This document shows positions 1-64,000 of a stretch of DNA of 64,000 nt, piece by piece; positions within the stretch are counted from its first letter, which is position 1; the number at the start of each line of letters is the position of its first letter. Source of the stretch: a virus. Lineage: Duplodnaviria > Caudoviricetes. The stretch lies in the IMG/VR virus record IMGVR_UViG_3300033175_000001, positions 1-64,000 of that record; one strand, written 5' to 3'. A program made the position numbers and the translations under genes. The notes under the pieces were generated by a model. It was not told where the DNA came from, did not search any database, and worked only from the letters and a program-made list of their open reading frames with translations.

Positions 1-159
1 AAGCGGATCGATACATTCCAGGTGAAACTGCTCTGCCTGGATATTATTTCCTTTCTGTGTTCCCTGGATACCGATAAGGACCACTTCCTTCTTCTCATCA
101 GTACCGCATATTGGGCACTTCCAACCCGAACTTACATTTGGCTCCTTAAATACTCTCAT
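1..159 (-). CDS. Partial hypothetical protein with CPICG zinc knuckle; runs off the left edge
   Basis: Manual translation from ATG 159: MRVFKEPNVSSGWKCPICGTDEKKEVVLIGIQGT...FHLECIDPL, open to base 1; not in the ORF track. Confidence 0.6.
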   Translation of the reverse strand, partial: MRVFKEPNVSSGWKCPICGTDEKKEVVLIGIQGTQKGNNIQAEQFHLECIDPL

Positions 160-358
160 CTTTATCACCTCTTAATTTATTATCAATGAACTCTAAAAGC
201 TCATAGTCACGCAATTCCTGGATTTTCAAATATCGCCATTTGGCTATATCCGCGAGGAGATCGTCAATCCCTCGTTTTTGAGACGTGCCAGTCATGCTCG
301 CCACAATCGCACCTCGTTTTATACCCTGGCTGACAGCCTGAAAAGCTCTCACCGCCAC
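146..358 (-). CDS. Hypothetical early protein; true start probably downstream of 358
   Basis: ORF track; fits the tightly packed minus-strand gene run. Confidence 0.4.
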   Translation of the reverse strand: MAVRAFQAVSQGIKRGAIVASMTGTSQKRGIDDLLADIAKWRYLKIQELRDYELLEFIDNKLRGDKDESI

Positions 359-626
359 AGGGCATCAGATCCCCGATAAGGCAGCCGCACTCATAATCTG
401 AATACAGTCCATCGTATCCATTATCAAGAAGATACTTCTCGACGATATCCTTCGCCGTTTCATCTCCTTTCTTTACGAAACACTCCCTGCTTGCCACCTG
501 GGATATTTCCATATTCACCTTCCTGGCCTCATCGATTACCAGGGCTGTTAAGGCATTTCTGCATCCTTCGCCGAAAAAGCATTCCTTCCAGGCAAGGCAA
601 TAAGTCCTGTCTTTATATCCTGCCAT
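264..626 (-). CDS. Cys-rich hypothetical phage protein
   Basis: Two Cys-rich halves (YKDRTYC...C...C and YLLDNGYDGL...CGC...PC...CQPGY). Confidence 0.6.
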   Translation of the reverse strand: MAGYKDRTYCLAWKECFFGEGCRNALTALVIDEARKVNMEISQVASRECFVKKGDETAKDIVEKYLLDNGYDGLYSDYECGCLIGDLMPCGGESFSGCQPGYKTRCDCGEHDWHVSKTRD

Positions 627-801
627 CTACGACCTCCAGCCCTTTGAACTCCACCTCAGCCACCAGCTCATACAACTTTTCTGAAAGCTCGAAATTACTT
701 TCCCTGATGATATCCGCATACAGCAAAATAGCCTTTCTGCTTGCCGCACCTAAAATGCCTTTTCTATTCGGATTCATTACAACACACTTCGCCCTCACCA
801 T
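613..801 (-). CDS. Hypothetical protein
   Basis: 62-aa ORF packed between neighbouring genes. Confidence 0.5.
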   Translation of the reverse strand: MVRAKCVVMNPNRKGILGAASRKAILLYADIIRESNFELSEKLYELVAEVEFKGLEVVDGRI

Positions 802-802
802 A

Positions 803-1534
803 TCAATCCCCCAACATAGCTAAAATTTTATTATAATCCTCAACCTCATCCCCAGTCTCAAGCACCATTGGGATATTTCTTCTGGCACAAATACTGGCAA
901 TCTGCAGAATGGAAGGTGTATCAAATACTCCCTCAAACAGTGAGCAATTATGCTTATCCCTTCCGCTGCCAAGCCCTACATCCCGGGAAGGATTATTCAG
1001 GTGAACAAGGTCTATATTTTTAGTAGTAAGTATATTAACAATATCACTATACCCAATACCTTCTCCATACGCATGAGCCGTATCGAAACAAAAACCAGCC
1101 CCTGTCTTCTCCACCAGCTCAAACAACTTCTCAGTAGAAAGCCTCTCCCCGCCACACATATTCTCGATAAGAATTTTATCAAAGCCTTCAAGGTTCTTAA
1201 TACTCGCTTCCATGCCGGCCTCAACATCCTCATTGGCTCCCATGTGAACGATTAACCCCTTCGCCCCTACAGCCTCTACGAATTTGAGATTCTCGAACAG
1301 GCTTTTCCTGTGTACACCTTTATCAACAGCAAGATTGACGAAGAAATTCAAATGAACATACTTGTCAACATCCACCGCTAAAAGGGCATCCAGCTCACCT
1401 TCCTCCCTCGCAGTAGGGAAATAACTCTGAGGGCTTCCGGGATAAAACTGTGCCACTGATACTGTGCTTGCCACGATATCTTCAGCCATCTTTACCAGCC
1501 CTTCCTTACCTGAAAAACAATACCCTAATCTCAT
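803..1534 (-). CDS. nfo: Endonuclease IV-like AP endonuclease (family 2 TIM barrel)
   Basis: Zn-ligand motifs in the expected order: VHLNFFVNLA, IVHMG, IENM, FDTAHAY, VHLNN, DKH, LET. Confidence 0.8.
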   Translation of the reverse strand: MRLGYCFSGKEGLVKMAEDIVASTVSVAQFYPGSPQSYFPTAREEGELDALLAVDVDKYVHLNFFVNLAVDKGVHRKSLFENLKFVEAVGAKGLIVHMGANEDVEAGMEASIKNLEGFDKILIENMCGGERLSTEKLFELVEKTGAGFCFDTAHAYGEGIGYSDIVNILTTKNIDLVHLNNPSRDVGLGSGRDKHNCSLFEGVFDTPSILQIASICARRNIPMVLETGDEVEDYNKILAMLGD

Positions 1535-1542
1535 TTCTCACC

Positions 1543-1773
1543 TCACGCAAAATAATATTCTTTAAGTCGTTTAACAGCCAGAGGAAATATGGCGTTCCAA
1601 TTATTCCCGAGAAAATCCCCTTCCTCTTCAGAAAGATACTCTGTCGAATAAGAATCAAGTATACTCTCTGCCGCCATTTCTGCGTCCACCCCATCCATCA
1701 TAAGCTCTACATTCCGCTGAGCATAAGCGTAAAACTTATCCACGATTGATTTCACCATTACCTTATCCATCAC
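1543..1773 (-). CDS. Hypothetical protein
   Basis: GTG/ATG start overlaps the stop of the upstream gene at 1770. Confidence 0.5.
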   Translation of the reverse strand: MMDKVMVKSIVDKFYAYAQRNVELMMDGVDAEMAAESILDSYSTEYLSEEEGDFLGNNWNAIFPLAVKRLKEYYFA

Positions 1774-1970
1774 TCCACCTCCACATAATCTTGAACAAGG
1801 CAAAGAACATCTTCATACGATTTCTGCCTCATCGCTTTGAAAACAAACTCATTGGCTCTATCACGCTGACCGTCCTTTACCAATGCCCTCTTAACTCTGC
1901 CTATTATACTGAATACGTTTCCGTCCTCACCAATCAACTTACAACTCGGCTTATTTTCATTATTCATCAT
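1770..1970 (-). CDS. Small conserved phage hypothetical protein
   Basis: LIGEDGNVFSIIGRVKRAL...SYEDVL motif resembles a common small phage protein family; AGGAGG upstream. Confidence 0.65.
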   Translation of the reverse strand: MMNNENKPSCKLIGEDGNVFSIIGRVKRALVKDGQRDRANEFVFKAMRQKSYEDVLCLVQDYVEVE

Positions 1971-1997
1971 TCCCTCCTAAAATGAAGAACCAGGCGG

Positions 1998-2297
1998 TTA
2001 AGCCTGGCTCCTGTTAAATCTATATTCGGCAATATACCGTTCCAAGAATTCTACTGCTCCCGGATCACCTCCGACGTGCCAGCGATCTCCCCGATAATCA
2101 TATATCGAAAACATCATCTCCCGTCCGCCTTCAACTTTTTTCAGATACCATGCCTGTGTCACCTTGAACCCGTCGCCCTTATCTGGCTGTCCAAAAAGTG
2201 CAGTGAGCAGATTCGGCGTTATCTCAGGATTTAACGTCCCTATCCGACCGGCTCTGTCTCTCGACCAATACTCGTCATACTCAATTCGCTTAATCAT
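1998..2297 (-). CDS. Hypothetical early protein, first gene after the AT-rich promoter region
   Basis: 99-aa ORF with AAGGAG Shine-Dalgarno. Confidence 0.65.
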   Translation of the reverse strand: MIKRIEYDEYWSRDRAGRIGTLNPEITPNLLTALFGQPDKGDGFKVTQAWYLKKVEGGREMMFSIYDYRGDRWHVGGDPGAVEFLERYIAEYRFNRSQA

Positions 2298-2370
2298 ATA
2301 CTTGGCTCCTTTGGTGTTATTTGTATATATGTCTCGAACTGCCTCGCCCTATCTCCTGCCCTCGCTCCTG

Positions 2371-2441
2371 TTTTTTACTTGACCAGAAAATAAAGCATAT
2401 AATAAAAATAATAACAATATAAAAAACAGTCAAGTAAAAAA
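2371..2441. repeat. Perfect 13-bp inverted repeat TTTTTTACTTGAC / GTCAAGTAAAAAA with a 45-bp AT-rich spacer
   Basis: Arms read directly at 2371-2383 and 2429-2441. Confidence 0.85.
2405..2433 (-). promoter_or_regulatory. Sigma70-like early promoter TTGACT-N17-TATTTT with A/T-tract UP region
   Basis: -35 at 2433-2428 and -10 at 2410-2405; a 16-bp core is identical to the promoter at 52016-52031. Confidence 0.6.
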
Positions 2442-2759
2442 TTATTTTTTTTACTTTTTTTTCAACAAAAAGTCAAACGGTTTTATTTTTGGCTTTTTGA
2501 TTTTTTGAAGGCACCCCCATACCCTTATACCAGACGGTTTTATACACCTGCTAAAACACCTCTCAGCGAGCATATCCACTTCCTTTTTAACAACTAACAT
2601 AATATATATAATACTTATTTATTATATAGAGTACACTAAAACTACTTAGTAGAATAATATACCCTACCAGCCCACCCGCAGCCTTCAGCAGCCATTATCC
2701 CTGGTGAGGGCATGAGTATTACCTCTCTTTAGCATAACCTTATAGCCCCTGATACTTCC

Positions 2760-2954
2760 TTATACCCATGACACACGCACGACCGCCCTTATACACGCCC
2801 ATGCCGAACCGTTTTCCCCTATGTAACTCTCCCAGAAAGACGTTTCCTCCCTTACTATTACCCTACTATACCTATCCTTATATTGGGTATTCTCTCTACG
2901 AATAATTCTAATAATATCCTCTCCTGCGCCCTCATACGGGGATTTATTCACCAT
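2760..2954 (-). CDS. Possible hypothetical protein
   Basis: 64-aa ORF in an otherwise non-coding interval; no recognisable motif. Confidence 0.3.
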   Translation of the reverse strand: MVNKSPYEGAGEDIIRIIRRENTQYKDRYSRVIVREETSFWESYIGENGSAWACIRAVVRVSWV

Positions 2955-3018
2955 CTTATACAGATTCTACCCGTATTATCCCCTCTACATTATTTATTCA
3001 TTCTTATCATATTAGGCT

Positions 3019-3053
3019 AAAAAGAAGCCTCTCGCGGATCAGACGGGAGGCTT
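3019..3053 (-). terminator. Rho-independent terminator ending the late transcription unit
   Basis: mRNA AAGCCUCCCG-9 nt loop-CGAGAGGCUU followed by CUUUUU; 9 of 10 stem pairs. Confidence 0.75.
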
Positions 3054-3098
3054 TATACTTGAGGTGTATAGGAGGATTTAAGGTGGGAAATAGGGGAT

Positions 3099-3299
3099 TT
3101 AAAGAAGGCCCAACTGCCTATGTAGCTCTACAACATGATGATTCCTGCGACTCATTTCCACTTTCTCTCTATCGATTATTATCCATCTTTCCGGCGTTTG
3201 GAACCTTCCTAATCCGTCCCTGCGCTGCTTCTGAACTTCGTATCCTACTTCATGCTCCATCATCTTCAGCGTCCCTTTCCCAAAACTCATTATTATCAT
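3099..3299 (-). CDS. Small basic protein with RRDGLGRF motif
   Basis: ORF track; ATGA-coupled to the upstream ORF. Confidence 0.55.
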   Translation of the reverse strand: MIIMSFGKGTLKMMEHEVGYEVQKQRRDGLGRFQTPERWIIIDREKVEMSRRNHHVVELHRQLGLL

Positions 3300-3475
3300 C
3301 GGAACCTGCTCCTCTTTCTTTTCTTAACTACCTTCGTCTTCTCCGGCTTCGCCACTCCGCTATACTCCCAACCTGTTCTCGTCTTCTTGAAAATACTTCC
3401 ATCCTTCCTTACCGACGTAGTACCGATAGGGGCTGCAGGCTTACCGATCCTACGACCATTCCAAAAAACTGACAT
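3296..3475 (-). CDS. 59-aa Lys/Arg-rich protein
   Basis: Manual translation MSVFWNGRRIGKPAAPIGTTSVRKDGSIFKKTRTGWEYSGVAKPEKTKVVKKRKRSRFR; TAATG overlap with the upstream stop. Confidence 0.65.
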   Translation of the reverse strand: MSVFWNGRRIGKPAAPIGTTSVRKDGSIFKKTRTGWEYSGVAKPEKTKVVKKRKRSRFR

Positions 3476-3651
3476 TATACTTTCCTCCCGGTTCCCTTGC
3501 CACGGCCACCGCCCTGACCTTTCCCCGGGCCTCCATTCTTACAGCCACCAGTATTCCTATTCGCCCGCCTACCGGTCCCGCTGCCAGCCCCTTTACCCGC
3601 ACCGCTACCGTCCTGTGGACGCTTAATACCTCTTGGATTTACTTTACTCAT
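3475..3651 (-). CDS. 58-aa Gly/Arg/Lys-rich peptide
   Basis: Manual translation MSKVNPRGIKRPQDGSGAGKGAGSGTGRRANRNTGGCKNGGPGKGQGGGRGKGTGRKV; GAGGAGG Shine-Dalgarno. Confidence 0.7.
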   Translation of the reverse strand: MSKVNPRGIKRPQDGSGAGKGAGSGTGRRANRNTGGCKNGGPGKGQGGGRGKGTGRKV

Positions 3652-3703
3652 GATAGCCTCCTCTTCCGGACTACTGCCATACTCACAGCGCCCGCTAATA
3701 ACC

Positions 3704-3910
3704 TTAACCCTTTTCAGCGGCTGGTTCCATTCCAGCTCCCGTTATATCAAACTTGAGAGTCCCGCACATCGGACAAGCATAGACATCCGGCAAATCACCC
3801 GCTGTCATAAAGGGCATCCCCCCTACCTCAGCCATAAACTCTGTCGAAAAACTCCTATCAGCCGGCCCCATGGTAGGGTCATAAATGTACTTACAAGCTG
3901 CACAAACCAT
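3704..3910 (-). CDS. Rubredoxin
   Basis: CAACKYIYDP...DLPDVYACPMCG...K; GGAGG Shine-Dalgarno. Confidence 0.85.
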   Translation of the reverse strand: MVCAACKYIYDPTMGPADRSFSTEFMAEVGGMPFMTAGDLPDVYACPMCGTLKFDITGAGMEPAAEKG

Positions 3911-3919
3911 ATCATCCTC

Positions 3920-4471
3920 CTACAGCGTTTGAACTGAAAAAACGTAAGATACCTTGAGAGTATCCGACGGCGCAACTGCACGATCTCCTGCATCGAACCC
4001 ATCAATACAAAGAAGATAATCCGCAGTACCAGCATCATCACTCGCCAGAAAAGCTCCCTTTATAGTCGCATTTGATGTGATAGGGAACTGTGCCTGCGAC
4101 CCGCTATTCGCCCAGGTATATCCAATCCTTGCCCCATCAAAAGTCTTACGAGTACCTGAATACCCTGTAAACTCCGTGAGATTTGCTCCGCCAATATCCG
4201 CCCCGGTAAGGTCAGCATGCGCCCCCACCGTAGCGGTATAAAGACCTACGTACCACTGAGTCACCTTTGCCGCAGCACCGAATACCTGATCCAGAAGATA
4301 AAGCAACCCTTCATTCGTAACCGTATTCTTGCTCTCGCTCACCCACTTCAGTTTGCCGTCCTTATCAAAGCACTCAAACCTGAACTTACCGCCTACCTTC
4401 AAAACATTGGAAATACCCTTATTGATTTCCAGTGAAGATGCGGCTTTCGATCCAATCTTTAATCCGCCCAT
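3920..4471 (-). CDS. Phage virion structural protein (tail/baseplate-associated)
   Basis: NTVTNEGLLYLL...WYVGL...DRAVAPSDTLKVSY pattern typical of a phage tail protein family. Confidence 0.55.
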   Translation of the reverse strand: MGGLKIGSKAASSLEINKGISNVLKVGGKFRFECFDKDGKLKWVSESKNTVTNEGLLYLLDQVFGAAAKVTQWYVGLYTATVGAHADLTGADIGGANLTEFTGYSGTRKTFDGARIGYTWANSGSQAQFPITSNATIKGAFLASDDAGTADYLLCIDGFDAGDRAVAPSDTLKVSYVFSVQTL

Positions 4472-4480
4472 CTCATCCTC

Positions 4481-5026
4481 CTAAAGTAATATTAACGCCA
4501 ACGCTATAAAGAACCCGACGAGAAAGCCTCCGCCTCCCCATCCAGCCCTCTCTTTAATAGACATCGCCTGAGAGTCCTTATACTCAACTACCAGCTTGCC
4601 TTTGTCAACCCAAACTCGCTCTACATACTTGAACTTCCCTACATTTATCCGGCCAATCAAAGGGATTTCGCCGCCTCTCTTCACTGTTACATAAACGAAT
4701 CCGTCTAAAAGCTCCGCCTCTTGTAAACTCCAGTCTCCATCCAACACATCTGCCCAGACACTCGCCTCCACATACAACCTTGACATAGCTTTGCACTTCT
4801 TCTCGCTCCAACTCTTTGGACATTCCTTCTCCCGCTCGATTATCTTTGCCTCAATAGCATCTTTAATCTGCTTATTATAATCTACAGCCACCTTCTTATT
4901 ACCGAGTGACTTAATATCAATGAACTCCCGCCTATTCGTCGTCGTTCCACACGACATTAAGAGCATCACGAATAGCAGCAGCCCGAGATTTATCAACTTC
5001 CCTTGCGGGATTAACGATCTCTCCAT
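4481..5026 (-). CDS. Lipoprotein with C-terminal transmembrane helix; spanin candidate
   Basis: Lipobox LLMS-C after a hydrophobic core; C-terminal GWGGGGFLVGFFIALALILL; GAGGAGG Shine-Dalgarno inside the upstream gene. Confidence 0.55.
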   Translation of the reverse strand: MERSLIPQGKLINLGLLLFVMLLMSCGTTTNRREFIDIKSLGNKKVAVDYNKQIKDAIEAKIIEREKECPKSWSEKKCKAMSRLYVEASVWADVLDGDWSLQEAELLDGFVYVTVKRGGEIPLIGRINVGKFKYVERVWVDKGKLVVEYKDSQAMSIKERAGWGGGGFLVGFFIALALILL

Positions 5027-5153
5027 ACGCCCTCCTCAGAACGCTAAAAGGGTTCCGCCGACAGTAAATCAGCCACCATCCTATCCCAACGGCAAGCAAT
5101 ATTACTATCAATATCGCAATGCCCTGCCAAAGTGTATCAAAGAATTTCTTCAT
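4932..5153 (-). CDS. Small single-TM membrane protein (lysis accessory or i-spanin-like)
   Basis: N-terminal TM GIAILIVILLAVGIGWWLI; overlaps the lipoprotein gene by 95 nt. Confidence 0.5.
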   Translation of the reverse strand: MKKFFDTLWQGIAILIVILLAVGIGWWLIYCRRNPFSVLRRAYGEIVNPAREVDKSRAAAIRDALNVVWNDDE

Positions 5154-5464
5154 CTATTACTATGACCCGTTGGAGTTTCACTATAATCAGACGCTCTCCC
5201 AGGCTTTTTCTTACCGGAGTTATAAAGCTGTATTATACCAAAATACAGTCCCGCCAGCGTCGCAATTACCGCCGACACAGAACCAAGAACTCCTGCAGTA
5301 AACCTTCCTGACCATGCCATGCAAAGAAAAACCACTACAGACGCTATGAATACCATCATCACCAGCATCCCGTACACATACGGAACCTTGATAAGCTCGC
5401 AGTCTGATGAAAACCAGAATGGCTTCAAAAACCTTCTTACGAAATTAGCTATTAACTTCTTCAT
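5150..5464 (-). CDS. Two-TM membrane protein; holin candidate
   Basis: Two hydrophobic helices and a basic tail; start reassigned to ATG 5464 (GGAGG Shine-Dalgarno). Confidence 0.45.
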   Translation of the reverse strand: MKKLIANFVRRFLKPFWFSSDCELIKVPYVYGMLVMMVFIASVVVFLCMAWSGRFTAGVLGSVSAVIATLAGLYFGIIQLYNSGKKKPGRASDYSETPTGHSNR

Positions 5465-6242
5465 CTGCTCCTCCCACAATCTTTTCCAATGTAATATATT
5501 CTTTCGCTATTGCTTGAGGAACATATCTGTACTCCGTGAACTTAATACCCTGCCCCCTGAACTGGAAAACATAATATGGTTTGCCAATTCCGGCATCCGG
5601 AAAATACTTCATCCCTTCATTATCTACGAGCAAAATCTCAAAGTACCCATTTTCATAAGACTTTGCTTCTATAACTTGTGGAGTAATTATCAGCTTACCG
5701 TAAATTACCGGCCGCTTCAACCACGCCTTTATCTTAACTCCCTCAACAGGGAAACCATTAAGGTCTCTTATAAAGCCCCAAATCTTCGTCTTGCTCGGCT
5801 CCGTAACAGTCTCGCTGAATGTTCCTACCGTCACTGCCATATAGTTCAGCGTAGGTGTTCTCGTACCATCGTATGAATGTAAATAAGCCACAATTCTGAA
5901 TGTTTTGGTATGATTCAATATCTCTAAAAACTGAGCATAAGCGGTAATATCTTCCGGCGTATTTGCCTGACTGTATCCGCTACTCTGTGACCAAGCGGAG
6001 CCGTCCCACCAGTATTCAACCCCGTCAATTTCCACTGTAAATAGTATATTATCCTTTGCCTCAAACCAATACCTCACATCCAACTTAATAAGCATATCAA
6101 TATTCAAAGCAGCCGCATTTCGTATCGAAGGATCTGATGTAACATAGGGAGCGGTAAGCCGCGCTACACCATTCTCAACTATTATATCAGCCGGATATGT
6201 ATAGTCCGTCGGCTCTGTAAAATTATACTCAACTACCTGCAT
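5445..6242 (-). CDS. Virion structural protein with C-terminal carboxypeptidase-regulatory-like beta domain
   Basis: YWWDGSAW motif; IWGFIRDLNGFPVEGVKIKA. Confidence 0.45.
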   Translation of the reverse strand: MQVVEYNFTEPTDYTYPADIIVENGVARLTAPYVTSDPSIRNAAALNIDMLIKLDVRYWFEAKDNILFTVEIDGVEYWWDGSAWSQSSGYSQANTPEDITAYAQFLEILNHTKTFRIVAYLHSYDGTRTPTLNYMAVTVGTFSETVTEPSKTKIWGFIRDLNGFPVEGVKIKAWLKRPVIYGKLIITPQVIEAKSYENGYFEILLVDNEGMKYFPDAGIGKPYYVFQFRGQGIKFTEYRYVPQAIAKEYITLEKIVGGADEEVNS

Positions 6243-6243
6243 A

Positions 6244-6405
6244 TCATACCTCCCTATCTAACCCCGTATCCACATTATACGTTTTACGCTCTTTAAATTC
6301 TTCCTGCTTACCCTTATTCCACTGCTGTACCGGCCTGAAATATCCAACTACCCTGGAATAGACCTCCACCGGCACTTTCCGTTCAGGCTTCTTATCTTCC
6401 TCCAT
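6244..6405 (-). CDS. Stand-alone 53-aa protein matching the NrdD (class III RNR) C-terminal glycyl-radical segment
   Basis: Manual translation MEEDKKPERKVPVEVYSRVVGYFRPVQQWNKGKQEEFKERKTYNVDTGLDREV; GGAG Shine-Dalgarno; exactly fills the gap between neighbours. Confidence 0.85.
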   Translation of the reverse strand: MEEDKKPERKVPVEVYSRVVGYFRPVQQWNKGKQEEFKERKTYNVDTGLDREV

Positions 6406-6409
6406 GGCA

Positions 6410-7147
6410 CTACTCCGTTATCAGTTCAAAACCTTCTTTACCGGGAGTACCAATACTCTTTACTCCGAATCCTCTCCTATCTGCTTCGTCTGTAAACTTC
6501 GTCCAGTCGAAACCCTGCCCAGGACACGCCTTATCGTACCTGGCAGCCGTCGAAGCTGAATTATAATTCCATACGCTCCACCTATGCCCAACCACCCGTT
6601 TCATTGACGGATATATTGGAAGGAGATGGTCAAAGTACAACTTAAACAAAGACTCATACTGAGCATCCGTATACGGATCACGATTCGATCTCGAAGGATT
6701 CAATAACTCAGTCCCTATCTGATACCTTGCTTTCGATCCTGCAGTAGCATGATGTACCCAATAAGAAGGGGAAATTATCTCAGTAATCAAACCATCTGCC
6801 TCACCCTTCGCTCCCCTGCCTATAGCATAATGAAAAAGACCTATACCTTTCAGATAATTCGCTGCAAGTTCCCCGCCAACCATCCATTTAATAAGTCCAT
6901 TAACAGTCATCCCTCCAGCCGTGCCATGCACTACAAAGTCAGTCGGACTGACATTCCTGACTTTATTTATCCATCCGGCCTGATACTTCGTTCTTACCGA
7001 CATATCCACAACGATATCCACAGGTTGTGTAGAAATTACCTCTTCAGGCTCAATATCCCCGGTCTGTTCCCGGGAAGCCTGCCTCTGCGCCCTGACATTC
7101 TGCCAGTTCATTAAAGTAAATATTAAGTCTGATATCTTTTGCCACAT
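6410..7147 (-). CDS. Endolysin, N-acetylmuramoyl-L-alanine amidase (Amidase_2)
   Basis: VVHGTAG, FHYAIG, IGTEL, TDAQYESL, VGHR, KACPG motifs. Confidence 0.85.
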   Translation of the reverse strand: MWQKISDLIFTLMNWQNVRAQRQASREQTGDIEPEEVISTQPVDIVVDMSVRTKYQAGWINKVRNVSPTDFVVHGTAGGMTVNGLIKWMVGGELAANYLKGIGLFHYAIGRGAKGEADGLITEIISPSYWVHHATAGSKARYQIGTELLNPSRSNRDPYTDAQYESLFKLYFDHLLPIYPSMKRVVGHRWSVWNYNSASTAARYDKACPGQGFDWTKFTDEADRRGFGVKSIGTPGKEGFELITE

Positions 7148-7148
7148 A

Positions 7149-7901
7149 CTATACCTCCGAAATCCATGGATTTATTAGTTCTTCAAGTTTCATATCAAGC
7201 TCAACCAACTTCTTTTGCTGGTTAATCGCAACCTTTCGAGCCTGCATGAACGCTTCCATAAAGTGCATCTTTAATTCATGTACCTTATCCATATTCGCTT
7301 TATACAACTCTTCCCTGTTTACCGGAGCCTGAAAATAATACAACTCGTTCATTAAAGAGGTCCCGCTGAGAATCATGTAATCTACTTTCCTATCAACGTA
7401 ATCGAGGAAATCCATCTCAGGCATCTCTGCATAGTGATTCTCCCTAAAAGCTATCCGCAGTTTATTTATCAAATCATTATGCACAACATTAAGAATAACC
7501 TTATACCCGCCAAAAATCTCCGTTTCAACTGGCGCCGGGATATTCTTCTGTTGTATAAGCCCTATCATAACTTTAAGCAGTAACCCTTCCACAACAGCCG
7601 CCTTCTCTTCCGCAAAGCTCATCTGCTGTTTGAGAGTTTCGTAATACCTTATTTCCATCTTCTGAACTATGATCTTATTTGTTTCGTTCAGAAGTATTAT
7701 TACATCCTTCGCATGCTTACACCGTGAATGCACATTCTTGACAGATCGATTCCTTAATCCGGTATCGAGCTTTAATTTACCGAATACGAATGAAAAACCT
7801 CTTCTCAGCAAACTTATAGCAAACACTACCCCAGTAAGAAGCATTGCTATAGAGAACACCATCTGAAACCACTGGGGTAGTGCCGTTAACCAGTTGAACA
7901 T
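7149..7901 (-). CDS. N-terminal TM protein with helical soluble domain (possible holin or antiholin)
   Basis: Single TM at residues about 10-31; lies directly upstream of the endolysin. Confidence 0.4.
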   Translation of the reverse strand: MFNWLTALPQWFQMVFSIAMLLTGVVFAISLLRRGFSFVFGKLKLDTGLRNRSVKNVHSRCKHAKDVIILLNETNKIIVQKMEIRYYETLKQQMSFAEEKAAVVEGLLLKVMIGLIQQKNIPAPVETEIFGGYKVILNVVHNDLINKLRIAFRENHYAEMPEMDFLDYVDRKVDYMILSGTSLMNELYYFQAPVNREELYKANMDKVHELKMHFMEAFMQARKVAINQQKKLVELDMKLEELINPWISEV

Positions 7902-7903
7902 AC

Positions 7904-8287
7904 CTACCCCTTTTCATAATGATCAAATACTCGGAACCGGAAAGTCTCGCCCCTGCCCTGCCATGCTGGAGACTCGATGTATGAATTCCCTTCATAATAC
8001 CCATCCTGGTCGAAGTCTCCGTCCTGAACAACATACCTTAATCGCCTTGTGAGTGGATCGGGCAACGCCGCCCTTGCAGCCTTATTATAGACCTTACCTT
8101 CAGGATCAACATCTGCTAAATAAGCTGCTTTCGCCTCCTGATATATTGCTGCGCTCCACTGAACTTCTTCATCATCTTTAGGCTTCCTAATAAGCAAAAG
8201 AGATACAGTGGCATCACTTATATCCCCTTCACAATCTACTAATATCACCGTCCCTATATCCCCAATATACGGTTTATTTGCCATCAC
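7904..8287 (-). CDS. BppU-N-like/Ig-like virion protein
   Basis: GDIGTVI...LLIRKP...LRYVVQDGDFDQDGYY...Y pattern. Confidence 0.55.
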   Translation of the reverse strand: MMANKPYIGDIGTVILVDCEGDISDATVSLLLIRKPKDDEEVQWSAAIYQEAKAAYLADVDPEGKVYNKAARAALPDPLTRRLRYVVQDGDFDQDGYYEGNSYIESPAWQGRGETFRFRVFDHYEKG

Positions 8288-8451
8288 GCCACCTCCAAAT
8301 TCATGAAAGACTGTATCAATAGCTGCTTAACGAATGGTGAAGAGAACTTTATCTCTTTAGAGATTGGAGAGGATATAGCGAGGTCTTTACAAAAACCGCT
8401 AAAACCCAACACCTTATCGCATACTGGAGACTTTATCAATATGACATTCAT
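8284..8451 (-). CDS. 55-aa protein with about 10-aa S-P repeats
   Basis: Manual translation MNVILIKSPVCDKVLGFSGFCKDLAISSPISKEIKFSSPFVKQLLIQSFMNLEVA; start/stop overlaps on both sides. Confidence 0.6.
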   Translation of the reverse strand: MNVILIKSPVCDKVLGFSGFCKDLAISSPISKEIKFSSPFVKQLLIQSFMNLEVA

Positions 8452-8606
8452 ACTCGACTCCTCAGTAATAATCTCCTCGATAAAGCTGAAGCATACCTCA
8501 AAACATCCCGGGCAAACTTCTTAATCGCTCCAAGGGCTCCGAGGCCCCTTGCCATAAACTGATTATTTAAACTCTGCCCTCTCGCTACGCTCCATGCCTT
8601 CTTCAT
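8448..8606 (-). CDS. 52-aa basic protein
   Basis: Manual translation MKKAWSVARGQSLNNQFMARGLGALG...LLLRSRV; ATGA overlaps on both sides. Confidence 0.6.
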   Translation of the reverse strand: MKKAWSVARGQSLNNQFMARGLGALGAIKKFARDVLRYASALSRRLLLRSRV

Positions 8607-9166
8607 GCCCTTTCACACATCACTATATTCTCAATCGTCGGTAAGCCGGATTCATTAAAACAATGCCACCTGGCTACCTCAGTAACATTATCCGCCCTGT
8701 ACATGATCAATAAATTAGGAGGCACCAACTCCCACTTGCCTCCCTCAATATCCTTAATAAATTGCACGTCTGCTCTTACAGCATCAACCTTACTGGAAAC
8801 TGCCTGCAGCTGCCCGCCAATAGCAGTATCTTTATTGCCAGAAATCCCCAAAGCATCCCTTATTTGATTCTTTTCACTCTCCGTCCAACCATACGCCTCA
8901 ACATCAGAAAAGAACACCTGGCGTGCATCCTTCTTTGGGTGCGAAGGGCAATCAATGACGAACAGATAAGTACCGACTAAATCACTATCCTCATAATTAT
9001 AGAAGTATATACCCTTACCGTCCCCTCCATTGAGTTCGGAAAGGGTATACACTCCCTGCTTTACTCCGTTAGGCTTGTAAACAACCATACGGACATCTAA
9101 AAGCCCTGACTCGAAGCCACGAGCAATATAATTTATCCTGTACGGTTGCCCAACAAATGCCATCAA
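8603..9166 (-). CDS. Virion protein with Ig-like N-terminal domain and short coiled coil
   Basis: N-terminus paralogous to the ORFs at 9177-10406 and 10425-10724. Confidence 0.55.
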   Translation of the reverse strand: MMAFVGQPYRINYIARGFESGLLDVRMVVYKPNGVKQGVYTLSELNGGDGKGIYFYNYEDSDLVGTYLFVIDCPSHPKKDARQVFFSDVEAYGWTESEKNQIRDALGISGNKDTAIGGQLQAVSSKVDAVRADVQFIKDIEGGKWELVPPNLLIMYRADNVTEVARWHCFNESGLPTIENIVMCERA

Positions 9167-9176
9167 AATTCACTCC

Positions 9177-10406
9177 TTACACAGCTATCCCGCCGGGCTG
9201 TACGGCTTCATAGATATTCTTTAGGTTATCATCTGAAGTCCATCCCGCACCTTTAATTGCTGTGAGGTCAGCCTCAACACCATCTGTATTGCCTGCAATA
9301 GTATCAAGCAAGGTCTTTAATGCTGCCAGACCATAAGTAGCATTTGACAACAGGGAGTTATTGCTCGACACCAGCGTTCTTATCGCTGCCAGACCATTCG
9401 TACCATCATCTATATCAGCCTGCACTGCATCAATAAGAGCCTTCAACGCGCCAAGACCATCAGTAGAATTATCCAGATCAGCCTGAATACCATCAACAAC
9501 ACCGTCAACGATATCCACTTTCGCTTCAATCGTATTCAGTTTCGTTGCGATATCTGAAGACTCCGCCGCTACCCTGGAAGCCCTATCCTGGTACTTTGTA
9601 ACGCTGTCCTCATTATAATCAAAACTGAAAATCAGATCCTCTGCTGCAGCAGCGTCCGATACTGCGTAGGTAAAGCTAAACCTACCTTCACTCACTCTTG
9701 TAAGCCACTTCTTTGACCCGAATGTATCCGCACTCAGCCCGCCGAGATTCCCTGACCTATCAGTGCCTCCGCTATTGGCTACAGATACAGCCACATAAGC
9801 ATCAGTATTCTGATTATCCGGGTCTTCCATATTACCGGCTGCGTCGAATATATTTACATAAACCTTATAAGTATTCGTCCCCGTATCCGGTACGATCATC
9901 ACCTGCTGAAGTGATGTACTGAACAGTGTATTATTCTGAATACTCTGAACAGCAGAGGCAACCGCATCAATCAACGTTTTCAGGGCAGCGTTACCGTGGT
10001 TTACGTTTGCCACAATTCCTTCAATATCATCCACATTTCCATCGATAACATCAATCTTGCCATCAATGGTTGTAAGATTTGAAAGCGTTGTGTCGAGCAT
10101 TGCATCCAGCTTCTCAAGAACAGTATCATTGAGCGTATCAGGATCAACAATCTGTATCTTATCAATAGCCGGAGCAGACTTAGATGTCGAATCAATCTTA
10201 AACCCCCAAACTCCAAGAGCCAGCCCAGTAGTATTAAAATCGGCATAATACACGCCGCTTGTACCCATCTCAGTCATAGCAACAGCAGATTGGGCCGCTC
10301 CGCTCGGATTATAAGGAATTGCCTGAACATCCGACAAACCTGAACTAAAATTCTTCGCAGAATAAAGGAGCCTGTAGGCATCCCCTTGCTTTATAACCTT
10401 AAACAT
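9177..10406 (-). CDS. Virion fibre-like protein: Ig-like domains plus GLxALKxLID helical repeats
   Basis: Repeats HGNAALKTLID, DGLGALKALID, NGLAAIRTLVS, YGLAALKTLLD. Confidence 0.55.
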   Translation of the reverse strand: MFKVIKQGDAYRLLYSAKNFSSGLSDVQAIPYNPSGAAQSAVAMTEMGTSGVYYADFNTTGLALGVWGFKIDSTSKSAPAIDKIQIVDPDTLNDTVLEKLDAMLDTTLSNLTTIDGKIDVIDGNVDDIEGIVANVNHGNAALKTLIDAVASAVQSIQNNTLFSTSLQQVMIVPDTGTNTYKVYVNIFDAAGNMEDPDNQNTDAYVAVSVANSGGTDRSGNLGGLSADTFGSKKWLTRVSEGRFSFTYAVSDAAAAEDLIFSFDYNEDSVTKYQDRASRVAAESSDIATKLNTIEAKVDIVDGVVDGIQADLDNSTDGLGALKALIDAVQADIDDGTNGLAAIRTLVSSNNSLLSNATYGLAALKTLLDTIAGNTDGVEADLTAIKGAGWTSDDNLKNIYEAVQPGGIAV

Positions 10407-10424
10407 AAAACTCCTCCTTAAAAA

Positions 10425-10724
10425 TTAAACTGCTGTGCCATCCATATCATCTAATAGATCGCAGAATATTTCTTCAATATCTAATACTTCAGTACCCTTT
10501 AAATAATAAATAAAGTACTGCAATCCAAGCTGCAATGCTGCGGTATCCCAGATATAACTATACTCTCCTGAAACGCCTTCTATCAAACTCTGGGAAGCTA
10601 AAACTACGCTGCCTTCCGCATCTTTAACGATGACAGTTAAATCCGTAAGCCCTGTGACCGCCTCTCCATCTTCTTCATAAAATACCCAAAGTCTTAACTG
10701 GACTCCTGGACTAACTGTTCTCAT
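10425..10724 (-). CDS. Single Ig-like domain virion protein
   Basis: VTGLTDLTVIVKDAEG...EGVSGEYSY; paralog of the downstream ORFs. Confidence 0.5.
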   Translation of the reverse strand: MRTVSPGVQLRLWVFYEEDGEAVTGLTDLTVIVKDAEGSVVLASQSLIEGVSGEYSYIWDTAALQLGLQYFIYYLKGTEVLDIEEIFCDLLDDMDGTAV

Positions 10725-10839
10725 TGTACTCCTCGCTCACTAAATCGCATGCCTGACATATTCTCGCTTTATGGTCCTTTGGACACACTCGATGATAAGT
10801 AAACTTACCACATTCCTTACAGAATAATAATACCATCAT
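10711..10839 (-). CDS. 42-aa zinc-ribbon peptide
   Basis: Manual translation MMVLLFCKECGKFTYHRVCPKDHKARICQACDLVSEEYNENS; ATGA overlap. Confidence 0.55.
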   Translation of the reverse strand: MMVLLFCKECGKFTYHRVCPKDHKARICQACDLVSEEYNENS

Positions 10840-11369
10840 GCCGCTATCTTCCAAAAATCTATGAACTCACTCTGGATAATCCCAAGAGGTTCTGCGTCCC
10901 AACTATAAATCCCGGGAAGTATGTCTATCTTTCCGTGGGTTCTCAGAATCTCGACGATAAACTCAGAACACATGGCTGAATCCCCATCAACATCATTCTT
11001 AACATGAAGCCCGAATATCTTCTTCAAAAGTATTAAGCCTATCTGAATATACGAATACTTCCTTGCCCCTACCTGTTCCTTAATACCGGCAATAACCGAA
11101 TTAACATCATACTCTATCTTAATTCTACCAATATGCACAACATATTTATTTACTGAATATTTACGCAAACCGGTAATCCCAAGACCTCCAAAACTCATTT
11201 CCGCAATCAGCCCTTCACCAATGTAAATGGCCACATGTGAAACTTTCAACTGCGGCGGAGCCCCTCCGAAAAACCATATTAGCCTGCTAAAAAGATTTCC
11301 TCTCTTAAACGTAAATATTAAATCTCCAACCTCTATCTCGCCTTTATAGTCAATTAACATATCGCTCAC
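10836..11369 (-). CDS. Permuted papain-like amidase (YiiX/YebB, NlpC/P60 superfamily)
   Basis: GDLIF, SHVAIY (His first), YSY, CSEF (Cys last): permuted catalytic order. Confidence 0.8.
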   Translation of the reverse strand: MSDMLIDYKGEIEVGDLIFTFKRGNLFSRLIWFFGGAPPQLKVSHVAIYIGEGLIAEMSFGGLGITGLRKYSVNKYVVHIGRIKIEYDVNSVIAGIKEQVGARKYSYIQIGLILLKKIFGLHVKNDVDGDSAMCSEFIVEILRTHGKIDILPGIYSWDAEPLGIIQSEFIDFWKIAA

Positions 11370-12091
11370 CTGTAAATCTTTATATAGAATTCCATTCCGA
11401 AATCATCCTGCTCATCATGCGTTATGGTAAGCTGAACAACACTTGCCGCAGGGATGGCTTCGTAATACTTAACGTACTTTGGCGGGGTCTCCAATGTGAA
11501 CTTCTCCCCCACAGCAAATAGCTTCTTATTACGCACCAGCTTAACGTAGCCGCCCTGTGCCGGCGGTATATCAGGTGCTATTGCCACTTCACACGCTACT
11601 CCGCCCGCTGAAGCTCCACTCAATACTAAAACTCCGCCTCCATCAATATAGCACCCGTGGCTCGGAGCATATCTTAAAACGGTCTTCCCCGGAGTACTCA
11701 CATCGAAAGACCAGTCCGTTTCATCCCCACAATCAAAACTATCTGCATCGCCTACAACAAAATATATGAACGCCAAATCAAGAGTCCCTTCCACCGGCCT
11801 TGGCTTTGTTTTAGGCAACTTAGTCTCAGGTTCAATCTGTAAATCCATCCTACTATAAGTTAGATAGAATGCATCGAAATCCTCCTGATCTGATCCAGAT
11901 TCCGGTTCTTCTACGATATTATCTATTCTACAATGATACTGGATAATTCTGTTCTTATCAACCGCTAAAATATACCTGGTTACGACATCCCCATCTCGCC
12001 CTGATGAAGTCTGATCTGAATACTCAAGATAATAATCCCCGCTCTGAAGAACTGCTTTTAAATCACTCCAGTTTAAATCCATATCTACCAT
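11366..12091 (-). CDS. Hypothetical, probably virion protein
   Basis: 241-aa beta-rich acidic ORF in the late operon. Confidence 0.45.
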   Translation of the reverse strand: MVDMDLNWSDLKAVLQSGDYYLEYSDQTSSGRDGDVVTRYILAVDKNRIIQYHCRIDNIVEEPESGSDQEDFDAFYLTYSRMDLQIEPETKLPKTKPRPVEGTLDLAFIYFVVGDADSFDCGDETDWSFDVSTPGKTVLRYAPSHGCYIDGGGVLVLSGASAGGVACEVAIAPDIPPAQGGYVKLVRNKKLFAVGEKFTLETPPKYVKYYEAIPAASVVQLTITHDEQDDFGMEFYIKIYR

Positions 12092-12556
12092 TTATAAGTC
12101 CTCCAGATACCCAAATACTTCCCCGCCTGAAAACCGCTTCAGCGTATTTATTACTAAAAGCTCGAACCACCGAGATGTAGTAGGAGTAGCCTCAAGCTCA
12201 ACATTCAAGGGTTTATAGAAAGACGAACCGTTAACAAATATCGGCATGCATATTAAATCCCATTGAGCATCGTCCTGACCCCTATCTCTTATTTCCATCC
12301 TTGAGCCCTGAGTAGACTGCAAAGCTCCTCCTGCGAATCCCTGAAACACCATTCTCTTTCCAGCAGGAATCTCAAACTCGGTATATTCAGTATTATTATG
12401 CTCCCCGAAATAAAACACTGATACCGGTGTAGTGCCAGGCGGAGGCTCCGGTGTAGGAGTCTCCACCATTAAATACCCGGCAGCATTTACTTTTGCCATA
12501 TAACCAGTTCCATCGCCACTGGTAATTTTATTCGATAGTTTTTTTACTACTGGCAT
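12092..12556 (-). CDS. Hypothetical, probably virion protein
   Basis: AKVNAAGYLMV motif and Pro-rich linker. Confidence 0.45.
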   Translation of the reverse strand: MPVVKKLSNKITSGDGTGYMAKVNAAGYLMVETPTPEPPPGTTPVSVFYFGEHNNTEYTEFEIPAGKRMVFQGFAGGALQSTQGSRMEIRDRGQDDAQWDLICMPIFVNGSSFYKPLNVELEATPTTSRWFELLVINTLKRFSGGEVFGYLEDL

Positions 12557-12565
12557 CGTAACCTC

Positions 12566-12847
12566 TTATACTACCCTCAATGATACTGGAAGCTGATCTC
12601 CACATTCGCAAAAGCCAGTCATTTCTCGAACTTCTCGTTCCACATTCTTCGTATTCATGCGGAGCAGCGAATACCGATTTAGCCGCATCGACTGTAGCCC
12701 TGCCCAACGCCGCACCTGCATCTTCAGGCGTATAAAAACATTTATCAAAGAGAAATAGCAAAGCAGTCGCCAGGAGGGCTTTAGCTCTTTCCATCTGCGA
12801 ACCTCCACATTATTTATATCCTGGCGAACCGCTCTGCTTGTACTCAT
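12566..12847 (-). CDS. Hypothetical protein
   Basis: Start coupled to the upstream stop at 12847; ends just before the next Shine-Dalgarno. Confidence 0.45.
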   Translation of the reverse strand: MSTSRAVRQDINNVEVRRWKELKPSWRLLCYFSLINVFIRLKMQVRRWAGLQSMRLNRYSLLRMNTKNVEREVREMTGFCECGDQLPVSLRVV

Positions 12848-13212
12848 TATTTTACCGCCTTTTCTTTCTCAGCCTTTATCCTTGGAGCCCAATATGGATA
12901 TTTAGCTGAAACATCTACAAGCCACCCCTTCTGCAGACCATCATATTCTTCTGGGGTCACTTCCACTTTCTGTTTCTGTTTACCATCTGAAATAACGATG
13001 TAATAATCGACATGGATAAAGTGGGTACAATTAACCGGAGTATACCCTCTTGGATCGCTAAACCCGCAATCCCCAGATGTAAGATGCTCAATATCGCATC
13101 CTTTCTCGATTATACGCCCTTCTAAAATCTTGGGCTTACCCGCTTCCCTCAAAGAAGCACACCCCAAACTGAACAACGCCACAACTGCCAACATCACAAA
13201 GATACGCTTCAT
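12847..13212 (-). CDS. Lipoprotein
   Basis: MKRIFVMLAVVALFSLG-C lipobox; AGGAGG Shine-Dalgarno. Confidence 0.75.
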   Translation of the reverse strand: MKRIFVMLAVVALFSLGCASLREAGKPKILEGRIIEKGCDIEHLTSGDCGFSDPRGYTPVNCTHFIHVDYYIVISDGKQKQKVEVTPEEYDGLQKGWLVDVSAKYPYWAPRIKAEKEKAVK

Positions 13213-13229
13213 AAGTTACCTCCTGAGTA

Positions 13230-13258
13230 ACAATATTTTATAATCTATGCTAAATCAA
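13230..13258 (-). promoter_or_regulatory. Possible sigma70 promoter TTGATT-N17-TATTGT for the lipoprotein gene
   Basis: Hexamers at 13258-13253 and 13235-13230; only a consensus-like match. Confidence 0.3.
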
Positions 13259-13905
13259 GCATTAAAGTATTCCCGAGTTAATTTGACTGTAGCAGGCTCT
13301 ACCATTCCTACCCATGACTCATCACCCGCTGCCAGCTTGCTGCGAATATCTGTTCCTGATATTCCTTTTATTTCGTCAGTAACTACCACTTCTTCCACAT
13401 TATATCCTACTCCTCGTCCATAATAAATTCCTTCTATATCCGGCATTATGACTATCGTTCCTCTTATATTCTCCGAAGTCATCCACGCCTTTATTAACTC
13501 TGCCCTATCAACGGCAGGGATATCATCGAACTTGGTATCTCTTACTAAAATAAGAGCTGGCAGATTCTTGCTCTCCAGCACCTTCTTAACTATTGCAGTA
13601 TGCCCCTGATGCAAAGGGCACCACCTTCCTATAAAAGCAATGTGCGGTTCCTGGGCATCCACATTTGAAAAGAACTTCAGGTCGTACTTACGAATGTCAA
13701 ATATCCGAGCAAACCAATAATGGTAATTATAGTATAAAAACGTATTCAGAATATTCCATACTATCGAAGTTCCAATAGCCCACTTCCACTGCCCAGTCAG
13801 GAAATAAAAGAATATCGACTGAATAATAACGACATGCAACCTATAAACTATTCCACTGCCAATCAGCAGCATTGATTTAATAGGCATCAATTTTAGCTTT
13901 CTCAT
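13255..13905 (-). CDS. DUF2061-like membrane domain fused to a HIGH-motif (cytidylyltransferase-like) nucleotidyltransferase; putative minimal sulfate adenylyltransferase
   Basis: N-terminal YRLHVVIIQ...LYYNYHYWF; FIGRWCPLHQGH; YYGRGVGY; ISGTDIR; adjacent to APS kinase. Confidence 0.6.
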   Translation of the reverse strand: MRKLKLMPIKSMLLIGSGIVYRLHVVIIQSIFFYFLTGQWKWAIGTSIVWNILNTFLYYNYHYWFARIFDIRKYDLKFFSNVDAQEPHIAFIGRWCPLHQGHTAIVKKVLESKNLPALILVRDTKFDDIPAVDRAELIKAWMTSENIRGTIVIMPDIEGIYYGRGVGYNVEEVVVTDEIKGISGTDIRSKLAAGDESWVGMVEPATVKLTREYFNA

Positions 13906-14390
13906 CTGTTTATCCTCTCTGTTATAAAATCTACAAGCTGAAGAACACTTTCTTCAACTGATTGCTTTTCAGTATCAATTACCAGATCGCACAGAACTGG
14001 CTCTTCATACGGGCTTGAAATTCCTGTAAACTCAGGAATCTCCCCTTTAATTGCTTTTGCGTACATCCCCTTTGTATCCCGGTCTATACACTTATCTAAA
14101 GAAGACTTTACCCAAACGATGGAACAGTTTGGAATCTCCTCTTTCGCTCTCCTTCGTTCATCCTCATACGGAGAAATGAATGAAGTCACCACATGATGAT
14201 TTAACTTTGAAAGCAACTTACATAGCTCCCTCAGCCTCCTCATATTCTCACGGCGATCCTCTTCAGAGAACCCTAAATCCGAACACAACCCTTTTCTCAA
14301 GACATCTCCATCTATATTGACAAACCCTTCAAGCTCATCTGCCAAAGTAGATTTCCCGGCTCCAGACAAACCTGTCATCCATATAACCAT
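13902..14390 (-). CDS. cysC: Adenylyl-sulfate (APS) kinase
   Basis: WMTGLSGAGKST, DGDVLRKGL, LGFSEEDRRENMRR, SFISPY, RDTKGMY, FTGISSPYEEP; start reassigned to ATG 14390. Confidence 0.9.
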   Translation of the reverse strand: MVIWMTGLSGAGKSTLADELEGFVNIDGDVLRKGLCSDLGFSEEDRRENMRRLRELCKLLSKLNHHVVTSFISPYEDERRRAKEEIPNCSIVWVKSSLDKCIDRDTKGMYAKAIKGEIPEFTGISSPYEEPVLCDLVIDTEKQSVEESVLQLVDFITERINR

Positions 14391-14394
14391 TATC

Positions 14395-15108
14395 TCACCT
14401 CTGTAGCGGCTTCTTAAAGTACTTAAACCCTCTATAAATATCTGAACTAATATCAAAATCAACCTTTACCGATTTACGCGACCGCAAGCAAGGCAAAGCA
14501 TCTCCATCCAATCCGCTACCCCAAAATTCATGGGCCTTTGAAATAAACCTGTAGCATTTATTCTGAAATGGTTGAGAGCACCAGTACAAACACCCTGCAT
14601 TTTTAAATAAAATAATTCGAGACTTATCAGTTAGCCTATTTAAAAAATCAATATCTTCGGTTCTACGCGGGTGTAATGTAACGAAATCATATAATTCCAA
14701 TGCATTATCAATGCTTTCAATATCATCTATTCCTTTTATAACACTTGCTATCAACTTAACTCCGGGAAAGTCCTCTTTCAGCCTCATCGCCAATAAATCA
14801 TTTGTCACAGTAACTTTATTGCCTCGAAAAATAAATTCTGCTATTACCGACTTAAATTTTTTGTACCACTCCGGTTCAAAATAATCACTGGTTAGCGTAA
14901 CAGTAAACGCCACGCCAATACTCGCCAGCAAATCCACTTGTTTGAATGAATATACCTGAGAGGCAGAAAATATTCTTCCTCCATACAAAGGAGTGAACTC
15001 TTCGTGAAATCCAAATACACTCGTAACAACACCAAAATGATCGTCTGCCAATTCGTGAATTTTTGCCAGATCTTTCATTGGTCTCGAAGTTACGGAATAC
15101 TCCTTCAT
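14395..15108 (-). CDS. U32-peptidase-like Fe-S TIM-barrel protein
   Basis: LYGGR, VTNDLLA...FPGVKLIAS, NAGCLYWC...KC...PC (4 Cys); start at ATGA overlap 15108. Confidence 0.55.
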   Translation of the reverse strand: MKEYSVTSRPMKDLAKIHELADDHFGVVTSVFGFHEEFTPLYGGRIFSASQVYSFKQVDLLASIGVAFTVTLTSDYFEPEWYKKFKSVIAEFIFRGNKVTVTNDLLAMRLKEDFPGVKLIASVIKGIDDIESIDNALELYDFVTLHPRRTEDIDFLNRLTDKSRIILFKNAGCLYWCSQPFQNKCYRFISKAHEFWGSGLDGDALPCLRSRKSVKVDFDISSDIYRGFKYFKKPLQR

Positions 15109-15893
15109 CTCAAGTTCAGGTAACATGCGGGAACCTCCATTACGCTTGGATGGTAGAAGCCATGCCCTGAAACTCCGTCCACCTCAGTAAAGCACTCACC
15201 ATGGTCAGAACAGATGAATACGTTTGCAGGCCGAGGTATTACGTCTATAACCTCTAAAATATGGCTATCCACATACTCAAAAGCATCCACCTGACTCTTG
15301 ATATAATAACTCGGGTAATTACCCTTCTCATCAGGTTCTGCTTTTAATCGATATGGTCTATGAGTGCTGGCTATATTCAAAAATAAAAATACAAGAGATT
15401 TCATATCAAGCGTCTTTAATAACTGTATCTGTCTTTCAAAGCTATTTGGAATAACCGGAGAAAACTCATCCGCATAGTAGAATTCTTTAAAATACATACT
15501 CCATAAATCTCTCGATGAATAAAATGAGCTATTAAACCAATCAACTCCGCCAACCCCAATAGTACGATATCCTTGTGCCGCAAAACTCCCAGGCACGCTG
15601 GTATCTGTTTCCTGTAATGAGAACTCAGCATTACGAGTATTGTTCCCGTACCTAAATAAACCATGCGAATGCTTAAATGGAGGATCAGCTTTAAACGAAG
15701 ATGGAAATTTACCGCCAGTAAACATTGATACATGAGCGGGCAACGTATAAGTTCCATGAGCACAGACTTTCTCCCAGCCATTTCCTATCCGCTGGTGTTC
15801 TGCAAATAACTTCTCAAAATTGGGTGAATTAGCAATTTGGGTAACATCGTACCGCAAAGAATCGATAGTTATTAAAGCAAAATTTATCACCAC
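15105..15893 (-). CDS. Alkaline-phosphatase-superfamily (sulfatase/NPP-like, STM4013-like) enzyme with Thr at the nucleophile position
   Basis: ITIDSLRYD, GTYTLPAHVSMFTG, IGVGGVDWF, STHRPY, CSDHGE, GHG. Confidence 0.75.
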   Translation of the reverse strand: MVINFALITIDSLRYDVTQIANSPNFEKLFAEHQRIGNGWEKVCAHGTYTLPAHVSMFTGGKFPSSFKADPPFKHSHGLFRYGNNTRNAEFSLQETDTSVPGSFAAQGYRTIGVGGVDWFNSSFYSSRDLWSMYFKEFYYADEFSPVIPNSFERQIQLLKTLDMKSLVFLFLNIASTHRPYRLKAEPDEKGNYPSYYIKSQVDAFEYVDSHILEVIDVIPRPANVFICSDHGECFTEVDGVSGHGFYHPSVMEVPACYLNLR

Positions 15894-16420
15894 TTAACCT
15901 CCGCAAGCTCCTGCTCAGTCGATGCACTTATTATACTCTCTTCAAGAGAATGCTTCTTTTGCAACAAGCCTACCTGGTAATCTTCCATCTCCACTAAAAG
16001 CGCCTGTAATTTTTCCAGGGTCACTATAGCTTTTACATACTTACCTTTATAGCTTATGCTTTCTTCAGGATTACGCTGAGCCCAAGCTATTAAATTCTTA
16101 ACATTCTGAATATCATTCTTATCCCCTCCCCGACATTCAATAGTAATACCCTCTACTGGATTTGTAAAAGATATTCCATCATCTACTTCAACGGTAACCA
16201 CCGAAGAAACAAATGCTCCGTCTTTAAACTCATTCAAAAACCCATACTCAACTTCATTAAGTTTTAATTCGCGTAACACTTCTAAATCGATTCCGGCACA
16301 ATCATCTAAAACCTTTATTAACTTGAAGTTATTTAGTATAAACGACGGAATATTTGAACTATCTTCTATGAAGATATTCGAATATTCGCCTGTTTGTTTG
16401 TTCAAAGCGTGGACATTCAT
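15887..16420 (-). CDS. DUF4376-like tail fibre assembly protein
   Basis: C-terminal DIQNV...LEKLQAL...LLQKKHSLEESIISASTEQELAEVKW pattern; GAGG Shine-Dalgarno. Confidence 0.6.
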   Translation of the reverse strand: MNVHALNKQTGEYSNIFIEDSSNIPSFILNNFKLIKVLDDCAGIDLEVLRELKLNEVEYGFLNEFKDGAFVSSVVTVEVDDGISFTNPVEGITIECRGGDKNDIQNVKNLIAWAQRNPEESISYKGKYVKAIVTLEKLQALLVEMEDYQVGLLQKKHSLEESIISASTEQELAEVKW

Positions 16421-17015
16421 CTTCTACCTCCAAATCACCTGAAAAATTGTTTACGTTCCCCCATACTGGAGCATCACTACACCCGCACCTACAAATATTT
16501 CCATTCGGCTTAACGAATATATGCCAATCGGCGCAGTCTAAATCTCTGCCCTCTTCGGCTGCCCTTCCTGCGTTTAACATATATGGAAATGTAAACGTCC
16601 TACCTGAAAATAGCTCAAGCACTTCAGCATCAATATCTTCATGAAACCTATCTCTTGCAATGAATACAGCCAGTTTAGGCGAAGATACAGCTGCCAAAGA
16701 TTGCATCGCCGCAACTGCTTTGCCGTTAGTCTGAACAATAACCTTCTCTAAAGAAGAAGCTATTGCTATAGTTACAAAATCAATGAAACTGGGATGAATC
16801 GAAGGTTCCCCGCCTGAAATTATTACTTCTGTAAAACCTTCCTGTAAAAATAACTGAATTACTGATAAAAAGGTTTCCTGCGTCATAAATACTGAACTTT
16901 GAGATGCTGCAGGAGCAGATAAATTGCAGCACTCACACTGCATATTGCAGTCTTCGGTTAATTGAACGTAGACTTGCTTACTTCTCAGAACCCTACGTTG
17001 ACTTACTTCTCTCAT
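16359..17015 (-). CDS. Radical SAM protein with Twitch/SPASM-like tail
   Basis: CNMQCECC, SGGEP, QTNG, C...FVKPNGNICRCGC. Confidence 0.85.
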   Translation of the reverse strand: MREVSQRRVLRSKQVYVQLTEDCNMQCECCNLSAPAASQSSVFMTQETFLSVIQLFLQEGFTEVIISGGEPSIHPSFIDFVTIAIASSLEKVIVQTNGKAVAAMQSLAAVSSPKLAVFIARDRFHEDIDAEVLELFSGRTFTFPYMLNAGRAAEEGRDLDCADWHIFVKPNGNICRCGCSDAPVWGNVNNFSGDLEVEDECPRFEQTNRRIFEYLHRR

Positions 17016-17024
17016 TTCGCCCTC

Positions 17025-17669
17025 CTAATACTGAACTCTATCTGGACGGAGTTTAACGCCAGACTCTATCTTCGCTCTCAACGATGGTGACTTGCAACCT
17101 GTAAATACTAAAAGCCGTGGGTCTACCGTAAAAATATTACCTATTGAGGGTGCGTCTAAGCAACCGCAGCCCCGCACATCACCGTCAGGTTTAATATAAA
17201 TATTAGGTGAAATGCAAGCGTACGCATTGCCGAAATCTTTTCCCCTGCCAGTCCTCCCTACAAAATGAGAAGTTAATAAATGCCCCTCATAAGCCTTATA
17301 TACCTCGTCGCTTACGCACTCATGGTACCTATCATAACTTACCATTGCCCGCAACTTTCCTTCTGAAGAGTCCGCCAACTTCTTTAATTTTAAAGCTACT
17401 TCGGTTATTTTACCGTTTATCGCTATAAGAATATACTTAAAATCCCTCTGTAATATTAACTCCGTCCATTCCAGAAAATTCTCATGCATTGTAGGCTCCC
17501 CGCCAGTTAAAACTACCCTGTCTGGATTTATACTTTCGAGGACATCCAAACATTTTACATAAGTTTTAAAATCCATAGGACGTTCGTACCCTACCTCCCC
17601 TTCGACTGTTGAATTCTGCGAACAAAAGGCACAGTGCATATTACATTGTGTTAATAATTGAATGTGCAT
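17025..17669 (-). CDS. Radical SAM protein with Twitch/SPASM-like tail, paralog of the neighbour
   Basis: CNMHCAFC, TGGEP, C...YIKPDGDVRGCGC. Confidence 0.85.
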   Translation of the reverse strand: MHIQLLTQCNMHCAFCSQNSTVEGEVGYERPMDFKTYVKCLDVLESINPDRVVLTGGEPTMHENFLEWTELILQRDFKYILIAINGKITEVALKLKKLADSSEGKLRAMVSYDRYHECVSDEVYKAYEGHLLTSHFVGRTGRGKDFGNAYACISPNIYIKPDGDVRGCGCLDAPSIGNIFTVDPRLLVFTGCKSPSLRAKIESGVKLRPDRVQY

Positions 17670-17870
17670 CTAAAATACCTTCGCCCTTCCAGCTTTTAAA
17701 TCCTCCATTATCTGCCTTGCCTCCTTCTCCGTATTACCGTCTGGTTCAAATGCCTCTTCGGAAATAATGAACTGATCCAGAATAAACTGAGGAATATTAT
17801 TCCTGTCTTCTACAATAATGGCATTCCTTCTTCCTGTAGTTTTATGGGTTACATAAATAGTGTCCATCAA
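17670..17870 (-). CDS. 66-aa peptide paralogous to the N-terminus of the DUF4376 protein
   Basis: KTTGRRNAIIVEDRNNIPQFILDQF versus KQTGEYSNIFIEDSSNIPSFILNNF. Confidence 0.7.
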   Translation of the reverse strand: MMDTIYVTHKTTGRRNAIIVEDRNNIPQFILDQFIISEEAFEPDGNTEKEARQIMEDLKAGRAKVF

Positions 17871-18475
17871 GCCTCCAATCTACGCTTAGCTGAAATATAA
17901 TAATCTTCCACAAGCTCAAACCCGCAATACGAACATCCTGCCTTCTTAAATGCCAGTAACGAAGAGCCTGAACCTACATGAGTATCAAGTATATTAAACT
18001 CCCTCCTCGCACAGATAGATAATACCCACTCATATAATGCCTCCGGTTTCTGCATTGGGTGAATGAAATCTCTACCTATAAAATCTTCGCCCCATTTCTG
18101 CCTCACATTTGGATCATTTGGATCAAAAACTCTTACGCAACCTCTAAAAGAAGTCCACGCCATCTCAGCATTATGAAACTTAGAATTAAAATTCTTCCTC
18201 CAAATAAGCCACGCTCCAGTTGGCTGGAGATAATCTGTAAAATAATTGCCTCCCCAAATAACCTGATTCTGACTTACTCTAAACAACTCATCAAAATACT
18301 CTTTGCTCGGACGAGGTTGCTTAAAACATTCAAGATTCAATCCAGTAAAAATCTTTTCCTCTCTGGATAAGTCTCTATCCTCCCCCCACGGCGGATCAAC
18401 TATTGCCAGATCGAAGAATTTATCTGGAAATTCTTTCATGCCTTCAATACAATCTATATTCCTAAAAGTGTGCAT
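17867..18475 (-). CDS. DNA methyltransferase, N4-C/N6-A beta class
   Basis: DCIEGM, DLAIVDPPW, HPMQKP, ILDTHVGSGSS, GFEL; true start ATG 18475 overlaps the fibre stop (TAATG). Confidence 0.88.
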   Translation of the reverse strand: MHTFRNIDCIEGMKEFPDKFFDLAIVDPPWGEDRDLSREEKIFTGLNLECFKQPRPSKEYFDELFRVSQNQVIWGGNYFTDYLQPTGAWLIWRKNFNSKFHNAEMAWTSFRGCVRVFDPNDPNVRQKWGEDFIGRDFIHPMQKPEALYEWVLSICARREFNILDTHVGSGSSLLAFKKAGCSYCGFELVEDYYISAKRRLEA

Positions 18476-21400
18476 TACCAGTATATCCTTATTACGCCGT
18501 TTCCGCCTGCGCCACCAGCAGCTCCGTTGACCCAGCCAGAAGTAGCCTTGCAGCCTCCTGCACCGGCTCCGCCGCCTCCATTTGCACCTACTCCACCTAC
18601 CGCTCCAGGACTGCCCGCAGACGCAGAACCCGCACCTCCGATTGCGACAGAAGCATCCCAAGGACTTGCGCCTCCATTGCCTCCATTACCTCCATTGCCT
18701 CCATATATCCCTCGCTTGCCTCCCTTACCTCCATTTACTCCTCCACCATCTGCGCCATCCGCCGAGTCTTGGACTCCCGCTAACCCTTCCTGGCCTCTCA
18801 ACCCTCCCACATAAGTTCCGCCTCCAGGAGTATCGTTCGGCACTGGATTTCCATTTGAACCGGCTCCAGGCATGCCTACACCACCAAAAAATGCATTGCC
18901 TCCTCCAGAGGGTTCTGTTGTGTAGCCAGCAGTTTCGGCAGCAGATGGCGCTGCTTGAGCTCCACCACCTCCTCCTCCGCCATAATTATAATCAGTGTAG
19001 TAGTCTGCGTCATACTTGCCAGCACCTCCACCAGCACCTCCACCAGCACCTCCTGTAGGCACAGAAGTAGTATCTTCCACCACATACGTCTTACCGCCAG
19101 CATACGAACGACAAGTTCTTGGGTACGAAGGTGCATATACGCCTGTGGAAGTACCTCCTGCGCCAATTACAATATTTATTAACGTACCTATTCCAATACC
19201 AAAACTCGGTATTCTTAAATATTTGACTCCTGCGCCGCCTCCAGCTCCACCACCTCCTGTGCAGTTAGTAGAAGTACTTTGCCCTGGACCTCCAGATCCC
19301 CCGGCTCCTCCGCCTCCAATAAGCAAGAACCCAAAGTGCCTACCAACTTCTGTAAAAGTAAAGGATCCAGACGCAAACATATCATGATGCCCATTCTGCC
19401 CTTCTGGGCATGTGAAGTCCACCCCGTTACAGGCAGCCGTATAAGTTAACCCAGAGCCTGCCCTTATCTTAAAGCTCGCTCCGGTAGCCCCTTTAATCGT
19501 AATATAATAATCCCATACGCCTCCTGGAGTCGTAGTATTATTTACAACATTCCAATTTTTCACTTCTAAGGGAAAAGTAACATTGCGCGGGCCATCAACT
19601 TCTCCTATTAAAACTATTGTTCCATTAGCTGCCTCTTCTGGAGACAACACAACATCTCCAGTAGATACATCAATATCTACTGAACCCAAAAATGAGTTAA
19701 CGTAAGTCTTTACCGCCCGCTCGGTTGGAATATTATCATCACTATTATCTCCAAGTGAACCATCTGTGGATACTTTTGGCCCAAAAACAACCTCATCCTC
19801 CGAACCAGACACCTTAACTAACCTCTCCCCTTCGCCAACGTAAGAAGAGGGTGTATCGCTTAACCCAGTAAAATTACCTGGAGCAGCATCTCCAAATTCA
19901 AGCCCAGACTCATCCCCTTTCACCTTAACAATCTTCCCGCCCTGAGCTGAATAAGTATCAGGAGTATCCAAAAGACCGGCAAAAGTATCCTCTTCCTCGA
20001 TATCCAAAGCAAGGATATTGAAAAGCTCTTCAATATACGCAGGAAGAGTATCCCATGGATTTGGAGCGTCATCATCTGTTACATAAATATTCCCCAAATA
20101 CTTCTTCATCATTTTAATAGAAGTCGCATCAAGGGAAGCCTGGCCATAGACCAGCCCTGCGAATCTCTCTAAATTATAATCTCTCGGAGTCCCTGCCCAG
20201 GTATCTCCAAAAAGAGTATGCTCGGTTGGATAACTGGCTCCCTCTGCCGTTACATAAATATCACAGCACTCTCCATCGAGATAAGCCTGTGGAAGCTGTG
20301 TGCCAGGATTCCCTATTATTGGAAATAACCCTTTTGAATGCCCGTATGCTTTTATCTCCTGAAAATCGGCAACCCGGTTACCGTCATTCGGCATCTCATC
20401 TAAAAATATACCGTCAATACCTGGATACAATGAAAGCCAGGTATCCATCTCAGCTTTAATATCCACGACGGACTTCTCGCCAACGCCCGAATACCCCGTT
20501 GCGATGTACCCAAGAGTCTTTCCCTTTGCACCCTGAAGAAGCGTAATTGCCACGGTATAATTCCCGTCGGTAACTGTACCCGGCCCACTCGCAGGATTTA
20601 ATATTGCCATTACAGGAACTTTTGGATACTTCCTCATGGCTTTTATCAGCTCACCGTAAGGAGTTGTGGTGGTATCCCAGGTATCGTTAACCCGAAGATC
20701 ATTCGGATAAATATACATCGGGATAAGCATCCCTGTATTCTTATTCAAATCCTTATTAAGAAAATCTACTTCATTTGCTTTATCATGGAATTCAAGCCCA
20801 GACTCATCACTCTTTACACGAACTTCCTGTAAACCCTTTCCAGAATAAGACGCAGGCGCATCCGTAAGCTCAGTAAACGCTGCTGCCATATCCCCAAATT
20901 CGAGCCCGTCTTCCCCAGGCTTAACCATTACTGCTTTTCCAGCCTGCCCTGTATAATCTGATGGGGTATCTTCCATATCCAGAAAATCATTGTCCCTGAA
21001 CTCCAGCCCATCTTCGGCAGCCTTTACATTTACTTTCTTTCCTCCCTGCCCAGAATAGGATGATGGGACGTCTTCAAGGTCTGTAAATACATCAGTCTCA
21101 GGGTCGCCAAACTCCAAGCCATCCTCGGTTGCTTTTACCTTTACTACCTTATTTGCATGCCCTGTATAAGAAGCAGGAACATCCTGAAGTTCTGTAAAAT
21201 GATCAGGAACATCTGCAAATTCAATTCCGGTTTCATCCATCTTGACAACCACCATCTTGCCCGCCTCTCCGGTATAGGAAGAAGGTGCATCTACAAGATT
21301 AAGGAACCCAAAAACATCCAGAAAATCCCTCAGCGACCGTGTTGAATTATTGTACCTCGGAACAAACTTATCCGATATTTTATCGATGGGCATTTTAAAA

Positions 21401-22887
21401 TTGAAGTTTGCAAACCCCCAGTCATCCAAAGAATACCCTGAAGGAAGTTTTATCCGCCCTGTGACGGCATCTATCCCTATATAAGTACCATATTCCCAAC
21501 TCGTCCAGACACCATCATCTGAAAAATCCACAGGAATAATGTCCAGCTCCCCTCGTTCATCCGGAGCCAATCCGCCGATAATGTTATCGTCCGCAGGCAC
21601 ACGAAGCACAGGCATTGAAGCCCCTGCTCCGTTGAGAATATCAATAACGTCATTTGATTTATACAACCCGGGAGTAGGCTTAAAATATAACTGGAAATAC
21701 GCCTCTTCCATTGACCCGCTTATATTTGAATAGATAAACGGCTGGTTCACATAAGACCCATCTGCCACATAAATATGATAATGATATGCGGCTCCCGGAG
21801 TAAAAATATCTATTTCATGTTCAACATGGAACCATCCATCAACAGATAAATCTCCAAAGGATACCAGTCGATTAAGAATCTCAGTATCCGTATCATCATG
21901 AATTATTACCCTCAACTGGGCAAATCCTGATCCAACAGTATGACATTTAAACCGTGACCATTTATGCGTAGTCGAATTCAATCCCACCGGAAAAGTAAAC
22001 GGCATCTTATCCGCCGCCAACTCGGATAACGAAGTCTTTAGCCCCACAGAGAGGTCGGCACCCGTAACTCTAAAAGCCGCTTTCCTGCTCGTTGCATATT
22101 CCTGGTCAATATCGAACCGTGAAAGGATTGACCCATCCTCTTTACAAAAGAAAGTATATGTGTCCACCAACGGTTCAGAAATAAGTTTCCCTCTACGCGA
22201 ATCCATCTGATGAATACTGCTAAAACCACCTCGGAACTTAAATACCCGGCTTATTATACCAGATATTGAATTTAACTTATCCTGAACTGACTGAGACAGC
22301 CAGCTTTCGATAATAGACTTCTCCTCTATAGATATGTTCCCAAAATTAAAATACGATACCGGAGACCTTGACCCGACATCCACAGAAATAATATTTCCAG
22401 AAACGACCATGAAACTACCCACACATAGCTCCGTATCCAGCGTAGGCACACTCTGATCCACAAAAAGCTCAAGCGCATCAATGGTCTCCCAATAATATGT
22501 TTCTGAAACGAATACCTTCTGCCTTTGTGAACCGTAATCACTCTCCGCATATTTATATTTTACGTAGTACGTCCCATCGCCTGCAGAAATATCAGGAGTA
22601 TAGTTCGGAATAACTGCTCGGTACACCGGCCTGAGTATTCCCTTCTCATCAAATACAAATCCTTTAACTTCCGGAATAGAAATCTGAGTACCTGACACCA
22701 GGGCAAGATTCGATACGCCATAAAATAAACTTGGTACATTCTTTACCAGGTCATTTATTAAATCTCCGAGCTTACCATCCAGGTAATCCATATCCTGAAT
22801 ATAATCTTCCGGAAACTGTTGATCTTTATCTTTTAACGGAATAAGTCCATTAAGTTTCAGAGTGGTTCGTTGCCTATTCTGTGGCAT
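18475..22887 (-). CDS. Long tail fibre: baseplate-anchoring N-terminus, seven about 35-aa repeats, spherulin-4 (GH135) domain, Gly-rich C-terminal domain
   Basis: Follows the wedge genes; FxxLxDxPxSYxG...VKxxEDGLEF repeats; LIPMYIYP, ILNPASGPG, GYIATGY, DGIFLDEM, GNPG; Gly-rich tail. Confidence 0.85.
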   Translation of the reverse strand: MPQNRQRTTLKLNGLIPLKDKDQQFPEDYIQDMDYLDGKLGDLINDLVKNVPSLFYGVSNLALVSGTQISIPEVKGFVFDEKGILRPVYRAVIPNYTPDISAGDGTYYVKYKYAESDYGSQRQKVFVSETYYWETIDALELFVDQSVPTLDTELCVGSFMVVSGNIISVDVGSRSPVSYFNFGNISIEEKSIIESWLSQSVQDKLNSISGIISRVFKFRGGFSSIHQMDSRRGKLISEPLVDTYTFFCKEDGSILSRFDIDQEYATSRKAAFRVTGADLSVGLKTSLSELAADKMPFTFPVGLNSTTHKWSRFKCHTVGSGFAQLRVIIHDDTDTEILNRLVSFGDLSVDGWFHVEHEIDIFTPGAAYHYHIYVADGSYVNQPFIYSNISGSMEEAYFQLYFKPTPGLYKSNDVIDILNGAGASMPVLRVPADDNIIGGLAPDERGELDIIPVDFSDDGVWTSWEYGTYIGIDAVTGRIKLPSGYSLDDWGFANFNFKMPIDKISDKFVPRYNNSTRSLRDFLDVFGFLNLVDAPSSYTGEAGKMVVVKMDETGIEFADVPDHFTELQDVPASYTGHANKVVKVKATEDGLEFGDPETDVFTDLEDVPSSYSGQGGKKVNVKAAEDGLEFRDNDFLDMEDTPSDYTGQAGKAVMVKPGEDGLEFGDMAAAFTELTDAPASYSGKGLQEVRVKSDESGLEFHDKANEVDFLNKDLNKNTGMLIPMYIYPNDLRVNDTWDTTTTPYGELIKAMRKYPKVPVMAILNPASGPGTVTDGNYTVAITLLQGAKGKTLGYIATGYSGVGEKSVVDIKAEMDTWLSLYPGIDGIFLDEMPNDGNRVADFQEIKAYGHSKGLFPIIGNPGTQLPQAYLDGECCDIYVTAEGASYPTEHTLFGDTWAGTPRDYNLERFAGLVYGQASLDATSIKMMKKYLGNIYVTDDDAPNPWDTLPAYIEELFNILALDIEEEDTFAGLLDTPDTYSAQGGKIVKVKGDESGLEFGDAAPGNFTGLSDTPSSYVGEGERLVKVSGSEDEVVFGPKVSTDGSLGDNSDDNIPTERAVKTYVNSFLGSVDIDVSTGDVVLSPEEAANGTIVLIGEVDGPRNVTFPLEVKNWNVVNNTTTPGGVWDYYITIKGATGASFKIRAGSGLTYTAACNGVDFTCPEGQNGHHDMFASGSFTFTEVGRHFGFLLIGGGGAGGSGGPGQSTSTNCTGGGGAGGGAGVKYLRIPSFGIGIGTLINIVIGAGGTSTGVYAPSYPRTCRSYAGGKTYVVEDTTSVPTGGAGGGAGGGAGKYDADYYTDYNYGGGGGGGAQAAPSAAETAGYTTEPSGGGNAFFGGVGMPGAGSNGNPVPNDTPGGGTYVGGLRGQEGLAGVQDSADGADGGGVNGGKGGKRGIYGGNGGNGGNGGASPWDASVAIGGAGSASAGSPGAVGGVGANGGGGAGAGGCKATSGWVNGAAGGAGGNGVIRIYW
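19783..19983 (-). repeat. Two coding repeats of the tail fibre after the GH135 domain
   Basis: FAGLLDTPDTYSAQGGKIVKVKGDESGLEF and FTGLSDTPSSYVGEGERLVKVSGSEDEVVF. Confidence 0.8.
20788..21306 (-). repeat. Five coding repeats of the tail fibre before the GH135 domain
   Basis: For example FTELQDVPASYTGHANKVVKVKATEDGLEF and FTDLEDVPSSYSGQGGKKVNVKAAEDGLEF. Confidence 0.85.
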
Positions 22888-22898
22888 GTCACAACCTC

Positions 22899-23546
22899 CT
22901 AATAAATTTGCCTATATTCATACCAGCCCGCTCCAGATAAATCTCCTATAAAATACCTGAAGAACGCCGCACCTGCATATTCAATAATCCGGGTAATCTT
23001 TCTTATCACCATTGGACTTAACCCTGCAAGTTTAAGGTTTATATATATCTCCCCTCTTTGCTGAAGGTTCCTATCAGGAGAGTTCTTTGAACGCCATGTC
23101 ATTCCCCCACCCTCTAAAAGCTCCTTTGATCCCCACTTCATAAAATCGTAAGGAGGTGGAATTGGGTTATTCTTACTTTCCCAAATATCATACGCCTCAA
23201 ATGGAGGTATGATCTGCGGTCTTACTCCCGTAACTTCTTCTATCAAATCAAGTATTGATCCTTCCTGCCCCTTCACTTTATGCCTTGAAGTTGCTGTCCA
23301 AATCTTCTTACGCTTGATTATACTTTCTTCTCCATATTCCGCTCTGCCATGGATAGCAAAAGACACAAAAGGAAGAAACTCATCTGGACACTTATCCTCA
23401 TCCCAGAAATCCTTCATCCCGAGAACAGCATTCCTCAAATCCTCATCGATACCGTCCATTATTACGGCAAGTTCAGCCCACCCTGCATCCCCGGAATTCT
23501 GGATAGAATCTGGAAATTCACTGAAGAATGGATCGTAAATTCCCAT
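22899..23546 (-). CDS. Baseplate wedge protein (P2 gpI-like)
   Basis: WDEDKCPDEFLPF...HKVKGQ; position after the gpJ-like gene. Confidence 0.7.
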   Translation of the reverse strand: MGIYDPFFSEFPDSIQNSGDAGWAELAVIMDGIDEDLRNAVLGMKDFWDEDKCPDEFLPFVSFAIHGRAEYGEESIIKRKKIWTATSRHKVKGQEGSILDLIEEVTGVRPQIIPPFEAYDIWESKNNPIPPPYDFMKWGSKELLEGGGMTWRSKNSPDRNLQQRGEIYINLKLAGLSPMVIRKITRIIEYAGAAFFRYFIGDLSGAGWYEYRQIY

Positions 23547-25183
23547 TATTCAACCTCACAGAAACATGAAGTATGCAATGCGACTCCTGATGAAGACGAT
23601 GGAGCAAATAACACTCCAGCAGAAACACTGCTTCCTACAGCTATGCCATCATTTACAATACGTTCAGGTTTATCCGCTTCCATAAATGATAAAGTACCCG
23701 CTGAAGAAATCTTATTCAAATCAATGGCCTGTATATTTGCAGGAGCCACTACGATAATCTCATCAATCCCGTCCACCTGATCCGTCAAAGAATAGAATTC
23801 ATTTGAGAATATATCCTTACTCCACGCCCGCACTTCCGACTCATTTATCATGTTTTTTATTATTCGGCAAACTACATCATCACTTGAATCGAACGAAAAA
23901 CTCCACAGAGAATTTATATAATCCACAGTATTAGCAATTCCCTCTGAAAGAAGCGCCTCTTTAAGCTCTGCAGTACACTCACCTACAACCAACCTGGCCG
24001 CCAACTGAGCATAAGGCAGCACCTCAGCATAAGTATATCCTTCCTCTGGAAGAATCTCTATAATGACATCCACCGGCTGATAGTCCGCCGTATCTACCTG
24101 AACAAATATTGAAGAAAGGAGCGTCTTGCCCTTTAGATAATCAGTCAGATTACTCTTTAATGACTCGCTCGCAGCCCCGCCACCATTTGGCACGATCTGG
24201 ACTCTTACAGAAAGAAGACCGTAATAATTCGGCTGAACAAAAGCCCTCGCAACTCCCGGATACTTCATTGACATTGCCCAAAAGTCATCTGACGAAACAC
24301 ACCTATCCTGAGCGGCTACAAGCAGCGGAGCAAGTGTCTTTATTCTATCGATACTTTCTTCCCCTGCCCCTCCGGAAGTTCTCGCAGGGTTTGTTACTTC
24401 CTTAACATAAGCATCCTGACCAGTATATACTGAAATCTTGCCAGCAGATAAATTCCCTCTCGTTCCGCCTCCATACCATGCAGTCAATATGGCTTCAAAG
24501 CCAGCAGGGAATTTCTGCCCATAGACACCATTCCCACCTCGGACCTTTACAGTCTTATCATACAGATATAATACTCTAAAGTGCCTATCGAGATTACCAC
24601 TATCAAAGAAATGCTCAACCTCTTCCCAAATTTCTCCATTTATAGTCATGGACGCAGATCCAATGACCATACTCTCCCTCGGAACTATGACCTCTTCAAA
24701 CTCACTTCCTACCAAAACTGCCGGAAGAGTGTCTGAATACTGCGCCCCTTCCATTACCGGGATATTCTCAACCAAAGAATTGAAAGTGTGATCTGCCAAT
24801 GCTGAAAACCTTACCGGATTCCCACCAACAGCAACCTGAGTTTGAAATACCAAATCTGCTTTAGATATTGTATGCGGTAAAGTTACCGACGGTAAAAGCG
24901 TTACCTGAATTTCCCCTGTGGCACATGAGGGTGTCGAAGGAGTATAATCAAGATACCTTGCAAAATCATACACCGCCTGCTTGGTATACATTGAGTGAAA
25001 CATATTATTATTAGCTCTGGCATCAATATAACTTGCCAATATATCCGCCCTGGCTGCTAAAAGAACCTTCACCCATTCCGGCTTATCCGCAAATAACTCA
25101 TGCGAATTTATGGCGTTCATCCACTCCATGAACGTCAAAGTCTTATAATTAAATGGCTGTAATTTTATATCGCTATCAGACAT
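23546..25183 (-). CDS. Baseplate J-like wedge protein
   Basis: GGNGVYG, GGTRGNL, GGAGEES, QDRCVSSDDF motifs. Confidence 0.85.
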   Translation of the reverse strand: MSDSDIKLQPFNYKTLTFMEWMNAINSHELFADKPEWVKVLLAARADILASYIDARANNNMFHSMYTKQAVYDFARYLDYTPSTPSCATGEIQVTLLPSVTLPHTISKADLVFQTQVAVGGNPVRFSALADHTFNSLVENIPVMEGAQYSDTLPAVLVGSEFEEVIVPRESMVIGSASMTINGEIWEEVEHFFDSGNLDRHFRVLYLYDKTVKVRGGNGVYGQKFPAGFEAILTAWYGGGTRGNLSAGKISVYTGQDAYVKEVTNPARTSGGAGEESIDRIKTLAPLLVAAQDRCVSSDDFWAMSMKYPGVARAFVQPNYYGLLSVRVQIVPNGGGAASESLKSNLTDYLKGKTLLSSIFVQVDTADYQPVDVIIEILPEEGYTYAEVLPYAQLAARLVVGECTAELKEALLSEGIANTVDYINSLWSFSFDSSDDVVCRIIKNMINESEVRAWSKDIFSNEFYSLTDQVDGIDEIIVVAPANIQAIDLNKISSAGTLSFMEADKPERIVNDGIAVGSSVSAGVLFAPSSSSGVALHTSCFCEVE

Positions 25184-25184
25184 A

Positions 25185-25586
25185 TCATCCTCCCACGCTC
25201 GGGATATTCACTACCACATTATTTAACGCCTCAACTGAGGGATTCTGCATGGGGACGAATACCACCAAAATTTGAACACTATTGCCCTGACGTTTTATCG
25301 CTACCATATCTGACCCTACGATAGCTCGCAGTTCTGTAGGGCATGACATATTATATTCTCCAACAGATTGCACAATCTGGGATTTATAAATAATATCCTC
25401 AAGCTCGCTATTTGCTTCATTCTCAAATTTATTAAGGAGCCCTCCCGAATTTCTCGAAAAAAGCCCCTCACCAATTTTAGTCTGCAAATAATTAAATAAG
25501 TCCCTTTTTATCTTCAATGATATCGACAAGTCATCATTATTGAAGAAATTATCCAGGGAATTTAATTGTTCAATTTCAGAAGCCAT
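25185..25586 (-). CDS. Baseplate gp25/gpW-like protein
   Basis: Size, synteny before gpJ, GEGLFSRNSGG segment. Confidence 0.6.
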   Translation of the reverse strand: MASEIEQLNSLDNFFNNDDLSISLKIKRDLFNYLQTKIGEGLFSRNSGGLLNKFENEANSELEDIIYKSQIVQSVGEYNMSCPTELRAIVGSDMVAIKRQGNSVQILVVFVPMQNPSVEALNNVVVNIPSVGG

Positions 25587-25594
25587 ATATTCTC

Positions 25595-25807
25595 CTACGG
25601 TGATGTCAAACTTCCGGGAGGTATTGGTAAAGGCCCTCCAGGAGTCCCCGACCCTGTAACTCCAGTAATACCGGCAATCCGGGCATCTACATAAGCATCA
25701 ATCGCAGCAGCAAGCTCAGACGCCTTCTTTGATGCAGACTCAGTTTGCCCGATATTTGAAAGTATTGAAACCAACTGACTCTCAAGTAATGATTTCTTTG
25801 AACTCAT
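25595..25807 (-). CDS. Small baseplate or spike-tip-associated protein
   Basis: LAAAIDAYV followed by a Gly/Pro-rich tail; follows the spike gene. Confidence 0.45.
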   Translation of the reverse strand: MSSKKSLLESQLVSILSNIGQTESASKKASELAAAIDAYVDARIAGITGVTGSGTPGGPLPIPPGSLTSP

Positions 25808-25814
25808 CGCTACC

Positions 25815-26540
25815 TCAATTATTCTTATTTACAATACTCAGTAAATTACCTGGCACCGCATACTCACTTTTCTTCGCTGAAATATTAGCTTTCTTTCCAG
25901 CTATGGCTGACTTATCCGCCGCTCTATTTGTTGGCGTAGGAGGCAATGCTGGACTTGTTGGCCCCATAGGAGCCGTATGCTTATGCTTCATTAAATCATC
26001 GTCCAGCTTTTCCAGCCTCTCATAAATATCTTTTATATATGAATCCAAAATATAGTCAATCAAAGATTTGAGCTTCTCTCCCAAAACCATCTTTTCTATT
26101 GCTGCCGCTGACCCTGCTGGTGACTTACTCTCTATCGTAAACCCTCCTAAAGCGTCATCACACATTAGGCTACTTCCAAAAGTTGCCGCCTGCATTAAGA
26201 TATACTTATTCTGTATAGGCATTGTTTCAATCATATCTGACTGTATTTCAGAAAGATATTTGGGCTGATTCACGTCCGCATCTTTAAAAAATAAAATTAC
26301 ATTATCGTCCATCTTAGGCTGAAGAAATGACCGTGGATTCCCTACCGGCATTGCCCATATATACGATAAAGGGTCTTTCGCCAAAAGCTCCTGACATTCC
26401 AGCGCAACTTTGCCCTCCGACATCACATCTGCCACCACTTTTACTTTAGCAGAGTAAGTCCGATAATATTTTAACTGATCCTTTATCTTATCAACAAGGA
26501 CATCTAAAAATAGCCCGAATTCAGACTCGTCTACCATCAT
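25815..26540 (-). CDS. Baseplate spike (gpV/Vgr OB-fold)
   Basis: OB-fold WAMP...PKMDDNVILFF and C-terminal HKH metal site. Confidence 0.75.
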   Translation of the reverse strand: MMVDESEFGLFLDVLVDKIKDQLKYYRTYSAKVKVVADVMSEGKVALECQELLAKDPLSYIWAMPVGNPRSFLQPKMDDNVILFFKDADVNQPKYLSEIQSDMIETMPIQNKYILMQAATFGSSLMCDDALGGFTIESKSPAGSAAAIEKMVLGEKLKSLIDYILDSYIKDIYERLEKLDDDLMKHKHTAPMGPTSPALPPTPTNRAADKSAIAGKKANISAKKSEYAVPGNLLSIVNKNN

Positions 26541-27889
26541 CTCTTCAAAACCCCTTTTGTTTTAAGTCCATCTGGTCCAAATGAATGCGTCACCTGGGCC
26601 ACCCTCCAATACAACATTCCAGTAGTATGCGGCACAAATCTGGAAGTTCCTCCAGAAACAACATCCCTTCCTATCGATAACTGAGAAGATTTATACCTTG
26701 AATATACATCCCCTCCAAGATCGACAGGCATATTCGGCTCAAGAAAAGGATCACCTCTTACAAGCTCAAAATCACACTTAAACCCTCCTGCGCCCAAACC
26801 CGATCTATCCTGTGAATCAGGTGCTACAGGAGTTCCAAACCTCTGCACGGTCTTCTTTGTAAAAAAAGCTGCGTGCATTGCTGGAATAGGCATTGAGAAC
26901 GCCATCCTATAAAAGTCATCCATATTTGAGTTAGGATGTTCCCTTATCCATTTATCAACTTTACTTTGATCCAGCTCCCAGTTTGCCGGATCATGCTCAT
27001 CCACAACTCCTACAACAGCCGAATCTACTGTTTCCATCTCTCCGGTATCAGTACGCCGTAACACCCCTCCTTTATTGCCTCTTGAAGATGCTTCCCCGCT
27101 AAATTTCAACGAAGCAACATTTTTCAGTCCGTCCCGCCAATCCATTTTATAGACTGGCATTATATTCCTATCCGGCTGTAAAGCTCCTATAAGCAAATCG
27201 CCATCTGAAGAATCATCTACAAAAAAGAAAGTGAGCCTGTTTATTGCTGCTACAGGGCGAACATCAAAAGTACATCCCCAATCATTCGCCAGCTTATATA
27301 AAAATTCGAGGTCAGTCATATTGACCTGCCTCAAACCTGTTTCAACCTGAGCCATGGTCTCAAATAAAACCGTACCGGGAGCAAATGAAGTTGCCAAGTA
27401 CGGAGCCATAATCATTTGAATTATAGCCATTCTCGGCATAGGTAAAAAATTCCTCGTCTTCTTCTCATACCTCAATTTATCCGTCGTATCCCTGGCGGGT
27501 ATTTCAAGTTCTATTACGCCCTCTTCACTAAAACTTACGGTTGGCCTCTGAATAACTCCGATAAAGCATAACTTTGCCGTAGGTTCGATTGAAATACTCT
27601 TTGCCGAAGAAGCATAGCCCAGTTTTATGTAACACGGTACTCCTGCATGAATACCTCTATCCATGAGCCCAAAATTATCTACAACCTTAATCTGAGCAGT
27701 ATTAGGTTTCCTACCTTCGAGTCTTACCTCTACTGACGTAAAAAATCTTCTTGCCGTCACATCATCAGAAAAAATACCCAATTTCTGAAGAGAATCCCCC
27801 ACCAAAGAAGGCGCACCTGATCTTGACCCTATCCAAACCTGGCAGTAGGGCAACCATGTTCCTTCAGTAAATGAAGACCAAAACGCCAT
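26537..27889 (-). CDS. Baseplate hub (gpD/gp27-like)
   Basis: YIKLGY, FIGVI, RQVNMTDLEFLYKLA, V.QVTHSF motifs. Confidence 0.75.
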   Translation of the reverse strand: MAFWSSFTEGTWLPYCQVWIGSRSGAPSLVGDSLQKLGIFSDDVTARRFFTSVEVRLEGRKPNTAQIKVVDNFGLMDRGIHAGVPCYIKLGYASSAKSISIEPTAKLCFIGVIQRPTVSFSEEGVIELEIPARDTTDKLRYEKKTRNFLPMPRMAIIQMIMAPYLATSFAPGTVLFETMAQVETGLRQVNMTDLEFLYKLANDWGCTFDVRPVAAINRLTFFFVDDSSDGDLLIGALQPDRNIMPVYKMDWRDGLKNVASLKFSGEASSRGNKGGVLRRTDTGEMETVDSAVVGVVDEHDPANWELDQSKVDKWIREHPNSNMDDFYRMAFSMPIPAMHAAFFTKKTVQRFGTPVAPDSQDRSGLGAGGFKCDFELVRGDPFLEPNMPVDLGGDVYSRYKSSQLSIGRDVVSGGTSRFVPHTTGMLYWRVAQVTHSFGPDGLKTKGVLKR

Positions 27890-28161
27890 TATAACCTCGG
27901 TGGTATAGATACATTCGTAAAAGCCCGCTCATTGAAATCCTCAACAAGCATCCTTTCAATATTCTGCTCCCTCAATCGGTATGACATAATCTCCGATCTC
28001 GGTCCCCATATAGAAACAGCAAAATCATCCAACTCCCTCTCCTTCTCTTTCGCCTGGTTAACCGTCGAAGTATAAACTTCCGCCGGCCTGCAGCCATGGA
28101 GAGCCTTCTTTTCGCCATTACTATTTACAAATACTACTTCCTTTAACTGCCTGTACCTCAT
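27889..28161 (-). CDS. Baseplate gpX/LysM-like small protein
   Basis: Synteny; LDDFAVSIWG...N...IP. Confidence 0.55.
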   Translation of the reverse strand: MRYRQLKEVVFVNSNGEKKALHGCRPAEVYTSTVNQAKEKERELDDFAVSIWGPRSEIMSYRLREQNIERMLVEDFNERAFTNVSIPPRL

Positions 28162-28751
28162 TAGTATGGCCTCTCTTCTAAAAACGACATTACTACGTTA
28201 TAAACGGCTTCTGCCATCCCAACATACATCATTACCATTCGCGCAATCTTCTCTGCCTTATAAAGAATTGAATCCTCATCCAGAATCAAGCTCATGGTTA
28301 TGTCAGTAACAGTCGGATACCCCATTTGTGTAAATGCCTTATGGCTGAAATCACACTTCTGCACAAAATATATCAACGGAATCATGTTCCCTGTACCGTA
28401 CCAGAACATTACCTGTGGATTTGCATTACTCACGTTATTAAAAAGCATGGTAAGCAAACTTTCAGCAGGAGTCCTCAGATTCTCGAACAATTTAAGTATA
28501 GGTACATTCCCCCACATCCAGTTTCTATTTGCCAATTTTATCTCAAAGTTTATCTCCTGAGCGCCCATATTGCTGAACTGTATAGGTTCAAACTCATTCC
28601 CGGGAGATTTTGTTTTTGCGTAATTTATCGGCTTTATTGAATCCACCTGAAGAGGAACATTCGGCAAAGTTATCACGGTATAATTACCAAGATCAACCAT
28701 GAACCAAGGCACCCTAAACTTCCCGAGCGGATTTTTCTTCATAAAAGGCAT
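28161..28751 (-). CDS. Tail tube initiator-like protein
   Basis: Follows the tape measure; ends with a PTVTDITMSL-type strand. Confidence 0.55.
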   Translation of the reverse strand: MPFMKKNPLGKFRVPWFMVDLGNYTVITLPNVPLQVDSIKPINYAKTKSPGNEFEPIQFSNMGAQEINFEIKLANRNWMWGNVPILKLFENLRTPAESLLTMLFNNVSNANPQVMFWYGTGNMIPLIYFVQKCDFSHKAFTQMGYPTVTDITMSLILDEDSILYKAEKIARMVMMYVGMAEAVYNVVMSFLEERPY

Positions 28752-28758
28752 AGATACC

Positions 28759-29064
28759 TCACTTCGCTGGACTCATAACTACTGGCTCTCTCCCACTCCT
28801 ACGAAAAAGAACTTTAATGTTCTCTTCCATCCTATCGATACGATCCTTCAAAAAAGAAATATCCTTTTGCATTAATGCCATCTTATCCACCATTACTTCC
28901 GTGGTCACCTGCCGGATAACTTCTTTATCCACTTTGTTCGACTTCAAATCAGATACCGCCACTTCAAGGCGTGTATAGCCAGCTATCATACCTCCAACTG
29001 TAATCAGAAGGGCTATCAGACTGAAGATATTTTTTACTACCCAACTATCCTGCTTTTGAGTCAT
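28759..29064 (-). CDS. Small N-terminal-TM coiled-coil protein
   Basis: IFSLIALLITVGGMIAGY followed by heptad repeats. Confidence 0.5.
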   Translation of the reverse strand: MTQKQDSWVVKNIFSLIALLITVGGMIAGYTRLEVAVSDLKSNKVDKEVIRQVTTEVMVDKMALMQKDISFLKDRIDRMEENIKVLFRRSGREPVVMSPAK

Positions 29065-29073
29065 ACTTCCTCC

Positions 29074-31722
29074 TTATGTTGCCGAAAATGACCAGTTCCT
29101 CACCATATCCGGTAAAGAAGTTCTCAATCTATCTGCTACGGCTCTGCCTACAGCATCAGGATCAGTTGCCCCTCTTGCATCTACATTTACAGATAAAGTC
29201 AAGGACTGCGCCACATTCGTTCCGCCATTAGGGATAATGTGCCCTGCCATACTCGGAATAAAGGATTCCGGCCCGTTCTCCCCAACTGTGTACGCTTTAC
29301 CTGCATACACCGGCCCGCCTGCAGCTCTACGAGGCCCAGTTGGACCCTCAGTAGTAACTCGTCCATTAACCCTTATTTCTGAAGGCTGTCTATTCTCCCC
29401 AAAAAGGAAATCCCACACCCTACCAAGCGCACTCTTAATTGCGTTGTATGCTTTTTTAAAAGGTTCAACAATGAAGTTAAATACCCTTGACCCAAACCGT
29501 CTTATTGTTTCTATTGTAGAACTTACAGAACTTACTATGCCGCTAAAAGCTCTGCCAACAGTTTCGCCGACTCTCCTAAAAGGCGATGAGATAAAATCCC
29601 ATATCCTCGAAGCCAGGGAACCTATACCGTCAATAAGACTTGAAAACGTCCCTTTTATTTTGTTCCAGATTCCTTTGACGAACCCCAAAAGCTTCTCTCC
29701 AAGTTTCGTTAAACCTTCCCAGAACATTGCTGCAAGCCCAGAAATAAACTGCCATATTGAAGTAAATATACCTACTATTCCTTCCCAAATCTTTCCAAAA
29801 CCTTCAAGAACCCTATCCCAGTTCCCTGTAAAAATGCCGGCAACAACATCCCACAATCCTCCGAGGATATCTTTTATACCCTGGATAATTCCCCTGAAAT
29901 AATCCTCTATCAAATTCCACAGATCCCCGAGGCCAATCATACTGAATAGTTTACTCCCAAGCCCAGAAAATATGTCCATGATACCGTCTACTATTTTCGT
30001 AAGCCCAGAAAGTACCTTTTCAAACCCGCCTTTTATACGGTTCCAATCAAGTGTAAAGATGCCGGCTATTATATCCCACAGCCCGCTAAAATATTCCTTA
30101 ACTCCGTCGAATATGCTCAACAGCCCATTCTTGATTGACGTTCCCCATGTTCCAAGCCCATCAAGAAAACCAGCAAATGCGTCCCACGCCCTCTTCACCG
30201 CTGCGACAATATCATCCCAATATTTTACCAGAACTACAATTACAGCTATAAGCGCCACGATAGCGAGAATTACCAAACCGACCGGATTTAAAAGCATAGT
30301 TATATTGAATGCGATACCGGCAGCCGTAGCCAGCTTTAACGCAAATGTAAGCCCTACAAAAATCGCAGTCAGGGCTATCAATAACCCACGCACGATCTTC
30401 TCTTTTGTTGAAAGCGTATCCCAACCCCTTATAAGAGAAATTATCTGTGCAACTAAAAGGAGAATCCCAACCTTTCCGAGAGCACCCAGAACTCCCTGTA
30501 AAGTAATCGAACTTAATATAGCCTTACCTATTGCCCACACCAGCTTACCACCGATAATTGCTACAAAAGCCAAAAGAATATCCGAGGCATCCACACCAAG
30601 AAACTGCAGAAATTTATTTATTGCTGCATAAAAATCCTCGATCTTTACTTTCAACCAACCGAATACAAGTGAAATATAAAGAGATAGCCTTTCAGAAAAA
30701 GTTGCCAGAGCCCGCATCCTTGCACCCACGGCATCCACCCTATCCGTCATTGCATTGACCGCCCCGGTCATTTTCGCCTGAACTGATACCATCCAGTTTC
30801 CAACTGCCTGGAAAATAGCCCTTACCGGAGTAAGCAATGCCCAGACTATATCAAGGAACTGCCCCAGAACAAGCCCAACTACCTTTGCAAAGAATTTTAA
30901 CTTATCCCCGTTCTGTTCGAGCCAGGTCTTAAAGTCCTCCATTATCTTCTTGAACTTTCCGTAGAAACCGGCAGAATTTTGAATATCTGCCATGGCAGTT
31001 ACAAACTGATCTGCCATATCCTCAATATTTGATCTTATACCCTGTAATGTTCTGGCAGTTAAAGCCATACCGTTCTGAAATCTTGGCTGAACTGCAATGT
31101 TCTGCAATATCTGATTTCTCCATGCGGCAGTAGATGGAGACAGCCCATCCAGCCCTTTCTTCAGGTCATTAACATTCATATTAAGCCTGCGGGCCAATAA
31201 AGTTACTCCCATCATTCCATTACTTGCAGATCGAAATGCTAAAAGAACTTCCTTAAAATCCTGTGCCGAAGTTACAGTATTTCCAAGAATAGTCATAAGG
31301 TTTGTGGCTTGCCCTGACATATTCTGAAAAGACATCGCCAAAGGATCAACTCCCATCGACCTCATAGCTACTACGCCATCAATAACTCCCTGGACATCAA
31401 AAGGCGTCTCTGCAGCGAACTGCACAGCCTTTTGATACTCGTCCATTGCCAATTTAGCAGCTGGAACGCCTGTTCTTCCTGATAATTCGGTAAATGCGGA
31501 GGTTAGTCGCGCTATCTGTATTTCAGCAGTCTCACCAGCAGTAACAACACTGCCAAGAGCACTACCGATGCGCTGGCCTATTAAAATACCGGCACCGATC
31601 ATGCCCAGGGCTCTGCCTGCACTGGCTAAACGCTCAAGCGACCGTTCAAGTGATGATATACTTCCAAGAGCATCCTGAGTCTGAGCGACAAAGTTAACTC
31701 CTACTGTTGTGGTATCGGCCAA
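29074..31722 (-). CDS. Tape measure protein
   Basis: AAETPFDV tape-measure motif, hydrophobic core, 11-aa W/F repeats, RAAGGPV...VGENGPE; TTG start with GGAGG. Confidence 0.9.
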   Translation of the reverse strand: MADTTTVGVNFVAQTQDALGSISSLERSLERLASAGRALGMIGAGILIGQRIGSALGSVVTAGETAEIQIARLTSAFTELSGRTGVPAAKLAMDEYQKAVQFAAETPFDVQGVIDGVVAMRSMGVDPLAMSFQNMSGQATNLMTILGNTVTSAQDFKEVLLAFRSASNGMMGVTLLARRLNMNVNDLKKGLDGLSPSTAAWRNQILQNIAVQPRFQNGMALTARTLQGIRSNIEDMADQFVTAMADIQNSAGFYGKFKKIMEDFKTWLEQNGDKLKFFAKVVGLVLGQFLDIVWALLTPVRAIFQAVGNWMVSVQAKMTGAVNAMTDRVDAVGARMRALATFSERLSLYISLVFGWLKVKIEDFYAAINKFLQFLGVDASDILLAFVAIIGGKLVWAIGKAILSSITLQGVLGALGKVGILLLVAQIISLIRGWDTLSTKEKIVRGLLIALTAIFVGLTFALKLATAAGIAFNITMLLNPVGLVILAIVALIAVIVVLVKYWDDIVAAVKRAWDAFAGFLDGLGTWGTSIKNGLLSIFDGVKEYFSGLWDIIAGIFTLDWNRIKGGFEKVLSGLTKIVDGIMDIFSGLGSKLFSMIGLGDLWNLIEDYFRGIIQGIKDILGGLWDVVAGIFTGNWDRVLEGFGKIWEGIVGIFTSIWQFISGLAAMFWEGLTKLGEKLLGFVKGIWNKIKGTFSSLIDGIGSLASRIWDFISSPFRRVGETVGRAFSGIVSSVSSTIETIRRFGSRVFNFIVEPFKKAYNAIKSALGRVWDFLFGENRQPSEIRVNGRVTTEGPTGPRRAAGGPVYAGKAYTVGENGPESFIPSMAGHIIPNGGTNVAQSLTLSVNVDARGATDPDAVGRAVADRLRTSLPDMVRNWSFSAT

Positions 31723-31736
31723 ACGAGAACCTCCAA

Positions 31737-32045
31737 TTAAGAACCTGGAACCTGAGAACCGGAACTACCTGCCTTATTCCGCTTTTTCTCAGCCCAGTAA
31801 ATTGCAATCTCAATATACTTTTCTCGTTGCCAAGGTGCTAACTTCATCAATTCAGCATGAGAGATTCCACCTCTCCACGCTTCAAATAATACTGAATTTT
31901 CCCATAAAACCTGCTCCAACGGATACTCAAACAACTTAGCAGATGCAAGTAACGGTCTTTCGTCCCAACTGACAAACGGATAAACAACTCCATCACCCTC
32001 CTCAGCGTACTCTAAATAGATCGTCTGCCGAGGAGTGAGCCGAAA
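31737..32045 (-). CDS. -1 frame extension of the tail assembly chaperone (gpGT-like)
   Basis: The -1 frame is open from the slippery site through FRLTPRQTIYLEY...FEYPLEQVLWE...AGSSGSQVPGS. Confidence 0.75.
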   Translation of the reverse strand, partial: FRLTPRQTIYLEYAEEGDGVVYPFVSWDERPLLASAKLFEYPLEQVLWENSVLFEAWRGGISHAELMKLAPWQREKYIEIAIYWAEKKRNKAGSSGSQVPGS

Positions 32046-32968
32046 AAATTTGTGAAATCAAACACCGTCCTATACTCATATCCGCAATGCGAACACGTTG
32101 TTTTATGCTGGCTATAGTCGTACCCCATAGAATTGAGCTTATTAAGAACTTCCAGATAATCGTTGAAATTAAACGAAAGGAGTCCAATCCCATGCTTTGA
32201 TTTCAACAACTGAAGTTCGCTGCCCTTTATCCCATTGATACTGGTAAGGCAATGAAACAGCACACGCTTTTCCCCGCCCTGTGTCGTACTCGTTCCAGCT
32301 TTAAGGATATAATCCCCAATTTCAGGTATCCTGAAAGAAAATTCCGTATATCTTTCGCCTTCAACTACAACGCCATCATCGAAGTGAAAATGCAATACTG
32401 GCTCAGATAAATCCCTGACCTCAACAAAAGGAATCTCCCTTATATCTTCCATTTCAAGAGAGGATAATTCATCTGCGCTCGCAGTAAGGTCGAACCCATC
32501 CGAACCATCAGGCCCACCGGATTCCCCTATAGGATTTTCAAACTTCGTAAACTGTTTGCATTGAGGGCATTTATAAACAGTCGGTACAAGGGAAGTACCT
32601 TTCGTCTTAATGAGAATTTCCATCATTAAGAAAAAGGTATCCTGAAAGAACAGCTTTGAAGTCTTCTGCTTCCACCCAGGAAACTCCTCCCCTGTATCGA
32701 CATCAAAAATCTTAGTTAGTCCCTTCGCAACCATTCTGCCAAACATCTTATAAGGATTCACTTCCTCATGAAAAGATGTAAGGATATCAGAACTCATTTT
32801 CTCAATCTCGTAGCCCCTATACCACCTCTTAGTATTGTAATCAAACATACCAAGTGGAAGCTCTGCAGGACCCTCCACGATCTTGTAATTTACTGCCGGC
32901 CTGGATAACTCAGGCGACATATCCTGATCATCGAGGCCGACATCTATGCTATCGCTATCTTTCTTCAT
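32012..32968 (-). CDS. Tail assembly chaperone (T4 gp26-like/gpG-like) with two CxxC motifs
   Basis: Between tube and tape measure; CPQC and CSHC; ends FDFTNFF. Confidence 0.75.
   Translation of the reverse strand: MKKDSDSIDVGLDDQDMSPELSRPAVNYKIVEGPAELPLGMFDYNTKRWYRGYEIEKMSSDILTSFHEEVNPYKMFGRMVAKGLTKIFDVDTGEEFPGWKQKTSKLFFQDTFFLMMEILIKTKGTSLVPTVYKCPQCKQFTKFENPIGESGGPDGSDGFDLTASADELSSLEMEDIREIPFVEVRDLSEPVLHFHFDDGVVVEGERYTEFSFRIPEIGDYILKAGTSTTQGGEKRVLFHCLTSINGIKGSELQLLKSKHGIGLLSFNFNDYLEVLNKLNSMGYDYSQHKTTCSHCGYEYRTVFDFTNFFGSLLGRRSI
32042..32051 (-). other. -1 programmed ribosomal frameshift slippery site (A AAT TTT / T TTT TTC)
   Basis: ACA AAT TTT TTC in the zero frame, 10 codons before the stop; the -1 frame joins the downstream ORF. 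Confidence 0.75.
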
Positions 32969-32978
32969 GGTTTACCCC

Positions 32979-33449
32979 TTAACTCGTATATATTTGCCCA
33001 GCAGAGGCAATCGAATGCTGAATATCGTAAGGAAGGAAAGTCATCTCCATAACACCGACCTTCGGAGAAGCATAGTCCTGATCCTCACCCTTAAACGCTG
33101 AAAATTCGCAGTCAACATAAGTCCACCGCATAATTTCAGTCTTACGGTCTCTTTCAAGCCAGACCACCGTAATAGTTCTGTTATCTCCTTCCCGAGCAGT
33201 CCACCAATCAGAAAAATACTTATGTGTACCTCCCTCAGCGGTGGATGATTTAAGAAGACGATACTTCATAGTGACCGCAGGAATTTTCCTACGCCCATCA
33301 GCAATCGAAGCTATCCTATCATCTTCAGGAACCTCGATCTGCCCTTCTTCACCGAGAGTAAATCCAGTGCAGGCTATTATGTCGGATATCCTGCGGCCTT
33401 CAATCTCAACAGCGAAATTTATAAGTAAAGCATTAACTCGACTTGGCAT
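32979..33449 (-). CDS. Tail tube protein (T4 gp19-like)
   Basis: NFAVEIEG, VTMKY, RTITV, RWTY..C motifs; follows the sheath. Confidence 0.85.
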   Translation of the reverse strand: MPSRVNALLINFAVEIEGRRISDIIACTGFTLGEEGQIEVPEDDRIASIADGRRKIPAVTMKYRLLKSSTAEGGTHKYFSDWWTAREGDNRTITVVWLERDRKTEIMRWTYVDCEFSAFKGEDQDYASPKVGVMEMTFLPYDIQHSIASAGQIYTS

Positions 33450-33460
33450 CTTATTCCTCC

Positions 33461-35587
33461 TTATGCAGCCGCACTTTTAATTTGCAGCGATATTCCGACA
33501 CCTATCTCAATCGACTCAGCAGGCGGCGGAGGAGTAAAATAAAGATGCACATTTACATTACCCGCTAAAACGTCTTCCTTAGTGTTGTTGGAAGCATCAC
33601 AGATAATGGTCACAACATCTTCAAACTTCCCGCCAGTCATGCGAAGAAACGCAGACTTCTTTCCTGTTCGCGCGCTGGTGCCGTTATAATCAACCAGCAT
33701 ATAACTTCTCACAGCATTAAACAGCTTAGTAAGAAGAGCTTCCCCAGTTTCCTCGTTCTCAATTTCCTGAAAAGACTGCTGGAAAGTCACCTTGTAATAA
33801 AGACGCATGAATATCTGATTGTACCATTTATACGCTTTATTCGTGGAGCCCATCCTGCCATTTCTCAGGCAAATACCAGAACCAGGAACGAACTGAATAA
33901 GGTTAATACCAAGATCAGCCAGTTTTGTTCTTTTTACATCATCAAGTACCTGATCTCCCCAGATTCCAAGCACACCACGCAGACTTTCCTGAACGCCTGC
34001 AGGAACCCTCTGGTAACCATGTTTTGAAATCCAGTAAATCACAGAACCCATGATGAAACCAACATTGGGAACATAAATAGTAGGCTCTACACCGACCCCG
34101 ATAGGATCAGAAATCTCAAGCCAACCATTATTATTCATGCGGTACGAATCATTGCTGACAACATACTGCTGCCCAGTAATGAGAAGCTCCGCATAAGTCT
34201 GATTCCCCTGGAGGTTTGAATACCAGATACAGTCACCCCGACCTTTACAGTACGCCTCACCGTAATCATTCACGGTTTTGGTAATACTTTCAGGATTACA
34301 GAGATGGCGAATATCCTTAACATCAAATTCCGCCAAAAGGGTATTCCAATCAGAATTCCCCGGAAGAGTACCATCAACTCCGCCCTGGTCAAGAGCGACC
34401 GGTAAAGCCACCTCCACAGGAAGAAGATTGAAGTGATCCACAGTAACCGGTGCGCTTTGATCCTCACCAAGCAACTGCATTGACCCGGAATACTGATTAT
34501 TCAGGACACGTTCAACATAAGTCGAAACGAGAGGACTCATAGAAAGGAAAGTCCAATTCTCCTGAAGCTCAATAACTCCTACCGAATTCTTCCTGTAAAT
34601 TGCCAGGTCGAAATTCAGCGTTTTCACAGAGGAAGACTCTTCGCCTGGAACTGCTGTTTCAGGAGTTCCAAGAACATCCGTCAACCCGGCAAACAGGTCT
34701 GTATCCGAAATTGATACTGTTGAAGTGAGTCCAGTAGTAGCTGAAAGAACCTTAATAAAGCCGTTCCCTACAGCATCGAAGGACACAACTCCCGCCGCTC
34801 CGACATCAGCCTGAATCTCATCGATTATCTGCTGAATAGTTTCAGAACCTGCAGCCGTCACCGATACAGGTATTGCCACGCCGTCAATCGTGATTGTAGC
34901 TGTATAAGTCCCCGCAGCCAGGCCAGCAAGAGAGGCCGCAGTCTTCGCCACAGAAAACCCCCATCTCTGAAAACCAGCCTGGGGAGTAACTGCAAAACTC
35001 TTTGTAAGGGCTGATACAGTAAGCGAATTTTCTGACTCGTCTTTACTGATAATTTCCTTGGTCTCAAACTCAGCACCATTATTTATAATGATGTGGTCCC
35101 CAACCTCAAAATTTACCGCTCCGTTGACGTACAGCTTAACTGCCCCGATATCCGCAGCCGCAACCAGCGTATCCTCAACACGATTACTGTGAAGAACCGT
35201 ATAGAGAACTTTCTTTCCATGTGACCCTTTATCAAGGGCTCCCAGAAAAGCCGCCGACAGCTTCAGAGAATCTACAGAGTCGCCGTTTTGAAGCATAGCG
35301 TAAGCTGCAGACGCATCTGCCGGTACATACCTTCGACAGAAAAGCGTACCATCTACCCCCTGAAGATTCTGAAAGAAACCTTCAGCCTCATATTTACCGT
35401 AAAAACCTTTGACGTACCCGCCAAAAATCTTTGCCCACTCAGGAGCACTCGTTACTTCCTTAACTTCAGCCGGGCCACGCTCAGAGAGGAAAACCATCCC
35501 CGCTGTATTTATCGCAGCATCTCCAGCCACAGCCGGAACAAGCGCCGGTAAATCTTTTCCATGAACACCCAATTTTCTTGAGGCCAT
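33461..35587 (-). CDS. Contractile tail sheath protein
   Basis: ERGP..V, RVPAG, LGINLI, KWYNQIFMRL, C-terminal PPPAESIEI. Confidence 0.9.
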   Translation of the reverse strand: MASRKLGVHGKDLPALVPAVAGDAAINTAGMVFLSERGPAEVKEVTSAPEWAKIFGGYVKGFYGKYEAEGFFQNLQGVDGTLFCRRYVPADASAAYAMLQNGDSVDSLKLSAAFLGALDKGSHGKKVLYTVLHSNRVEDTLVAAADIGAVKLYVNGAVNFEVGDHIIINNGAEFETKEIISKDESENSLTVSALTKSFAVTPQAGFQRWGFSVAKTAASLAGLAAGTYTATITIDGVAIPVSVTAAGSETIQQIIDEIQADVGAAGVVSFDAVGNGFIKVLSATTGLTSTVSISDTDLFAGLTDVLGTPETAVPGEESSSVKTLNFDLAIYRKNSVGVIELQENWTFLSMSPLVSTYVERVLNNQYSGSMQLLGEDQSAPVTVDHFNLLPVEVALPVALDQGGVDGTLPGNSDWNTLLAEFDVKDIRHLCNPESITKTVNDYGEAYCKGRGDCIWYSNLQGNQTYAELLITGQQYVVSNDSYRMNNNGWLEISDPIGVGVEPTIYVPNVGFIMGSVIYWISKHGYQRVPAGVQESLRGVLGIWGDQVLDDVKRTKLADLGINLIQFVPGSGICLRNGRMGSTNKAYKWYNQIFMRLYYKVTFQQSFQEIENEETGEALLTKLFNAVRSYMLVDYNGTSARTGKKSAFLRMTGGKFEDVVTIICDASNNTKEDVLAGNVNVHLYFTPPPPAESIEIGVGISLQIKSAAA

Positions 35588-35847
35588 TATTTAACCTCCT
35601 TAAACTCATTTATTCGCCGCTTAAATGCCGCGTCACCACATTCATCCAGACGAAGCTCCTGAACACCAAAAGGCTGCCAGGTTACCGTTCTACCCTTGAA
35701 GCCTATGGAAATCGGAGAACCGCCCAAATTCCTAAATTTCTTTACGCCAGCTTTCGCTGAACTTTTAACATCCTTCTTTTTAGGAGAGAAGAATGTATTA
35801 CTCGGCTTCCCTACGTCAGCCTTTTTAACATCCAGTTGCTCGTCCAT
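35587..35847 (-). CDS. Hypothetical late protein
   Basis: Start reassigned to ATG 35847 (AAGGAG). Confidence 0.55.
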   Translation of the reverse strand: MDEQLDVKKADVGKPSNTFFSPKKKDVKSSAKAGVKKFRNLGGSPISIGFKGRTVTWQPFGVQELRLDECGDAAFKRRINEFKEVK

Positions 35848-35857
35848 ATTCAACTCC

Positions 35858-37072
35858 TTATAAAGTATAAACACCAAAATTCAAGTTATAAACTGGGATA
35901 TCCACATAAGAAATTTGAGCACTCAGAACATCAATTATATTCACGCTATAAAAATGAACTGAATACGGGATATCTCCTTCCAGATCCCCGGGATCATACT
36001 TAGGCGTATCCTCATACATTAAATCATGCTTTATCCCATTTATCAACAACACTCCCGTATCGCTGAATAAATGCTGTATATAATTATTGATACTTACCAT
36101 CAATTCCGGTAAAGAACATTGCACTTCAATCTGTACCGGCAACTTTAAATCCCTGCGAGGCTGAATTAACCTGAATCGTTTTGTGTCTACCCTATAAGAA
36201 TCACGTACAGTGTCAACCTGCGCCATCATATCTGTTACCGGAATAAATCCTGCAATGTAAATCCCAGGTATAACTATCGGGGCAAATTTTCCAGCAATCA
36301 AAGCCGGAACCACTAAAGAGATAGTGGCAGCAGTCGTAAAATCATTCAGTAACGCCTTACCACCAAAATATGACTCGTCCTCAAACTGCACTACTCCATT
36401 GCTTACTTCCCCTGAAACGATATGCTTTTCGGAAATATCTCCTTCCGATATCTGAATAACAGAGTACCGGGACACATTTGCCCAATCCGGTAATTCTAAT
36501 GATTCACTGCCTGCCGTCAAAGCTGTTAACGGATTGCCCAACGGATTAGAAATTTTACAGTCTAATTCTTTCTGTATAGCCAAAAGACTATCTATTACAA
36601 ACTCGTCATTACACACAATAAAATGATCAAGCCACCAAACCTCATAATCATCATCAAGTATCGTAAACCTGATAGTATCGAATGAGGCTGCACCAGGCAA
36701 CTCAATATTCACTGATTCGAGTGTCTGTTTCCCAAAAACCGGAATAAACCATTCACCTATGGACGTAAAAACTCCGGCAACCGTATCTCCTATCGCCACC
36801 TTCATCTTAAACTCAGAAAATTGATTCCTTGAATAAGATGATTTTGACCGATATTTAGAAACAGCTATCCGAAGATTTTCAAACTCTGATATATCAATAG
36901 GGGAAGCGTACTGCTTTTCGAAATAATGCCCTGCCGCACCTTCAACGCTTATTTTTAAACTCTGATTACCAGATAAAATATGCGATGAAAATTTATTTGA
37001 TTCCAATGCGATAGATGCATCACTCGCTACCCACCCTGATATATCTGAAAAATCATCAAATATCAATTCCAT
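35858..37072 (-). CDS. Tail terminator/neck protein with extra N-terminal domains
   Basis: Synteny before the sheath; C-terminal IEVQCSLPELMVSI terminator-like fold. Confidence 0.5.
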   Translation of the reverse strand: MELIFDDFSDISGWVASDASIALESNKFSSHILSGNQSLKISVEGAAGHYFEKQYASPIDISEFENLRIAVSKYRSKSSYSRNQFSEFKMKVAIGDTVAGVFTSIGEWFIPVFGKQTLESVNIELPGAASFDTIRFTILDDDYEVWWLDHFIVCNDEFVIDSLLAIQKELDCKISNPLGNPLTALTAGSESLELPDWANVSRYSVIQISEGDISEKHIVSGEVSNGVVQFEDESYFGGKALLNDFTTAATISLVVPALIAGKFAPIVIPGIYIAGFIPVTDMMAQVDTVRDSYRVDTKRFRLIQPRRDLKLPVQIEVQCSLPELMVSINNYIQHLFSDTGVLLINGIKHDLMYEDTPKYDPGDLEGDIPYSVHFYSVNIIDVLSAQISYVDIPVYNLNFGVYTL

Positions 37073-37590
37073 AAAGCTCTGAATCTATTCCTCAATATTT
37101 TAGCCACTTTAAAATGGCTATCCTTTGGTTTAAACGTCCTTACTGCCGCCTCTATAGGATTCCTTGCCGGAACAACGGTTTCGCCTCTGTTAAATCCACT
37201 TGCCTGAATAACTGCTAATTTCATTACAGTCAATCCGCCATGGTGCGATCTCAGTGACGGCTGAACCCTGATTCCTTTATCAGTCTCCACCATTTCAATA
37301 TTTGAAATATATGATGTCGGACTGTCAAGACCCTCCCCATACATAGGCACAGAAGGATATTTTAACCCCATCTTGCGTTTCTGATTGATGGTAGTTGCTC
37401 TCAATGGAATAAGCCCAAGATTATTCTTACGCAGCTCTTTTCTTAAATGAGCCAAAAAATCCTGGGCAATTACCTTCTCAACTTCAGGCTTTGTTATCTT
37501 TAACACATTGCGAACTCTCGGCCCAATAAGAGTTAAAGGTACTCCTGAAAAGTTTACCGATAATTTTGGATTTATATCTACTCCACTCAT
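37063..37590 (-). CDS. Neck/tail-completion protein (HK97 gp10-like)
   Basis: PLRATTINQK, LAVIQASG, VPARNP motifs. Confidence 0.6.
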   Translation of the reverse strand: MSGVDINPKLSVNFSGVPLTLIGPRVRNVLKITKPEVEKVIAQDFLAHLRKELRKNNLGLIPLRATTINQKRKMGLKYPSVPMYGEGLDSPTSYISNIEMVETDKGIRVQPSLRSHHGGLTVMKLAVIQASGFNRGETVVPARNPIEAAVRTFKPKDSHFKVAKILRNRFRALWN

Positions 37591-38018
37591 TACATTACCA
37601 CCAAACCAATCGCCAGATAAACGTACTCATTATTCACCTGACCAACGCCCCGTACTTCCTTAATTTTAAACTCCTGAGTCCTGCGATAATCTGTATCCAC
37701 AATAAATCTTGAATTCATTCTATCAAAAGTCTCAGGCAAATTCGATGTCGCCAAAGTCATAAGGGCATCTACTCTTTCCTGAATACCCACACGCTTTAAC
37801 ATCTCTTCCGACGGAGAAAATACAATCGACCCGCCATTTATACTTTCAGGCTCGGAAACCCTTTCAATCTTTTTCGTCCCTCCAAGTCTGTCCCTCACTA
37901 TTTCAGAAACAGGCGGTGCGAGGTGCATAATCTTTGCTCCGAGCAATTCCTCACTTTCAGAGAGAAGCCCCTTATAGTCCTCAAGCAATTCGCTTAATGT
38001 AGCTTCTCCAAAACTCAC
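37590..38018 (-). CDS. Head closure (stopper) protein
   Basis: Synteny and beta-rich 142-aa size. Confidence 0.55.
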   Translation of the reverse strand: MSFGEATLSELLEDYKGLLSESEELLGAKIMHLAPPVSEIVRDRLGGTKKIERVSEPESINGGSIVFSPSEEMLKRVGIQERVDALMTLATSNLPETFDRMNSRFIVDTDYRRTQEFKIKEVRGVGQVNNEYVYLAIGLVVM

Positions 38019-38716
38019 TTTCGCCTCTCCTCATCGAAACATTCAGAACGATCATAGATCATACTGCTGACATTAACATTAAGAAATCCATCTGCGGAGT
38101 CGTCATCAACTTCCTGTGTACCCTTTCTCGTAAGCGAACTCATTATCTTATCGTAATAATCTTCCAGCTTCTGCGCCACTTCCAAATAATGTGTATATAA
38201 CGCATCTTTTGAAAGTGCTGCCCCTCCAGGTATCTCCAACCGAACATACCGGGCATAGTCATAAGCTAATACATAGCATGTATCTATCCTTACCAGAATA
38301 GTGATGATCGGCCAAATATTTTCTGGAACTTCAGACAGATTACGAATTTTATTGAATCGTAAAGCTGCCAGACGAATCTTCTCGATAAGTTCTTCATCCC
38401 TAAAAGCCGGGTCTGTTTCATTGGTATCCTTCAACTCCTGCCGGATATACTGAAGACGATCTTGGGCAACTTCCGCTAAAACCGGAACATCGCTCTCAAG
38501 AATAGTCGCCCCTACTCCGTCAAGTATTGCCAACTTGAACCAGCTAAAAGGATCAACAGCAAGAGTGGACGAAACGTAGTCCACTCCCGCCTTGATCTCA
38601 ACTGTATCGATTAAAGTTCCGTCATCATCAGGAGACTCACATTCATAAATCTCTACAGATTTATAATCGTAGCCCTCTAAAGATTCCAGATCAATGTAAA
38701 CTCGTATCTTCGCCAT
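38015..38716 (-). CDS. Head-tail adaptor protein
   Basis: IRQELKDT...FRDEEL helical connector motif. Confidence 0.65.
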   Translation of the reverse strand: MAKIRVYIDLESLEGYDYKSVEIYECESPDDDGTLIDTVEIKAGVDYVSSTLAVDPFSWFKLAILDGVGATILESDVPVLAEVAQDRLQYIRQELKDTNETDPAFRDEELIEKIRLAALRFNKIRNLSEVPENIWPIITILVRIDTCYVLAYDYARYVRLEIPGGAALSKDALYTHYLEVAQKLEDYYDKIMSSLTRKGTQEVDDDSADGFLNVNVSSMIYDRSECFDEERRK

Positions 38717-38721
38717 GCAAC

Positions 38722-38946
38722 CTACTTTTTGAGCTTCATGCCGTTACTAAAAGACTTTACCCGCCTTATAGCATCCATAAATTCCAGCGGCTCGACACTC
38801 AACTTCTTATTGATAAGGTCAATCTGAAGTTTATCAGCCTTTCCCTCATCGCCGTCGAACTGCCAGTATTTATTATCGTAAGCATTCATCTCAAAACCGT
38901 TAAGATAAAAGATTGCCGCTTCAGCGATCTCTTTTGTTCTTATCAT
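38722..38946 (-). CDS. DUF5659-like small protein
   Basis: TKEIAEAAIFYLNGF pattern. Confidence 0.45.
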   Translation of the reverse strand: MIRTKEIAEAAIFYLNGFEMNAYDNKYWQFDGDEGKADKLQIDLINKKLSVEPLEFMDAIRRVKSFSNGMKLKK

Positions 38947-38950
38947 GCAT

Positions 38951-39223
38951 TTAACCTAAATCCCCTCTCGCTTTCAGCGCATCTCGAACAGCTTTGGGAA
39001 CTTTATGCTTGCCGACCTTCAGATCATACCAGGCGCCACCAAACTTAAACGCTCCGACATAAACCTTTATCTCGACAGTTACCAGGCCGTCCTTATCCGC
39101 CTTAATATCGATTGGTTCTGATTTCTTCGATGCAGTTGTATCAACAGAAGCCTTCTCCTCTTTTACAGGGGCAGCTTCCTGCTCTGTTCCAACTTTTTCT
39201 TCTTCTTTCTTACCGAACATCAT
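38951..39223 (-). CDS. Small head-associated hypothetical protein
   Basis: Ends YDLKVGKHKVPKAVRDALKARG; follows the capsid genes. Confidence 0.55.
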   Translation of the reverse strand: MMFGKKEEEKVGTEQEAAPVKEEKASVDTTASKKSEPIDIKADKDGLVTVEIKVYVGAFKFGGAWYDLKVGKHKVPKAVRDALKARGDLG

Positions 39224-39230
39224 TCTCCTC

Positions 39231-39515
39231 CTATGAAGTAGGTACAGTTACAGTAACAGCTACCGCAACCGGAGTAGCGTTCAGTGCCTTGATAACAGTA
39301 GTGTCCTTATCGGTAAAGATTATCTGATAATCTGCCGTATAAGTCACATCCACTTTATCACTCGCCCGTATGATTTTAACCGCACGGGCACCCAGGTTAT
39401 CTTCCGCATGATTAACCGTAAGCTCATCATTCTGAGCCCAGGATGAAATGGCAGCCTTATGCACTGCCATTGTTTTGGAAGTAACCCCGTCATTATAAGT
39501 AGCAGTTATAGCCAT
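39231..39515 (-). CDS. Possible capsid decoration protein
   Basis: Beta-rich Ala/Thr/Val-rich ORF directly after the major capsid gene. Confidence 0.4.
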   Translation of the reverse strand: MAITATYNDGVTSKTMAVHKAAISSWAQNDELTVNHAEDNLGARAVKIIRASDKVDVTYTADYQIIFTDKDTTVIKALNATPVAVAVTVTVPTS

Positions 39516-39531
39516 GGTTTACCTCCTATCC

Positions 39532-40458
39532 TTATACCGTATCAATCTCGACGATGTAATCCTGAATGATTCCAACGCCAAAAATTGAATACCAGCCGAT
39601 TGATACCATACGACCGAAATCTTCCACTCCATCGTTAACCAGACCAAAAGGAACGGTCTCGGCAAAACCTACGGGCTCTCCACCCCACATAACAGCTCTG
39701 AAAACATCCGCTGAACTGGCACCTGCTCCAGCAAGAATAGGCATCTGAGTGGTTTCAAGGAAAACAACATTCTCGTATCTTCCTACTTCACCGTTGAACA
39801 GAAGACCAGGCTGTGCATACTGAGCAGCATTGATCCAGGCAGAGTCATCCCTCAGCGCACGAATCTGGTGAGGGTGAGCCGCACAAACGTAGAACTGATC
39901 CCCGCCACGAACAACCAGCGGAGCGTTCATAGTCTTCAGCGTTTCGATTGCATTCTTAATCGCATACGCTGACATTGCACCATTCACGTTCGCAAGACCG
40001 GCACCTTCGCCATCAGCAGGCTTCCCTGCACCGCCAGAAGCTGTCATGAACTGCTTATTTGCAGTCGCAAGAAAAGCGTCCCGGCAAATTCCGTCCACAG
40101 TAAGGCCATAATCCCTTCCGAGAAGAGCAGACGCATCCGCCATCATATCTCTGAAAGAAGCCTCCAGCGCACGTTTTGACATCTGCACAGCATTACCATA
40201 CTCATCCACGCTGATGGATATAATGCTGTCAGAATATTTCTGTTTGGGAATGGGGTCAGTCTCAGAAGCGAGTTTTCCCCCGGGGGCGAGATTTGCGATC
40301 TTTAAGAACTGAATCGTTTCGCCAGGTTCGGCTCCAAGCTGAGCTTTAAACGAGCAAAACCCACGAAAATACATCATCGGCATTGCTTCAAATAATGCAT
40401 CCCTTGAGTATACTGTGAGTATCTCATTAGGGATATCACTTACCAACATAGCTGACAT
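39532..40458 (-). CDS. Major capsid protein (HK97 fold, N4-gp56-like)
   Basis: PGETIQF, EYGNAVQ, HPHQIRAL, GEVGRYENVVFLET, DFGR..SIGWYSIFG. Confidence 0.9.
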   Translation of the reverse strand: MSAMLVSDIPNEILTVYSRDALFEAMPMMYFRGFCSFKAQLGAEPGETIQFLKIANLAPGGKLASETDPIPKQKYSDSIISISVDEYGNAVQMSKRALEASFRDMMADASALLGRDYGLTVDGICRDAFLATANKQFMTASGGAGKPADGEGAGLANVNGAMSAYAIKNAIETLKTMNAPLVVRGGDQFYVCAAHPHQIRALRDDSAWINAAQYAQPGLLFNGEVGRYENVVFLETTQMPILAGAGASSADVFRAVMWGGEPVGFAETVPFGLVNDGVEDFGRMVSIGWYSIFGVGIIQDYIVEIDTV

Positions 40459-40467
40459 ATCCTAACT

Positions 40468-40500
40468 CCTTTGAAAATAAATTGAATTTATTAACAAAGG
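40468..40500. promoter_or_regulatory. 33-bp palindrome/hairpin between scaffold and major capsid genes, overlapping the capsid Shine-Dalgarno
   Basis: CCTTTG-AA-AATAAATT-G-AATTTATT-AA-CAAAGG; 14 of 16 positions pair. Confidence 0.7.
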
Positions 40501-41286
40501 CTAAACACCGAACTTGTTCAGTAAATCCTCTTTGTACTTAGCGTAGGCTTCAGGGGTCATCTTTCTGATCTCATCCGCCGTAAGCTCTTTTTCATTTTTA
40601 GGAAGGGATTGTTTTATTTGATTCGGAGTTTCTTGGGATATGTTAGTTTTAACTGACTCGTTCTTTGACTTATTCTGTATTTCCTCGGCTACCTGCCCTC
40701 GAATAAAATTGAAGCGATCAACTGCTTTCTTAAAAGATTCATCAAGTTCTTCAACAGTATTACCTGTTACAAGTTCAGGAATTACTTTACCGTTGGCCTT
40801 TGTAATCAGCCTTTCCCGATAAATTTCCAGATCCTTTTGACGAAGCTTCTCTTCAGTTTCCCTTTTCAATACATCGAAGGCGGTGTTTAACTGTTCAAGC
40901 TCGCGATTAGCCTTTTGTATTGCCTCATCACGACGTTCATCGTCAGACATCTCTGCACGACGAATCTCTTCTTCTTTTTTCTTACGATCATCCTCAATCT
41001 TCTTAAACTGACTGAGCGATGAATTTGCTTCTTTAAGGTCCGACTTCAGCTTATCGATTGTATCATAAAGCTTCTGCTTTTCCTTCTGGGAAGATTCTTT
41101 CTCAGCTGCCTTAACAGCAGTATTGATTTTATCTTCCAATTCCTTTACTGATAAAACGACCTTATCTGTACCGGAAGTTACCTCTACTGAACCTTCTACC
41201 GCTCCTTCTGCAGGAACATCTGCCGGAGAATCAATAACAGTTTCTTCAACAACTGAATCCACTCCGTTTTGTGCTTGTTCTGTCAT
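40501..41286 (-). CDS. Capsid scaffolding protein
   Basis: Acidic coiled-coil protein immediately upstream of the major capsid gene. Confidence 0.8.
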   Translation of the reverse strand: MTEQAQNGVDSVVEETVIDSPADVPAEGAVEGSVEVTSGTDKVVLSVKELEDKINTAVKAAEKESSQKEKQKLYDTIDKLKSDLKEANSSLSQFKKIEDDRKKKEEEIRRAEMSDDERRDEAIQKANRELEQLNTAFDVLKRETEEKLRQKDLEIYRERLITKANGKVIPELVTGNTVEELDESFKKAVDRFNFIRGQVAEEIQNKSKNESVKTNISQETPNQIKQSLPKNEKELTADEIRKMTPEAYAKYKEDLLNKFGV

Positions 41287-41300
41287 ATTCGCTATCTCCT

Positions 41301-41319
41301 CTAATTTATAGTAAATTAG
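41301..41319. repeat. 8-bp inverted repeat CTAATTTA-TAG-TAAATTAG just before the scaffold Shine-Dalgarno
   Basis: Read directly from the sequence. Confidence 0.6.
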
Positions 41320-41687
41320 CTCATATTAACAACCTTGCGAATATTATCAAGCAAATTTTTATTAAACTCCTTGACAAACGCCCTGGTTTCCTCGGATTTA
41401 GGCGATAAATACTTCTTTTTTGCATAAAAAATCACGCAAAAATCGCACCTTCCGAAATTGCATCCATCGCATGGGTCTTTCTTACCTTTTACAAAGGTTT
41501 TTGCCCTGAGAGTATTCCTATCCCTCCAAATTTGAGCGAGCCTCTCAGGAGAGTTTTCATACTCCATTACCTTCTTTCCACGGCAGATATTACATTCGCC
41601 TTTATTTGCAGTAAACTTAACTTCCTCTTCATTCTTACCACAAATAACACAAACCTTCCTGCCTTTGCTGTCTACGTTCTTAGCCAT
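41316..41687 (-). CDS. Multi-CxxC zinc-binding protein
   Basis: CVIC, CNIC, CDGC, CDFC. Confidence 0.6.
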   Translation of the reverse strand: MAKNVDSKGRKVCVICGKNEEEVKFTANKGECNICRGKKVMEYENSPERLAQIWRDRNTLRAKTFVKGKKDPCDGCNFGRCDFCVIFYAKKKYLSPKSEETRAFVKEFNKNLLDNIRKVVNMS

Positions 41688-41695
41688 CTATGCTC

Positions 41696-42316
41696 CTATG
41701 AATCGGTACTTTCTGCTGAAGCCTCAACCGGCTCAGGCACTACCTGTTTTTTAATTACATCTCCGAAAAGCCTGGAAATAGCTCCTCGACCCTTTACCTT
41801 AATTTCAACTGACTCTTCCCTCGACATAATATTTTTAAGTCTATCCACCATATCAAAATATTGCATAATTTCTGCTGAAACTTCACGGTCAACGCCTCCT
41901 TCCATTTTTTCAATGAGGAGACTTCTCTGTATCCTATCACTCTCAATCTGAAGCAGTTTGACCATAACATTAACTATATCCTTGGAAGACTGTAACGACC
42001 CGCCCATTAAATTAAATCTGCATTCAGAACCGACCTCAAAAAGAGAACACGACTTATTGAATAAACAGGCATTGCACGAAGTAAAATATACTCCGGCATC
42101 GTCAAGATCATCAATGGCGACCTGCTGCTTAATAGCATGCAAGTCTCTCAAATCCCTGGCATTTAAAAGATACTTATCATTCTTAACAGCTTCGAGAAGT
42201 TTATTTGCTCCAAGCTGAAATAAAGCCTTAGTATATTTATACTCAGCCTGTTGAGCATCTTTATCTTTTAATGCCCTTTTTATTACCGTAGGATTTGACT
42301 TTGCAAGAGAACTCAT
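41696..42316 (-). CDS. Hypothetical protein with Cys cluster and helical C-terminus (terminase small subunit cannot be excluded)
   Basis: CNAC..C..C; no decisive motif. Confidence 0.4.
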   Translation of the reverse strand: MSSLAKSNPTVIKRALKDKDAQQAEYKYTKALFQLGANKLLEAVKNDKYLLNARDLRDLHAIKQQVAIDDLDDAGVYFTSCNACLFNKSCSLFEVGSECRFNLMGGSLQSSKDIVNVMVKLLQIESDRIQRSLLIEKMEGGVDREVSAEIMQYFDMVDRLKNIMSREESVEIKVKGRGAISRLFGDVIKKQVVPEPVEASAESTDS

Positions 42317-42323
42317 TCACACC

Positions 42324-42599
42324 TCACACGACCTTGAAATTAAAGATCGTTAAACTCAACTCTTTATCATTCACAACTTCATTCTTCATCCCTGGACGAA
42401 CAGTTAAATCTTTCCCCATCTGTGCCATACTTGCTCTGGCCCTGACAATAATCTTAACCGCCTGATTCACTGCTGCAGCCCCGATAGCGGACACCTCTAC
42501 ATCTCTGCCTTCTTCTATTAGTTTGAATAAAGAAAGAGAGCAGTTATGCACATTTGAATTTCCTTTTACTTTGAAGTTTACTTTGTTGTTCGTATCCAT
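42324..42599 (-). CDS. spoVS: Stage V sporulation protein S homolog
   Basis: KVKGNS...EVSAIGAAAVNQAVK...AR...GKDL..P matches SpoVS (AIGAGALNQAVKA). Confidence 0.85.
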   Translation of the reverse strand: MDTNNKVNFKVKGNSNVHNCSLSLFKLIEEGRDVEVSAIGAAAVNQAVKIIVRARASMAQMGKDLTVRPGMKNEVVNDKELSLTIFNFKVV

Positions 42600-42946
42600 C
42601 TTTTTAACTCATCCCTTATTAGATCAATATTTTCTTCTGCATCGTAAATGACAAGAATATCCATGTCACTCTTCTTAGCGGCTTTAACAATCCTTTGAAT
42701 CCGGAATCCGAACCTATCCAAAGCTGCCTCAGTTGGATTACGCACAGTTCTAAACTCTGTAACCCATTTATATACTGAAACGCCCAACTGCTTTAAATCT
42801 TCGATATCTTCCGGAGTCACATTTACTATTATGGGCATCGCTAAAACAGACTCGCCAATTACTACTGACCCGTCTGAATGATTAAGATACGCTTTCAATA
42901 TCTCTTTCTCGATACCTTTCGAGTAAGCTAAATATACTACGTTCAT
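42578..42946 (-). CDS. Hypothetical protein
   Basis: ATG 42946 with GGAGG Shine-Dalgarno. Confidence 0.5.
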   Translation of the reverse strand: MNVVYLAYSKGIEKEILKAYLNHSDGSVVIGESVLAMPIIVNVTPEDIEDLKQLGVSVYKWVTEFRTVRNPTEAALDRFGFRIQRIVKAAKKSDMDILVIYDAEENIDLIRDELKRWIRTTK

Positions 42947-43505
42947 GACATCCTCCGATAACACTCTCAGCTATTCTTCGCTCAAATTCTTCGCTATGAG
43001 TACCCTGCACAAACATCACAGCCAAAACTGCTGGAATAACGGCATCTGTAAAATGGTACTCACTCGATTTTGGCAGAATAAGATTATGCTTCTTAAAAAA
43101 CTCCTGGGCAAATTTTTTCGCGTCACCTTTATTTGCCCTGCCATTATTTAATACAGCATATCTTAAAGATGATATAGGCACCTCATAAAAAGAGATGCCC
43201 GCATCAACCATCATCCTCTTAATCTGCCCGGTTAATTCAGCCTGCATGACATTAAAAAATCCTTTGCCACCATAGCCGTAACCTTCAATAACAACAAAGT
43301 CTGCATTAAAAGCTACAATAGCCTCTTCAACCGCCCGAGCCAAATTAAACACAAAAAACTCATTCAGCTCTACAACTGTAATCTCTTTTACTTCTGAGCC
43401 AACAACATTATATTTATCGTCCAAGACCAGTCCGCAGAATCCGGTCTTTTCTCCAATATCCAGCCCTACCAAATTCATAAAGATAACATAGTAAAAATAG
43501 CCCAC
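42882..43505 (-). CDS. ruvC: RuvC-like Holliday junction resolvase
   Basis: VGLDIG, VVIEGY, GRANKGD, TDA acidic residues. Confidence 0.8.
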   Translation of the reverse strand: MGYFYYVIFMNLVGLDIGEKTGFCGLVLDDKYNVVGSEVKEITVVELNEFFVFNLARAVEEAIVAFNADFVVIEGYGYGGKGFFNVMQAELTGQIKRMMVDAGISFYEVPISSLRYAVLNNGRANKGDAKKFAQEFFKKHNLILPKSSEYHFTDAVIPAVLAVMFVQGTHSEEFERRIAESVIGGCHERSIFSLLERYRERDIESVS

Positions 43506-43514
43506 GAAGTCAAG

Positions 43515-44117
43515 CTATTTCTTATCCTTCTTCTTCGGATCAAGCTCCTTGCCCTGGATAGCTTTAATCCGATCTGATTGGGCTGATTTCTTTTCATCAA
43601 TGCCCGTCGCTCGCTCTCCCATTCCAAAGCTATCATTCTTTCTGCGGCTGATTTCTCTGGAAATAGAGGCTGAATACTTCATAAAATTATCAAGCCTCGA
43701 CTGTAATAAACTCCTCTCCGTCTCAAGCTCATGTAAAGCCAGCTCTGCATCAACAACATTGTTATCGATATCCACCCATGCCTGAGCATCTGGTATCGAA
43801 CTATCGCTACGAAACTGAAGATAGAGCCTCTTGCGATAAGTGTTGATGACAATTTTCGCATGATCTACCTGCACCTCAACTCCCGCTAAAAGGGACCTGA
43901 TATAAGCTACTTCCGCATCATACATCACCAAAAACTTTCCGACCTCATCAGATGATAATATAGTTACGTCATCAGGAAATGGAAGTACCTTCTTCGGCCT
44001 GTCAATATCTGGTATCTTATAATTAGATTCCAGCTTCCCTACAATCTTATCCCGTACACTTGTGTCTAAAACCTGTTCCCTAAGCGGTAAGCTCGGTGGC
44101 GCAGCTTTCTTTCCCAT
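43515..44117 (-). CDS. Coiled-coil protein, possibly a UvsY-like recombination mediator
   Basis: Long helical segment ending SISREISRR; lies next to RuvC. Confidence 0.35.
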   Translation of the reverse strand: MGKKAAPPSLPLREQVLDTSVRDKIVGKLESNYKIPDIDRPKKVLPFPDDVTILSSDEVGKFLVMYDAEVAYIRSLLAGVEVQVDHAKIVINTYRKRLYLQFRSDSSIPDAQAWVDIDNNVVDAELALHELETERSLLQSRLDNFMKYSASISREISRRKNDSFGMGERATGIDEKKSAQSDRIKAIQGKELDPKKKDKK

Positions 44118-44247
44118 ACTCTAACTCCTGCAATAAATTTTCTACATATTCTAAAGCGAGCCTCTCTGCCCGCCTTAATTTCACACGTTCTCTTGCCTCA
44201 TCAGCCTCATCATTTAAAGGATTACTTCTTATTTTTTCAAAAGGCAT
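44080..44247 (-). CDS. 55-aa helical hypothetical protein
   Basis: Manual translation MPFEKIRSNPLNDEADEARERVKLRRAERLALEYVENLLQELEYGKESCATELTA; TAATG overlap. Confidence 0.55.
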   Translation of the reverse strand: MPFEKIRSNPLNDEADEARERVKLRRAERLALEYVENLLQELEYGKESCATELTA

Positions 44248-45731
44248 TATACTACCTTCCTAAACTCTGGTTTATAAGAAGCCAGGTCAGACACTTTATC
44301 CAGGTCTACTACCTGAAAAGTCTCCGCCAACTTCTCTATATTTGAATGGCCTGAATTAGTATGTATATCCTCCAGGCAGATAAAATGGAACTTCATTCCT
44401 CTTCGCTTTAACTCAAGAAATTCCCCTGTCTCATAAATATCCGCCGTACCATCAGTAATGACGATCATATCGCTTTTATCCATGCCGTCAATTTCCTTAA
44501 ATATGTCATCAGCAGCAACGTGCATCGCCAAATCAATATTCGTTCCTCCCGAAGGATACTCATTAAGAATGTGTGTAAGGAAGTTGCCCCACTGAGAACG
44601 ATCAAATAGTTTATAGGCATCCCTTACATTGGAATTAAACCATCTGAAATAAAACGTACTCGCATCAGCGATGGCCTTCTTCCCGAGAGCTATCGCTACT
44701 GCTTTTATAAAAGCTATTCGATTGATATTAAGAGAAGGATAATAATCATCTGTTGACCCTGAGCTATCCAAAAGAGCGTACAATAACTGCTTCTGTTCTT
44801 TCCGTTCCTTATGCTGAAAAACACGGAGATCCCGGTTCATTATCTTTCTATCCATAATATCGTCTAAAGCCATGTCCATCTTAACTGCCCTGTTTACGTC
44901 CTTCATCCTTTTCATTCGAGAAATGGTGATATTGGACGCTACATTATCAGACTCCACCAGCTTACCCTTGCGGGCATGATTGAACGTAAACTCGATATTC
45001 CTGGCAATCTCGAACATCTCAAGATACTGCTGAGACCAAAGCTTATCAACCAGGTCAGAAATCTGAAGTTTATTCCCGATAGACTCCTTATAAAGAACCT
45101 CTACCGCTGAGCCCCCACGAGTGTATCCCTGACCTATAGCCTTCTGCTGATGAAAACTCGCATCCTGCTGATCGAACATGTGAGACATCATGAAACTGAA
45201 ACCTTTAAAGAACTGAGAGGTCATTGCCATCTGGCCGGCATCTGCAGGCACTTCTATCTGACCTGCTGAAGTCTGACCCTGAATATTATTAACTCCTCCA
45301 GACTGAGTATTAGCCAGCTCTGCCATATCTCCCTTAACATCTCTCGGAGTAGAAGCATGCCCAACCATCGCATCAAGAATTTTAACCATTAACTCAAACT
45401 TCTCTTCCAACCTTAGAAAAGGGTCATTCTTCAACGCCCGGGCAAACCCTGAATCTGCAAAATCTATCAGATCAAGCCTCATCGTAAAAAGCTCGGCTTC
45501 ATACTGCCTCATATTCTTTATTGAATTTTTAAGGTAAGCCCTCGTAACTTCGTTCACCAAATCCTGAACAGTCACAAGAAACTTCCACATGATGTCATAG
45601 CCCTGTGCCACTATAAACATCAAATCCTGGTAAAAATCACCTCCGATCTTACTTGCATTGGGATACTTACTCAGCGTATCCTCTACGATCTGCTTATAAA
45701 AAGGAGGAAGTTCTATTTTCAAAAACCTCAT
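44247..45731 (-). CDS. VWA-domain protein (ViaA-like)
   Basis: MIDAS motif LLDSSGS, SGGTNI, IVITDG. Confidence 0.85.
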   Translation of the reverse strand: MRFLKIELPPFYKQIVEDTLSKYPNASKIGGDFYQDLMFIVAQGYDIMWKFLVTVQDLVNEVTRAYLKNSIKNMRQYEAELFTMRLDLIDFADSGFARALKNDPFLRLEEKFELMVKILDAMVGHASTPRDVKGDMAELANTQSGGVNNIQGQTSAGQIEVPADAGQMAMTSQFFKGFSFMMSHMFDQQDASFHQQKAIGQGYTRGGSAVEVLYKESIGNKLQISDLVDKLWSQQYLEMFEIARNIEFTFNHARKGKLVESDNVASNITISRMKRMKDVNRAVKMDMALDDIMDRKIMNRDLRVFQHKERKEQKQLLYALLDSSGSTDDYYPSLNINRIAFIKAVAIALGKKAIADASTFYFRWFNSNVRDAYKLFDRSQWGNFLTHILNEYPSGGTNIDLAMHVAADDIFKEIDGMDKSDMIVITDGTADIYETGEFLELKRRGMKFHFICLEDIHTNSGHSNIEKLAETFQVVDLDKVSDLASYKPEFRKVV

Positions 45732-45740
45732 GGCTGCCTC

Positions 45741-46913
45741 CTAAAATAAATCCTCATCTTTAATCTGCATTTCGCCCTTAAACTTATCTACCTTCATTTT
45801 AAGAGCCTCTATAAGAGGGATGAGTATTTCAGCGGATGAATCGTTCTGCAGCTCGCCGATCATCTTATCGCACTTTTTCGACAGCCCAAGAACAACCTTG
45901 TACTTCTTAGAAACATCAGTCTCAGACTTATTCGCATCAAACAGCGACTCCATCTTCTGAATAACTTCCGACTGAGCAAGAGACTGCTTCACCTTCAGAA
46001 AGATAGTATCAAAATAACCTATACCCTTTACATCGCCGCCTTCAACGAGCCCGAACTTTATAGTCTCTATATCATCAATAGTTACATCCGCAACTCCGCC
46101 ACGCAGAAACACCGATGCCTTAATTATCTTCAGCATCTTATTCTTTTTCCTGGGCGACATTTTTACATTCGCCTGCGCTTCGTACTCTGAAATGATCCTG
46201 TCATAAATAAGAAGCATCCCGTTTGAAAAATTAGGTTTAAACTCATCGAAGGCTTTAATTACCGCCTGAACATCATCAAACGCAATAACTGGTTGGGTAT
46301 TCTCCGTCACATCTGAAAGGTAATCACGGTACATGTCCATTCTCTTATGAACATCCGCCAGCTCCTTAACATCCGATTTGAAAATAATCCTGTCATACAC
46401 CGCCCGGAGTTCCTTCTCTGATTCCCTCTCCTGATTCGTGGTCATTATAGCTGTGATAAGCGGACATTCTACTTTCTGGAACGGTCTGGTAAAAGTCCTT
46501 TCATTCAAAGGCTCAAGAGTAGCAACCAGAGTTTCCTCACTGGCGTTAAAAAACTCATCCAGAAAACCGAAATGCGCTGTTATCAGCGAACCGGTAATGT
46601 TATGAACTACCCTACCCTGCTTAAACTCATCGAGAAGCTGAGGGCCGAATACATAAGAATCATCCTGCATCCTTGTAAACTGATTCTTGTAAACCTCTGC
46701 TCCTTCGATACCGTTAAAGACCTTCAAAGCCAGCATTGACTTAGCTGTTCCAGGAACGCCTTTCAGAAGTACATGCTCCTGCATCAAAATAGCGTACCTG
46801 ATCTGATTGACTTCCCATTCCCTTTCGTAAAATATCCCGTTAATCTCTTCAAAAAACTGATTGTACTCATCAACGGGAATCTGCTGTGACACGTTCTTTG
46901 ACTGCTTTGCCAT
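45741..46913 (-). CDS. MoxR/RavA-family AAA+ ATPase
   Basis: HVLLKGVPGTAKS, FLDEFFNAS, LNERTF, AVYDR. Confidence 0.88.
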   Translation of the reverse strand: MAKQSKNVSQQIPVDEYNQFFEEINGIFYEREWEVNQIRYAILMQEHVLLKGVPGTAKSMLALKVFNGIEGAEVYKNQFTRMQDDSYVFGPQLLDEFKQGRVVHNITGSLITAHFGFLDEFFNASEETLVATLEPLNERTFTRPFQKVECPLITAIMTTNQERESEKELRAVYDRIIFKSDVKELADVHKRMDMYRDYLSDVTENTQPVIAFDDVQAVIKAFDEFKPNFSNGMLLIYDRIISEYEAQANVKMSPRKKNKMLKIIKASVFLRGGVADVTIDDIETIKFGLVEGGDVKGIGYFDTIFLKVKQSLAQSEVIQKMESLFDANKSETDVSKKYKVVLGLSKKCDKMIGELQNDSSAEILIPLIEALKMKVDKFKGEMQIKDEDLF

Positions 46914-46914
46914 T

Positions 46915-47052
46915 TCATTTCTCCTCTTTGATTTTATTGATACGCCCGCAATGCGGACACTTAAAGCTCACAGTTCCTTTAGTTTCCGTTATATCGGAAA
47001 CTTCTATTACCCTATTACAAAACTGACACTCCGTATGGATAGTCCTATTCAT
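46915..47052 (-). CDS. 45-aa Com-like zinc-finger protein
   Basis: Manual translation MNRTIHTECQFCNRVIEVSDITETKGTVSFKCPHCGRINKIKEEK. Confidence 0.65.
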   Translation of the reverse strand: MNRTIHTECQFCNRVIEVSDITETKGTVSFKCPHCGRINKIKEEK

Positions 47053-47290
47053 TTAATAACTCCTCAACATATAATAAAGCCTGCTGCTCATCCAACTTTG
47101 GTATATCCACAGATGCTTCAAAACACGTCCGATTTTTCTCGTCTGTTATTACTCTAAAAATAACCTGCTGAAAATTAACTCTGCCACCTGCATCTTTTAC
47201 TTTCCTCTCCAAAATATTAAACAAATCTTTCCTCGCCCATGGAGTATCCTTAAATACTCCTCCATAGATTTGCTTTACTGAAAATATCAA
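47045..47290 (-). CDS. Hypothetical protein
   Basis: ORF track; coupled to the primase stop. Confidence 0.5.
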   Translation of the reverse strand: MIFSVKQIYGGVFKDTPWARKDLFNILERKVKDAGGRVNFQQVIFRVITDEKNRTCFEASVDIPKLDEQQALLYVEELLNE

Positions 47291-48195
47291 ATCTTAATCC
47301 TCGCCTTAATTGCGGCTTCGATTATTTCCTTAGTGCAGGCAGCATCCCCAACATCATTTATATCTTCAGGAAGATTTACCCCTGACAGCCTGACCTTATC
47401 CTTCAGCTTATCGACAATATCATACCTTAATTTAAGGCCAGCCTTATCATTATCTGGAATCGCAATAACATGATACGCATTATCTATAAGCCATTCAGCC
47501 TGGTAGTCAAACAATACACTTCCATTAAGCGCCACCGACTTAAATCCCCACTGCCACATCTTCATGCAATCAACAGGACCCTCTACCAGATAAATGACAT
47601 TCCTTTCCGTATGTTTTATCAGATGCGCTCCAAAGATAAGTTTATCCCTGTTTACTCCCTCCGGCATAAGGCGATACCTATTAGGCCAGTTATCACTCCT
47701 CTCTGCCCACCCTGAAAGCTCTCCTTCAGAATCCAAACAAGGAAAAAATAATATGTCATGCCTTACATTATAGCCAATATTAAATGCCTTGATAGCCTTC
47801 TTTGTAATTCCCCGATCCTTCAACTTCATATACGCATCGTAAGGATTTGCTGAAAGCCAACTCAGCCACGAAGTTCTGATTTCAACAGGAACCGGTTCCG
47901 CTTTCGGAGCCATCCTCTTACGTTTTTTCTTCTTTATCTCTGGCAACTCTGAAACCCATCCCGGAATATCAAAACCGAGTTTCAAATATAAACTTGCCAA
48001 ACCCTTACCACTAAACCCGCACGACCAACAGTTATAAAACTGACTCTGAATATTAAAGCTCCAACTCGGGTTGCGATCATCGTGATTCGGATTCGGGCAA
48101 CAAGCTGTAAGTTCATCCCCATTCAACTTTGCCTTCTGCAACTTCAACTCATTTATAACTCGTTCTACGTCTATTAAAGAATCGCTCATACTCAT
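47287..48195 (-). CDS. dnaG: DNA primase (zinc finger plus TOPRIM)
   Basis: CPNPNHDDRNPS...CWSCG; LVEGPVD; DNDKAG; start reassigned to the ATGA overlap at 48195. Confidence 0.88.
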   Translation of the reverse strand: MSMSDSLIDVERVINELKLQKAKLNGDELTACCPNPNHDDRNPSWSFNIQSQFYNCWSCGFSGKGLASLYLKLGFDIPGWVSELPEIKKKKRKRMAPKAEPVPVEIRTSWLSWLSANPYDAYMKLKDRGITKKAIKAFNIGYNVRHDILFFPCLDSEGELSGWAERSDNWPNRYRLMPEGVNRDKLIFGAHLIKHTERNVIYLVEGPVDCMKMWQWGFKSVALNGSVLFDYQAEWLIDNAYHVIAIPDNDKAGLKLRYDIVDKLKDKVRLSGVNLPEDINDVGDAACTKEIIEAAIKARIKI

Positions 48196-48695
48196 ACTCC
48201 TAAAATATTTTCTATTCGACTTAACTGCTTTATCTGCTTTTCTGAAAGCCATCCTCCACGATTCTTAGCCTGATTGAGAAGAGCCGCTCCGGTGTCCCCG
48301 TAAATAAACTTTTCATCCCAACCTGTAAGCCTGCCCTTTCCGGCATCCATAACAACCATTATCCGCCGCTCAACATCAGACATGGGAGTTGTTACACCAG
48401 GCTCAGCTAAAGAGCCTTCACCTTCATGCTCATCATCCCTTAAAAGCTGCTCTACATATAAAACACTTAAATCGACGTTTCTCATAAGATCGTCGATCCT
48501 CTCTCTATCAATAGCTGATACTTCGCCATGTGAAAGAAGTTTTTTCAACAACTTCGACATGTACTCATCTTCTGCTAAAGAGAGATATTCCGTGAGGAAA
48601 GCCTTACGTTTATTATCAACGTCAGACTCCCTGACAAAAATATTCGTGAATCGATCTTCACCTTTTTTAACCTGTTTTCGTACCATGACTACCAC
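48192..48695 (-). CDS. Hypothetical protein
   Basis: Between helicase and primase; LTGWDEKFI...LSEKQ motif. Confidence 0.55.
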   Translation of the reverse strand: MVVMVRKQVKKGEDRFTNIFVRESDVDNKRKAFLTEYLSLAEDEYMSKLLKKLLSHGEVSAIDRERIDDLMRNVDLSVLYVEQLLRDDEHEGEGSLAEPGVTTPMSDVERRIMVVMDAGKGRLTGWDEKFIYGDTGAALLNQAKNRGGWLSEKQIKQLSRIENILGV

Positions 48696-50066
48696 CTAAA
48701 ATGGAATTTCTTCGTCCTCATCAATAACTGCTTTATCAATGCCGACATTGTAATCTTTACCTTCAGTTAAAGACTCATCCTCGTCCCCAGAGAGTTCATA
48801 AGCCGATGCTGAACGCTCATCTGATACACCTATGGATTCACGCAGCGTCATCGAATTAAAATCCAGCGTAGCCTGAAACTTTATAGGCTCCCCTTCTCTT
48901 AATTTCGTCAGCTTCACCCAAATCCTGTTTGTATAAGCTTCAGCAATGTAATCGTATATCCTGCCAAGCGAAACGATATTATCCGCATTCTGCGCCATAC
49001 CTCCTGAATACGCTATATCATCAACTGATTCATCACCCTTACTACCAGGCTTCGCTGATTTTTTCCAAGCCTGGGTAGTGGCTATAACCGGCACTTGATA
49101 GTTCTCTGCCGTTATTTTTAAACCTCTCGATATATGGTTCAACTGTTCCCACTGAGCCTTTCTCGAATTTGGATCATCATCAACCATAAGATAAATCCCG
49201 TCTATAAATACTATATCAGGCTCATACTCTTCAATCTTTGCCTGGAGAAACAATTCCCCAAAAGAAACGCCGCCTATAATAATACACTCCGGCATACCCT
49301 TTATTAAGTCCATCCGTTGCTTAAATGCCTCGATCTCCTTATCATCCTGGAACTGCCCACTACGAATCTTCTCAAACGCAGTTTTAGCTAAAATACTATC
49401 AAGCCTCCTGGCGACCTGGAACTGCCCCATCTCAACAGTTGCTATGAGAGGGCGATACCCTGCTTCCATGGCAGCTTTAGCCATGTGAAGTAAAGTCCAT
49501 GTTTTATAGCTGCCTAAATACGCCTGAATAATATTAAATTCTCCTCCGTGCCAGCCATAAGTTGCCTGATCAAGTCGCGGCAATCCCGAAGGTATTCCGT
49601 CTACGCCCGGATTATCAATTCTGTACTGATACCGCTCAATACGTTGCTCTACCGTCTTTGCGATATTCATATCTTTTGTTACAAACGTACTATCAACCTT
49701 TTTTACTTCAGAGCGTAAATATGCAATGCCGTCGTCAATTTTATCTGCGGCAAAAAACTCATCTGCCTTATCCATCGCACTCGCCACAATTCGATATCGT
49801 TTATGCTGTGCGATCTCATCCATATAAAAAGCCAAAGGCTCTGGAACATCTATCTGTTCCTTTACCCCGAACTGCTTTTCAAAAGTCTTTCGGGACGGAA
49901 ATGACTTATACTGCTTTTTATGTTTAACTACGAAAGACCAATAATCCGGACTGGTCATAAAATATGATATATCAATTCCCCTGTCACTCAACTGCTTAAA
50001 TGCTGCATCCCTGCTCTTTGCATCCCCTTCCAAAACTTTAAGCATTAAAAATTTCTCTGGATTCAT
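48696..50066 (-). CDS. dnaB: DnaB-like replicative helicase (SF4)
   Basis: GIPSGLPRLD, Walker A variant AYLGSYKT, TVEM, FIDG, VPVIATTQ, QNAD. Confidence 0.88.
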   Translation of the reverse strand: MNPEKFLMLKVLEGDAKSRDAAFKQLSDRGIDISYFMTSPDYWSFVVKHKKQYKSFPSRKTFEKQFGVKEQIDVPEPLAFYMDEIAQHKRYRIVASAMDKADEFFAADKIDDGIAYLRSEVKKVDSTFVTKDMNIAKTVEQRIERYQYRIDNPGVDGIPSGLPRLDQATYGWHGGEFNIIQAYLGSYKTWTLLHMAKAAMEAGYRPLIATVEMGQFQVARRLDSILAKTAFEKIRSGQFQDDKEIEAFKQRMDLIKGMPECIIIGGVSFGELFLQAKIEEYEPDIVFIDGIYLMVDDDPNSRKAQWEQLNHISRGLKITAENYQVPVIATTQAWKKSAKPGSKGDESVDDIAYSGGMAQNADNIVSLGRIYDYIAEAYTNRIWVKLTKLREGEPIKFQATLDFNSMTLRESIGVSDERSASAYELSGDEDESLTEGKDYNVGIDKAVIDEDEEIPF

Positions 50067-50069
50067 ACT

Positions 50070-50498
50070 TTAACCTTTCCTCCTCGCCAAATAAGGAAAA
50101 TCATGAAATATAGAATTATGATCAAAACGATTTACCGCAAGCCAACCCAAAACCTTACCAACATTTGAATCGTCAGTTAATATAATGGTACGGTTAAATA
50201 CCAGGTACTTTCTCAATCGATCAATAGAACATTCAAGAATCTTAACCATATTCAAATCGTAAAAATCCCGAATATCTTCCTCTATCTTCCTACGATTCAA
50301 TTTAAAGAGCTTAGGCTCCCTCCAAACCACAACATTAAAATTCTGCCATAGTTTTTCAAGGAGCCATATTCTCTCAACCTTTACTTCTTTTGAATCGTGC
50401 AAAGAATTAAAATCAACGACGATAGATGGATACTCAACTGAGGAAATATCTACCTCCTCATGTGACCCATTATCCTCAGTCCATAATGATCTTGGCAC
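50070..50498 (-). CDS. Hypothetical protein
   Basis: GTG start with GAGGAG Shine-Dalgarno. Confidence 0.5.
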   Translation of the reverse strand: MPRSLWTEDNGSHEEVDISSVEYPSIVVDFNSLHDSKEVKVERIWLLEKLWQNFNVVVWREPKLFKLNRRKIEEDIRDFYDLNMVKILECSIDRLRKYLVFNRTIILTDDSNVGKVLGWLAVNRFDHNSIFHDFPYLARRKG

Positions 50499-50985
50499 GC
50501 TCTCCCTCCTCTACTTTCGGATACAGCGCAGAGCTTTTATTCTCCTCAACAATCTTATCGTAATCCTTTTGTGTTATGAGTCCTGTATCCACAGCCTTTT
50601 GGACATCCTTAACATCCACTTCAAGGTTAGTCTCCAGAACAAAATACTTATCCAAACTTTCCAGGACTTTCTGCGGAATATTTGAATTCTTTGGACGGAT
50701 GGTATAATAAACCTTACCGACCTCAACATTCTTCTTCTTACACACTTTTTCCAGCTCCTCGATATTGACCTTTCTACGAGCTGTTTTCCTGACCTCAAGA
50801 ATCCTGCCATTACTCGAATGGACTGTAATACCCCGACTATCATATTCATCAATCAGCCGAATACGATGGCCGTCCATCAACTTCTTTGATTCGCTTTCGA
50901 TAACTGCAAGCTCACAGTAATCTTCTACGACCTCATCGAAAGAAAGTTCATTTTCCACGACCTGACCTTTATCGAATGTTCTCAT
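50476..50985 (-). CDS. Hypothetical replication-module protein
   Basis: ATG 50985 with AGGAGG Shine-Dalgarno. Confidence 0.55.
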   Translation of the reverse strand: MRTFDKGQVVENELSFDEVVEDYCELAVIESESKKLMDGHRIRLIDEYDSRGITVHSSNGRILEVRKTARRKVNIEELEKVCKKKNVEVGKVYYTIRPKNSNIPQKVLESLDKYFVLETNLEVDVKDVQKAVDTGLITQKDYDKIVEENKSSALYPKVEEGERAKIIMD

Positions 50986-51221
50986 TGAACACCTCCTATT
51001 ATAATACGACTTCCACAAAATGGAAAATTCGTTTTACGCTCATTAAATAAGCAAACTGATTTACCGAATAATATTTTATACATTTCCCGGGAAGTTCACA
51101 AATAACCTCTTTATCAGTCCTCCCGATAATCTTCCAGACCTCCACCTCACCTGAAACGGCGCTTTAAACGTCGTCCCCGGATTGAGTTGGCATTCAATTA
51201 TAGGATCACATGAAAATCCCA

Positions 51222-51725
51222 TTACAACCTCGCTACAGGATCAAGGTATTCCATTAAACCAAGCTTTTCTAAAATCCACGCTTCTTTTTTGCCCAGACCA
51301 AGAGGATTACCCTCTAAATCAAATAAATCATATTGATTCAAAGTTAAATCCAAACTCCTTGCCTTATTCCTGCAGATAATATTAAACTCCTTAGAACCTG
51401 TCAAAAACAATAGCCCCGCTCCCCATTCTTTTGAACTAAAAAATCTTATATTCACAGGAAAACCGTCCAAATCAAAATCAAGATTTCTTGAACCCATTGC
51501 CCATGGATTCCCTCCAAATTTACCAACATGCCAATGCCACCAACAAACATCCTGGTCAAAAGCTACGATATCAATATCCCCGACAGTTTCTGCTCCTCTT
51601 CTAAAACTGCCAGCTATTTCAAACTTCAGCCCTAAAGATTTAGGCTCTTCCAAAAAGGAAGAGACCCTTTTTAGGGCCTCCTCTCTACCAAATCTTATAT
51701 TATCATTTTTTATCGATTTCTTCAT
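51222..51725 (-). CDS. Minimal family X DNA polymerase (palm and thumb only)
   Basis: IAGSFRRG..TVGDIDIV, LLFLTGSKEFN, LTLNQYDL, EAWILEKLGL. Confidence 0.88.
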   Translation of the reverse strand: MKKSIKNDNIRFGREEALKRVSSFLEEPKSLGLKFEIAGSFRRGAETVGDIDIVAFDQDVCWWHWHVGKFGGNPWAMGSRNLDFDLDGFPVNIRFFSSKEWGAGLLFLTGSKEFNIICRNKARSLDLTLNQYDLFDLEGNPLGLGKKEAWILEKLGLMEYLDPVARL

Positions 51726-51946
51726 TTTGAAAATATCTCCTCTACCATTTTTTCGGCTTTCATATAGGATTCGTAATCCTGCCCGGAAAATCCATTTTCC
51801 AACATTATCTCATCCCTTATACTTTCCATAAATCCATCTATCAAATTCTGGATTTCCTTTGTATATCCCGGATGGATATACTCTACAGCCGTTTTTGCTT
51901 CTTTTAACTTTTTAACTGCCTCAATCAATTTTTCCTTCTGGTTCAT
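51722..51946 (-). CDS. Hypothetical early protein
   Basis: ATG 51946 with TAAGGAG Shine-Dalgarno. Confidence 0.6.
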   Translation of the reverse strand: MNQKEKLIEAVKKLKEAKTAVEYIHPGYTKEIQNLIDGFMESIRDEIMLENGFSGQDYESYMKAEKMVEEIFSK

Positions 51947-51992
51947 TTCTTGGCTCCTTAACTTTTTTTTACTTTTTTTTCTCTGTAAATTA

Positions 51993-52021
51993 AAAGTATA
52001 AAAAGATTTAAAAAAAGTCAA
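51993..52021 (-). promoter_or_regulatory. Sigma70-like promoter TTGACT-N17-TACTTT driving the replication module
   Basis: -35 at 52021-52016 and -10 at 51998-51993; shares a 16-bp core with the promoter at 2428-2443. Confidence 0.6.
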
Positions 52022-52065
52022 GTAAAAAATTTTTTTCTTGCGGTTTTTTTAAAAAAAATGCCGGT

Positions 52066-52413
52066 TTATTCAATGTCGATTTCTGGAAGCTCGTCCTCCT
52101 GCACCTTTAATATATTCTCTCCAGCCTCATAACCTACTTCCAAAAATATAATTAAAGAGTCGTACACCTTCAGCGCATTTAACAACGTAACCAAGTGATC
52201 CAACAATTTAATATGGTTATCGTACACAGCAGGACTGTTAAATTCTTGCGTAAATAATTTTCCCAAACCATACAGAGGGCTATGTTTTACCCCATTCGTA
52301 AACTCAAGACACGACTCAAGCTCTGCTAAAATAGAATTTCGCTCCTTATATAACTTATCGAGTTTATCCTCAATATTCTCTCCTAAATCCGCCAGCCTCT
52401 CTATTCCTGCCAT
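52066..52413 (-). CDS. Hypothetical helical protein
   Basis: ATG 52413 with GAGG; last gene before the AT-rich gap. Confidence 0.5.
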   Translation of the reverse strand: MAGIERLADLGENIEDKLDKLYKERNSILAELESCLEFTNGVKHSPLYGLGKLFTQEFNSPAVYDNHIKLLDHLVTLLNALKVYDSLIIFLEVGYEAGENILKVQEDELPEIDIE

Positions 52414-52420
52414 TTCGCCC

Positions 52421-53530
52421 TCACATATTATTGTATTCAGTTCGCAACTCTGCTCTTCGTGATACCGCATCTGCCCTCGCTGCTTTAGCGTCCCTCAAAC
52501 GTGATTGCAGGTTCTGGATTTCAAGTCTATCTTCTAAAGGCAACGCACCCTGCCGACCGGCCCTGATATTTAAAATCTGTTCGGTAAGCGTTCGTACCTT
52601 CTCGTCCATAGTGGCTACAATAGCCTGCTGCTCACGCCACATATCATACACTTCCCTCTTACGCTGTTCCATTTCAGGATCAATTTCACTCGGGTCTCGC
52701 CGTGCAGCTTGGTAAGGAATCGGCACAACCTTACATCTACAATACGGGTGAGAATTTGGAACTTCGCCTACTCGAAAAATACCTTCTCTATGAACCAAAG
52801 GCAACTCTCGATATGGAACAAAGATAGAAGTAGCAAACATTCTGCAAATCGGGCAGGTCTTCTTATCTCCGACAGCCATCCACTTAACGTACCCTATGCC
52901 TGCTTCCTCTGCCACATACTCTGTAATTTTACGCTGCGACCTTCCTACTTCTGAAGCAATAAGTCTGTCAGTTGACCTGGATAAAGAAAATGAATTATAC
53001 CTCCCTCCATCTTCATAGTACCCTCTTCGAGTACCTTTAAGAGTATCTAAAATTTCTTTCGCTTTCTTCTTTTGGGTAGCCTCATCGCCTACTTTACGAA
53101 TACGGTTAATCCCTCTCGTCAAATCTCTCTCAAATCTATTTACTATCCTGGTAAGCCTTTGCTTCCTGGTCATGCCGAGAAAACTTTCCCGATTATACTT
53201 AGAAACAAATTTATCTTCAAGAGCCCTCGCCTGCGCCGGTGTAAATTTAATTCCTCGTTTAGCCAGCATTTCAGCATGATCCTTTATGGTCTTTTTAACC
53301 ATGGATCGAATATTATCATCAAGGACAGAATTTATATTATCCCTATAAGAACGAACAGCCGAAGTAACTACCTCCCTGATCTTCTTATTCTTGGAGGCAG
53401 TAGTTCGGCTATTTGCAATCGCTACAATACTCTGGACATCTGGAAAATTCCGAATTTCCTGTTTCCTTTTATTCAGAGCCCTTATAACAATCTGATAATT
53501 AAAGTCCCTCTGCTTTTTGGTTATTGCCAT
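52421..53530 (-). CDS. Head morphogenesis protein (Mu gpF/SPP1 gp7-like)
   Basis: WMAVGDKKTCPIC...HPYCRC. Confidence 0.75.
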   Translation of the reverse strand: MAITKKQRDFNYQIVIRALNKRKQEIRNFPDVQSIVAIANSRTTASKNKKIREVVTSAVRSYRDNINSVLDDNIRSMVKKTIKDHAEMLAKRGIKFTPAQARALEDKFVSKYNRESFLGMTRKQRLTRIVNRFERDLTRGINRIRKVGDEATQKKKAKEILDTLKGTRRGYYEDGGRYNSFSLSRSTDRLIASEVGRSQRKITEYVAEEAGIGYVKWMAVGDKKTCPICRMFATSIFVPYRELPLVHREGIFRVGEVPNSHPYCRCKVVPIPYQAARRDPSEIDPEMEQRKREVYDMWREQQAIVATMDEKVRTLTEQILNIRAGRQGALPLEDRLEIQNLQSRLRDAKAARADAVSRRAELRTEYNNM

Positions 53531-53533
53531 TCA

Positions 53534-55420
53534 TTACTTCCCCGGAGGGCTAAAAGTCCTCTTCTTCGCTATAGGCTGAGTCTGCTTTGTAGGAACTCCC
53601 TGAACCAATCCGGCCTCACCCTGCTCTGAAGCCTTATATGCCCGATACTCTTCCATCTCAAGATCAACCGGCTTCTCTGCAACCCTCTCAGACTCCTCAT
53701 CAGCCGGCAATTCTTCCGGTAACTCCTCTCCCATTAAAACGCCAGAACCTTCTTCTGCAGCAAAACCTTCTCCGACCATTTCCCTCATGTTATCAGCAGT
53801 AAACTCTCCCATGGACTCCACTTCAAACATTTTATCTTCTTCAATCTCTTTGAATTTAGCGTCTATATCCTTAATACCTCGACGACGCATTGCTCCTTTT
53901 TTCGACTCAATGCCCATCTCCATCTCCATCTGAAGTTCCTGAAGTTCCTGCATTGAATCCCTCGGAAGATATTCAGCCCACTTTATTTCAACTTTATAGT
54001 AAGGATTAAATGAAAGCTCCTGATACAATTTATAGACCATATCATCTTCCTGCGCCATTAAATCATCTTCCTGAGTATCAGTACTCTCCGCAACCTCCAC
54101 CTCTTGAGTAATCCTTATTTCTTCGAGCTGATCCCGCACATTAACATACCTGTCAACTCTATCCTGAAGATTAAGATTGAGATTAGTGTCAAGCATCTTC
54201 AAAGCATATTCGTATATCTGAACAAACCCGGCCTCATAACTTAAACGTTTCCTCCTGGTTAATCCTATCAATGGTAAATACTGTACCTGCAATGCTATAC
54301 CAGTAGCATTTGAAATATTCTGAAAAAGCCCACTCGATGCTTCCGGTATACCACTCGTCAGATAAGCAAAATCCTGAAGCTGTTCCATCAGATCCTTTAC
54401 AGCCGGAAAATTCTGCTGCCCGCCAAGCTGATCCACCTTTGCGTCCTTTGGAAACCCACTCCAAATCTTATTCGGTCCCCTGCGAAGATTCCCTATTTTT
54501 GCTCCGAAAATCAATGTTATAGGACTACCATGATATTTCACAGAATCAAGATATTGCGAAGCCGCCTCATTAAGATTCAGGTTAAGATCAACAATGTCTA
54601 CCAGATCACTTCTCCCATAAGTTTCCAGAGGAACTACCTGATTCCTAAAATGCACGACCGGAATAAAGCCCAAATCATTATCCGCCTCTTCTATAAGCTC
54701 CTGTTCAATATTATCAGCCGATATAGACTCTACCGTTTTGAACTTAAAAAGCTGCTTAAATAGTTTCTCCGGCTTCCACGAAGAATCTTCATTCTCATCA
54801 TCTTTCAGATACTCAACAAAAAGCTCTCGCTTTTCCTCCGTCCATACCTCTTTAAAAAGAACGTCCCTGACCGTACCATCCGGCCATGTGTACTCTCCTT
54901 CCCACACTATAACTGCTTGCTGAAGAACAGTCCTGTTCCTTTCAGACTTTCTGTACCGCACAAAGGTCTTTTCTGAATCCAATAACTGAAACCGCGGACT
55001 CTGTATATCCTCATCCCAGATAACTTTCACAAAAGAATCCCCACATACACTTGCGTTCGTAACTACTTCAAGAGCAAATAATTCAATACCTGATTTCTTG
55101 TTGATATAAGCTATCACCGGAGCCATCAGCTTTGAATACGCATCTGGAGCATAGACAGTAAAAGGTTTGCCGACAAGAAAATCAGCACTCCTATCTACAA
55201 AAGCCTTTGCCAGATTTATCTTTACATCCTTTGGATTCTTCATCCTCGGATCAATATGAATCATATCATTCCGATAAGACTCCCAAAATTTTCTATAAAG
55301 AGTTATTCTATAAAACTCCCGGATAAAATCTGGGTCATCTTTGAACAACTCCAAATCAACATCCATCTTATTCAAATAAAGACTTACCTTATCATATAAA
55401 TCCAAATAAAAATTTCCCAT
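53534..55420 (-). CDS. Portal protein (SPP1 gp6-like)
   Basis: NLAKAFVDRSADFLVGKP, GDSFVKV, PVVHFRN..YGRSDL, SGIP, ATGIAL. Confidence 0.88.
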   Translation of the reverse strand: MGNFYLDLYDKVSLYLNKMDVDLELFKDDPDFIREFYRITLYRKFWESYRNDMIHIDPRMKNPKDVKINLAKAFVDRSADFLVGKPFTVYAPDAYSKLMAPVIAYINKKSGIELFALEVVTNASVCGDSFVKVIWDEDIQSPRFQLLDSEKTFVRYRKSERNRTVLQQAVIVWEGEYTWPDGTVRDVLFKEVWTEEKRELFVEYLKDDENEDSSWKPEKLFKQLFKFKTVESISADNIEQELIEEADNDLGFIPVVHFRNQVVPLETYGRSDLVDIVDLNLNLNEAASQYLDSVKYHGSPITLIFGAKIGNLRRGPNKIWSGFPKDAKVDQLGGQQNFPAVKDLMEQLQDFAYLTSGIPEASSGLFQNISNATGIALQVQYLPLIGLTRRKRLSYEAGFVQIYEYALKMLDTNLNLNLQDRVDRYVNVRDQLEEIRITQEVEVAESTDTQEDDLMAQEDDMVYKLYQELSFNPYYKVEIKWAEYLPRDSMQELQELQMEMEMGIESKKGAMRRRGIKDIDAKFKEIEEDKMFEVESMGEFTADNMREMVGEGFAAEEGSGVLMGEELPEELPADEESERVAEKPVDLEMEEYRAYKASEQGEAGLVQGVPTKQTQPIAKKRTFSPPGK

Positions 55421-55431
55421 GGCCGCCTCCG

Positions 55432-55926
55432 TTAAACAAAATACACTCCGTAAATGAATCCCTTATGAATACATTTACTTGCAAAATCCATAATCTCACT
55501 ATGCTCCCAAAAAGAAACACGTTCCGTAAACACGTTCCCGAACTGCGGCCCCTGAGATATAGGTTTCAAAGGTAAACACATAAGCAAACGTCCCTTCAAA
55601 GAATTTATTATCCGCATTGCTTCGTCTTTCTTCATTTTATCAAATACATTAAATCCTAAATACAAATCATAAGGCTCACACCAAAAATCAAATTTTCTTG
55701 CGTCACCCAACATTATATTACGATAAACCGGAAGACCAAAAATGGCTCTCTTATAAGCCTTCTCTATGCTACGCTCATCTATATCCACCGCATCAATAAC
55801 AACACTGGGCAAAAGCTCTTTTATGAACTCGCCCAGTGCTCCCCAACCACAACCTATATCCAAGATAATCCGGGGCTGATCACCCTTTAAAAAATCAGCA
55901 GTAGACTTTAAATACTTCCTATCCAT
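55432..55926 (-). CDS. Class I SAM-dependent methyltransferase
   Basis: ILDIGCGWG, DAVDID, GDAR. Confidence 0.8.
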   Translation of the reverse strand: MDRKYLKSTADFLKGDQPRIILDIGCGWGALGEFIKELLPSVVIDAVDIDERSIEKAYKRAIFGLPVYRNIMLGDARKFDFWCEPYDLYLGFNVFDKMKKDEAMRIINSLKGRLLMCLPLKPISQGPQFGNVFTERVSFWEHSEIMDFASKCIHKGFIYGVYFV

Positions 55927-56689
55927 GCGCTTCAGCTTCTAATCGACAAATTGCCAGAAGCCTTTCAGCGGCACTTGGACCAAGAACCTTTGAAACAATT
56001 TTAGCTTCATCTCCGTAAAAAGAGAAGTTGAACCTGAAAATATTCATTGCCTCTCTTTTTAACGTAGCCATCTCTTCCTGAGACTTTGCCTTCTTTATAA
56101 GCTCTTCCTGTTTCCTGACCGCATCGGACGCTGCCTCGCTACCCACAAAAACCTGTGACCGATCAACAGAATTTCCATTTGAATCTTTCAGGATTTCAAA
56201 CTGCTCATTGAACTCCTCATTAGCAAGAAGCTGAGGATCATTTATTTCATTCAATAACTTGCTCATTTCCACATCATCGAGCATTAAAGAATCCTGCGCT
56301 TCATCAAGAGCTCCCATCTTAACAAGATCACGAAGAACTGCAGCAGCCAGCTCTGCATCTTCTTCTCCGCGCGCCCTGTTATGCCGGAGAGTAGCAATCT
56401 TCATCTGCTCATCCGTCATCTCAACAAGGACACACGGAATTTCAGTGAACCCTACCGACTGAGCAGCTCGCCATCTATGCTCACCATCAACTATAACCAT
56501 ATCCTGCTTTCTTACCAGAGCTGGAGTAGTAAATCCATCCTCTTCAATAGACCTGCACAAAAGCTCAAACTCATGTTCAGACTGCCTATTCGGATTATAA
56601 GCATTCGGCTTAATATCGTTAACATTGATGTATACAACATCAAGATTCTCTAAAACCACATTGTTCTTTGCTATTTCTTTCTTAGCCAT
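55919..56689 (-). CDS. ParB/Srx-like protein (YbdM/IbrB-like), copy 2
   Basis: YNPNRQ, EDGFTTP, IVDGEHRWRA, TLRHNRARG. Confidence 0.85.
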   Translation of the reverse strand: MAKKEIAKNNVVLENLDVVYINVNDIKPNAYNPNRQSEHEFELLCRSIEEDGFTTPALVRKQDMVIVDGEHRWRAAQSVGFTEIPCVLVEMTDEQMKIATLRHNRARGEEDAELAAAVLRDLVKMGALDEAQDSLMLDDVEMSKLLNEINDPQLLANEEFNEQFEILKDSNGNSVDRSQVFVGSEAASDAVRKQEELIKKAKSQEEMATLKREAMNIFRFNFSFYGDEAKIVSKVLGPSAAERLLAICRLEAEAHG

Positions 56690-57587
56690 TTATTACTTCC
56701 TCCTTCTGAGATTCCTCTGTAGCAAAATGGGCTTCATACTTCTTACAAAGCTCAACCAACTTAACTGCAGGTTGAAGGCCCAGGACTTCCTTAACAATTT
56801 TTGCCTCATCCCCTGTATAAGAAACTGCTATACGGTAGATATCCTTTTTTATCTCAAAAAGAATTTTCGATTTTTCCGACTCGTTATCAACCAATGCCGC
56901 CTTCTGCTCGGCCAGTTTTACCGCCTCAACGACCTTCTGTGTAGAAGCCTCCATCCTCTGTGGATCAACCTGCTTTGCCTCTACTGATACTGTAGACTCT
57001 TTGCTCTTTGAGGAAATCCACGATTCGCTGTAATCCTCGCCTGCCAGACCCTCTGGAACAGGTATATCATCCAGAAGAATTCTCATCTCTTCCTCTTCCA
57101 TCATCAATGAATCCTGCGCCCAATCCAGAGCGCCAAGTTCACGCAAGTCACGAAGCACTTCGGCTGAAAGAGCGATATCCTCGGAACCTCTTGCTCGGTT
57201 ATGCCTCAGAGTAGATATCCGCATCTGCTCCATAGTCATATCTACAAAAACAACAGGCACCTTATCGTAACCGAGATGCCTTGCCGCACGCCAACGGTGT
57301 TCTCCGTCTACGATAACCCGCTCATTCCTGATTGCAACGATAGGCTGAGTAAATCCATCCTCAGTCATCGATTTAACCAGAAGCTCAAAGTCCCTCGGGT
57401 CCTGTCGATTAGGGTTATATGAATTTGGTTTTAATTCAGCCACATCCACATAAACCACTTCCAATCTTTCGAGGGCTTTCGCCGTCTTCTCAACTGCTCT
57501 TCGTCCACGCTCCCTTATCTCCGGCTGAGGTCGCTGCCCGTCCGGGATAGGATTCCGTGTGCTTTGTTTTTCTACATCTACTGCCAT
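56682..57587 (-). CDS. ParB/Srx-like protein (YbdM/IbrB-like), copy 1
   Basis: YNPNRQ, EDGFTQPIV, IVDGEHRWRA, TLRHNRARG. Confidence 0.85.
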   Translation of the reverse strand: MAVDVEKQSTRNPIPDGQRPQPEIRERGRRAVEKTAKALERLEVVYVDVAELKPNSYNPNRQDPRDFELLVKSMTEDGFTQPIVAIRNERVIVDGEHRWRAARHLGYDKVPVVFVDMTMEQMRISTLRHNRARGSEDIALSAEVLRDLRELGALDWAQDSLMMEEEEMRILLDDIPVPEGLAGEDYSESWISSKSKESTVSVEAKQVDPQRMEASTQKVVEAVKLAEQKAALVDNESEKSKILFEIKKDIYRIAVSYTGDEAKIVKEVLGLQPAVKLVELCKKYEAHFATEESQKEEVING

Positions 57588-57600
57588 ATTTCCGGCCTCC

Positions 57601-58290
57601 TCATAAATTATTTATAGTACAGTGCGCCCCGTATTTAGACCGCCTATAAATTGTTGCTCTTGAACCAAACAGAGAATTTATCCTCTCTTTGTAATCCTGA
57701 TATGAAGGCATTTCATCAGATAAAAAATGCAATTCAAAAGTAGAGAAACGAGATTTCTTTAATATATCTACTCCCTCATCTGAGAAAAATAAACACTCCT
57801 CTCCTCCCTCGGCATCACATTTTAAAACAGCATTTCCGCCTTCAAATATATTTATGTATTTAGCGTGAAAATCTTTTATTCCCATTAAAGAAGCCAGTAC
57901 ATTCGATTCCTTACGAGCAAACGACTCTTTACCAACTGTAGAATATAACGAAGACCCGTTACTATGAACATTGAACGTACCAGGCTCAAAACCAATTCCA
58001 ATATTATATGATGAAACACCAGTTAAAAATTTTGTATTCTCCAAAAACATCTGATGAGTTGATTTTACAGGTTCAAAAGCAAACACCTTTGCGCCTGGAT
58101 ATAGCTTCTTAAATAACCTTGTAAATACCCCTATATTTGCTCCTACATCAAAACAAACTGTATTATCGAACTCTCTGCCTTTAATCCTGTAAGAATCGTC
58201 ATCAAATAATTCTTCGATGGTCAACTTCAAATCCATTTTATTATCAGTAATAAATTTACCCATTGAATTATGCTCATAAATATCTATCAC
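57601..58290 (-). CDS. FkbM-family methyltransferase
   Basis: FDVGANIG, FAFEP, LKCDAEGGE. Confidence 0.85.
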   Translation of the reverse strand: MIDIYEHNSMGKFITDNKMDLKLTIEELFDDDSYRIKGREFDNTVCFDVGANIGVFTRLFKKLYPGAKVFAFEPVKSTHQMFLENTKFLTGVSSYNIGIGFEPGTFNVHSNGSSLYSTVGKESFARKESNVLASLMGIKDFHAKYINIFEGGNAVLKCDAEGGEECLFFSDEGVDILKKSRFSTFELHFLSDEMPSYQDYKERINSLFGSRATIYRRSKYGAHCTINNL

Positions 58291-58294
58291 GCTA

Positions 58295-59020
58295 TCACCT
58301 CAATGCATATCTAAATAATTGACCGAGAACACCCGGATCATCCAAAAGTTGCTCTTTTGAAAATCCTGCATACTTGGTGTCCCTTAGATAGCTATTGAAT
58401 ATAGCAGCAGCGTAAGTTTCAGAATTTACCCACGGAGAAATATCTCCTTTCCCTGAAAAAATAACGCTCATATCCGCTCCCGTAAAAGGCTGCATCTGCT
58501 TATAACTAAAATGTCGATACTTCCTGCCTTTTAACGCTTTTCGAGAAGCATGAAAGTTAAAGGCAAACTTATGCATCTGCTTACCTTCCCTTTCACGATT
58601 CAACGCTTCAGCTATATTCTTTAGCCAACTTGTAATTATGTGTCCTCTGGCACGACTACCAAAAATACCGTTAGCTATCTTACCCTGCTCCCAACCATAG
58701 CCAAAAAATTCAAAATCATCGAACACGTCGAATAAAGGCTGCACACTACGGAAAACAACAGTATCTATATCCATCCATATACCGCCGTTGTAAAAAAGAA
58801 GTACAACTCGAATAAAATCACTCACCGTCGCTATATCCGGCAAACTCCATACATCGTCCCGAATTTCCACAGGAATAAACTGATTCAAATTACTTCTATT
58901 TACGATATGCACTGGATGGCCTGCGGAATGCTTCTTAATTGTATCAAGGCAAAGATCAATATACTCAGGAGTACCGTAATCTTTTAAAGGTTCCCAAAAT
59001 AGCCATATTGCGTCATTCAT
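58295..59020 (-). CDS. DXD glycosyltransferase (GT32/capsular polysaccharide synthesis-like)
   Basis: IWLFW..P.YIDLC..TI, SDFIRV.LL...GGIWMDID. Confidence 0.85.
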   Translation of the reverse strand: MNDAIWLFWEPLKDYGTPEYIDLCLDTIKKHSAGHPVHIVNRSNLNQFIPVEIRDDVWSLPDIATVSDFIRVVLLFYNGGIWMDIDTVVFRSVQPLFDVFDDFEFFGYGWEQGKIANGIFGSRARGHIITSWLKNIAEALNREREGKQMHKFAFNFHASRKALKGRKYRHFSYKQMQPFTGADMSVIFSGKGDISPWVNSETYAAAIFNSYLRDTKYAGFSKEQLLDDPGVLGQLFRYALR

Positions 59021-59644
59021 TTAGTCTGCCCCCATTGAAAACGTCCGGCTATTTCGAGGTCTGCCAAAACAATTCTTCGCAGTACCGAGCGTTGAATCCA
59101 TATCAATATTATGATCAACCAAATTCGGAACACATATTGCATAATCCTGCTTCACTTCTTTCAGATACTTACCTAAAAGAGAATCGTGCCCCTCCTTCTC
59201 GTCATAATAAGTATCCTCATAGTCGCTCGCCCATGAAAGCCACTTACGGGCAAAATCATACCTAAATGCTGCCGCCTGATCCCACAGGTAGGTAGCACCT
59301 TTTTCGATCTGCCACCTTCTATCATCTTCAGGAAAATCCATAGGGCGGAAATACTGAAACAATTTGAAACCCAATAACTCCGCCTCTTCTATACGCTTTA
59401 AAGCCTTTGAATAAAAATCATTACAAAGTATTATATCGTCCTGAAACATTACGATCCATCTCGCGCCGGATTCAAAACCCTGCCTGAGAGCTTTAACATG
59501 GCTCCATACAGTTCCCTTCATATAAGGATCGTAAAATTCATTTAGACCAGGAACAGCTTCAAAAACATTCCTGGCATCAAAGCCCTGCTCTTTCCTTTTC
59601 TGGCAAGTAACGACCACCCAGTAAACATCATGTTCCGATATCAT
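59021..59644 (-). CDS. GT-A fold glycosyltransferase (GT25-like)
   Basis: SHVKAL, IVMFQDDI, PNLVDH. Confidence 0.6.
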   Translation of the reverse strand: MISEHDVYWVVVTCQKRKEQGFDARNVFEAVPGLNEFYDPYMKGTVWSHVKALRQGFESGARWIVMFQDDIILCNDFYSKALKRIEEAELLGFKLFQYFRPMDFPEDDRRWQIEKGATYLWDQAAAFRYDFARKWLSWASDYEDTYYDEKEGHDSLLGKYLKEVKQDYAICVPNLVDHNIDMDSTLGTAKNCFGRPRNSRTFSMGAD

Positions 59645-60879
59645 ACTGCAGCCTCCGTCATCTTTGCCCTGTTCTCAGGAGTATACCACCAATAAGTCCC
59701 GGGAAAAGCTACAAGTATAGGCTTCTCGGCCTTAAAAACACCACCAGTAGGTTTAAAAGTACTGGGTTCAACATAATCCAGCCCCAGGTAAGAATTAAAC
59801 GGATCGCCGTCCCATGCTTTATGAGTTAAATCTTTCCAAGACCCAAGTAAACCACAAGGCATACAACTGGCAACGTCCGGAAAAGGAGTAGTCGAATGCT
59901 TTGCATGCCTTCTGAGAACATTCGCCCTGACACGCTTCGCCCTATCAGCTACCCATAAAGGTGCCTCCTCTATACACGTCCTCTGAAAACATTCTTCCCA
60001 GGTCTCATTTAAACGCCGCTGCGGAGTACAAGTCTGAAGACCAAATTTAGCTGCAGTTCTTATCCCCGGAATCCTCTCAGCAACACGGTCAAACCAATGA
60101 GGCCATGCTCGCATTGCGATAGATAATTGCTGGATAGCAGCACCATTAAGAGTAACAGGTGCAATACGCATGCCATGAGCAGGCACACCCATTTTAAACA
60201 TGACATCATACGCTTCATTATAATCCCAACCGTTATCTCGAATTGACTTCCACACATCCCCATCACGCCAATCATATATCGGCCAGGTATTACGAACTTC
60301 TCTTGTGCGCTTATCATCCGAATTATATTTTGATGTAATAAAGTCTCCCTGCATCGATGCAAGACTCATTGCCCGTTTTGGAGACTCCTGAACCCTGATA
60401 CCGATAACATCAAACATATCTACGCCATCCCGTGTGGGTAAATCCGGTAATTGATCCAAGGTACAAAGGTCATATAAATCTTTCGTCCGAGTTATCTGTT
60501 CTGCGTAAGGAGGCGGTTTCCTCACCCACTTATCCTCCGGGATATCTGGGTCAAATGCCCACCAATAAGGCTGTTCCCTATTGAACGGATTGGTGTTCGG
60601 ATTATTCATATAACACCAGTGGAAATCAACTTCGCTGGTTCTGTTTGCAACCCGTTCAGCGTATTCATAAGTCCCTGGGTACATAATCTCTTCATCATTC
60701 ATTATTGTAGTAACCGGAAGCCTACCCATTTTCTTTGCAACCATGACAGCAAGCTCCAGACACACCGCTGAATCCTTGCCTCCAGAAAATGATACAACTA
60801 CATCTCCCTGTTCAAAACAATACTGAAGTCTTGTCAGAGCCCTCTCGAAAACATTCTGCCCTAAATATAATCTTGCCAT
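59641..60879 (-). CDS. PAPS-reductase-like PP-loop protein (YbdN/IbrA/DUF3440-like)
   Basis: SFSGGKDS, DEEIMY, IGIRVQESPKR, WPIYDW..DVW, YN..YD. Confidence 0.85.
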   Translation of the reverse strand: MARLYLGQNVFERALTRLQYCFEQGDVVVSFSGGKDSAVCLELAVMVAKKMGRLPVTTIMNDEEIMYPGTYEYAERVANRTSEVDFHWCYMNNPNTNPFNREQPYWWAFDPDIPEDKWVRKPPPYAEQITRTKDLYDLCTLDQLPDLPTRDGVDMFDVIGIRVQESPKRAMSLASMQGDFITSKYNSDDKRTREVRNTWPIYDWRDGDVWKSIRDNGWDYNEAYDVMFKMGVPAHGMRIAPVTLNGAAIQQLSIAMRAWPHWFDRVAERIPGIRTAAKFGLQTCTPQRRLNETWEECFQRTCIEEAPLWVADRAKRVRANVLRRHAKHSTTPFPDVASCMPCGLLGSWKDLTHKAWDGDPFNSYLGLDYVEPSTFKPTGGVFKAEKPILVAFPGTYWWYTPENRAKMTEAAV

Positions 60880-60881
60880 AT

Positions 60882-61577
60882 CTACCTCAGCTTTGTTATA
60901 GAATAACCTTTCTTATCAAACATCTTTGAAATGTTAGCTATCTTTCTTTTATTAAATTCAAGCCCAAAACATTGGACGCCGCTGTCAATAAACGGAGGCC
61001 AAAAAGACGCCTCTCCTACAAACATATCCAACAGCTTCTTTGGACGGATATTTCGATTTAAAAAATTCGGAATATATAATCCCTTCTCACTATGCTTGCC
61101 ATTAGGATCATCATCCCATTCAGGGGCCTCTACCCCATCTACAAAAGTTCCTACCCACAAGCAGTATTCAATACCGCTTCCATAAGTAGGAAAAAACATA
61201 TTGAACTGTTTCGCCCCATATTTATCGAGCCTGGGCTTTAATTGCTCCATACCTTTTATACCCATCTCAATAGCAACATACTTGGAAGAATAATTCTTGC
61301 AGGCGAAAGCAATACCCTCTAAAAGATTCTCAAACCCATTCTTCGGAAGCTTATCCATACCTACCCATTCCCGGAACTGATTCGCTATCCTTGTATCCCA
61401 TGGCGGGTCAGTATAAATAAGATCTGCTCGTTCTTCCCCCATTAAAACTTCAAGCGCCTTTGGACTAAACGGAGCACAAATATACCTATGCTTCAGTTCT
61501 CCTGCTTCGTACATCTCACCCGGCTGAATAGGAAACTTCTCCCAGGCATCTCCGTACATTTGATCTGCTTCCATCAC
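60882..61577 (-). CDS. Amino-methyltransferase-like protein (DPPW) with degenerate SAM motif
   Basis: HRYIC...LMGEERADLIYTDPPW; LLDMFVGEAS; GLEF. Confidence 0.65.
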   Translation of the reverse strand: MMEADQMYGDAWEKFPIQPGEMYEAGELKHRYICAPFSPKALEVLMGEERADLIYTDPPWDTRIANQFREWVGMDKLPKNGFENLLEGIAFACKNYSSKYVAIEMGIKGMEQLKPRLDKYGAKQFNMFFPTYGSGIEYCLWVGTFVDGVEAPEWDDDPNGKHSEKGLYIPNFLNRNIRPKKLLDMFVGEASFWPPFIDSGVQCFGLEFNKRKIANISKMFDKKGYSITKLR

Positions 61578-62104
61578 TTAACCTCCGAAACTGGAAAAAT
61601 ATAATCTACAAAACAAATAGCTACCAGCACCGTACCGTGCTGCTTCTTTGGAATAATAGTTTCGACTATAAGCTCTTCATCTTTAAGAAAGAACTCATCT
61701 GAATAGCCGTTAAAATAAATCTCCTGCAGAGCTTCCCTCAATTCAAGGGACGCCTCTTCTTTTAACTTTGGACCGTTATATTCACAAACGATCCCGCCAT
61801 ACTTCTCTTCAGTCTCTTTATTATAAAGCCAACCATAAATAATGCCGGCTGTACCTACTTCCCCTTTACCACAAGTACACACACCCATAATTGCTTCCAT
61901 AACCGAACCATGTGTCAACTTTTTAGGTTTGGGAATTTCCTTAGCCTCACCCGGAAGTATTGAGGAATACTGCATAATATTACACATCTCAATATCAGCA
62001 TCCTTTAAAGCCATGTGATAAGACCCGGCGTGTATAGTTATATCACTCTCCCCTTTACCGGTCGTTACAAAAAAATTTCGGGGAACTCTTTGCCCTACTA
62101 TCAT
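61574..62104 (-). CDS. pdaD: Pyruvoyl-dependent arginine decarboxylase
   Basis: FFVTTGKGE, SYHMAL.DADI..CN..YS-SILP self-cleavage site. Confidence 0.85.
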   Translation of the reverse strand: MIVGQRVPRNFFVTTGKGESDITIHAGSYHMALKDADIEMCNIMQYSSILPGEAKEIPKPKKLTHGSVMEAIMGVCTCGKGEVGTAGIIYGWLYNKETEEKYGGIVCEYNGPKLKEEASLELREALQEIYFNGYSDEFFLKDEELIVETIIPKKQHGTVLVAICFVDYIFPVSEVK

Positions 62105-62826
62105 TAACTGACCCTCCTCGCTAAAAATACTATTATACCATCATAACCCCTTGAATAATCGCAATCCATGGAGAAAGACTTAACCATTTTAAAATCACTA
62201 TCGAGAAAACCAATAATTTCCATCATATCAACTGGAAACGCTGAGTACTTAACTTTTCCAACTTTATAAAACTCGGCGTTCCTCAAAGCTGCCATTACTA
62301 TGTACTTATCCGCTGCGGACTTAATATTGGAAAAAAGCTGAGAATAATCTACATAATTATCCGTTATACTTTCGATACAAAAACACGACGATACCAAATC
62401 CGCCTTTGTAGGAATTCCGCCCAATACATTTAGCTGCTTAAATTCAATATCTAAATCAAGCATCCGCCACTCGATAAATTCTTTTGTTGTACCCTCGATA
62501 TCAGCTACATAATTTAAAAAATCATTCCAATCAAATCGTGAAGGTGAACACTTGAACCACTTAGCCACCTCCATCAGATTACTCTTACTAAAATCTGAAA
62601 ATAACACCCTTCCGGCCTTATTACTTGCACTCATGAGTTGATAAATAGTAGGGCCTCCGCCAACTTCAAAAATACTTAAGCCATCATCAATATCTTTATA
62701 AATCTCGTGGAATGATTCTAAAAGAAATTTATTCTCCTCGTCGCAACTCGAATAATATTCATTCAAATATCTTCTTGAAGAAAAATCCGTAAAATCAACA
62801 CGCTTATCCTCTAAAACAATCATCAC
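62104..62826 (-). CDS. NNMT/PNMT/TEMT-family small-molecule N-methyltransferase
   Basis: F..R.YL..YY, GGGPTIYQLMSA, DF...N..E..KW.....FDW, FC.E, FYKVG..KY. Confidence 0.85.
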   Translation of the reverse strand: MMIVLEDKRVDFTDFSSRRYLNEYYSSCDEENKFLLESFHEIYKDIDDGLSIFEVGGGPTIYQLMSASNKAGRVLFSDFSKSNLMEVAKWFKCSPSRFDWNDFLNYVADIEGTTKEFIEWRMLDLDIEFKQLNVLGGIPTKADLVSSCFCIESITDNYVDYSQLFSNIKSAADKYIVMAALRNAEFYKVGKVKYSAFPVDMMEIIGFLDSDFKMVKSFSMDCDYSRGYDGIIVFLARRVS

Positions 62827-64000
62827 TCCGTCCTATGAAAAGTGGCTTTATTCACCACAAGTTTTCCTTCTCTCGCTGCACGTCGAACATTATCAAAACC
62901 ACGAATTTCAGAAATATCCATCCTGTCAATAATATCCTCTACATAATTTATAGAATCATCATTTGGATCAGCATTCAATGAAAAATAATTGGGAGATTCA
63001 ATCGCAGAACCCATATTAACGGCTTCTTCAGCAGCATTAAGAGCGAGAAAGAAACTTTGTACGTAGTCATCCTTCGCTCCCTTATAAGTACCATGACGAA
63101 TAATCATTTTATCATTTTTCCATACTTTCTCCGCATCAAGCAACTGCACCATAAATTTATTATACTTGCGCGTCTTTTTCGCTGAAGCATGGGAAGGAAT
63201 GCGAATATTTTCATGGTTCAAATTCTTATAAAATAACTGCGCCAACTTATGCTGATTCTGCAAAGAGAAATAAACAGGCTGAACATGCACATCCCTATAT
63301 GCTAACCTTCTTGAAACCATCTCATGTATCGGGTCGCCGACACCGGTTGAGTCTATGCTTAAAACCTGCAAGGTATCGTACCGCTTACACACCCTCACAA
63401 TATCATCTACCTGAGATTCCCAGTTATCTCCTTCCCATTCAAACCATGCGGATACCTGCTTATAATACATATCAGCGTCCACAAAAACAGTTGCAGCCTC
63501 CTCGCTTTCCTCATCGCCCATAAGTTCTATATACCTTCTCGGCGAAGTATCCCGACGAACAAGTTTTATGATAGTAAGAACAGTACTGTCATACTTTTTA
63601 CCAAGGTCAAGGCCGGCAACATACATAAACCTATTATCGGGAGAACTTTCCAACTTCAAAGAAGTTGCCTTCATCTTCCGTTCAAAGTCAGCCGACGTAA
63701 TTGCCATACCTTTCTGAAGTAGCCACTCCAGCTTATACGACATCCTAAAATAATCGGAATCCTCACCGTACCTTGATTTTTCTTTCTGTATCCAACGTGC
63801 ATACCGTTCATTATATTTACTGACGACGGTATAATCAAACTCAAAATGATTTTTAACCTTATTCTTGGATAACTGAGATATTCGTTTATTTCGAGTAATT
63901 GCTTCGAGGAACTCACACTGCCTCATGTGGGGAGTGCCAAGTTTTATGATAGTTGCAGAAGTAGCTGCCCCCATCGGGTGGATACTTTTAAGTACCTTTT
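62823..64000 (-). CDS. Terminase large subunit, 5'-truncated by the window edge
   Basis: Frame is open to the edge (KVLKSIHPMGAA..IIKLGTP); nuclease motif AGLDLGKKYDST; KDDYV. Confidence 0.85.
   Translation of the reverse strand, partial: KVLKSIHPMGAATSATIIKLGTPHMRQCEFLEAITRNKRISQLSKNKVKNHFEFDYTVVSKYNERYARWIQKEKSRYGEDSDYFRMSYKLEWLLQKGMAITSADFERKMKATSLKLESSPDNRFMYVAGLDLGKKYDSTVLTIIKLVRRDTSPRRYIELMGDEESEEAATVFVDADMYYKQVSAWFEWEGDNWESQVDDIVRVCKRYDTLQVLSIDSTGVGDPIHEMVSRRLAYRDVHVQPVYFSLQNQHKLAQLFYKNLNHENIRIPSHASAKKTRKYNKFMVQLLDAEKVWKNDKMIIRHGTYKGAKDDYVQSFFLALNAAEEAVNMGSAIESPNYFSLNADPNDDSINYVEDIIDRMDISEIRGFDNVRRAAREGKLVVNKATFHRTE

Follow-up and report, generated by a model that had tools for sequence, protein, structure and literature searches.

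The tail-fibre operon of an uncultured sludge phage (Caudoviricetes) closes with a cassette that most likely decorates the glycine-rich, host-recognising tip of the fibre with sulfate. More specifically, we propose an operon for the O2-independent tailoring of the fibre tip by oxidation and sulfation, a reading to which we assign a probability of roughly 45%. If true, a sulfated fibre tip would be a kind of virion modification not demonstrated so far. The proposal is built around a U32-like protein whose family, as sequence comparisons support, is connected with sulfation through gene fusions and gene neighbourhoods and, in phages, with tail-fibre modules that have glycine-rich tips.

Organization of the locus

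The window, that is, the whole stretch of DNA analysed here, comprises 64,000 nt with 69 ORFs and belongs to a phage record of 77.3 kb with an estimated completeness of 80%. Ten translationally coupled genes run on the minus strand from the 1470-aa fibre to position 13255 (Table 1); adjacent genes are separated by -62 to +9 nt, and each start has a GGAGG-like (Shine-Dalgarno-like) site. All the genes named in an initial annotation are present on this strand, and the overlapping gene run that it described is borne out; its list from the fibre onward, however, omitted the first gene, a DNA methyltransferase whose ATG overlaps the fibre stop codon and which is probably unrelated cargo. The GC content of the cassette (0.37-0.41) is lower than that of its neighbours (0.43-0.47), and further fibre-like genes lie beyond it (8603-10406).

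Table 1. Coordinates of the fibre gene and of the genes that follow it
Feature	Position	Strand	Basis or remark
Tail fibre, 1470 aa	18475..22887	-	Repeat array, Spherulin4 domain and C-terminal glycine-rich tip
Glycine-rich C-terminal tip, about residues 1170-1470	18478..19380	-	Composition; proposed substrate
DNA N6/N4 methyltransferase	17867..18475	-	PF01555 35.2 bits; phrog_67 6.7e-27
66-aa protein	17670..17870	-	N-terminal paralogy with the 177-aa protein; XkdX-like as a lead only
rSAM1, 214 aa	17025..17669	-	PF04055 43.0 bits; CX3CX2C; C-terminal KPDG..CGC..GN (SPASM/twitch-like)
rSAM2, 218 aa	16359..17015	-	PF04055 35.5 bits; Fer4_12 30.3 bits; architecture as rSAM1
177-aa protein, probable fibre-assembly chaperone, DUF4376-like	15887..16420	-	Atlas look-alikes
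Alkaline-phosphatase (AP)-superfamily enzyme, 262 aa, T50 nucleophile in T-L-P-A-H, STM4013-related	15105..15893	-	Family matches
U32-like TIM-barrel protein, 243 aa, CX3CX7CX21C	14395..15126	-	Fold, conservation, synteny; conserved core of the module
APS kinase (CysC)	13902..14390	-	PF01583 1.7e-45; TIGR00455 172.5 bits
216-aa two-helix membrane domain with HxGH/ISGT nucleotidyltransferase	13255..13905	-	Candidate minimal ATP sulfurylase

The fibre contains a Spherulin4 match (1e-33; residues 720-957, about 20017-20730), and around residue 1365 its glycine content climbs to 42% over 100 aa, which makes it the only such glycine-rich ORF among the 69 of the window. The GGGGxGG-type motifs of its tip resemble the receptor-binding tip of Pam3 gp24 (PMC9608196), while sequence and profile comparison with Pfam Gly_rich_2 demonstrated no homology. 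The translations of the 66-aa and 177-aa proteins, whose genes bracket the radical SAM pair, display a common N-terminal motif. The 66-aa protein is without any family match in profile searches; the 177-aa protein, previously called a DUF4376 fibre-assembly gene, resembles DUF4376 clusters in the Atlas (feature score 0.92; structural TM 0.63), but this assignment finds no match in Pfam. As a lead only, the common motif recalls small proteins of the XkdX type, whose genes frequently follow those of fibres.

Enzymes of the cassette

Both radical SAM proteins carry CX3CX2C and exceed the Pfam Radical_SAM cut-off of 29.5 bits (rSAM1 43.0, rSAM2 35.5), and they are paralogues with 27% identity (E 6e-31). 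The C-terminal motif of rSAM2 aligns weakly with the C-terminal part of the STM4011 cluster (hhalign P 6e-4). The pair has no detectable relatives, a word-indexed protein search with rSAM1 having returned no homologues, so that the putative role of the pair is read from its position.

Family matches of the AP-superfamily enzyme include Sulfatase (32.7 bits), Phosphodiest (27.2 bits) and, at 144.7 bits and under the family cut-off of 250, NF038075 (STM4013); among PDB entries, its profile finds sulfatases, ENPP and PEtN transferases. It has Thr where sulfatases carry Cys or Ser, and residues D11, T48, T50, N173, H178, D230, H231 and H244 are invariant across 38 homologues. Its closest relatives (36-45% identity) belong to clusters of the O-antigen type, which include Wzm/Wzt, glycosyltransferases and methyltransferases and often sulfotransferases or CysC as well. 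At the 12 closest cellular loci, a distance of 10 kb takes in a sulfotransferase in six and CysC in three. APS kinase occurs in two of the five other phages with this enzyme, and in phage L004 the AP enzyme adjoins a U32-like gene within the fibre cluster. At these other loci the sulfotransferase is usually present alongside the AP enzyme, not replaced by it, and most family members are without a radical SAM neighbour.

The two terminal genes, both covered by phrog_10255, would serve sulfate activation. CysC, whose ORF can be extended to a TTG at 14462, scores well above the TIGR00455 cut-off (172.5 vs 138.7 bits) and, judged by its sequence, is a bona fide APS kinase. The 216-aa protein combines HxGH and ISGT motifs with two N-terminal hydrophobic helices, and its top Pfam match is ATP-sulfurylase (20.8 bits, below the cut-off of 24.3). 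A fusion with APS kinase is found in 11 of 40 homologues of this nucleotidyltransferase, which is therefore a candidate minimal ATP sulfurylase. No sulfotransferase was found in the 77.3-kb record. The initial annotation had recognised two radical SAM paralogues, a Thr-type sulfatase/NPP enzyme and an APS kinase, all upheld by these matches; of its DUF2061-HIGH nucleotidyltransferase, the nucleotidyltransferase motifs stand, while DUF2061 is weak (E 0.11), PF09834 being carried by a homologue (P0271).

The U32-like family, sulfation and fibres

The structure model of the 243-aa protein (pLDDT 89.6) is similar to the U32 protein Mk0906 (5D88; Foldseek E 2e-9, TM 0.70), with a VIA Z of 18.9 over 221 aligned residues, as opposed to at most 11.3 for other TIM barrels. 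C179, C183, C191 and C213 are conserved among homologues, and no Pfam family matches, PF01136 included. The U32-like four-Cys protein reported earlier can thus be retained, the model indicating a U32 relationship at fold level only. The substrates known for U32 enzymes are not proteins but RNA bases and quinones (PMC6599085; 10.1101/587956).

The link to sulfation emerges from the family itself, which has PAPS-dependent sulfotransferases as fusion partners or neighbours in bacteria and phages; eight of the ten long homologues tested carry a Sulfotransfer_1, _2 or _3 domain, at either end. One bacterial fused form belongs to a lasso-peptide cluster that also has a precursor-like ORF of 51 aa, which points to a peptide substrate. 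In a survey of 15 independent phage loci, a sulfotransferase is fused or adjacent in ten and an APS kinase(-like) gene adjacent in six; moreover, fibre, tail-chaperone or glycine-rich ORFs occur within 5 kb upstream in 10/15, the U32-like gene following shortly behind them. Glycine-rich ORFs otherwise number 0/107 in the AP-enzyme viral loci and 3/1238 in the cellular loci. The U32-like gene does recur near fibre genes and beside APS kinase, often together with prolyl-hydroxylase-like 2OG oxygenases; the whole gene set is repeated at no other locus surveyed.

Where the window phage has radical SAM genes, other U32-like phage modules have prolyl-4-hydroxylase-like or PKHD-type 2OG oxygenases, the neighbours in L115 resembling enzymes of both kinds. 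The earlier statement that such oxygenases accompany glycine-rich fibres in other phages is in keeping with this. The window's version stands apart from these, having neither sulfotransferase nor, in its cassette, 2OG oxygenase, and a radical SAM pair and a Thr sulfatase/NPP-fold enzyme instead. Radical SAM proteins in place of 2OG oxygenases would fit the idea of an anaerobic counterpart. The U32-like protein, on the other hand, is not simply an anaerobic substitute for these oxygenases, because its gene co-occurs with theirs in other phages. The anaerobic fibre tailoring suggested initially is partly supported, through the links to sulfation and to glycine-rich fibre modules, the oxygenases of other phages and the lasso-peptide cluster.

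A proposed route to a sulfated tip

In the proposed mechanism, the operon would be a late, fibre-coupled, protein-tailoring unit. The membrane-anchored nucleotidyltransferase and CysC would convert sulfate into APS and then PAPS. The substrate of the U32-like Fe-S enzyme would be the receptor-binding, glycine-rich tip or a different fibre protein, held meanwhile by the 177-aa chaperone; most simply, the enzyme would oxidise or hydroxylate it without O2 and thereby create or present the acceptor. Both radical SAM enzymes, SPASM/twitch-like as they are, would replace the O2-dependent prolyl-hydroxylase-like oxygenases of other phages. The sulfo-transfer step is without an assigned enzyme because the record contains no sulfotransferase; the AP enzyme might substitute for it, transferring sulfo (or phospho) groups via a covalent Thr intermediate, or might process PAPS or PAP on behalf of a sulfotransferase whose gene lies elsewhere. 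The receptor-binding tip would end up negatively charged and chemically altered.

Alternative interpretations

A glycan, rather than the fibre protein, might be the target, the cassette sulfating or phospho-modifying a host surface polysaccharide or a virion-attached sugar; in the former case, the effect may be receptor masking, superinfection exclusion or a release aid. Although rather unlikely, this has to be regarded as a serious rival on the basis of gene neighbourhoods, because the closest AP-enzyme relatives belong to polysaccharide clusters with Wzm/Wzt and glycosyltransferases. In a further phage with the AP enzyme (G002), CysC lies amid GT10, GT2, GT25, GT1, Glf, epimerase and B12 radical SAM genes; the glycanase-like Spherulin4 domain of the fibre implies that the host has a relevant exopolysaccharide, and the nucleotidyltransferase bears a membrane anchor. 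Nevertheless, profile searches revealed no glycosyltransferase or sugar-nucleotide gene in the cassette, none of its enzymes has a signal peptide for reaching a surface glycan, and the contexts of the U32-like family (prolyl-hydroxylase-like neighbours, the lasso-peptide cluster, glycine-rich tips) favour peptides or proteins. The methyltransferase inserted on the fibre side and the low GC may alternatively denote a cargo hot spot, where little can be read from adjacency. The genes would then share no common pathway, being unrelated cargo collected behind the fibre by frequent recombination, with CysC and the ATP-sulfurylase-like gene as helpers of sulfur assimilation next to a methyltransferase and miscellaneous Fe-S enzymes. 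The uniqueness of the whole gene set, the radical SAM genes without relatives and the duplicated N-terminal motif around them, similar to a recombination scar, agree with such a mosaic, which we nonetheless deem improbable. The genes from the AP enzyme to the nucleotidyltransferase are joined at -22, +4 and -4 nt, and pairs of them recur independently: the U32-like gene is combined with APS kinase in 6 phage loci and with the AP enzyme in L004, many loci have the AP enzyme together with CysC or a sulfotransferase, and the nucleotidyltransferase occurs in fusions with APS kinase.

Two further targets appear far less plausible. Phage DNA or host RNA could undergo U32-type base hydroxylation followed by esterification, with the participation of the neighbouring methyltransferase that heads the run, given that TrhP and RlhA, U32 enzymes that have been characterised, act as hydroxylases of RNA pyrimidines (PMC6599085). 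The 243-aa family, however, leaves PF01136 unmatched, and what accompanies it at other loci are protein hydroxylases, sulfotransferases, fibre tips and a lasso cluster; nucleic-acid enzymes are absent there. Sulfated nucleobases are not known either, and we consider this target very unlikely. Least credible of all is a small ribosomal peptide, in which the radical SAM pair would mature a leader-bearing precursor, either the 66-aa protein or the N-terminal part of the 177-aa one, to be tailored by the sulfation genes. Peptide maturation is typical of SPASM/twitch radical SAM enzymes (NCBIfam matches), the pair is flanked by the shared motif, and the fused U32-like/sulfotransferase protein does occur in a lasso-peptide cluster; yet the 177-aa protein is DUF4376 chaperone-like over most of its length, profile searches of the cassette detected no peptidase, transporter or RiPP recognition element, and the motif itself resembles that of XkdX-type proteins (again a lead only).

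Comparison with known systems

The cassette for fibre-tip tailoring proposed here shares features with several known systems. PAPS supply is coupled to sulfotransferases in CysDN/CysC, NodPQ-NodH and RaxPQ-RaxST, the last of which sulfates the peptide RaxX. The phage likewise encodes an APS kinase and a candidate sulfate adenylyltransferase beside product-using enzymes, but the candidate is an HxGH/ISxT domain of ~135 aa with a membrane anchor, neither CysDN nor canonical Sat, and the sulfotransferase is missing. The U32 hydroxylases UbiU/UbiV, TrhP and RlhA, as well as Mk0906, have the same TIM-barrel fold as the 243-aa protein, whose four-Cys motif lies, as in UbiU/UbiV with their four-Cys 4Fe-4S sites, at the C-terminal end of the barrel (10.1101/587956). 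The Cys spacing, in contrast, is CX3CX7CX21C instead of CX6CX15CX3-4C, and the partners of the family are sulfotransferases, protein hydroxylases and fibre tips instead of tRNA, rRNA or quinone pathways.

The bacterial STM4011-STM4015 cassette (NF038073-NF038076) also places a Thr-type AP-superfamily hydrolase beside two radical SAM genes. The phage radical SAM proteins are nevertheless much shorter and not specifically related, ATP-grasp, HAD and STM4015 partners are lacking, and the phage AP enzyme falls in another clade, one accompanying sulfotransferases and CysC. The pairing of a radical SAM/SPASM-type enzyme with a sulfatase-fold protein is reminiscent of anSME and its sulfatase, and the nucleophile position of the AP enzyme aligns with the Cys of C-x-P-x-R. 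This position is, however, an invariant Thr (T-x-P-x-H), as in NPP enzymes, and the phage radical SAM proteins have only about 215 aa and a partial SPASM/twitch motif.

As for the fibre, cyanophage Pam3 gp24/gp25 (PDB 7YPX; PMC9608196) and S16 gp38 similarly have a fibre end with GGGGxGG motifs and a Gly content of ~40%, and a chaperone gene of the Tfa/DUF4376 type comes next. The window phage differs in interleaving enzymes with chaperone genes, sequence homology of the tips not being demonstrated, and the literature reports no modification of receptor-binding tips of this type. Finally, modules of uncultured phages (L095, L113-L116), of which no published description was found, combine a glycine-rich tip, a chaperone, 2OG oxygenases, a U32-like protein, a sulfotransferase and APS kinase. 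The window differs from them in having the radical SAM pair, the AP enzyme and the ATP-sulfurylase candidate, without 2OG oxygenases and sulfotransferase, and shares with them the U32-like core gene, the post-fibre position and the APS kinase.

Gene order and setting of the cassette

Directly behind the tail fibre, the minus strand carries a compact run of enzyme genes. The order given for these genes in the initial annotation is confirmed by their coordinates, family matches and coupled junctions, the one gap being the omission of a methyltransferase gene. From the fibre through 13255, junctions range from -62 to +9 nt and a GGAGG-like site is found at every start, while a 42-nt gap follows the last gene. 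Further downstream lie fibre-like genes and an amidase gene. The coupled junctions and these downstream genes place the cassette inside a late structural module and, in particular, the fibre-like proteins mean that the enzyme genes are bounded by structural genes on both sides.

Features of the cassette and its surroundings
Feature	Position	Strand	Characteristics
Tail fibre, 1470 aa	18475-22887	-	repeat array, Spherulin4 domain (1e-33), C-terminal tip with up to 42% Gly per 100 aa
Spherulin4 (GH135-like) domain	20017-20730	-	mid-fibre insertion, flanked by copies of a ~35-aa repeat
DNA N6/N4 methyltransferase	17867-18475	-	PF01555; ATG overlaps the fibre stop codon
66-aa protein	17670-17870	-	no family matches
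Radical SAM 1	17025-17669	-	PF04055 above cut-off, CX3CX2C
Radical SAM 2	16359-17015	-	PF04055 above cut-off, CX3CX2C; 27% identical to Radical SAM 1 (E 6e-31)
177-aa protein	15887-16420	-	DUF4376 fibre-chaperone likeness (Atlas only); first ~40 residues paralogous to the 66-aa protein
AP-superfamily enzyme	15105-15893	-	sulfatase/NPP-type fold family, STM4013-related
243-aa protein	14395-15126	-	U32-like by fold
APS kinase (CysC)	13902-14390	-	TIGR00455, 172.5 bits, above cut-off
216-aa protein	13255-13905	-	two hydrophobic helices, then HxGH/ISGT nucleotidyltransferase domain
121-aa protein	12847-13212	-	directly after the 42-nt gap; signal peptide, Cys behind a hydrophobic stretch; no family matches; probably a lipoprotein
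Fibre-like proteins, 409 and 187 aa	8603-10406	-	common N-terminal motif; coiled-coil repeats and weak DUF7310 match in the 409-aa protein
Amidase	6410-7147		

The phage record is linear (77,324 bp, of which the window is bases 1-64000), with an estimated completeness of 80%. Nearly all genes of the window are on the minus strand and the GC skew is strongly negative; promoter and terminator scans gave signals at chance level only. Sludge metagenomes, which may all stem from a single campaign, contain the stretch, and no RNA run is listed among the sequencing runs that hold it. Neither INPHARED nor IMG/VR contains close relatives of the phage, and single-protein scans of viral contigs with the AP-superfamily enzyme, the 243-aa protein, radical SAM 2 and a 545-aa tail protein returned no matches. 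An 86-kb version of the phage contig (86,102 bp) encodes the identical AP enzyme. The GC content of the cassette genes (13255-18475) is 0.37-0.41, compared with 0.46 in the fibre and 0.43-0.47 in the downstream genes, and these low values are consistent with later acquisition. A homologue of the methyltransferase is also encoded in another phage, L007, where it precedes the AP-superfamily enzyme gene by about 1.5 kb.

Enzymes encoded in the cassette

The two radical SAM proteins score 43.0 and 35.5 bits against PF04055 (cut-off 29.5), which, together with their mutual similarity, bears out their description as a paralogous pair. They also have in common a C-terminal C..KP[DN]G..CGC..GN motif, possibly an auxiliary-cluster Cys motif of the kind seen in SPASM/twitch peptide maturases, whose hhalign alignment to the C-terminus of STM4011 is weak (P 6e-4, probability 29%). 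PDB comparisons of both proteins gave generic core matches only, the AF2 model of radical SAM 2 was unusable (pLDDT 51), and a word-indexed protein search found no homologues of radical SAM 1; the pair has no detectable relatives.

The 243-aa protein had been described as U32-like with four cysteines. It matches none of the Pfam, PHROG and NCBIfam models, PF01136 being absent even at E up to 10. An exhaustive HMMER search nevertheless retrieved 219 relatives, with R15, a YGGR motif, N103, S128, D147, K168, C179, C183, C191 and C213 conserved in the family. The AlphaFold model built from the family alignment (pLDDT 89.6) matches Mk0906 (5D88) with E 2e-9 and TM 0.70 in Foldseek, and with Z 18.9 in VIA (rmsd 3.3 Å over 221 aligned residues), other TIM barrels reaching at most Z 11.3. 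Since 5D88 stands far above every other barrel, the U32-like call is right at the level of the fold. The four cysteines are conserved across 54 sequences and may bind a 4Fe-4S cluster, but their spacing is unlike that of the published U32 motifs.

The description of the AP-superfamily enzyme as a Thr-type sulfatase/NPP protein holds at the sequence level. Specifically, it scores 27.2 bits against the NPP family PF01663 (cut-off 23), over residues 7-60 only, and matches ENPP4/5. In alignments, T50 takes the place of the formylglycine Cys of sulfatases; it lies in an NPP-like T-x-P-x-H motif (T-L-P-A-H); the C/S-x-P-x-R motif of formylglycine (S1) sulfatases is absent. Across 38 homologues there is no variation at the metal ligands or at T48/T50, the invariant residues including D11, T50, D230, H231 and H244. 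Maturation of the Thr by an anSME-type reaction was considered and rejected, as radical SAM neighbours are absent from most family members.

The 12 cellular loci nearest to this enzyme have the make-up of polysaccharide clusters (Wzm/Wzt, glycosyltransferases), with a sulfotransferase within 10 kb in six and CysC in three. Two of five other phages with the enzyme encode an APS kinase, one of them inside a glycan cluster, and in phage L004 the enzyme adjoins a U32-like gene within a fibre cluster. Given these sulfotransferase, CysC and APS kinase neighbours and the adjacency in L004, genomic context ties the AP enzyme to PAPS-related chemistry as a putative participant. A role as a plain replacement for a sulfotransferase was set aside, since elsewhere it usually adjoins one. 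The glycan cluster with an APS kinase, about 10 kb long in a 176-kb phage (G002; L094:972-10933), comprises two B12-binding radical SAM enzymes, an APS kinase, two GT10, GT2, GT25 and GT1 glycosyltransferases, a UDP-galactopyranose mutase and an epimerase.

For sulfate activation, the APS kinase call is unambiguous: in addition to exceeding the TIGR00455 cut-off of 138.7 bits, the protein scores 155.2 bits against PF01583 and has a GLSGAGKST P-loop motif. The best Pfam match of the adjoining nucleotidyltransferase is ATP-sulfurylase (PF01747; 20.8 bits against a cut-off of 24.3, in the HxxH region only), and TIGR00339 gives 15.9 bits against a cut-off of 323. An APS kinase domain (PF01583) is fused to 11 of 40 homologues, phrog_10255 covers both genes, and the two overlap by 4 nt. 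On these grounds the nucleotidyltransferase is a candidate minimal ATP sulfurylase.

Other components were sought and not found. Three Pfam models and 12 sulfotransferase queries (E up to 10) detected no sulfotransferase in the record, nor does it contain a 2OG oxygenase. What it offers instead is the AP enzyme together with the radical SAM pair, plus a route to PAPS in which the sulfurylase step is a candidate.

The fibre tip and a conserved phage module

The glycine-rich tip agrees with Gly_rich_2 in composition and short motifs only: PF21722 gives no Pfam match, and BLASTP finds no alignment to the family member encoded in phage locus L103. In the middle of the fibre, the Spherulin4 domain may act as a virion-borne glycanase. 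The DUF4376 label of the 177-aa protein is supported by Atlas look-alikes (0.92; TM 0.63) and receives no support from Pfam (PF14301, no match).

Pooled hits from two scans of viral sequences and one of metagenomes gave 15 independent phage-like loci with a U32-like gene. Ten of them have a sulfotransferase next to this gene or fused with it, six have an adjacent APS kinase or APS kinase-like gene, and in ten there are Mtd_N/Peptidase_S74 fibre genes, Phage_tail_APC chaperones or Gly-rich ORFs at most 5 kb upstream. A Gly-rich ORF (34-44% Gly per 100 aa) precedes the U32-like gene in the window, L095/L102, L103 (where it belongs to Pfam Gly_rich_2), L113 and L120, against a background of 0 of 107 ORFs in other viral loci and 3 of 1238 ORFs in cellular loci. 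The modules of L095 and L114-L116 also contain 2OG oxygenases resembling PKHD-type and prolyl-4-hydroxylases; as both enzymes co-occur there, the idea that the U32-like protein is an anaerobic substitute for 2OG oxygenases was set aside.

Among the best 150 of the 219 relatives, about 22 span 440-680 aa. In eight of ten long relatives scanned there is a sulfotransferase domain at one end or the other, with three Pfam families represented; DUF4915 is found in one of the ten and TPR repeats in another. DUF4915 is fused to a U32-like domain in P0122 and is also encoded directly 3' of a fused U32-like/sulfotransferase gene (L099:7941-10701), which makes it a further uncharacterised partner of the family. 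At L097:828-2341, a tandem pair of U32-like paralogues, recalling the UbiU/UbiV heterodimer, is followed by a sulfotransferase. The bacterial fused form also adjoins a subtilase and a thioredoxin-like gene, and it occurs in a lasso-peptide cluster (L100:4779-11804) together with an Asn-synthase-like cyclase, a transglutaminase-like B2 protein and an ABC exporter. This cluster, which also has a 51-aa precursor-like ORF ending in Ser and a P-loop protein that is HPr-kinase-like by eye, is a candidate for production of a sulfated lasso peptide.

Taken together, the sulfotransferase, fibre-tip, 2OG-oxygenase and lasso-cluster neighbours point to peptides or proteins as the putative substrates of the U32-like family, and to a conserved phage module that combines a fibre tip and its chaperone with a U32-like protein and enzymes of sulfation.

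Proposed function and alternatives

The reading we favour, at a probability of roughly 45%, is that the cassette is an oxygen-independent version of this module, serving to tailor the fibre tip. Its radical SAM enzymes would take the place of the oxygenases, and the AP enzyme would either perform sulfo or phospho transfer or handle PAPS/PAP for a sulfotransferase encoded elsewhere; in the latter case, the sulfotransferase would come from the host or from the 20% of the genome that is missing. A more ambitious version joins three undescribed activities in one oxygen-independent pathway for the sulfation of virion proteins. Specifically, the U32-like Fe-S enzyme and the two minimal radical SAM enzymes would oxidise residues of the polyglycine-type receptor-binding tip, the AP enzyme would represent a new class of PAPS-dependent sulfotransferase acting via a covalent sulfo-Thr intermediate, and the nucleotidyltransferase domain of about 135 aa would be a new minimal ATP sulfurylase. 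As a whole, this combination is decidedly improbable.

Other readings have to be weighed against tailoring of the tip. The polysaccharide-type surroundings of the AP enzyme in bacteria would suit a glycan target, which is doubtful in view of the peptide or protein substrates suggested for the U32-like family. That the cassette is a mosaic of unrelated cargo genes would agree with its low GC content and with the isolation of the radical SAM pair; the tight junctions and the recurrence of U32-like genes near sulfation enzymes speak for a functional unit, and make a mosaic unlikely. Nucleic-acid modification is brought to mind by the methyltransferase at the head of the run and is very unlikely in view of the partners that the U32-like family has elsewhere, namely protein hydroxylases, sulfotransferases, fibre tips and a lasso cluster. 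Least credible of all is a small RiPP as the product: a lasso-peptide cluster does harbour a U32-like relative, but the 177-aa protein resembles a DUF4376 fibre chaperone.

Significance and comparison with known systems

The hosts that a phage can infect are decided by its receptor-binding fibre tips. If phages enzymatically sulfate or oxidise these tips, host range would rest on a chemistry that is invisible in the fibre sequence, with a bearing on host prediction and phage engineering. The loci compared here indicate that a module of Gly-rich tip, chaperone, U32-like protein, sulfotransferase and APS kinase is widespread in phages; the literature searched holds no description of such a combination of fibre tip, U32-like protein and sulfation. 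The module of the window looks like a variant adapted to low oxygen.

Three testable leads follow. The tie between the U32-like family and sulfotransferases would extend U32 chemistry towards proteins and RiPPs, and an assay principle is available for the O2-independent, prephenate-dependent hydroxylase activity of U32 enzymes (PMC10990095). The other leads are the mini nucleotidyltransferase repeatedly fused to APS kinase and the link of STM4013-type AP-superfamily enzymes to PAPS metabolism. Membership of the cassette in the canonical STM4011-4015 system was rejected, with scores under the cut-offs and partner genes absent: the AP enzyme reaches 144.7 bits against NF038075 (STM4013/SEN3800; cut-off 250) and, among the models for STM4011, STM4014 and STM4015, NF038074 and NF038076 have no match and NF038073 only a generic one of 12.8 bits. 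The canonical bacterial STM4013 cassette, in contrast, is composed of an unknown gene, ATP-grasp, HAD and hydrolase genes and two radical SAM genes, and represents a more distant clade.

Follow-up and report, generated by a model that had tools for sequence, protein, structure and literature searches.

What would a tailed phage do with ten genes for enzymes and DNA-binding proteins placed between its large terminase and its portal? The window analysed here, 64,000 nucleotides from the 77-kb record (about 80% complete) of an uncultured sludge phage, carries such a cassette on the minus strand, from 62826 down to 55432, as read from the ORF listing and our own translation. Its upstream border is the large terminase subunit (minus strand, 62823..64000 in the window and on to 64832 of the record), whose full 669 aa match phrog_2, terminase large subunit, at E 7e-20, and whose orthologues in related loci are 63-100% identical. 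A LAGLIDADG intein lies within one of these orthologues (L016). The downstream border is the portal (minus strand, 53534..55420; phrog_64, E 1e-38), behind which lies a MuF-like minor head protein (52421-53530). The original prediction of ten tightly packed genes from terminase to portal agrees with the ORF listing, translation and domain searches, and the domains it named are present. Neighbours among the ten genes overlap by up to 8 bases or are spaced by up to 13, which tells little because all genes of this phage are packed tightly.

The answer begins with g4 (59641..60879), a constant member of the cassette, which resembles IbrA: a PP-loop ATP pyrophosphatase that ends in a helical Cys/His domain. 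It matches phrog_2302 (E 3e-55) and, in place of the DUF3440 label first given to it, Pfam PAPS_reduct (E 3e-13). Its PP-loop motif is SFSGGKDS, and residues C339, C342, H325 and H328 are invariant across 38 homologues. Two ParB/IbrB-like paralogues, also constant and 44% identical to each other, accompany it: g8 (56682..57587; PF02195 (ParB_N), E 7e-12) and g9 (55919..56689; PF02195, E 6e-15). Both match phrog_2159 (E 1e-31 to 2e-34, the latter for g8), and g8 is 39-54% identical over its full length to the lone ParB of distant IbrA modules. The most conserved protein of the cassette is g9 (77-93%), with invariant DGEHRWRA and TLRHNRARG motifs. By these family matches, g4 and its ParB are the IbrA/IbrB pair. 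The pairing of ParB with a PAPS-reductase-like protein proved general, a ParB gene lying within 3 kb of the g4 homologue in 157 of 160 other loci, while the remaining three stop at a contig edge. In many phages the usual neighbours of the pair are terminase genes, which are of three types; g4 homologues at 27-32% identity occur in GenBank phages of Streptococcus, Mycobacterium and Flavobacterium, where they are annotated IbrA or PAPS reductase. In the literature searched, we found no function or chemistry for IbrA/IbrB.

Two methyltransferase-like proteins belong to the same constant part. The first, g3 (60882..61577), constant or nearly so, gave no match in a Pfam search; its family profile matches the beta-class DNA amino-methyltransferases CcrM, DpnA, MboIIA and RsrI (E about 1e-8). 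This small protein has 165 relatives among 1.8 billion representatives, and its DPPW motif is nearly invariant, whereas motif I is relaxed in the window protein (‘G-EAS’ versus GxG in most relatives). A g3-like gene is also present in 9 of the 160 other g4-homologue loci. The second, g10 (55432..55926; Methyltransf_25, E 5e-9), is a small class I SAM methyltransferase, sometimes duplicated, with orthologues in every related locus extending that far.

The new element with respect to the known IbrA/IbrB core is a decarboxylase together with an NNMT-like enzyme. The constant g2 (61574..62104; PF01862 PvlArgDC, E 4e-28) is a pyruvoyl-dependent arginine decarboxylase that shares about 60% identity with its cellular counterparts in DPANN archaea, Bacteroidota and Spirochaetota. 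In an alignment with M. jannaschii 1n2m it keeps the Ser-Ser cleavage site as well as an Asn and a Glu; these retained active-site residues and the identity to cellular enzymes speak for the agmatine-fed reading proposed below. In every related locus the gene comes immediately after the terminase, and it encodes one of the most conserved proteins of the cassette; in L013 it is broken into two frames, possibly by error since coverage of that contig is low. Its neighbour g1 (62104..62826; PF01234 NNMT_PNMT_TEMT, E 2e-30), a variable tailoring gene, encodes a small-molecule N-methyltransferase of the NNMT/PNMT/TEMT family, which matches human NNMT at E 8e-24 with the cofactor loop GxGPTIYQ aligned. 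A g1-type gene adjoins the decarboxylase gene in 7 related loci, in varying order. Among 50,697 GenBank phage records we found neither g1 homologues nor a PF01862-fold decarboxylase.

The remaining genes encode sugar and methyl transfer functions. The GT-A (GT25-like) glycosyltransferase g5 (59021..59644) has a weak match to a glucosyltransferase PHROG (phrog_854, E 4e-9); its neighbours by Atlas feature and structure are viral nucleotide-diphospho-sugar transferases and GT25, and its L005 orthologue carries PF01755. Since g5-type genes directly follow g4 in all loci of the lineage and recur near g4 homologues in 5 of the 160 other loci, in lineages without decarboxylase (L017 has a weak match after ParB), we tie this transferase to the DNA module. 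A second glycosyltransferase, g6 (58295..59020; Caps_synth / DXD; PF05704, E 4e-13; PF04488, E 3e-7), is variable; besides the window, it turned up only in an about 93% identical contig from a digester RNA library. The FkbM-family methyltransferase g7 (57601..58290; TIGR01444, E 2e-12; PF05050) changes position, and orthologues of 28-32% identity lie elsewhere in the cassettes of L002, L012 and L013.

About nine related loci share the cassette; they belong to uncultured phages of sludge, digester and wastewater origin. Decarboxylase, DPPW protein, PP-loop enzyme, GT-A transferase, both ParBs and the small class I methyltransferase form a constant core, which recurs as a set in the terminase-portal interval of every contig that extends far enough, whereas the NNMT-like enzyme, radical SAM enzymes, FkbM and the extra glycosyltransferase vary. 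Compared with the window, the core proteins of L002 (decarboxylase 81%, g3 72%, g4 76%, ParBs 74 and 84%) are more conserved than its terminase (69%) and portal (70%), while its tailoring genes are exchanged or only 32-45% identical. L004 is near-identical to the window in the C-terminal 165 aa of the terminase (100%), the portal (95%), g9 (93%) and g10 (92%) but divergent in g4 (58%) and in g1 and g5 (32%), a mosaic pattern which is typical for arms-race loci. Contigs from digester RNA libraries, about 93-95% identical, span nearly all of the cassette; this is weak evidence for our reading because such libraries can contain DNA. The expected co-occurrence of the genes across related phages thus stands for the core, but the link of decarboxylase and NNMT-like gene to IbrA belongs to one lineage only. 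The phage decarboxylases form a single clade (SH-like support 91), and both genes are missing from all 160 other IbrA loci. Their association with IbrA therefore represents one acquisition and is not phylogenetically independent; shared inheritance alone could be its cause.

The sequences show which genes are present, that their catalytic motifs are intact, and that they are conserved and recur together; we infer that DNA is the target, that it is adenylated and then ligated to an amine, that this amine is agmatine and that the adduct is glycosylated. We tentatively favour, with limited confidence, a DNA-directed modification machine fed with agmatine, which would be a lineage-specific enlargement of the widespread phage IbrA/IbrB module. 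The base module comprises the PP-loop ATP pyrophosphatase and a ParB-like DNA-binding protein, normally beside terminase genes, often joined by the small DPPW protein and a SAM methyltransferase, and in our reading would mark DNA post-replicatively. The two ParB paralogues would recruit the machinery to DNA and g3 would handle a flipped base; g4 would adenylate, at the cost of ATP, an oxygen either of the DNA itself or of a handle placed there, and the AMP would then be displaced by an amine. In this lineage the amine would be supplied locally, arginine being converted to agmatine by the pyruvoyl decarboxylase, and tailored by the NNMT-like enzyme or, in sister phages, by radical SAM enzymes. 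The GT-A transferase(s), FkbM and class I methyltransferases would decorate the product.

Signs of DNA as the target are the kinship of g3 to DNA amino-methyltransferases, the Noc/ParB/KorB fold of g9 and the terminase neighbourhood. By analogy, a PP-loop amide ligase working on a DNA handle has a precedent in CmoX/CmoY (PMC12783734). On the other side, the nearest folds to the g4 model are phosphate/sulfate adenylyl-transferases and PAPS/APS reductases rather than base aminases, and phage arginine decarboxylases with a different fold already have an explanation as polyamine auxiliary genes (PMC9992855). Nor does the phage encode an obvious glycosyl acceptor: the 77-kb record (about 80% complete) contains no thymidylate-synthase-like, TET/JBP or CmoA gene, and genes of the known hydroxymethyl-base and carboxymethyl routes were not found there. 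Agmatine attachment to DNA appears plausible, and we offer an amine attached to DNA as a testable lead, with a product of hypothetical identity.

The main rival, somewhat less likely in our view, is that of a mosaic of independent cargo modules for which the terminase-portal interval serves as a shared insertion hot spot. IbrA/IbrB with a methyltransferase would act on DNA; the decarboxylase and N-methyltransferase would raise free agmatine or methylagmatine, which would fill a polyamine-type auxiliary role or act as counter-ion to the packaged DNA; the glycosyltransferases and FkbM would glycosylate virion proteins or a host glycan. Phage arginine and ornithine decarboxylases are indeed documented as polyamine auxiliary enzymes (PMC9992855), and in mycobacteriophages capsid glycosylation is the presumed role of glycosyltransferases encoded near structural genes (PMC11256854). 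Moreover, the other IbrA/ParB loci do without any decarboxylase, tailoring genes such as the restricted g6 are gained and lost, and gene overlaps in so tightly packed a phage hardly speak for a common function. However, the decarboxylase is highly conserved and fixed in position in every related locus, all phage decarboxylases whose context was read lie inside this cassette, with none in GenBank phages, and the g5-type transferase is linked to the DNA module by place and recurrence.

A small-molecule cluster, in which agmatine would be N-methylated, glycosylated and methylated into a free guanidino-amine glycoside, with g4 as adenylating ligase and the ParB/Srx proteins as small-molecule kinases, seems improbable. 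It can draw on g1, whose 63 bits with the model of GntF, the guanitoxin N-methyltransferase, pass the cut-off of 60, on weak matches of g8 and g9 to the ParB/Srx-fold serine kinases SerK and SbnI, which also appear among the fold matches, and on the number and interchangeability of the methyltransferases, which resemble natural-product tailoring; one of them, in L013, is a PhpK-like B12 radical SAM enzyme (420 bits). Yet the best PDB neighbours of the g9 model are Noc, CDP-bound ParB and KorB, with sulfiredoxin and serine kinase ranking lower, g3 is related to DNA amino-methyltransferases, and the IbrA/ParB pair lies next to terminase genes in many phages. Least likely of all is sulfur chemistry, with g4 as a PAPS reductase auxiliary gene or a DndC/BrxP-like phosphorothioation enzyme fed by phage sulfate-activation genes and the remaining cassette unrelated: the Pfam family name, weak partial matches to BrxP, DndC and SspD, an APS kinase (E 2e-45) with a weak ATP-sulfurylase-like protein (13255-14462) and the usual tallying of such viral genes as cysH auxiliary genes (bioRxiv 10.1101/2021.01.05.425418) suggest it, but g4 scores 19-22 bits with CysH models (cut-offs 154-165) and 29 bits with the DndC model (cut-off 290), its PP-loop is SGGKDS, it is obligately partnered by ParB, to which a DNA methyltransferase-like protein is often added, the cassette has no cysteine desulfurase, DndD or DndE, and the sulfate genes lie 40 kb off, next to a tail fibre.

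Agmatine-fed DNA modification can be set beside several known systems. TilS, the lysidine enzyme, belongs to the PP-loop class; it adenylates the carbonyl of a base and adds an amine. Agmatine is a natural nucleobase substituent in archaeal tRNA agmatidine, although TiaS, which makes agmatidine, lies outside the PP-loop class. As to the parallel with TilS drawn in the original prediction, TilS is only a mid-rank fold match: in the AlphaFold model of g4 (pLDDT 86), the N-domain resembles TilS at Z 10-11, whereas FMN adenylyltransferase (FMNAT), CysD and PAPS/APS reductases reach Z 12-15; the substrate here would be DNA, not tRNA. Polyamine-bearing hypermodification of thymidine proceeds from 5-hydroxymethyl-dU, made by a thymidylate-synthase homologue, through kinase and aGPT-Pplase enzymes, and a thymidylate-synthase-like gene was not found in this phage record. 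Phage clusters yielding putrescinyl-, aminoethoxy-methyl- and diaminopropanyl-thymine add amines to bases post-replication and evade restriction (PMC5889632, PMC13458397).

In the CmoA/CmoX/CmoY system of Synechococcus phage S-B43, which makes carboxymethyl-cytosine with a glycine amide (PMC12783734), a DNA methyltransferase homologue sets the handle, an AMP-forming, ATP-dependent PP-loop amide ligase adds the amine and a ParB-domain neighbour is frequent. Our phage record lacks CmoA, its methyltransferase-like protein is of amino (DPPW) rather than C5 type, g4 falls in the PAPS-reductase branch (Z 12-15) and not in that of asparagine synthetases (Z 5.6-8.5), and the amine would be phage-made agmatine. 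Characterised phage polyamine enzymes (PMC9992855) share with g2 a phage-encoded pyruvoyl enzyme converting arginine to agmatine; they have the AdoMetDC fold, whereas g2 has the PF01862 fold and sits inside a cassette of DNA enzymes. Dnd and type 4 BREX (DndB/DndC, BrxP) likewise combine a ParB-like protein with a PP-loop PAPS-reductase-like enzyme acting on DNA, though g4 scores far under their family cut-offs and desulfurase, DndD and DndE are missing from the cassette. IbrA/IbrB itself (E. coli ibrAB island; YbdN/YbdM in K-12) shares the phrog_2302 and phrog_2159 families and their near-obligate pairing; Pfam DUF3440 was not detected in g4. The cassette differs in having three genes inside the pair and a duplicated ParB, and in lying in the terminase/portal gap rather than upstream of the small terminase. 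In this version the pair also has a decarboxylase, an NNMT-like enzyme and glycosyltransferases in its company.

Between the large terminase and the portal of this phage lie ten minus-strand genes, g1 to g10 (62826-55432), with neighbours overlapping by up to 8 bases or separated by up to 13. The upstream neighbour is a large terminase of 669 aa (phrog_2, E 7e-20), and the portal downstream (phrog_64, E 1e-38) is followed by a MuF-like head protein. Gene listing and domain searches confirm the ten-gene cassette of the original prediction, and its domain calls for g1, g2, g4 and g6 to g10 are borne out by matches to Pfam, PHROG or NCBIfam-type models; the DUF3440 that it placed in g4 did not stand, Pfam giving only PAPS_reduct (E up to 0.01). 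The parent IMG/VR virus record, of which the window is the first 64 kb, is linear, 77,324 bp long and estimated to be about 80% complete. Its minus strand carries all genes and the GC skew is strongly negative along the whole length. Inside the replication/structural region we also noted a MoxR-type AAA+ ATPase (bpMoxR, E 3e-28) followed by a weakly matching VWA-domain protein (44247-46913). A 167-aa protein with DNA polymerase beta palm and thumb motifs (51222-51725) has the head genes on one side and a DnaB-like helicase on the other.

The core of the cassette is the IbrA/IbrB module, a recurrent and already known pair; the decarboxylase, the NNMT-like enzyme and the enlarged set of tailoring genes are new relative to this module. 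The PP-loop enzyme g4 belongs to the phage IbrA family (phrog_2302, E 3e-55) and carries the SGGKDS PP-loop motif. In its predicted structure (pLDDT 86), the N-terminal domain is closest to FMN adenylyltransferase, CysD and PAPS/APS reductases (Z 12-15), followed by TilS, NcsA, GMP synthetase and LarE (Z 9.5-11) and by asparagine synthetases (5.6-8.5), and the modelled fold favours transfer of an adenylyl group to an oxyanion over TilS-type chemistry. The C-terminal 170 residues form a conserved helical domain with invariant Cys339, Cys342, His325 and His328, which has no counterpart among the PDB matches listed; a phmmer search of g4 against PDB sequences found nothing. Two known assignments were rejected: CysH (19-22 bits against equivalog cut-offs of 154-165) and DndC (28.7 bits against a cut-off of 290, with no DndA, DndD or DndE partner among the ten genes).

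The operon also provides ParB partners. Located about 2 kb downstream of g4 on the same strand, g8 and g9 both carry ParB_N and are 44% identical to each other. The g9 model is nearest to Noc, CDP-bound ParB and KorB, with sulfiredoxin and free serine kinase ranking lower, and a predicted complex of g9 with g4 scored 0.01, which speaks neither for nor against binding.

The decarboxylase g2 matches PF01862 with 98.9 bits (cut-off 22.7, E 4e-28), stays below the strict cut-offs of the NCBIfam equivalog models, and is about 60% identical to annotated cellular enzymes of DPANN archaea, Bacteroidota and Spirochaetota. Its YSSILP aligns on ISSIMP of the M. jannaschii enzyme (1n2m/2qqd), whose Ser-Ser is the self-cleavage site, and N42 and E107 (in CEYNG) align on the active-site Asn and on the active-site Glu (in MEYEG) of that structure. 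By family membership and these residues, g2 is a putative pyruvoyl-dependent arginine decarboxylase that looks active and would convert arginine to agmatine. A tree of 123 decarboxylases places the 11 phage sequences in a single clade (SH-like support 91) nested among the cellular enzymes, meaning that the gene was acquired once. In one related phage locus, L013, the decarboxylase is found in two overlapping frames of 71 and 118 aa (3102-3625); since the contig has only about 2x coverage, the split reflects either an error in sequencing or decay of the gene. The adjoining g1 matches PF01234 (NNMT/PNMT/TEMT; 106 bits, cut-off 25, E 2e-30), its cofactor loop GGGPTIYQL aligns with GSGPTIYQL of human NNMT, and it stands just at the cut-off of the model for the guanitoxin amine N-methyltransferase GntF. 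No homologue of g2 or g1 was found among 50,697 GenBank phage records.

The DPPW protein g3 has itself no Pfam match. A full HMMER scan of 1.8 billion representatives returned 165 relatives of about 220-240 aa, and the family profile matches CcrM, DpnA, M.MboIIA and M.RsrI at 1e-8 to 2e-5. DPPW (residues 57-60) is nearly invariant in 42 relatives and fits (D/S)PP(Y/F/W), and the motif order, IV before I, is that of beta-class (PF01555) DNA methyltransferases. At the place of the SAM loop FxGxG, the window protein reads FVG-EAS and most relatives have GxG, although the second Gly is missing from several other relatives too. Motif I does not covary with whether the decarboxylase is present. The idea that g3 might transfer carboxymethyl groups to N6/N4, with a CmoA-like enzyme as the supplier, found no support, as no CmoA is encoded, and the class I methyltransferases of distant modules give no CmoA signal; carboxy-SAM is still conceivable because a host CmoA could serve. 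Concerning the glycosyltransferases, g5 is by sequence and predicted structure a viral GT-A, GT25-like enzyme (phrog_854, E 4e-9; Atlas structure, TM 0.79 to a GT25 cluster; QDD in the sequence). The other, g6, matches PF05704 (Caps_synth) and PF04488 (DXD glycosyltransferase), both above cut-offs; outside the window it turned up only on a digester RNA-library contig of about 93% identity.

A nucleotide search of the cassette against GenBank phages gave no match, and among these phages g4 finds its best matches, at 27-32% identity, in IbrA or 'PAPS reductase' genes from phages of Streptococcus, Mycobacterium, Microbacterium and Flavobacterium. Scans of IMG/VR with single proteins or 4-row alignments yielded one relative only, and a metagenome scan added four short loci. 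The gene combination recurs in about nine related loci (L002/L008, L004, L005, L009, L010, L011, L012, L013 and L016), whose terminases are 63-100% identical to that of the window. In all of them the decarboxylase comes after the terminase, either immediately or with one gene in between, and wherever the contig continues, the PP-loop enzyme follows the decarboxylase with the g5 transferase directly after. Two ParB paralogues and then the small class I methyltransferase (g10 in the window) precede the portal; L013 has three ParB-like frames and the L005 contig stops within the first ParB. A g3-like gene is present in all loci reaching that point, L005 excepted. The NNMT-like gene is variable: seven loci have it, before or after the decarboxylase, and it is from this adjacency that we infer agmatine as the possible substrate of g1. 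L005 and L012 carry a SPASM-type radical SAM enzyme together with a partner of 171-173 aa, and the L016 contig stops within such a SPASM-type gene. In L013, which has no NNMT-like gene, a PhpK-family B12-binding radical SAM methyltransferase (4349-5872, 420 bits) replaces the SPASM-type enzyme. Also variable are FkbM (g7 in the window), which shifts position, and extra copies of g5 or g10. The L016 terminase orthologue (2657-5734, 1025 aa) contains a LAGLIDADG homing-endonuclease domain, probably an intein.

Between the window and L002, the core is more conserved (decarboxylase 81%, g3 72%, g4 76%, ParBs 74 and 84%) than the terminase (69%) or the portal (70%), and the tailoring genes are only 32-45% identical. 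L004 is mosaic: protein identity to the window reaches 92-100% in a C-terminal stretch of the terminase (165 aa), the portal, g9 and g10, but falls to 58% in g4 and to 32% in g1 and g5, and across g5-g7 no nucleotide similarity is left.

Beyond this lineage, g4 homologues at 45-50% identity are numerous in phage-sized contigs. In four fully read contexts (L014, L017, L018, L019) a class I methyltransferase of 233-255 aa precedes the PP-loop enzyme, after which comes a single ParB, in some cases behind a g3-like gene; the full-length identity of this ParB to g8 and g9 is 39-54%. Terminase genes come next in L018 and L019, a small terminase standing right after ParB in L019. SMC-like genes beside distant modules, considered as DndD, are a phage SbcC/SbcD-type pair instead. 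We drew 80 IMG/VR and 80 GTDB loci with a 38-row alignment and scanned them with our own profiles. ParB lies at most 3 kb from the g4 homologue in 157 of the 160, and the other three loci end right after the PP-loop gene; at least two ParB-like frames occur in 30, the 240-aa class I methyltransferase in 21, a g3-like gene in nine and a g5-like transferase in five. The pairing of ParB with the PP-loop enzyme noted in the original prediction is therefore general, but neither the arginine decarboxylase nor the NNMT-like gene was detected by profile scan in any of these 160 other IbrA loci. Genes often seen nearby encode terminases of three families, an SNF2 helicase, a GNAT and a cupin protein. 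In many IMG/VR loci (L032-L074), g4 homologues of 28-35% identity have ParB-like genes on both sides, so that ParB doubling is not peculiar to our cassette. The prophages have hosts as diverse as Kapabacteria (47% identity), Lachnospiraceae, Bacteroides, Enterobacter and Clostridioides. One Kapabacteria MAG chromosome (5.46 Mb) holds two copies of the module (L100 and L101, each 47% identical to g4) made of class I methyltransferase, IbrA-like, g3-like and ParB genes; they are probably two prophages and give a hint of the host range of the clade.

Runs containing the stretch come from sludge, wastewater and anaerobic digesters. Nearly the whole cassette is spanned by contigs of digester RNA libraries at about 93-95% identity, which hints at its transcription without being proof, since such libraries can contain DNA. 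In some sludge runs, parts of the cassette are without cover. In one of the sludge runs (X5), a single contig of depth about 3 seems to run from 56870 straight into 62587 through 21 foreign letters; this would correspond to a variant without g1 to most of g8, and is too weak to call a deletion variant.

A tentative, though quite plausible, reading of the cassette is that agmatine is attached to DNA by g4 under ParB guidance and then decorated. The ParB paralogues g8 and g9 would bring the machine to DNA, where g3 would handle a flipped base. The enzyme g4 could adenylate an oxygen of the DNA itself or of an installed handle, candidate attachment sites being a base carbonyl, an exocyclic handle or the backbone phosphate. 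Agmatine supplied by g2 and tailored by g1 or radical SAM enzymes would displace AMP, and g5, g6, g7 and g10 might decorate the adduct. Every step past ParB recruitment to DNA is one that we infer. In favour of the agmatine link we count the fixed position of the decarboxylase, its conservation above structural proteins and the fact that every phage decarboxylase with readable context sits in the cassette; this co-occurrence is perfect but phylogenetically single. On the other side, IbrA/ParB clearly works without a decarboxylase elsewhere, and a polyamine role is already accepted for phage arginine decarboxylases with a different fold (PMC9992855). The transferase g5 is better tied to the module than the decarboxylase, being always directly after g4 and recurring, as g5-like genes, with IbrA/ParB in other lineages. 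The main rival, that the cassette is a mosaic of separate cargo modules, is somewhat less likely than this reading. It is very improbable that these genes encode a free small-molecule pathway. A second accessory cassette stands beside the tail fibre (13255-17870). It encodes an APS kinase (E 2e-45) and a weakly matching ATP-sulfurylase-like protein, together with an enzyme of sulfatase/phosphodiesterase fold and two radical SAM paralogues, so the phage probably makes PAPS. Sulfur chemistry tied to this APS kinase cassette is hardly credible as an explanation, and no link between the two cassettes was seen.

The observation is confirmed, and its interpretation as DNA hypermodification, as originally proposed, is partly supported: the gene combination recurs in the related loci, but its decarboxylase/NNMT link is limited to one lineage. 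The broader claim, that IbrA-type PP-loop enzymes are DNA amine ligases, here putting phage-made and optionally N-methylated agmatine on a base or backbone phosphate of phage DNA before glycosylation and methylation of the guanidino adduct, is unlikely. What gives IbrA/IbrB a testable chemistry is the addition of the decarboxylase, the NNMT-like enzyme and further tailoring genes. IbrA/IbrB is one of the commonest unexplained gene pairs of phages and prophages, routinely mislabelled as a sulfur-metabolism gene, and the literature that we found gives it no biochemical function; its counterpart in E. coli K-12 is ybdNM. A lineage with its own amine factory and changing tailoring enzymes offers a concrete hypothesis for the whole IbrA family, ATP-dependent amine ligation to DNA. 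If true, this would be a new class of cationic DNA hypermodification, reached without a hydroxymethyl or carboxymethyl handle, and would give a function to IbrA/IbrB of many phages and prophages and of E. coli K-12; to our knowledge, there would also be no earlier phage use of a PF01862-type decarboxylase or of an NNMT-type methyltransferase. If wrong, the decarboxylase/NNMT pair still widens the known set of phage polyamine enzymes.

In the 77-kb record (about 80% complete), no match was obtained for thymidylate-synthase-like (PF00303) or TET/JBP (PF12851) enzymes at E up to 0.1, nor for CmoA (TIGR00740) at E up to 1; the record thus lacks genes for the handles known from phage hypermodification, by the 5-hmdU and 5-hmdC routes or CmoA. 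This, together with the precedent of CmoX/CmoY, leads to the reading as DNA-directed amine ligation. In that system a methyltransferase homologue installs the handle and a PP-loop AMP-forming ligase adds the amine, a ParB-domain protein often adjoining (PMC12783734). Among worked-out systems, CmoX/CmoY comes closest to the logic proposed for the cassette described here.

Follow-up and report, generated by a model that had tools for sequence, protein, structure and literature searches.

A putative arginine decarboxylase and NNMT-family methyltransferase gene pair in a mobile IbrA/ParB cassette of an uncultured phage

Several described systems bear on the locus analyzed here. The NNMT/PNMT/TEMT family of SAM-dependent N-methyltransferases (PF01234) is known mainly from animals, through human and mouse NNMT, PNMT, and INMT (PDB 3ROD, 2IIP, 1HNN, 2A14). 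GntF (NF041360) and the SCO2525 family (NF040568) belong to the same Pfam family, and GntF is predicted to N-methylate a guanitoxin precursor derived from arginine (PMC10673588). Pyruvoyl-dependent arginine decarboxylases of PF01862 include PdaD of Methanocaldococcus jannaschii (PDB 1N2M, 2QQD), for which a role of Glu109 has been described (PMC2720952), and chlamydial AaxB. Phage-encoded pyruvoyl-dependent arginine decarboxylation has already been demonstrated (Li et al. 2023, PMC9992855), but the virus enzymes of that study adopt the AdoMetDC fold; PF01862 enters there solely for comparison, as an archaeal fold without homology to them, and the survey makes no mention of an amine methyltransferase.

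The IbrA/IbrB modules of E. coli and of phages combine a PP-loop protein with a ParB partner (phrog_2302 and phrog_2159, annotated as 'PAPS reductase' and 'ParB-like'), and we found no chemistry assigned to them in the literature searched. In cultured phages, they often lie near packaging genes, as in Streptococcus phage CHPC1148 and Pseudoalteromonas phage XCL1123. TilS, a PP-loop enzyme, activates a base to which an amino-acid-derived amine is then joined, and the agmatine donor for archaeal agmatidine in tRNA-Ile comes from a PvlArgDC enzyme. These reactions resemble what we propose below in mechanism only, TiaS not being a PP-loop enzyme. The literature searched on N-methylagmatine, agmatine-based DNA hypermodification, IbrA/IbrB, DUF3440, and PF01234 yielded no direct precedent.

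The DNA analyzed here (the window; 64,000 nucleotides) belongs to the 77 kb record of an uncultured phage from sludge, in which no tRNA genes were found that might have informed host inference. The original prediction described an NNMT-like methyltransferase gene followed by a gene for a pyruvoyl arginine decarboxylase. Both open reading frames are real, with the predicted positions on the minus strand, both family assignments hold, and the predicted terminase neighbor is indeed a large terminase gene (Table 1). Together with their neighbors they form a cassette bounded by the large terminase and portal genes.

Table 1. Features of the cassette and its borders in the window, in order of increasing coordinate.
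Feature	Coordinates	Strand	Basis of assignment
Portal protein, SPP1-type; lower cassette boundary	53534..55420	minus	PF05133; phrog_64 E 1.1e-38
Small class I SAM methyltransferase, 164 aa (MT164)	55432..55926	minus	Methyltransf_25
ParB/Srx N-terminal-domain protein (IbrB-like), 256 aa (ParB256)	55919..56689	minus	PF02195; phrog_2159 E 1.4e-31; phrog_498 positions 22-182
ParB/Srx N-terminal-domain protein (IbrB-like), 301 aa (ParB301)	56682..57587	minus	PF02195; phrog_2159 E 1.8e-34; phrog_498 positions 21-170
FkbM-family methyltransferase, variable member	57601..58290	minus	PF05050 E 3.8e-6
Second glycosyltransferase (Caps_synth / DXD sugar-binding), variable member	58295..59020	minus	PF05704 E 3.6e-13; PF04488 E 3.3e-7
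GT-A glycosyltransferase (GT25-like), conserved member	59021..59644	minus	phrog_854 E 3.6e-9
IbrA-like PP-loop ATP pyrophosphatase (PAPS-reductase family), SGGKDS motif	59641..60879	minus	PF01507 E 3.1e-13; phrog_2302 E 3e-55
DPPW N6/N4-DNA-methyltransferase-like protein, methylase half of a split ParB-methylase	60882..61577	minus	phrog_498 positions 191-278
Pyruvoyl-dependent arginine decarboxylase (ADC), PvlArgDC fold, 176 aa	61574..62104	minus	PF01862 E 3.6e-28
NNMT/PNMT/TEMT-family SAM-dependent amine N-methyltransferase (MT)	62104..62826	minus	PF01234 E 2.3e-30; AF2/Foldseek; motifs
Large terminase (TerL), C-terminal part; the gene extends past the window, 669 aa in total	62823..64000	minus	phrog_2 E 6.8e-20 (full-length protein taken from L002)

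The methyltransferase comprises 240 aa if translation begins at the GTG at 62826, or 239 aa from the ATG at 62823. In a Pfam profile search it matches PF01234 with 106.2 bits over profile positions 13-245 of 261, against a gathering cut-off of 25 bits. Its AlphaFold (AF2) model (pLDDT 95.2) shows a class I Rossmann-type fold that includes the N-terminal helices of the family; it superposes on human NNMT with a TM score of 0.89, and the top 50 Foldseek matches are NNMT throughout (TM 0.86-0.90). The motifs on which the prediction had drawn are present in the alignment with human NNMT, in which GGGPTIYQLMSA pairs with GSGPTIYQLLSA, KW..FDW with KW..FDW, and FYKVG with YYMIG, as are the SAM-binding loop GxGPTIYQ, a tyrosine at the position of human Y20, and the acidic residue after strand 2. 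The SAM loop, the Y20-aligned tyrosine, the glutamate of FCxES, and the tyrosine of YxVG are conserved in all five phage lineages that encode the enzyme, although identity among these methyltransferases is only 30-45 %. The FCxES glutamate aligns with NNMT Asp167 and, presumably, with PNMT Glu185. At the position of NNMT Asp197, which we take to be a residue of the nicotinamide site, the alignment places an alanine (serine in the relatives P0007 and P0008), and judged by this residue the protein is not a nicotinamide N-methyltransferase proper (EC 2.1.1.1).

How eukaryotic is this enzyme? The description as 'eukaryote-like' fits the family name but not the relatives: the fold, SAM loop, and KW..FDW motif are those of NNMT, PNMT, and INMT, yet identity to these proteins is just ~25 % (human NNMT, E 7.5e-24), and the closest relatives are prokaryotic (identity up to 38 %, E 1e-44). 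The proposed connection to GntF holds, in that the NCBIfam model NF041360 matches with 63.2 bits (cut-off, 60). This match is marginal and split into two stretches, the methyltransferase of the related lineage L048 reaches 25 bits only, and no other gnt genes were found among the neighbors; the protein is probably not a GntF orthologue.

The decarboxylase matches PF01862 over the whole profile (1-161 of 161) with 98.9 bits (gathering cut-off, 22.7 bits). Its pyruvoyl site is intact, as had been proposed: the YSS/ILP self-cleavage site, N42, and E108 align with S52-S53, N47, and E109 of the M. jannaschii enzyme. PdaD itself is distant (E 3.7e-5), and the phage protein falls into a separate clade, marked by a HAGSYH motif and common to DPANN archaea, Bacteroidota, and Spirochaetota (~60 % identity). 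Within this clade it keeps 44 of 44 invariant columns and is 55-64 % identical to cellular members; the phage forms are without the N-terminal extension found in the cellular ones. Its scores fall below the NCBIfam equivalog cut-offs (TIGR00286, 39.7 versus 106.95 bits; NF009064, 37.7 versus 207 bits), but the whole clade does so, including cellular members that NCBI names arginine decarboxylase, and the low score thus reflects divergence of the clade. Cellular relatives (61-65 % identity) adjoin agmatinase/arginase-family and DS genes, or AdoMetDC, a clade context that points to arginine as the probable substrate.

The two genes are translationally coupled, as predicted, with the stop of the first and the start of the second overlapping in TAATG at 62104; GTGATG overlaps form the junctions of TerL with MT and of ADC with the next gene. 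The proposal that the methyltransferase acts on the amine of a decarboxylase gains from arrangements outside this phage. NNMT-family methyltransferases are naturally fused to a PLP-dependent Orn/Lys/Arg decarboxylase (OKR_DC) in P0010 and to an AdoMetDC-fold decarboxylase (AdoMet_dc) in P0081 and P0150, and adjoin OKR_DC in three cellular genomes, those of two spirochaetes and M. szulgai. In five phage lineages, the methyltransferase adjoins PvlArgDC, with the gene order swapped in L021 and L048. These lineages, whose TerL proteins are 63-100 % identical, share ancestry, so that their synteny does not amount to five independent observations. Fusions, cellular adjacency, and phage adjacency in both orders provide independent support for use of a decarboxylase-made amine by the methyltransferase, and in the present pair the methyl acceptor would be agmatine. 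The L021 methyltransferase is placed apart in a free tree, but an AU test did not reject a single phage clade (p 0.70), and we dropped the idea that the two gene orders arose by separate recruitment of a methyltransferase. Neither gene was found in 50,697 phage records in DNA and protein searches for cultured relatives. Metatranscriptome contigs from a strain ~6 % divergent span the DPPW, ADC, and MT genes; they come from one study in which DNA carry-over is possible, and are evidence of the strain's occurrence in those samples and of nothing beyond.

The pair is not free-standing but part of a cassette that is swapped between near-identical phages. TerL, portal, ParB256, and MT164 of L021 are 92-100 % identical to those of this phage (93 % for ParB256 and 92 % for MT164, the latter falling to 61 % in L019), whereas ADC, MT, DPPW, IbrA, GT, and ParB301 are merely 32-78 % identical; the latter six genes therefore move as one block. 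ParB301 is 71-74 % identical in L021 and L019, and the DPPW protein 71-79 % identical across three related lineages. In L048, the swapped ADC-MT pair stays beside IbrA, GT25, and a methyltransferase, and an IbrA-like gene adjoins the decarboxylase in L019, L021, L048, and L054. The last of these, an unrelated high-GC viral contig, encodes a PvlArgDC homologue (36 % identical) directly before and overlapping an IbrA gene with PAPS_reduct and DUF3440 domains; profile searches gave no DUF3440 match at the C terminus of the IbrA-like protein of this phage. A ParB gene, a DPPW homologue (26 % over 211 aa, with YTDPPW common to both), a phrog_854 glycosyltransferase, and two more ParB genes follow. 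An NNMT-family gene is missing from this core, and searching out to 7 kb turned up no terminase. The L054 type of linkage is represented by a single contig.

Among cultured phages, 198 records contain IbrA-like homologues, some of which carry the annotation IbrA, and unlike the cassette described here, none of the modules in these records includes a decarboxylase or NNMT gene; the amine arm is thus optional. Conversely, PvlArgDC stands alone in four large viral contigs (L050-L053), with no informative domains among its neighbors, and the decarboxylase can thus act as a free-standing metabolic gene.

We propose the following model, to which we assign a probability of roughly 45 %: the pair is the two-step amine-supply arm of a mobile cassette of IbrA, ParB, DPPW, and glycosyltransferase genes, and its methylagmatine feeds a probable DNA modification. 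The pyruvoyl enzyme would decarboxylate L-arginine to agmatine, which the NNMT-family enzyme would N-methylate with SAM, either free or as an already attached moiety, so that N-methylagmatine is the likely product. The arm is one part of a mobile, rapidly diversifying cassette between large terminase and portal, whose recurrent core comprises the IbrA-like PP-loop ATP pyrophosphatase, the ParB/Srx proteins, the DPPW DNA-methylase-like protein, and the GT-A glycosyltransferase. Most probably, the PP-loop enzyme would adenylate the acceptor, to which the amine of (methyl)agmatine is then joined, much as TilS attaches lysine to cytidine; IbrA would thereby serve as the ligase. The DPPW and ParB genes correspond to the two halves, separate here, of the fused ParB-DNA methyltransferase family phrog_498, and these parts may direct the reaction to phage DNA, probably the target, with the effect of blunting host restriction. 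The ParB/Srx proteins also match the small-molecule kinase models SerK and SbnI, and the acceptor could hence be a metabolite or glycan instead of DNA. Entry enzymes of known hypermodification routes (TS/hydroxymethylase, DpdA/TGT, PurZ) were sought, and the 77 kb record (~80 % complete) gave no match to PF00303, PF01702, or PF00709. The fullest version of the model, in which phage DNA receives an N-methylated adduct derived from agmatine, perhaps also glycosylated, by a new route with the IbrA PP-loop enzyme as amine ligase, we regard as unlikely; if true, it would provide the first biochemical function for IbrA/IbrB, widespread in phages and prophages, and a new class of DNA hypermodification.

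The original prediction had offered three roles for the product, namely a modification donor, a packaging polycation, and a metabolite interfering with host polyamine or SAM pools, of which the genomic context favors the first. Could the pair instead fill the infected cell with N-methylagmatine independently of the neighboring cassette? Such a dication might be hard for host agmatinase, deiminase, or acetyltransferase to remove and could act as a packaging counter-ion or support translation. The solitary PvlArgDC genes, the fusions and cellular pairs that exist without IbrA genes, the position of the pair directly after the terminase gene, and the many polyamine enzymes encoded by viruses (PMC9992855) would all suit this explanation. 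We consider it, including the counter-ion and translation roles, improbable, as each phage lineage with the pair has IbrA-type genes abutting and exchanged together with it as a block, and the L054 decarboxylase overlaps IbrA, with no terminase detected over the neighboring 7 kb. Proximity to terL marks the site of cargo cassettes in this phage family and makes a weak case for packaging, the pair traveling with IbrA, ParB, methylase, and glycosyltransferase genes. Human NNMT acts as a methyl sink, and membership in its family might suggest that the pair drains host SAM, arginine providing a limitless supply of acceptor, or drains arginine itself, and thereby cripples defenses that depend on SAM (BREX or type I/III restriction, for example); PMC12839542 cites phage strategies against SAM. 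A sink of this kind would, however, starve the phage's own enzymes, since it encodes two radical-SAM enzymes and, besides the one in the pair, several candidate methyltransferases that use SAM, and would leave the conserved linkage to the IbrA core unexplained. The fit is poor, and we judge such interference highly unlikely.

Two further explanations retain the cassette or the pair but alter its chemistry. In one, the decarboxylase feeds agmatine to the cassette while the methyltransferase acts on another nitrogen, for instance that of a base, of some other small amine, or of agmatine already attached. Among the same phages, identity is 30-45 % for the methyltransferase and 64-81 % for the decarboxylase, so that the former evolves much more rapidly; it is missing from L054 where the rest of the core persists, and it shares the cassette with several other methyltransferases. 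A family member fused to a lysyl-transferase domain (P0146) indicates that these enzymes can be tied to bound amines. Three decarboxylase fusions and the tight translational coupling argue instead for channeling of fresh amine, and the structures of NNMT, PNMT, and INMT show small-molecule acceptors for the family; we consider this explanation quite improbable. In the other, the pyruvoyl enzyme prefers ornithine, lysine, or a modified amino acid and the pair yields a different methylated amine. The equivalog scores and the histidine at the position of M. jannaschii Asp35 would be compatible with a changed specificity, and phage AdoMetDC homologues have switched substrate (PMC9992855). This histidine is invariant throughout the clade, cellular members included, the cellular members reside in agmatinase/DS and AdoMetDC operons, and the phage proteins carry no substitutions at clade-invariant columns; we therefore find a different substrate very unlikely.

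What is new here is the methyltransferase arm, together with the methyltransferase-decarboxylase fusions. Phages and prophages often carry IbrA/IbrB modules, and the version with an amine factory names a candidate substrate and so turns them into a testable pathway. Virus polyamine metabolism would be extended by another pyruvoyl arginine decarboxylase fold, non-homologous to the one already known, and by amine N-methylation, not described in viruses, through a family known mainly from animal enzymes. The decarboxylase fusions also offer a general functional lead for the little-known prokaryotic branch of the NNMT family.

The remaining members of the cassette differ in their persistence. None of the DPPW, IbrA-like, and 207-aa proteins had a usable match among solved structures; in the ESM Atlas, the neighbors of the DPPW protein are viral N6_N4_Mtase clusters. 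The second glycosyltransferase is missing from L019, L021, and L048, and the FkbM-family methyltransferase has a copy in L019 (32 % identity), with none found in L021 or L048. The GT-A glycosyltransferase has a homologue in L048 (the Glyco_transf_25 gene, E 9e-31) and an invariant QDD motif and histidine; its AF2 model (pLDDT 78) finds its best folds in COLGALT1 and bacterial beta-1,4-GalT.

The adjoining genes for an NNMT-family methyltransferase (MT) and a PvlArgDC-family pyruvoyl decarboxylase (ADC) stand first and second among the ten genes between terL and the portal gene, and we propose, at a probability of about 0.65, that the pair serves this cassette. Both reading frames of the original prediction were present with matches to the expected families, and the motif likeness of MT to human NNMT was reproduced in a HMMER alignment to PDB chains (E 7.5e-24); an AlphaFold model of MT (pLDDT 95.2) superposes on NNMT structures at TM 0.86-0.90. 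ADC aligned with the M. jannaschii enzyme at E 3.7e-5, and this alignment contains the Ser-Ser cleavage site of the pyruvoyl site earlier described as intact, together with the equivalents of Asn47 and Glu109. The reported overlap of the MT stop with the ADC start lies in TAATG at 62104, GTGATG junctions flank the pair on both sides, and because of these junctions the genes are translationally coupled. The gene upstream encodes the large terminase (phrog_2, E 6.8e-20), as the prediction had it, and the portal gene lies 7 kb downstream.

Cassette genes, framing genes and accessory features: window coordinates, matches and identity to the counterpart at L021, a locus of a related phage
Feature	Coordinates	Strand	Match or motif	Identity, L021 vs this phage
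TerL (C-terminal fragment)				100 %
Gene 1, NNMT-family MT, 240 aa	62104-62826	-	PF01234 NNMT_PNMT_TEMT, E 2.3e-30	32 %
Gene 2, pyruvoyl decarboxylase ADC, 176 aa	61574-62104	-	PF01862 PvlArgDC, E 3.6e-28	78 %
Gene 3, DPPW methylase-like protein				71 %
Gene 4, IbrA-like PP-loop protein			SGGKDS; phrog_2302, E 3e-55	58 %
Gene 5, GT-A glycosyltransferase				32 %
Gene 6, second glycosyltransferase
Gene 7, FkbM methyltransferase
Genes 8-9, two ParB_N proteins				ParB301 71 %; ParB256 93 %
Gene 10, small methyltransferase (MT164)				92 %
Portal				95 %
Second accessory gene run, behind tail-fibre genes	13255-17870
53-aa product	~6244-6405		NRDD family (PF13597), sole match

The product of ADC is very probably agmatine. 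More than 1,400 homologues were found, the cellular ones in DPANN archaea, Bacteroidota and Spirochaetota at 55-65 % identity, and the phage enzyme retains 44/44 invariant columns of a 25-member alignment, including HAGSYH, CNIMxYSSILP, VCEY and NGY. The position of M. jannaschii Asp35 is a His throughout the ADC clade, and hence this is not a viral change. Cellular relatives occupy polyamine contexts: in a Spirochaetota genome PvlArgDC occurs with arginase-family and DS-family genes, and on another contig it adjoins AdoMetDC. The entire clade, including members named arginine decarboxylase by NCBI, falls below the NCBIfam equivalog cut-offs, so that the case for arginine as substrate is built on context and conservation and not on a characterised close relative. 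The pyruvoyl arginine decarboxylases reported in a 2023 survey of viral polyamine enzymes have the AdoMetDC fold, and the PF01862 fold enters there solely as a non-homologous comparator from archaea (PMC9992855).

The description of MT as eukaryote-like did not hold: its prokaryotic relatives, down to E 1e-44, are far closer than human NNMT, and the term therefore fits the family name, not the kinship of the gene. An exhaustive HMMER search returned 1,038 relatives; the nearest in a species-level genome collection belong to Woesearchaeota (38 %), Saccharibacteria, Gemmatimonadota, Opitutales, Leptospirales, Bdellovibrionota, Desulfonema and further groups. Among five phage lineages identity is only 30-45 %, yet all five keep the SAM loop, two Tyr residues (one aligned to NNMT Y20, the other in YxVG), the Glu of FCxES and the acidic residue that follows strand 2. 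The name nicotinamide methyltransferase would be unsuitable, because the position of NNMT Asp197 is Ala in the window's MT. GntF does belong to the same family, as the original prediction had it: MT barely passes the NCBIfam GntF model (63.2 bits, cut-off 60), although this score does not make the phage enzyme its orthologue.

What does the methyltransferase act on? Natural fusion proteins join the NNMT-family domain to a PLP-dependent Orn/Lys/Arg decarboxylase (P0010, 734 aa, with a domain 35 % identical to phage MT) or to a pyruvoyl decarboxylase domain of the AdoMet_dc fold (P0081, 371 aa; P0150, 264 aa). In 3/24 cellular genomes an OKR_DC decarboxylase lies 1-2 kb or less from the NNMT-family gene, and the phage pair occurs in both orders, MT-ADC in this phage and at L007, L011 and L019, ADC-MT at L021 and L048. 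Four independent lines connect the two activities. They link three non-homologous decarboxylase folds to the NNMT family, which is good evidence that its enzymes methylate amines newly made by decarboxylation. That MT methylates agmatine or an agmatine moiety is likely. A further fusion (P0146, 579 aa) carries a phosphatidylglycerol lysyltransferase C-terminal domain and hints at methylation of amines on lipid-bound lysine. In two spirochaete loci (L027:1134-8568, L033:573-6744) the NNMT-family gene adjoins genes for an OKR_DC decarboxylase and for a 1,094-aa protein in which TLC-transporter-like, HEAT and cNMP-binding parts are combined, the second locus having a fatty-acid-hydroxylase-family gene in addition; these loci could possibly make, methylate and transport an amine.

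Related phages, with TerL 63-100 % identical, retain MT, ADC, ParB, the IbrA-like protein and the GT-A enzyme, and differ in whether they have FkbM and the second glycosyltransferase. The GT-A enzyme (207 aa) has GT25 members as its nearest relatives and an invariant QDD motif. In phrog_498, a family in which ParB and a DNA methyltransferase are fused, the ParB proteins match positions 21-182 and DPPW positions 191-278; by these alignments they represent a split form of that fusion. DPPW is retained in three lineages; in L048 a 342-aa radical-SAM protein, whose best NCBIfam match is a prokaryotic viperin-family model scoring far under its cut-off, and a 171-aa protein take its place between the pair and IbrA (L048:2855-4401). 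In L021, ADC, DPPW, ParB301, the IbrA-like protein, MT and GT-A are 32-78 % identical to ours within a frame of 92-100 %, and therefore constitute one exchanged block. Such fast divergence within a conserved frame is the pattern that would be expected under an arms race.

The decarboxylase recurs with IbrA elsewhere. On L054, a 31-kb IMG/VR contig of apparently high GC, a search of 14.5 kb found no homologue of this phage's terminase or portal. Its PvlArgDC homologue is distant (36 %) and retains HAGSYH and YSS|MLP; an IbrA homologue (PAPS_reduct + DUF3440) follows directly, then a ParB_N protein, a DPPW homologue of full length (26 % identity over 211 aa), a phrog_854 glycosyltransferase and two more ParB_N proteins. 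Thus the same five-part core recurs with the decarboxylase in an unrelated virus, here with no NNMT gene on the contig. In cultured phages, 198 records contain an IbrA homologue and none of these a decarboxylase; some of the homologues are annotated IbrA/IbrB or situated just before the portal. Conversely, on four large viral contigs (L050-L053; 86, 676, 299 and 105 kb) a PF01862 gene 47-58 % identical to ADC stands alone among hypothetical genes, with no cassette gene within 7 kb. It follows that the IbrA module is general and the amine arm an optional addition to it.

In conjunction, these data lead us to propose the following model. Arginine would be decarboxylated to agmatine, a well-supported step, and agmatine would then be N-methylated with SAM, as the association of the two enzymes suggests. 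The PP-loop enzyme may adenylate an acceptor to which the amine is joined, by analogy with TilS and other PP-loop ligases of amines or ammonia. The split ParB-methylase parts could steer this reaction to DNA, with the GT-A enzyme attaching a sugar. DNA as the final target is a tentative assignment: the 77-kb record contains none of the known entry enzymes of phage hypermodification, and the ParB/Srx proteins also match small-molecule kinase models, both of which count against it. Neither the two enzyme families nor the IbrA/IbrB module is new in kind. New are the PF01862 decarboxylase and NNMT-family methyltransferase in viruses and their coupling, the decarboxylase-methyltransferase fusions as a functional lead for the prokaryotic branch of the NNMT family, and the placing of the pair as the predicted donor-supply arm of a swappable cassette. 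In an IMG/VR pattern scan, PF01862 genes occurred in six viral contigs and an NNMT-family methyltransferase in only one other contig; 0 of 50,697 phage records encode MT or ADC, and PHROGs has no family for either.

The record is 77,324 bp long in IMG/VR, the window covering bases 1-64000, and metagenomes of sludge, anaerobic digesters and wastewater contain identical or near-identical copies on ~86-kb contigs; by DNA comparison it has no relative among cultured phages. Throughout the window GC skew stays strongly negative (between -0.20 and -0.38 per 2 kb), the minus strand carries nearly all ORFs of at least 120 aa not overlapped by a longer one, and a search for tRNA genes found none. Tailed-phage content includes DnaB helicase, primase, major capsid protein, SPP1-type portal and Amidase_2, besides an N6/N4 DNA methylase. 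A dGTP_diPhyd_N (PF18909) gene lies near RadC and RNase H in the same phage, past the right end of the window (L003:4722-5072); a 2-aminoadenine genome is not indicated, because the record has no homologue of PurZ-type adenylosuccinate synthetase. Full-length nrdD was not seen, and the 53-aa NRDD product might be a free-standing glycyl-radical "spare part". Two radical-SAM proteins, of 214 and 218 aa, are encoded in the second accessory run along with a 262-aa sulfatase-family protein and a 162-aa APS kinase; it is curious to find sulfate activation and a PAPS-reductase-family gene in one phage.
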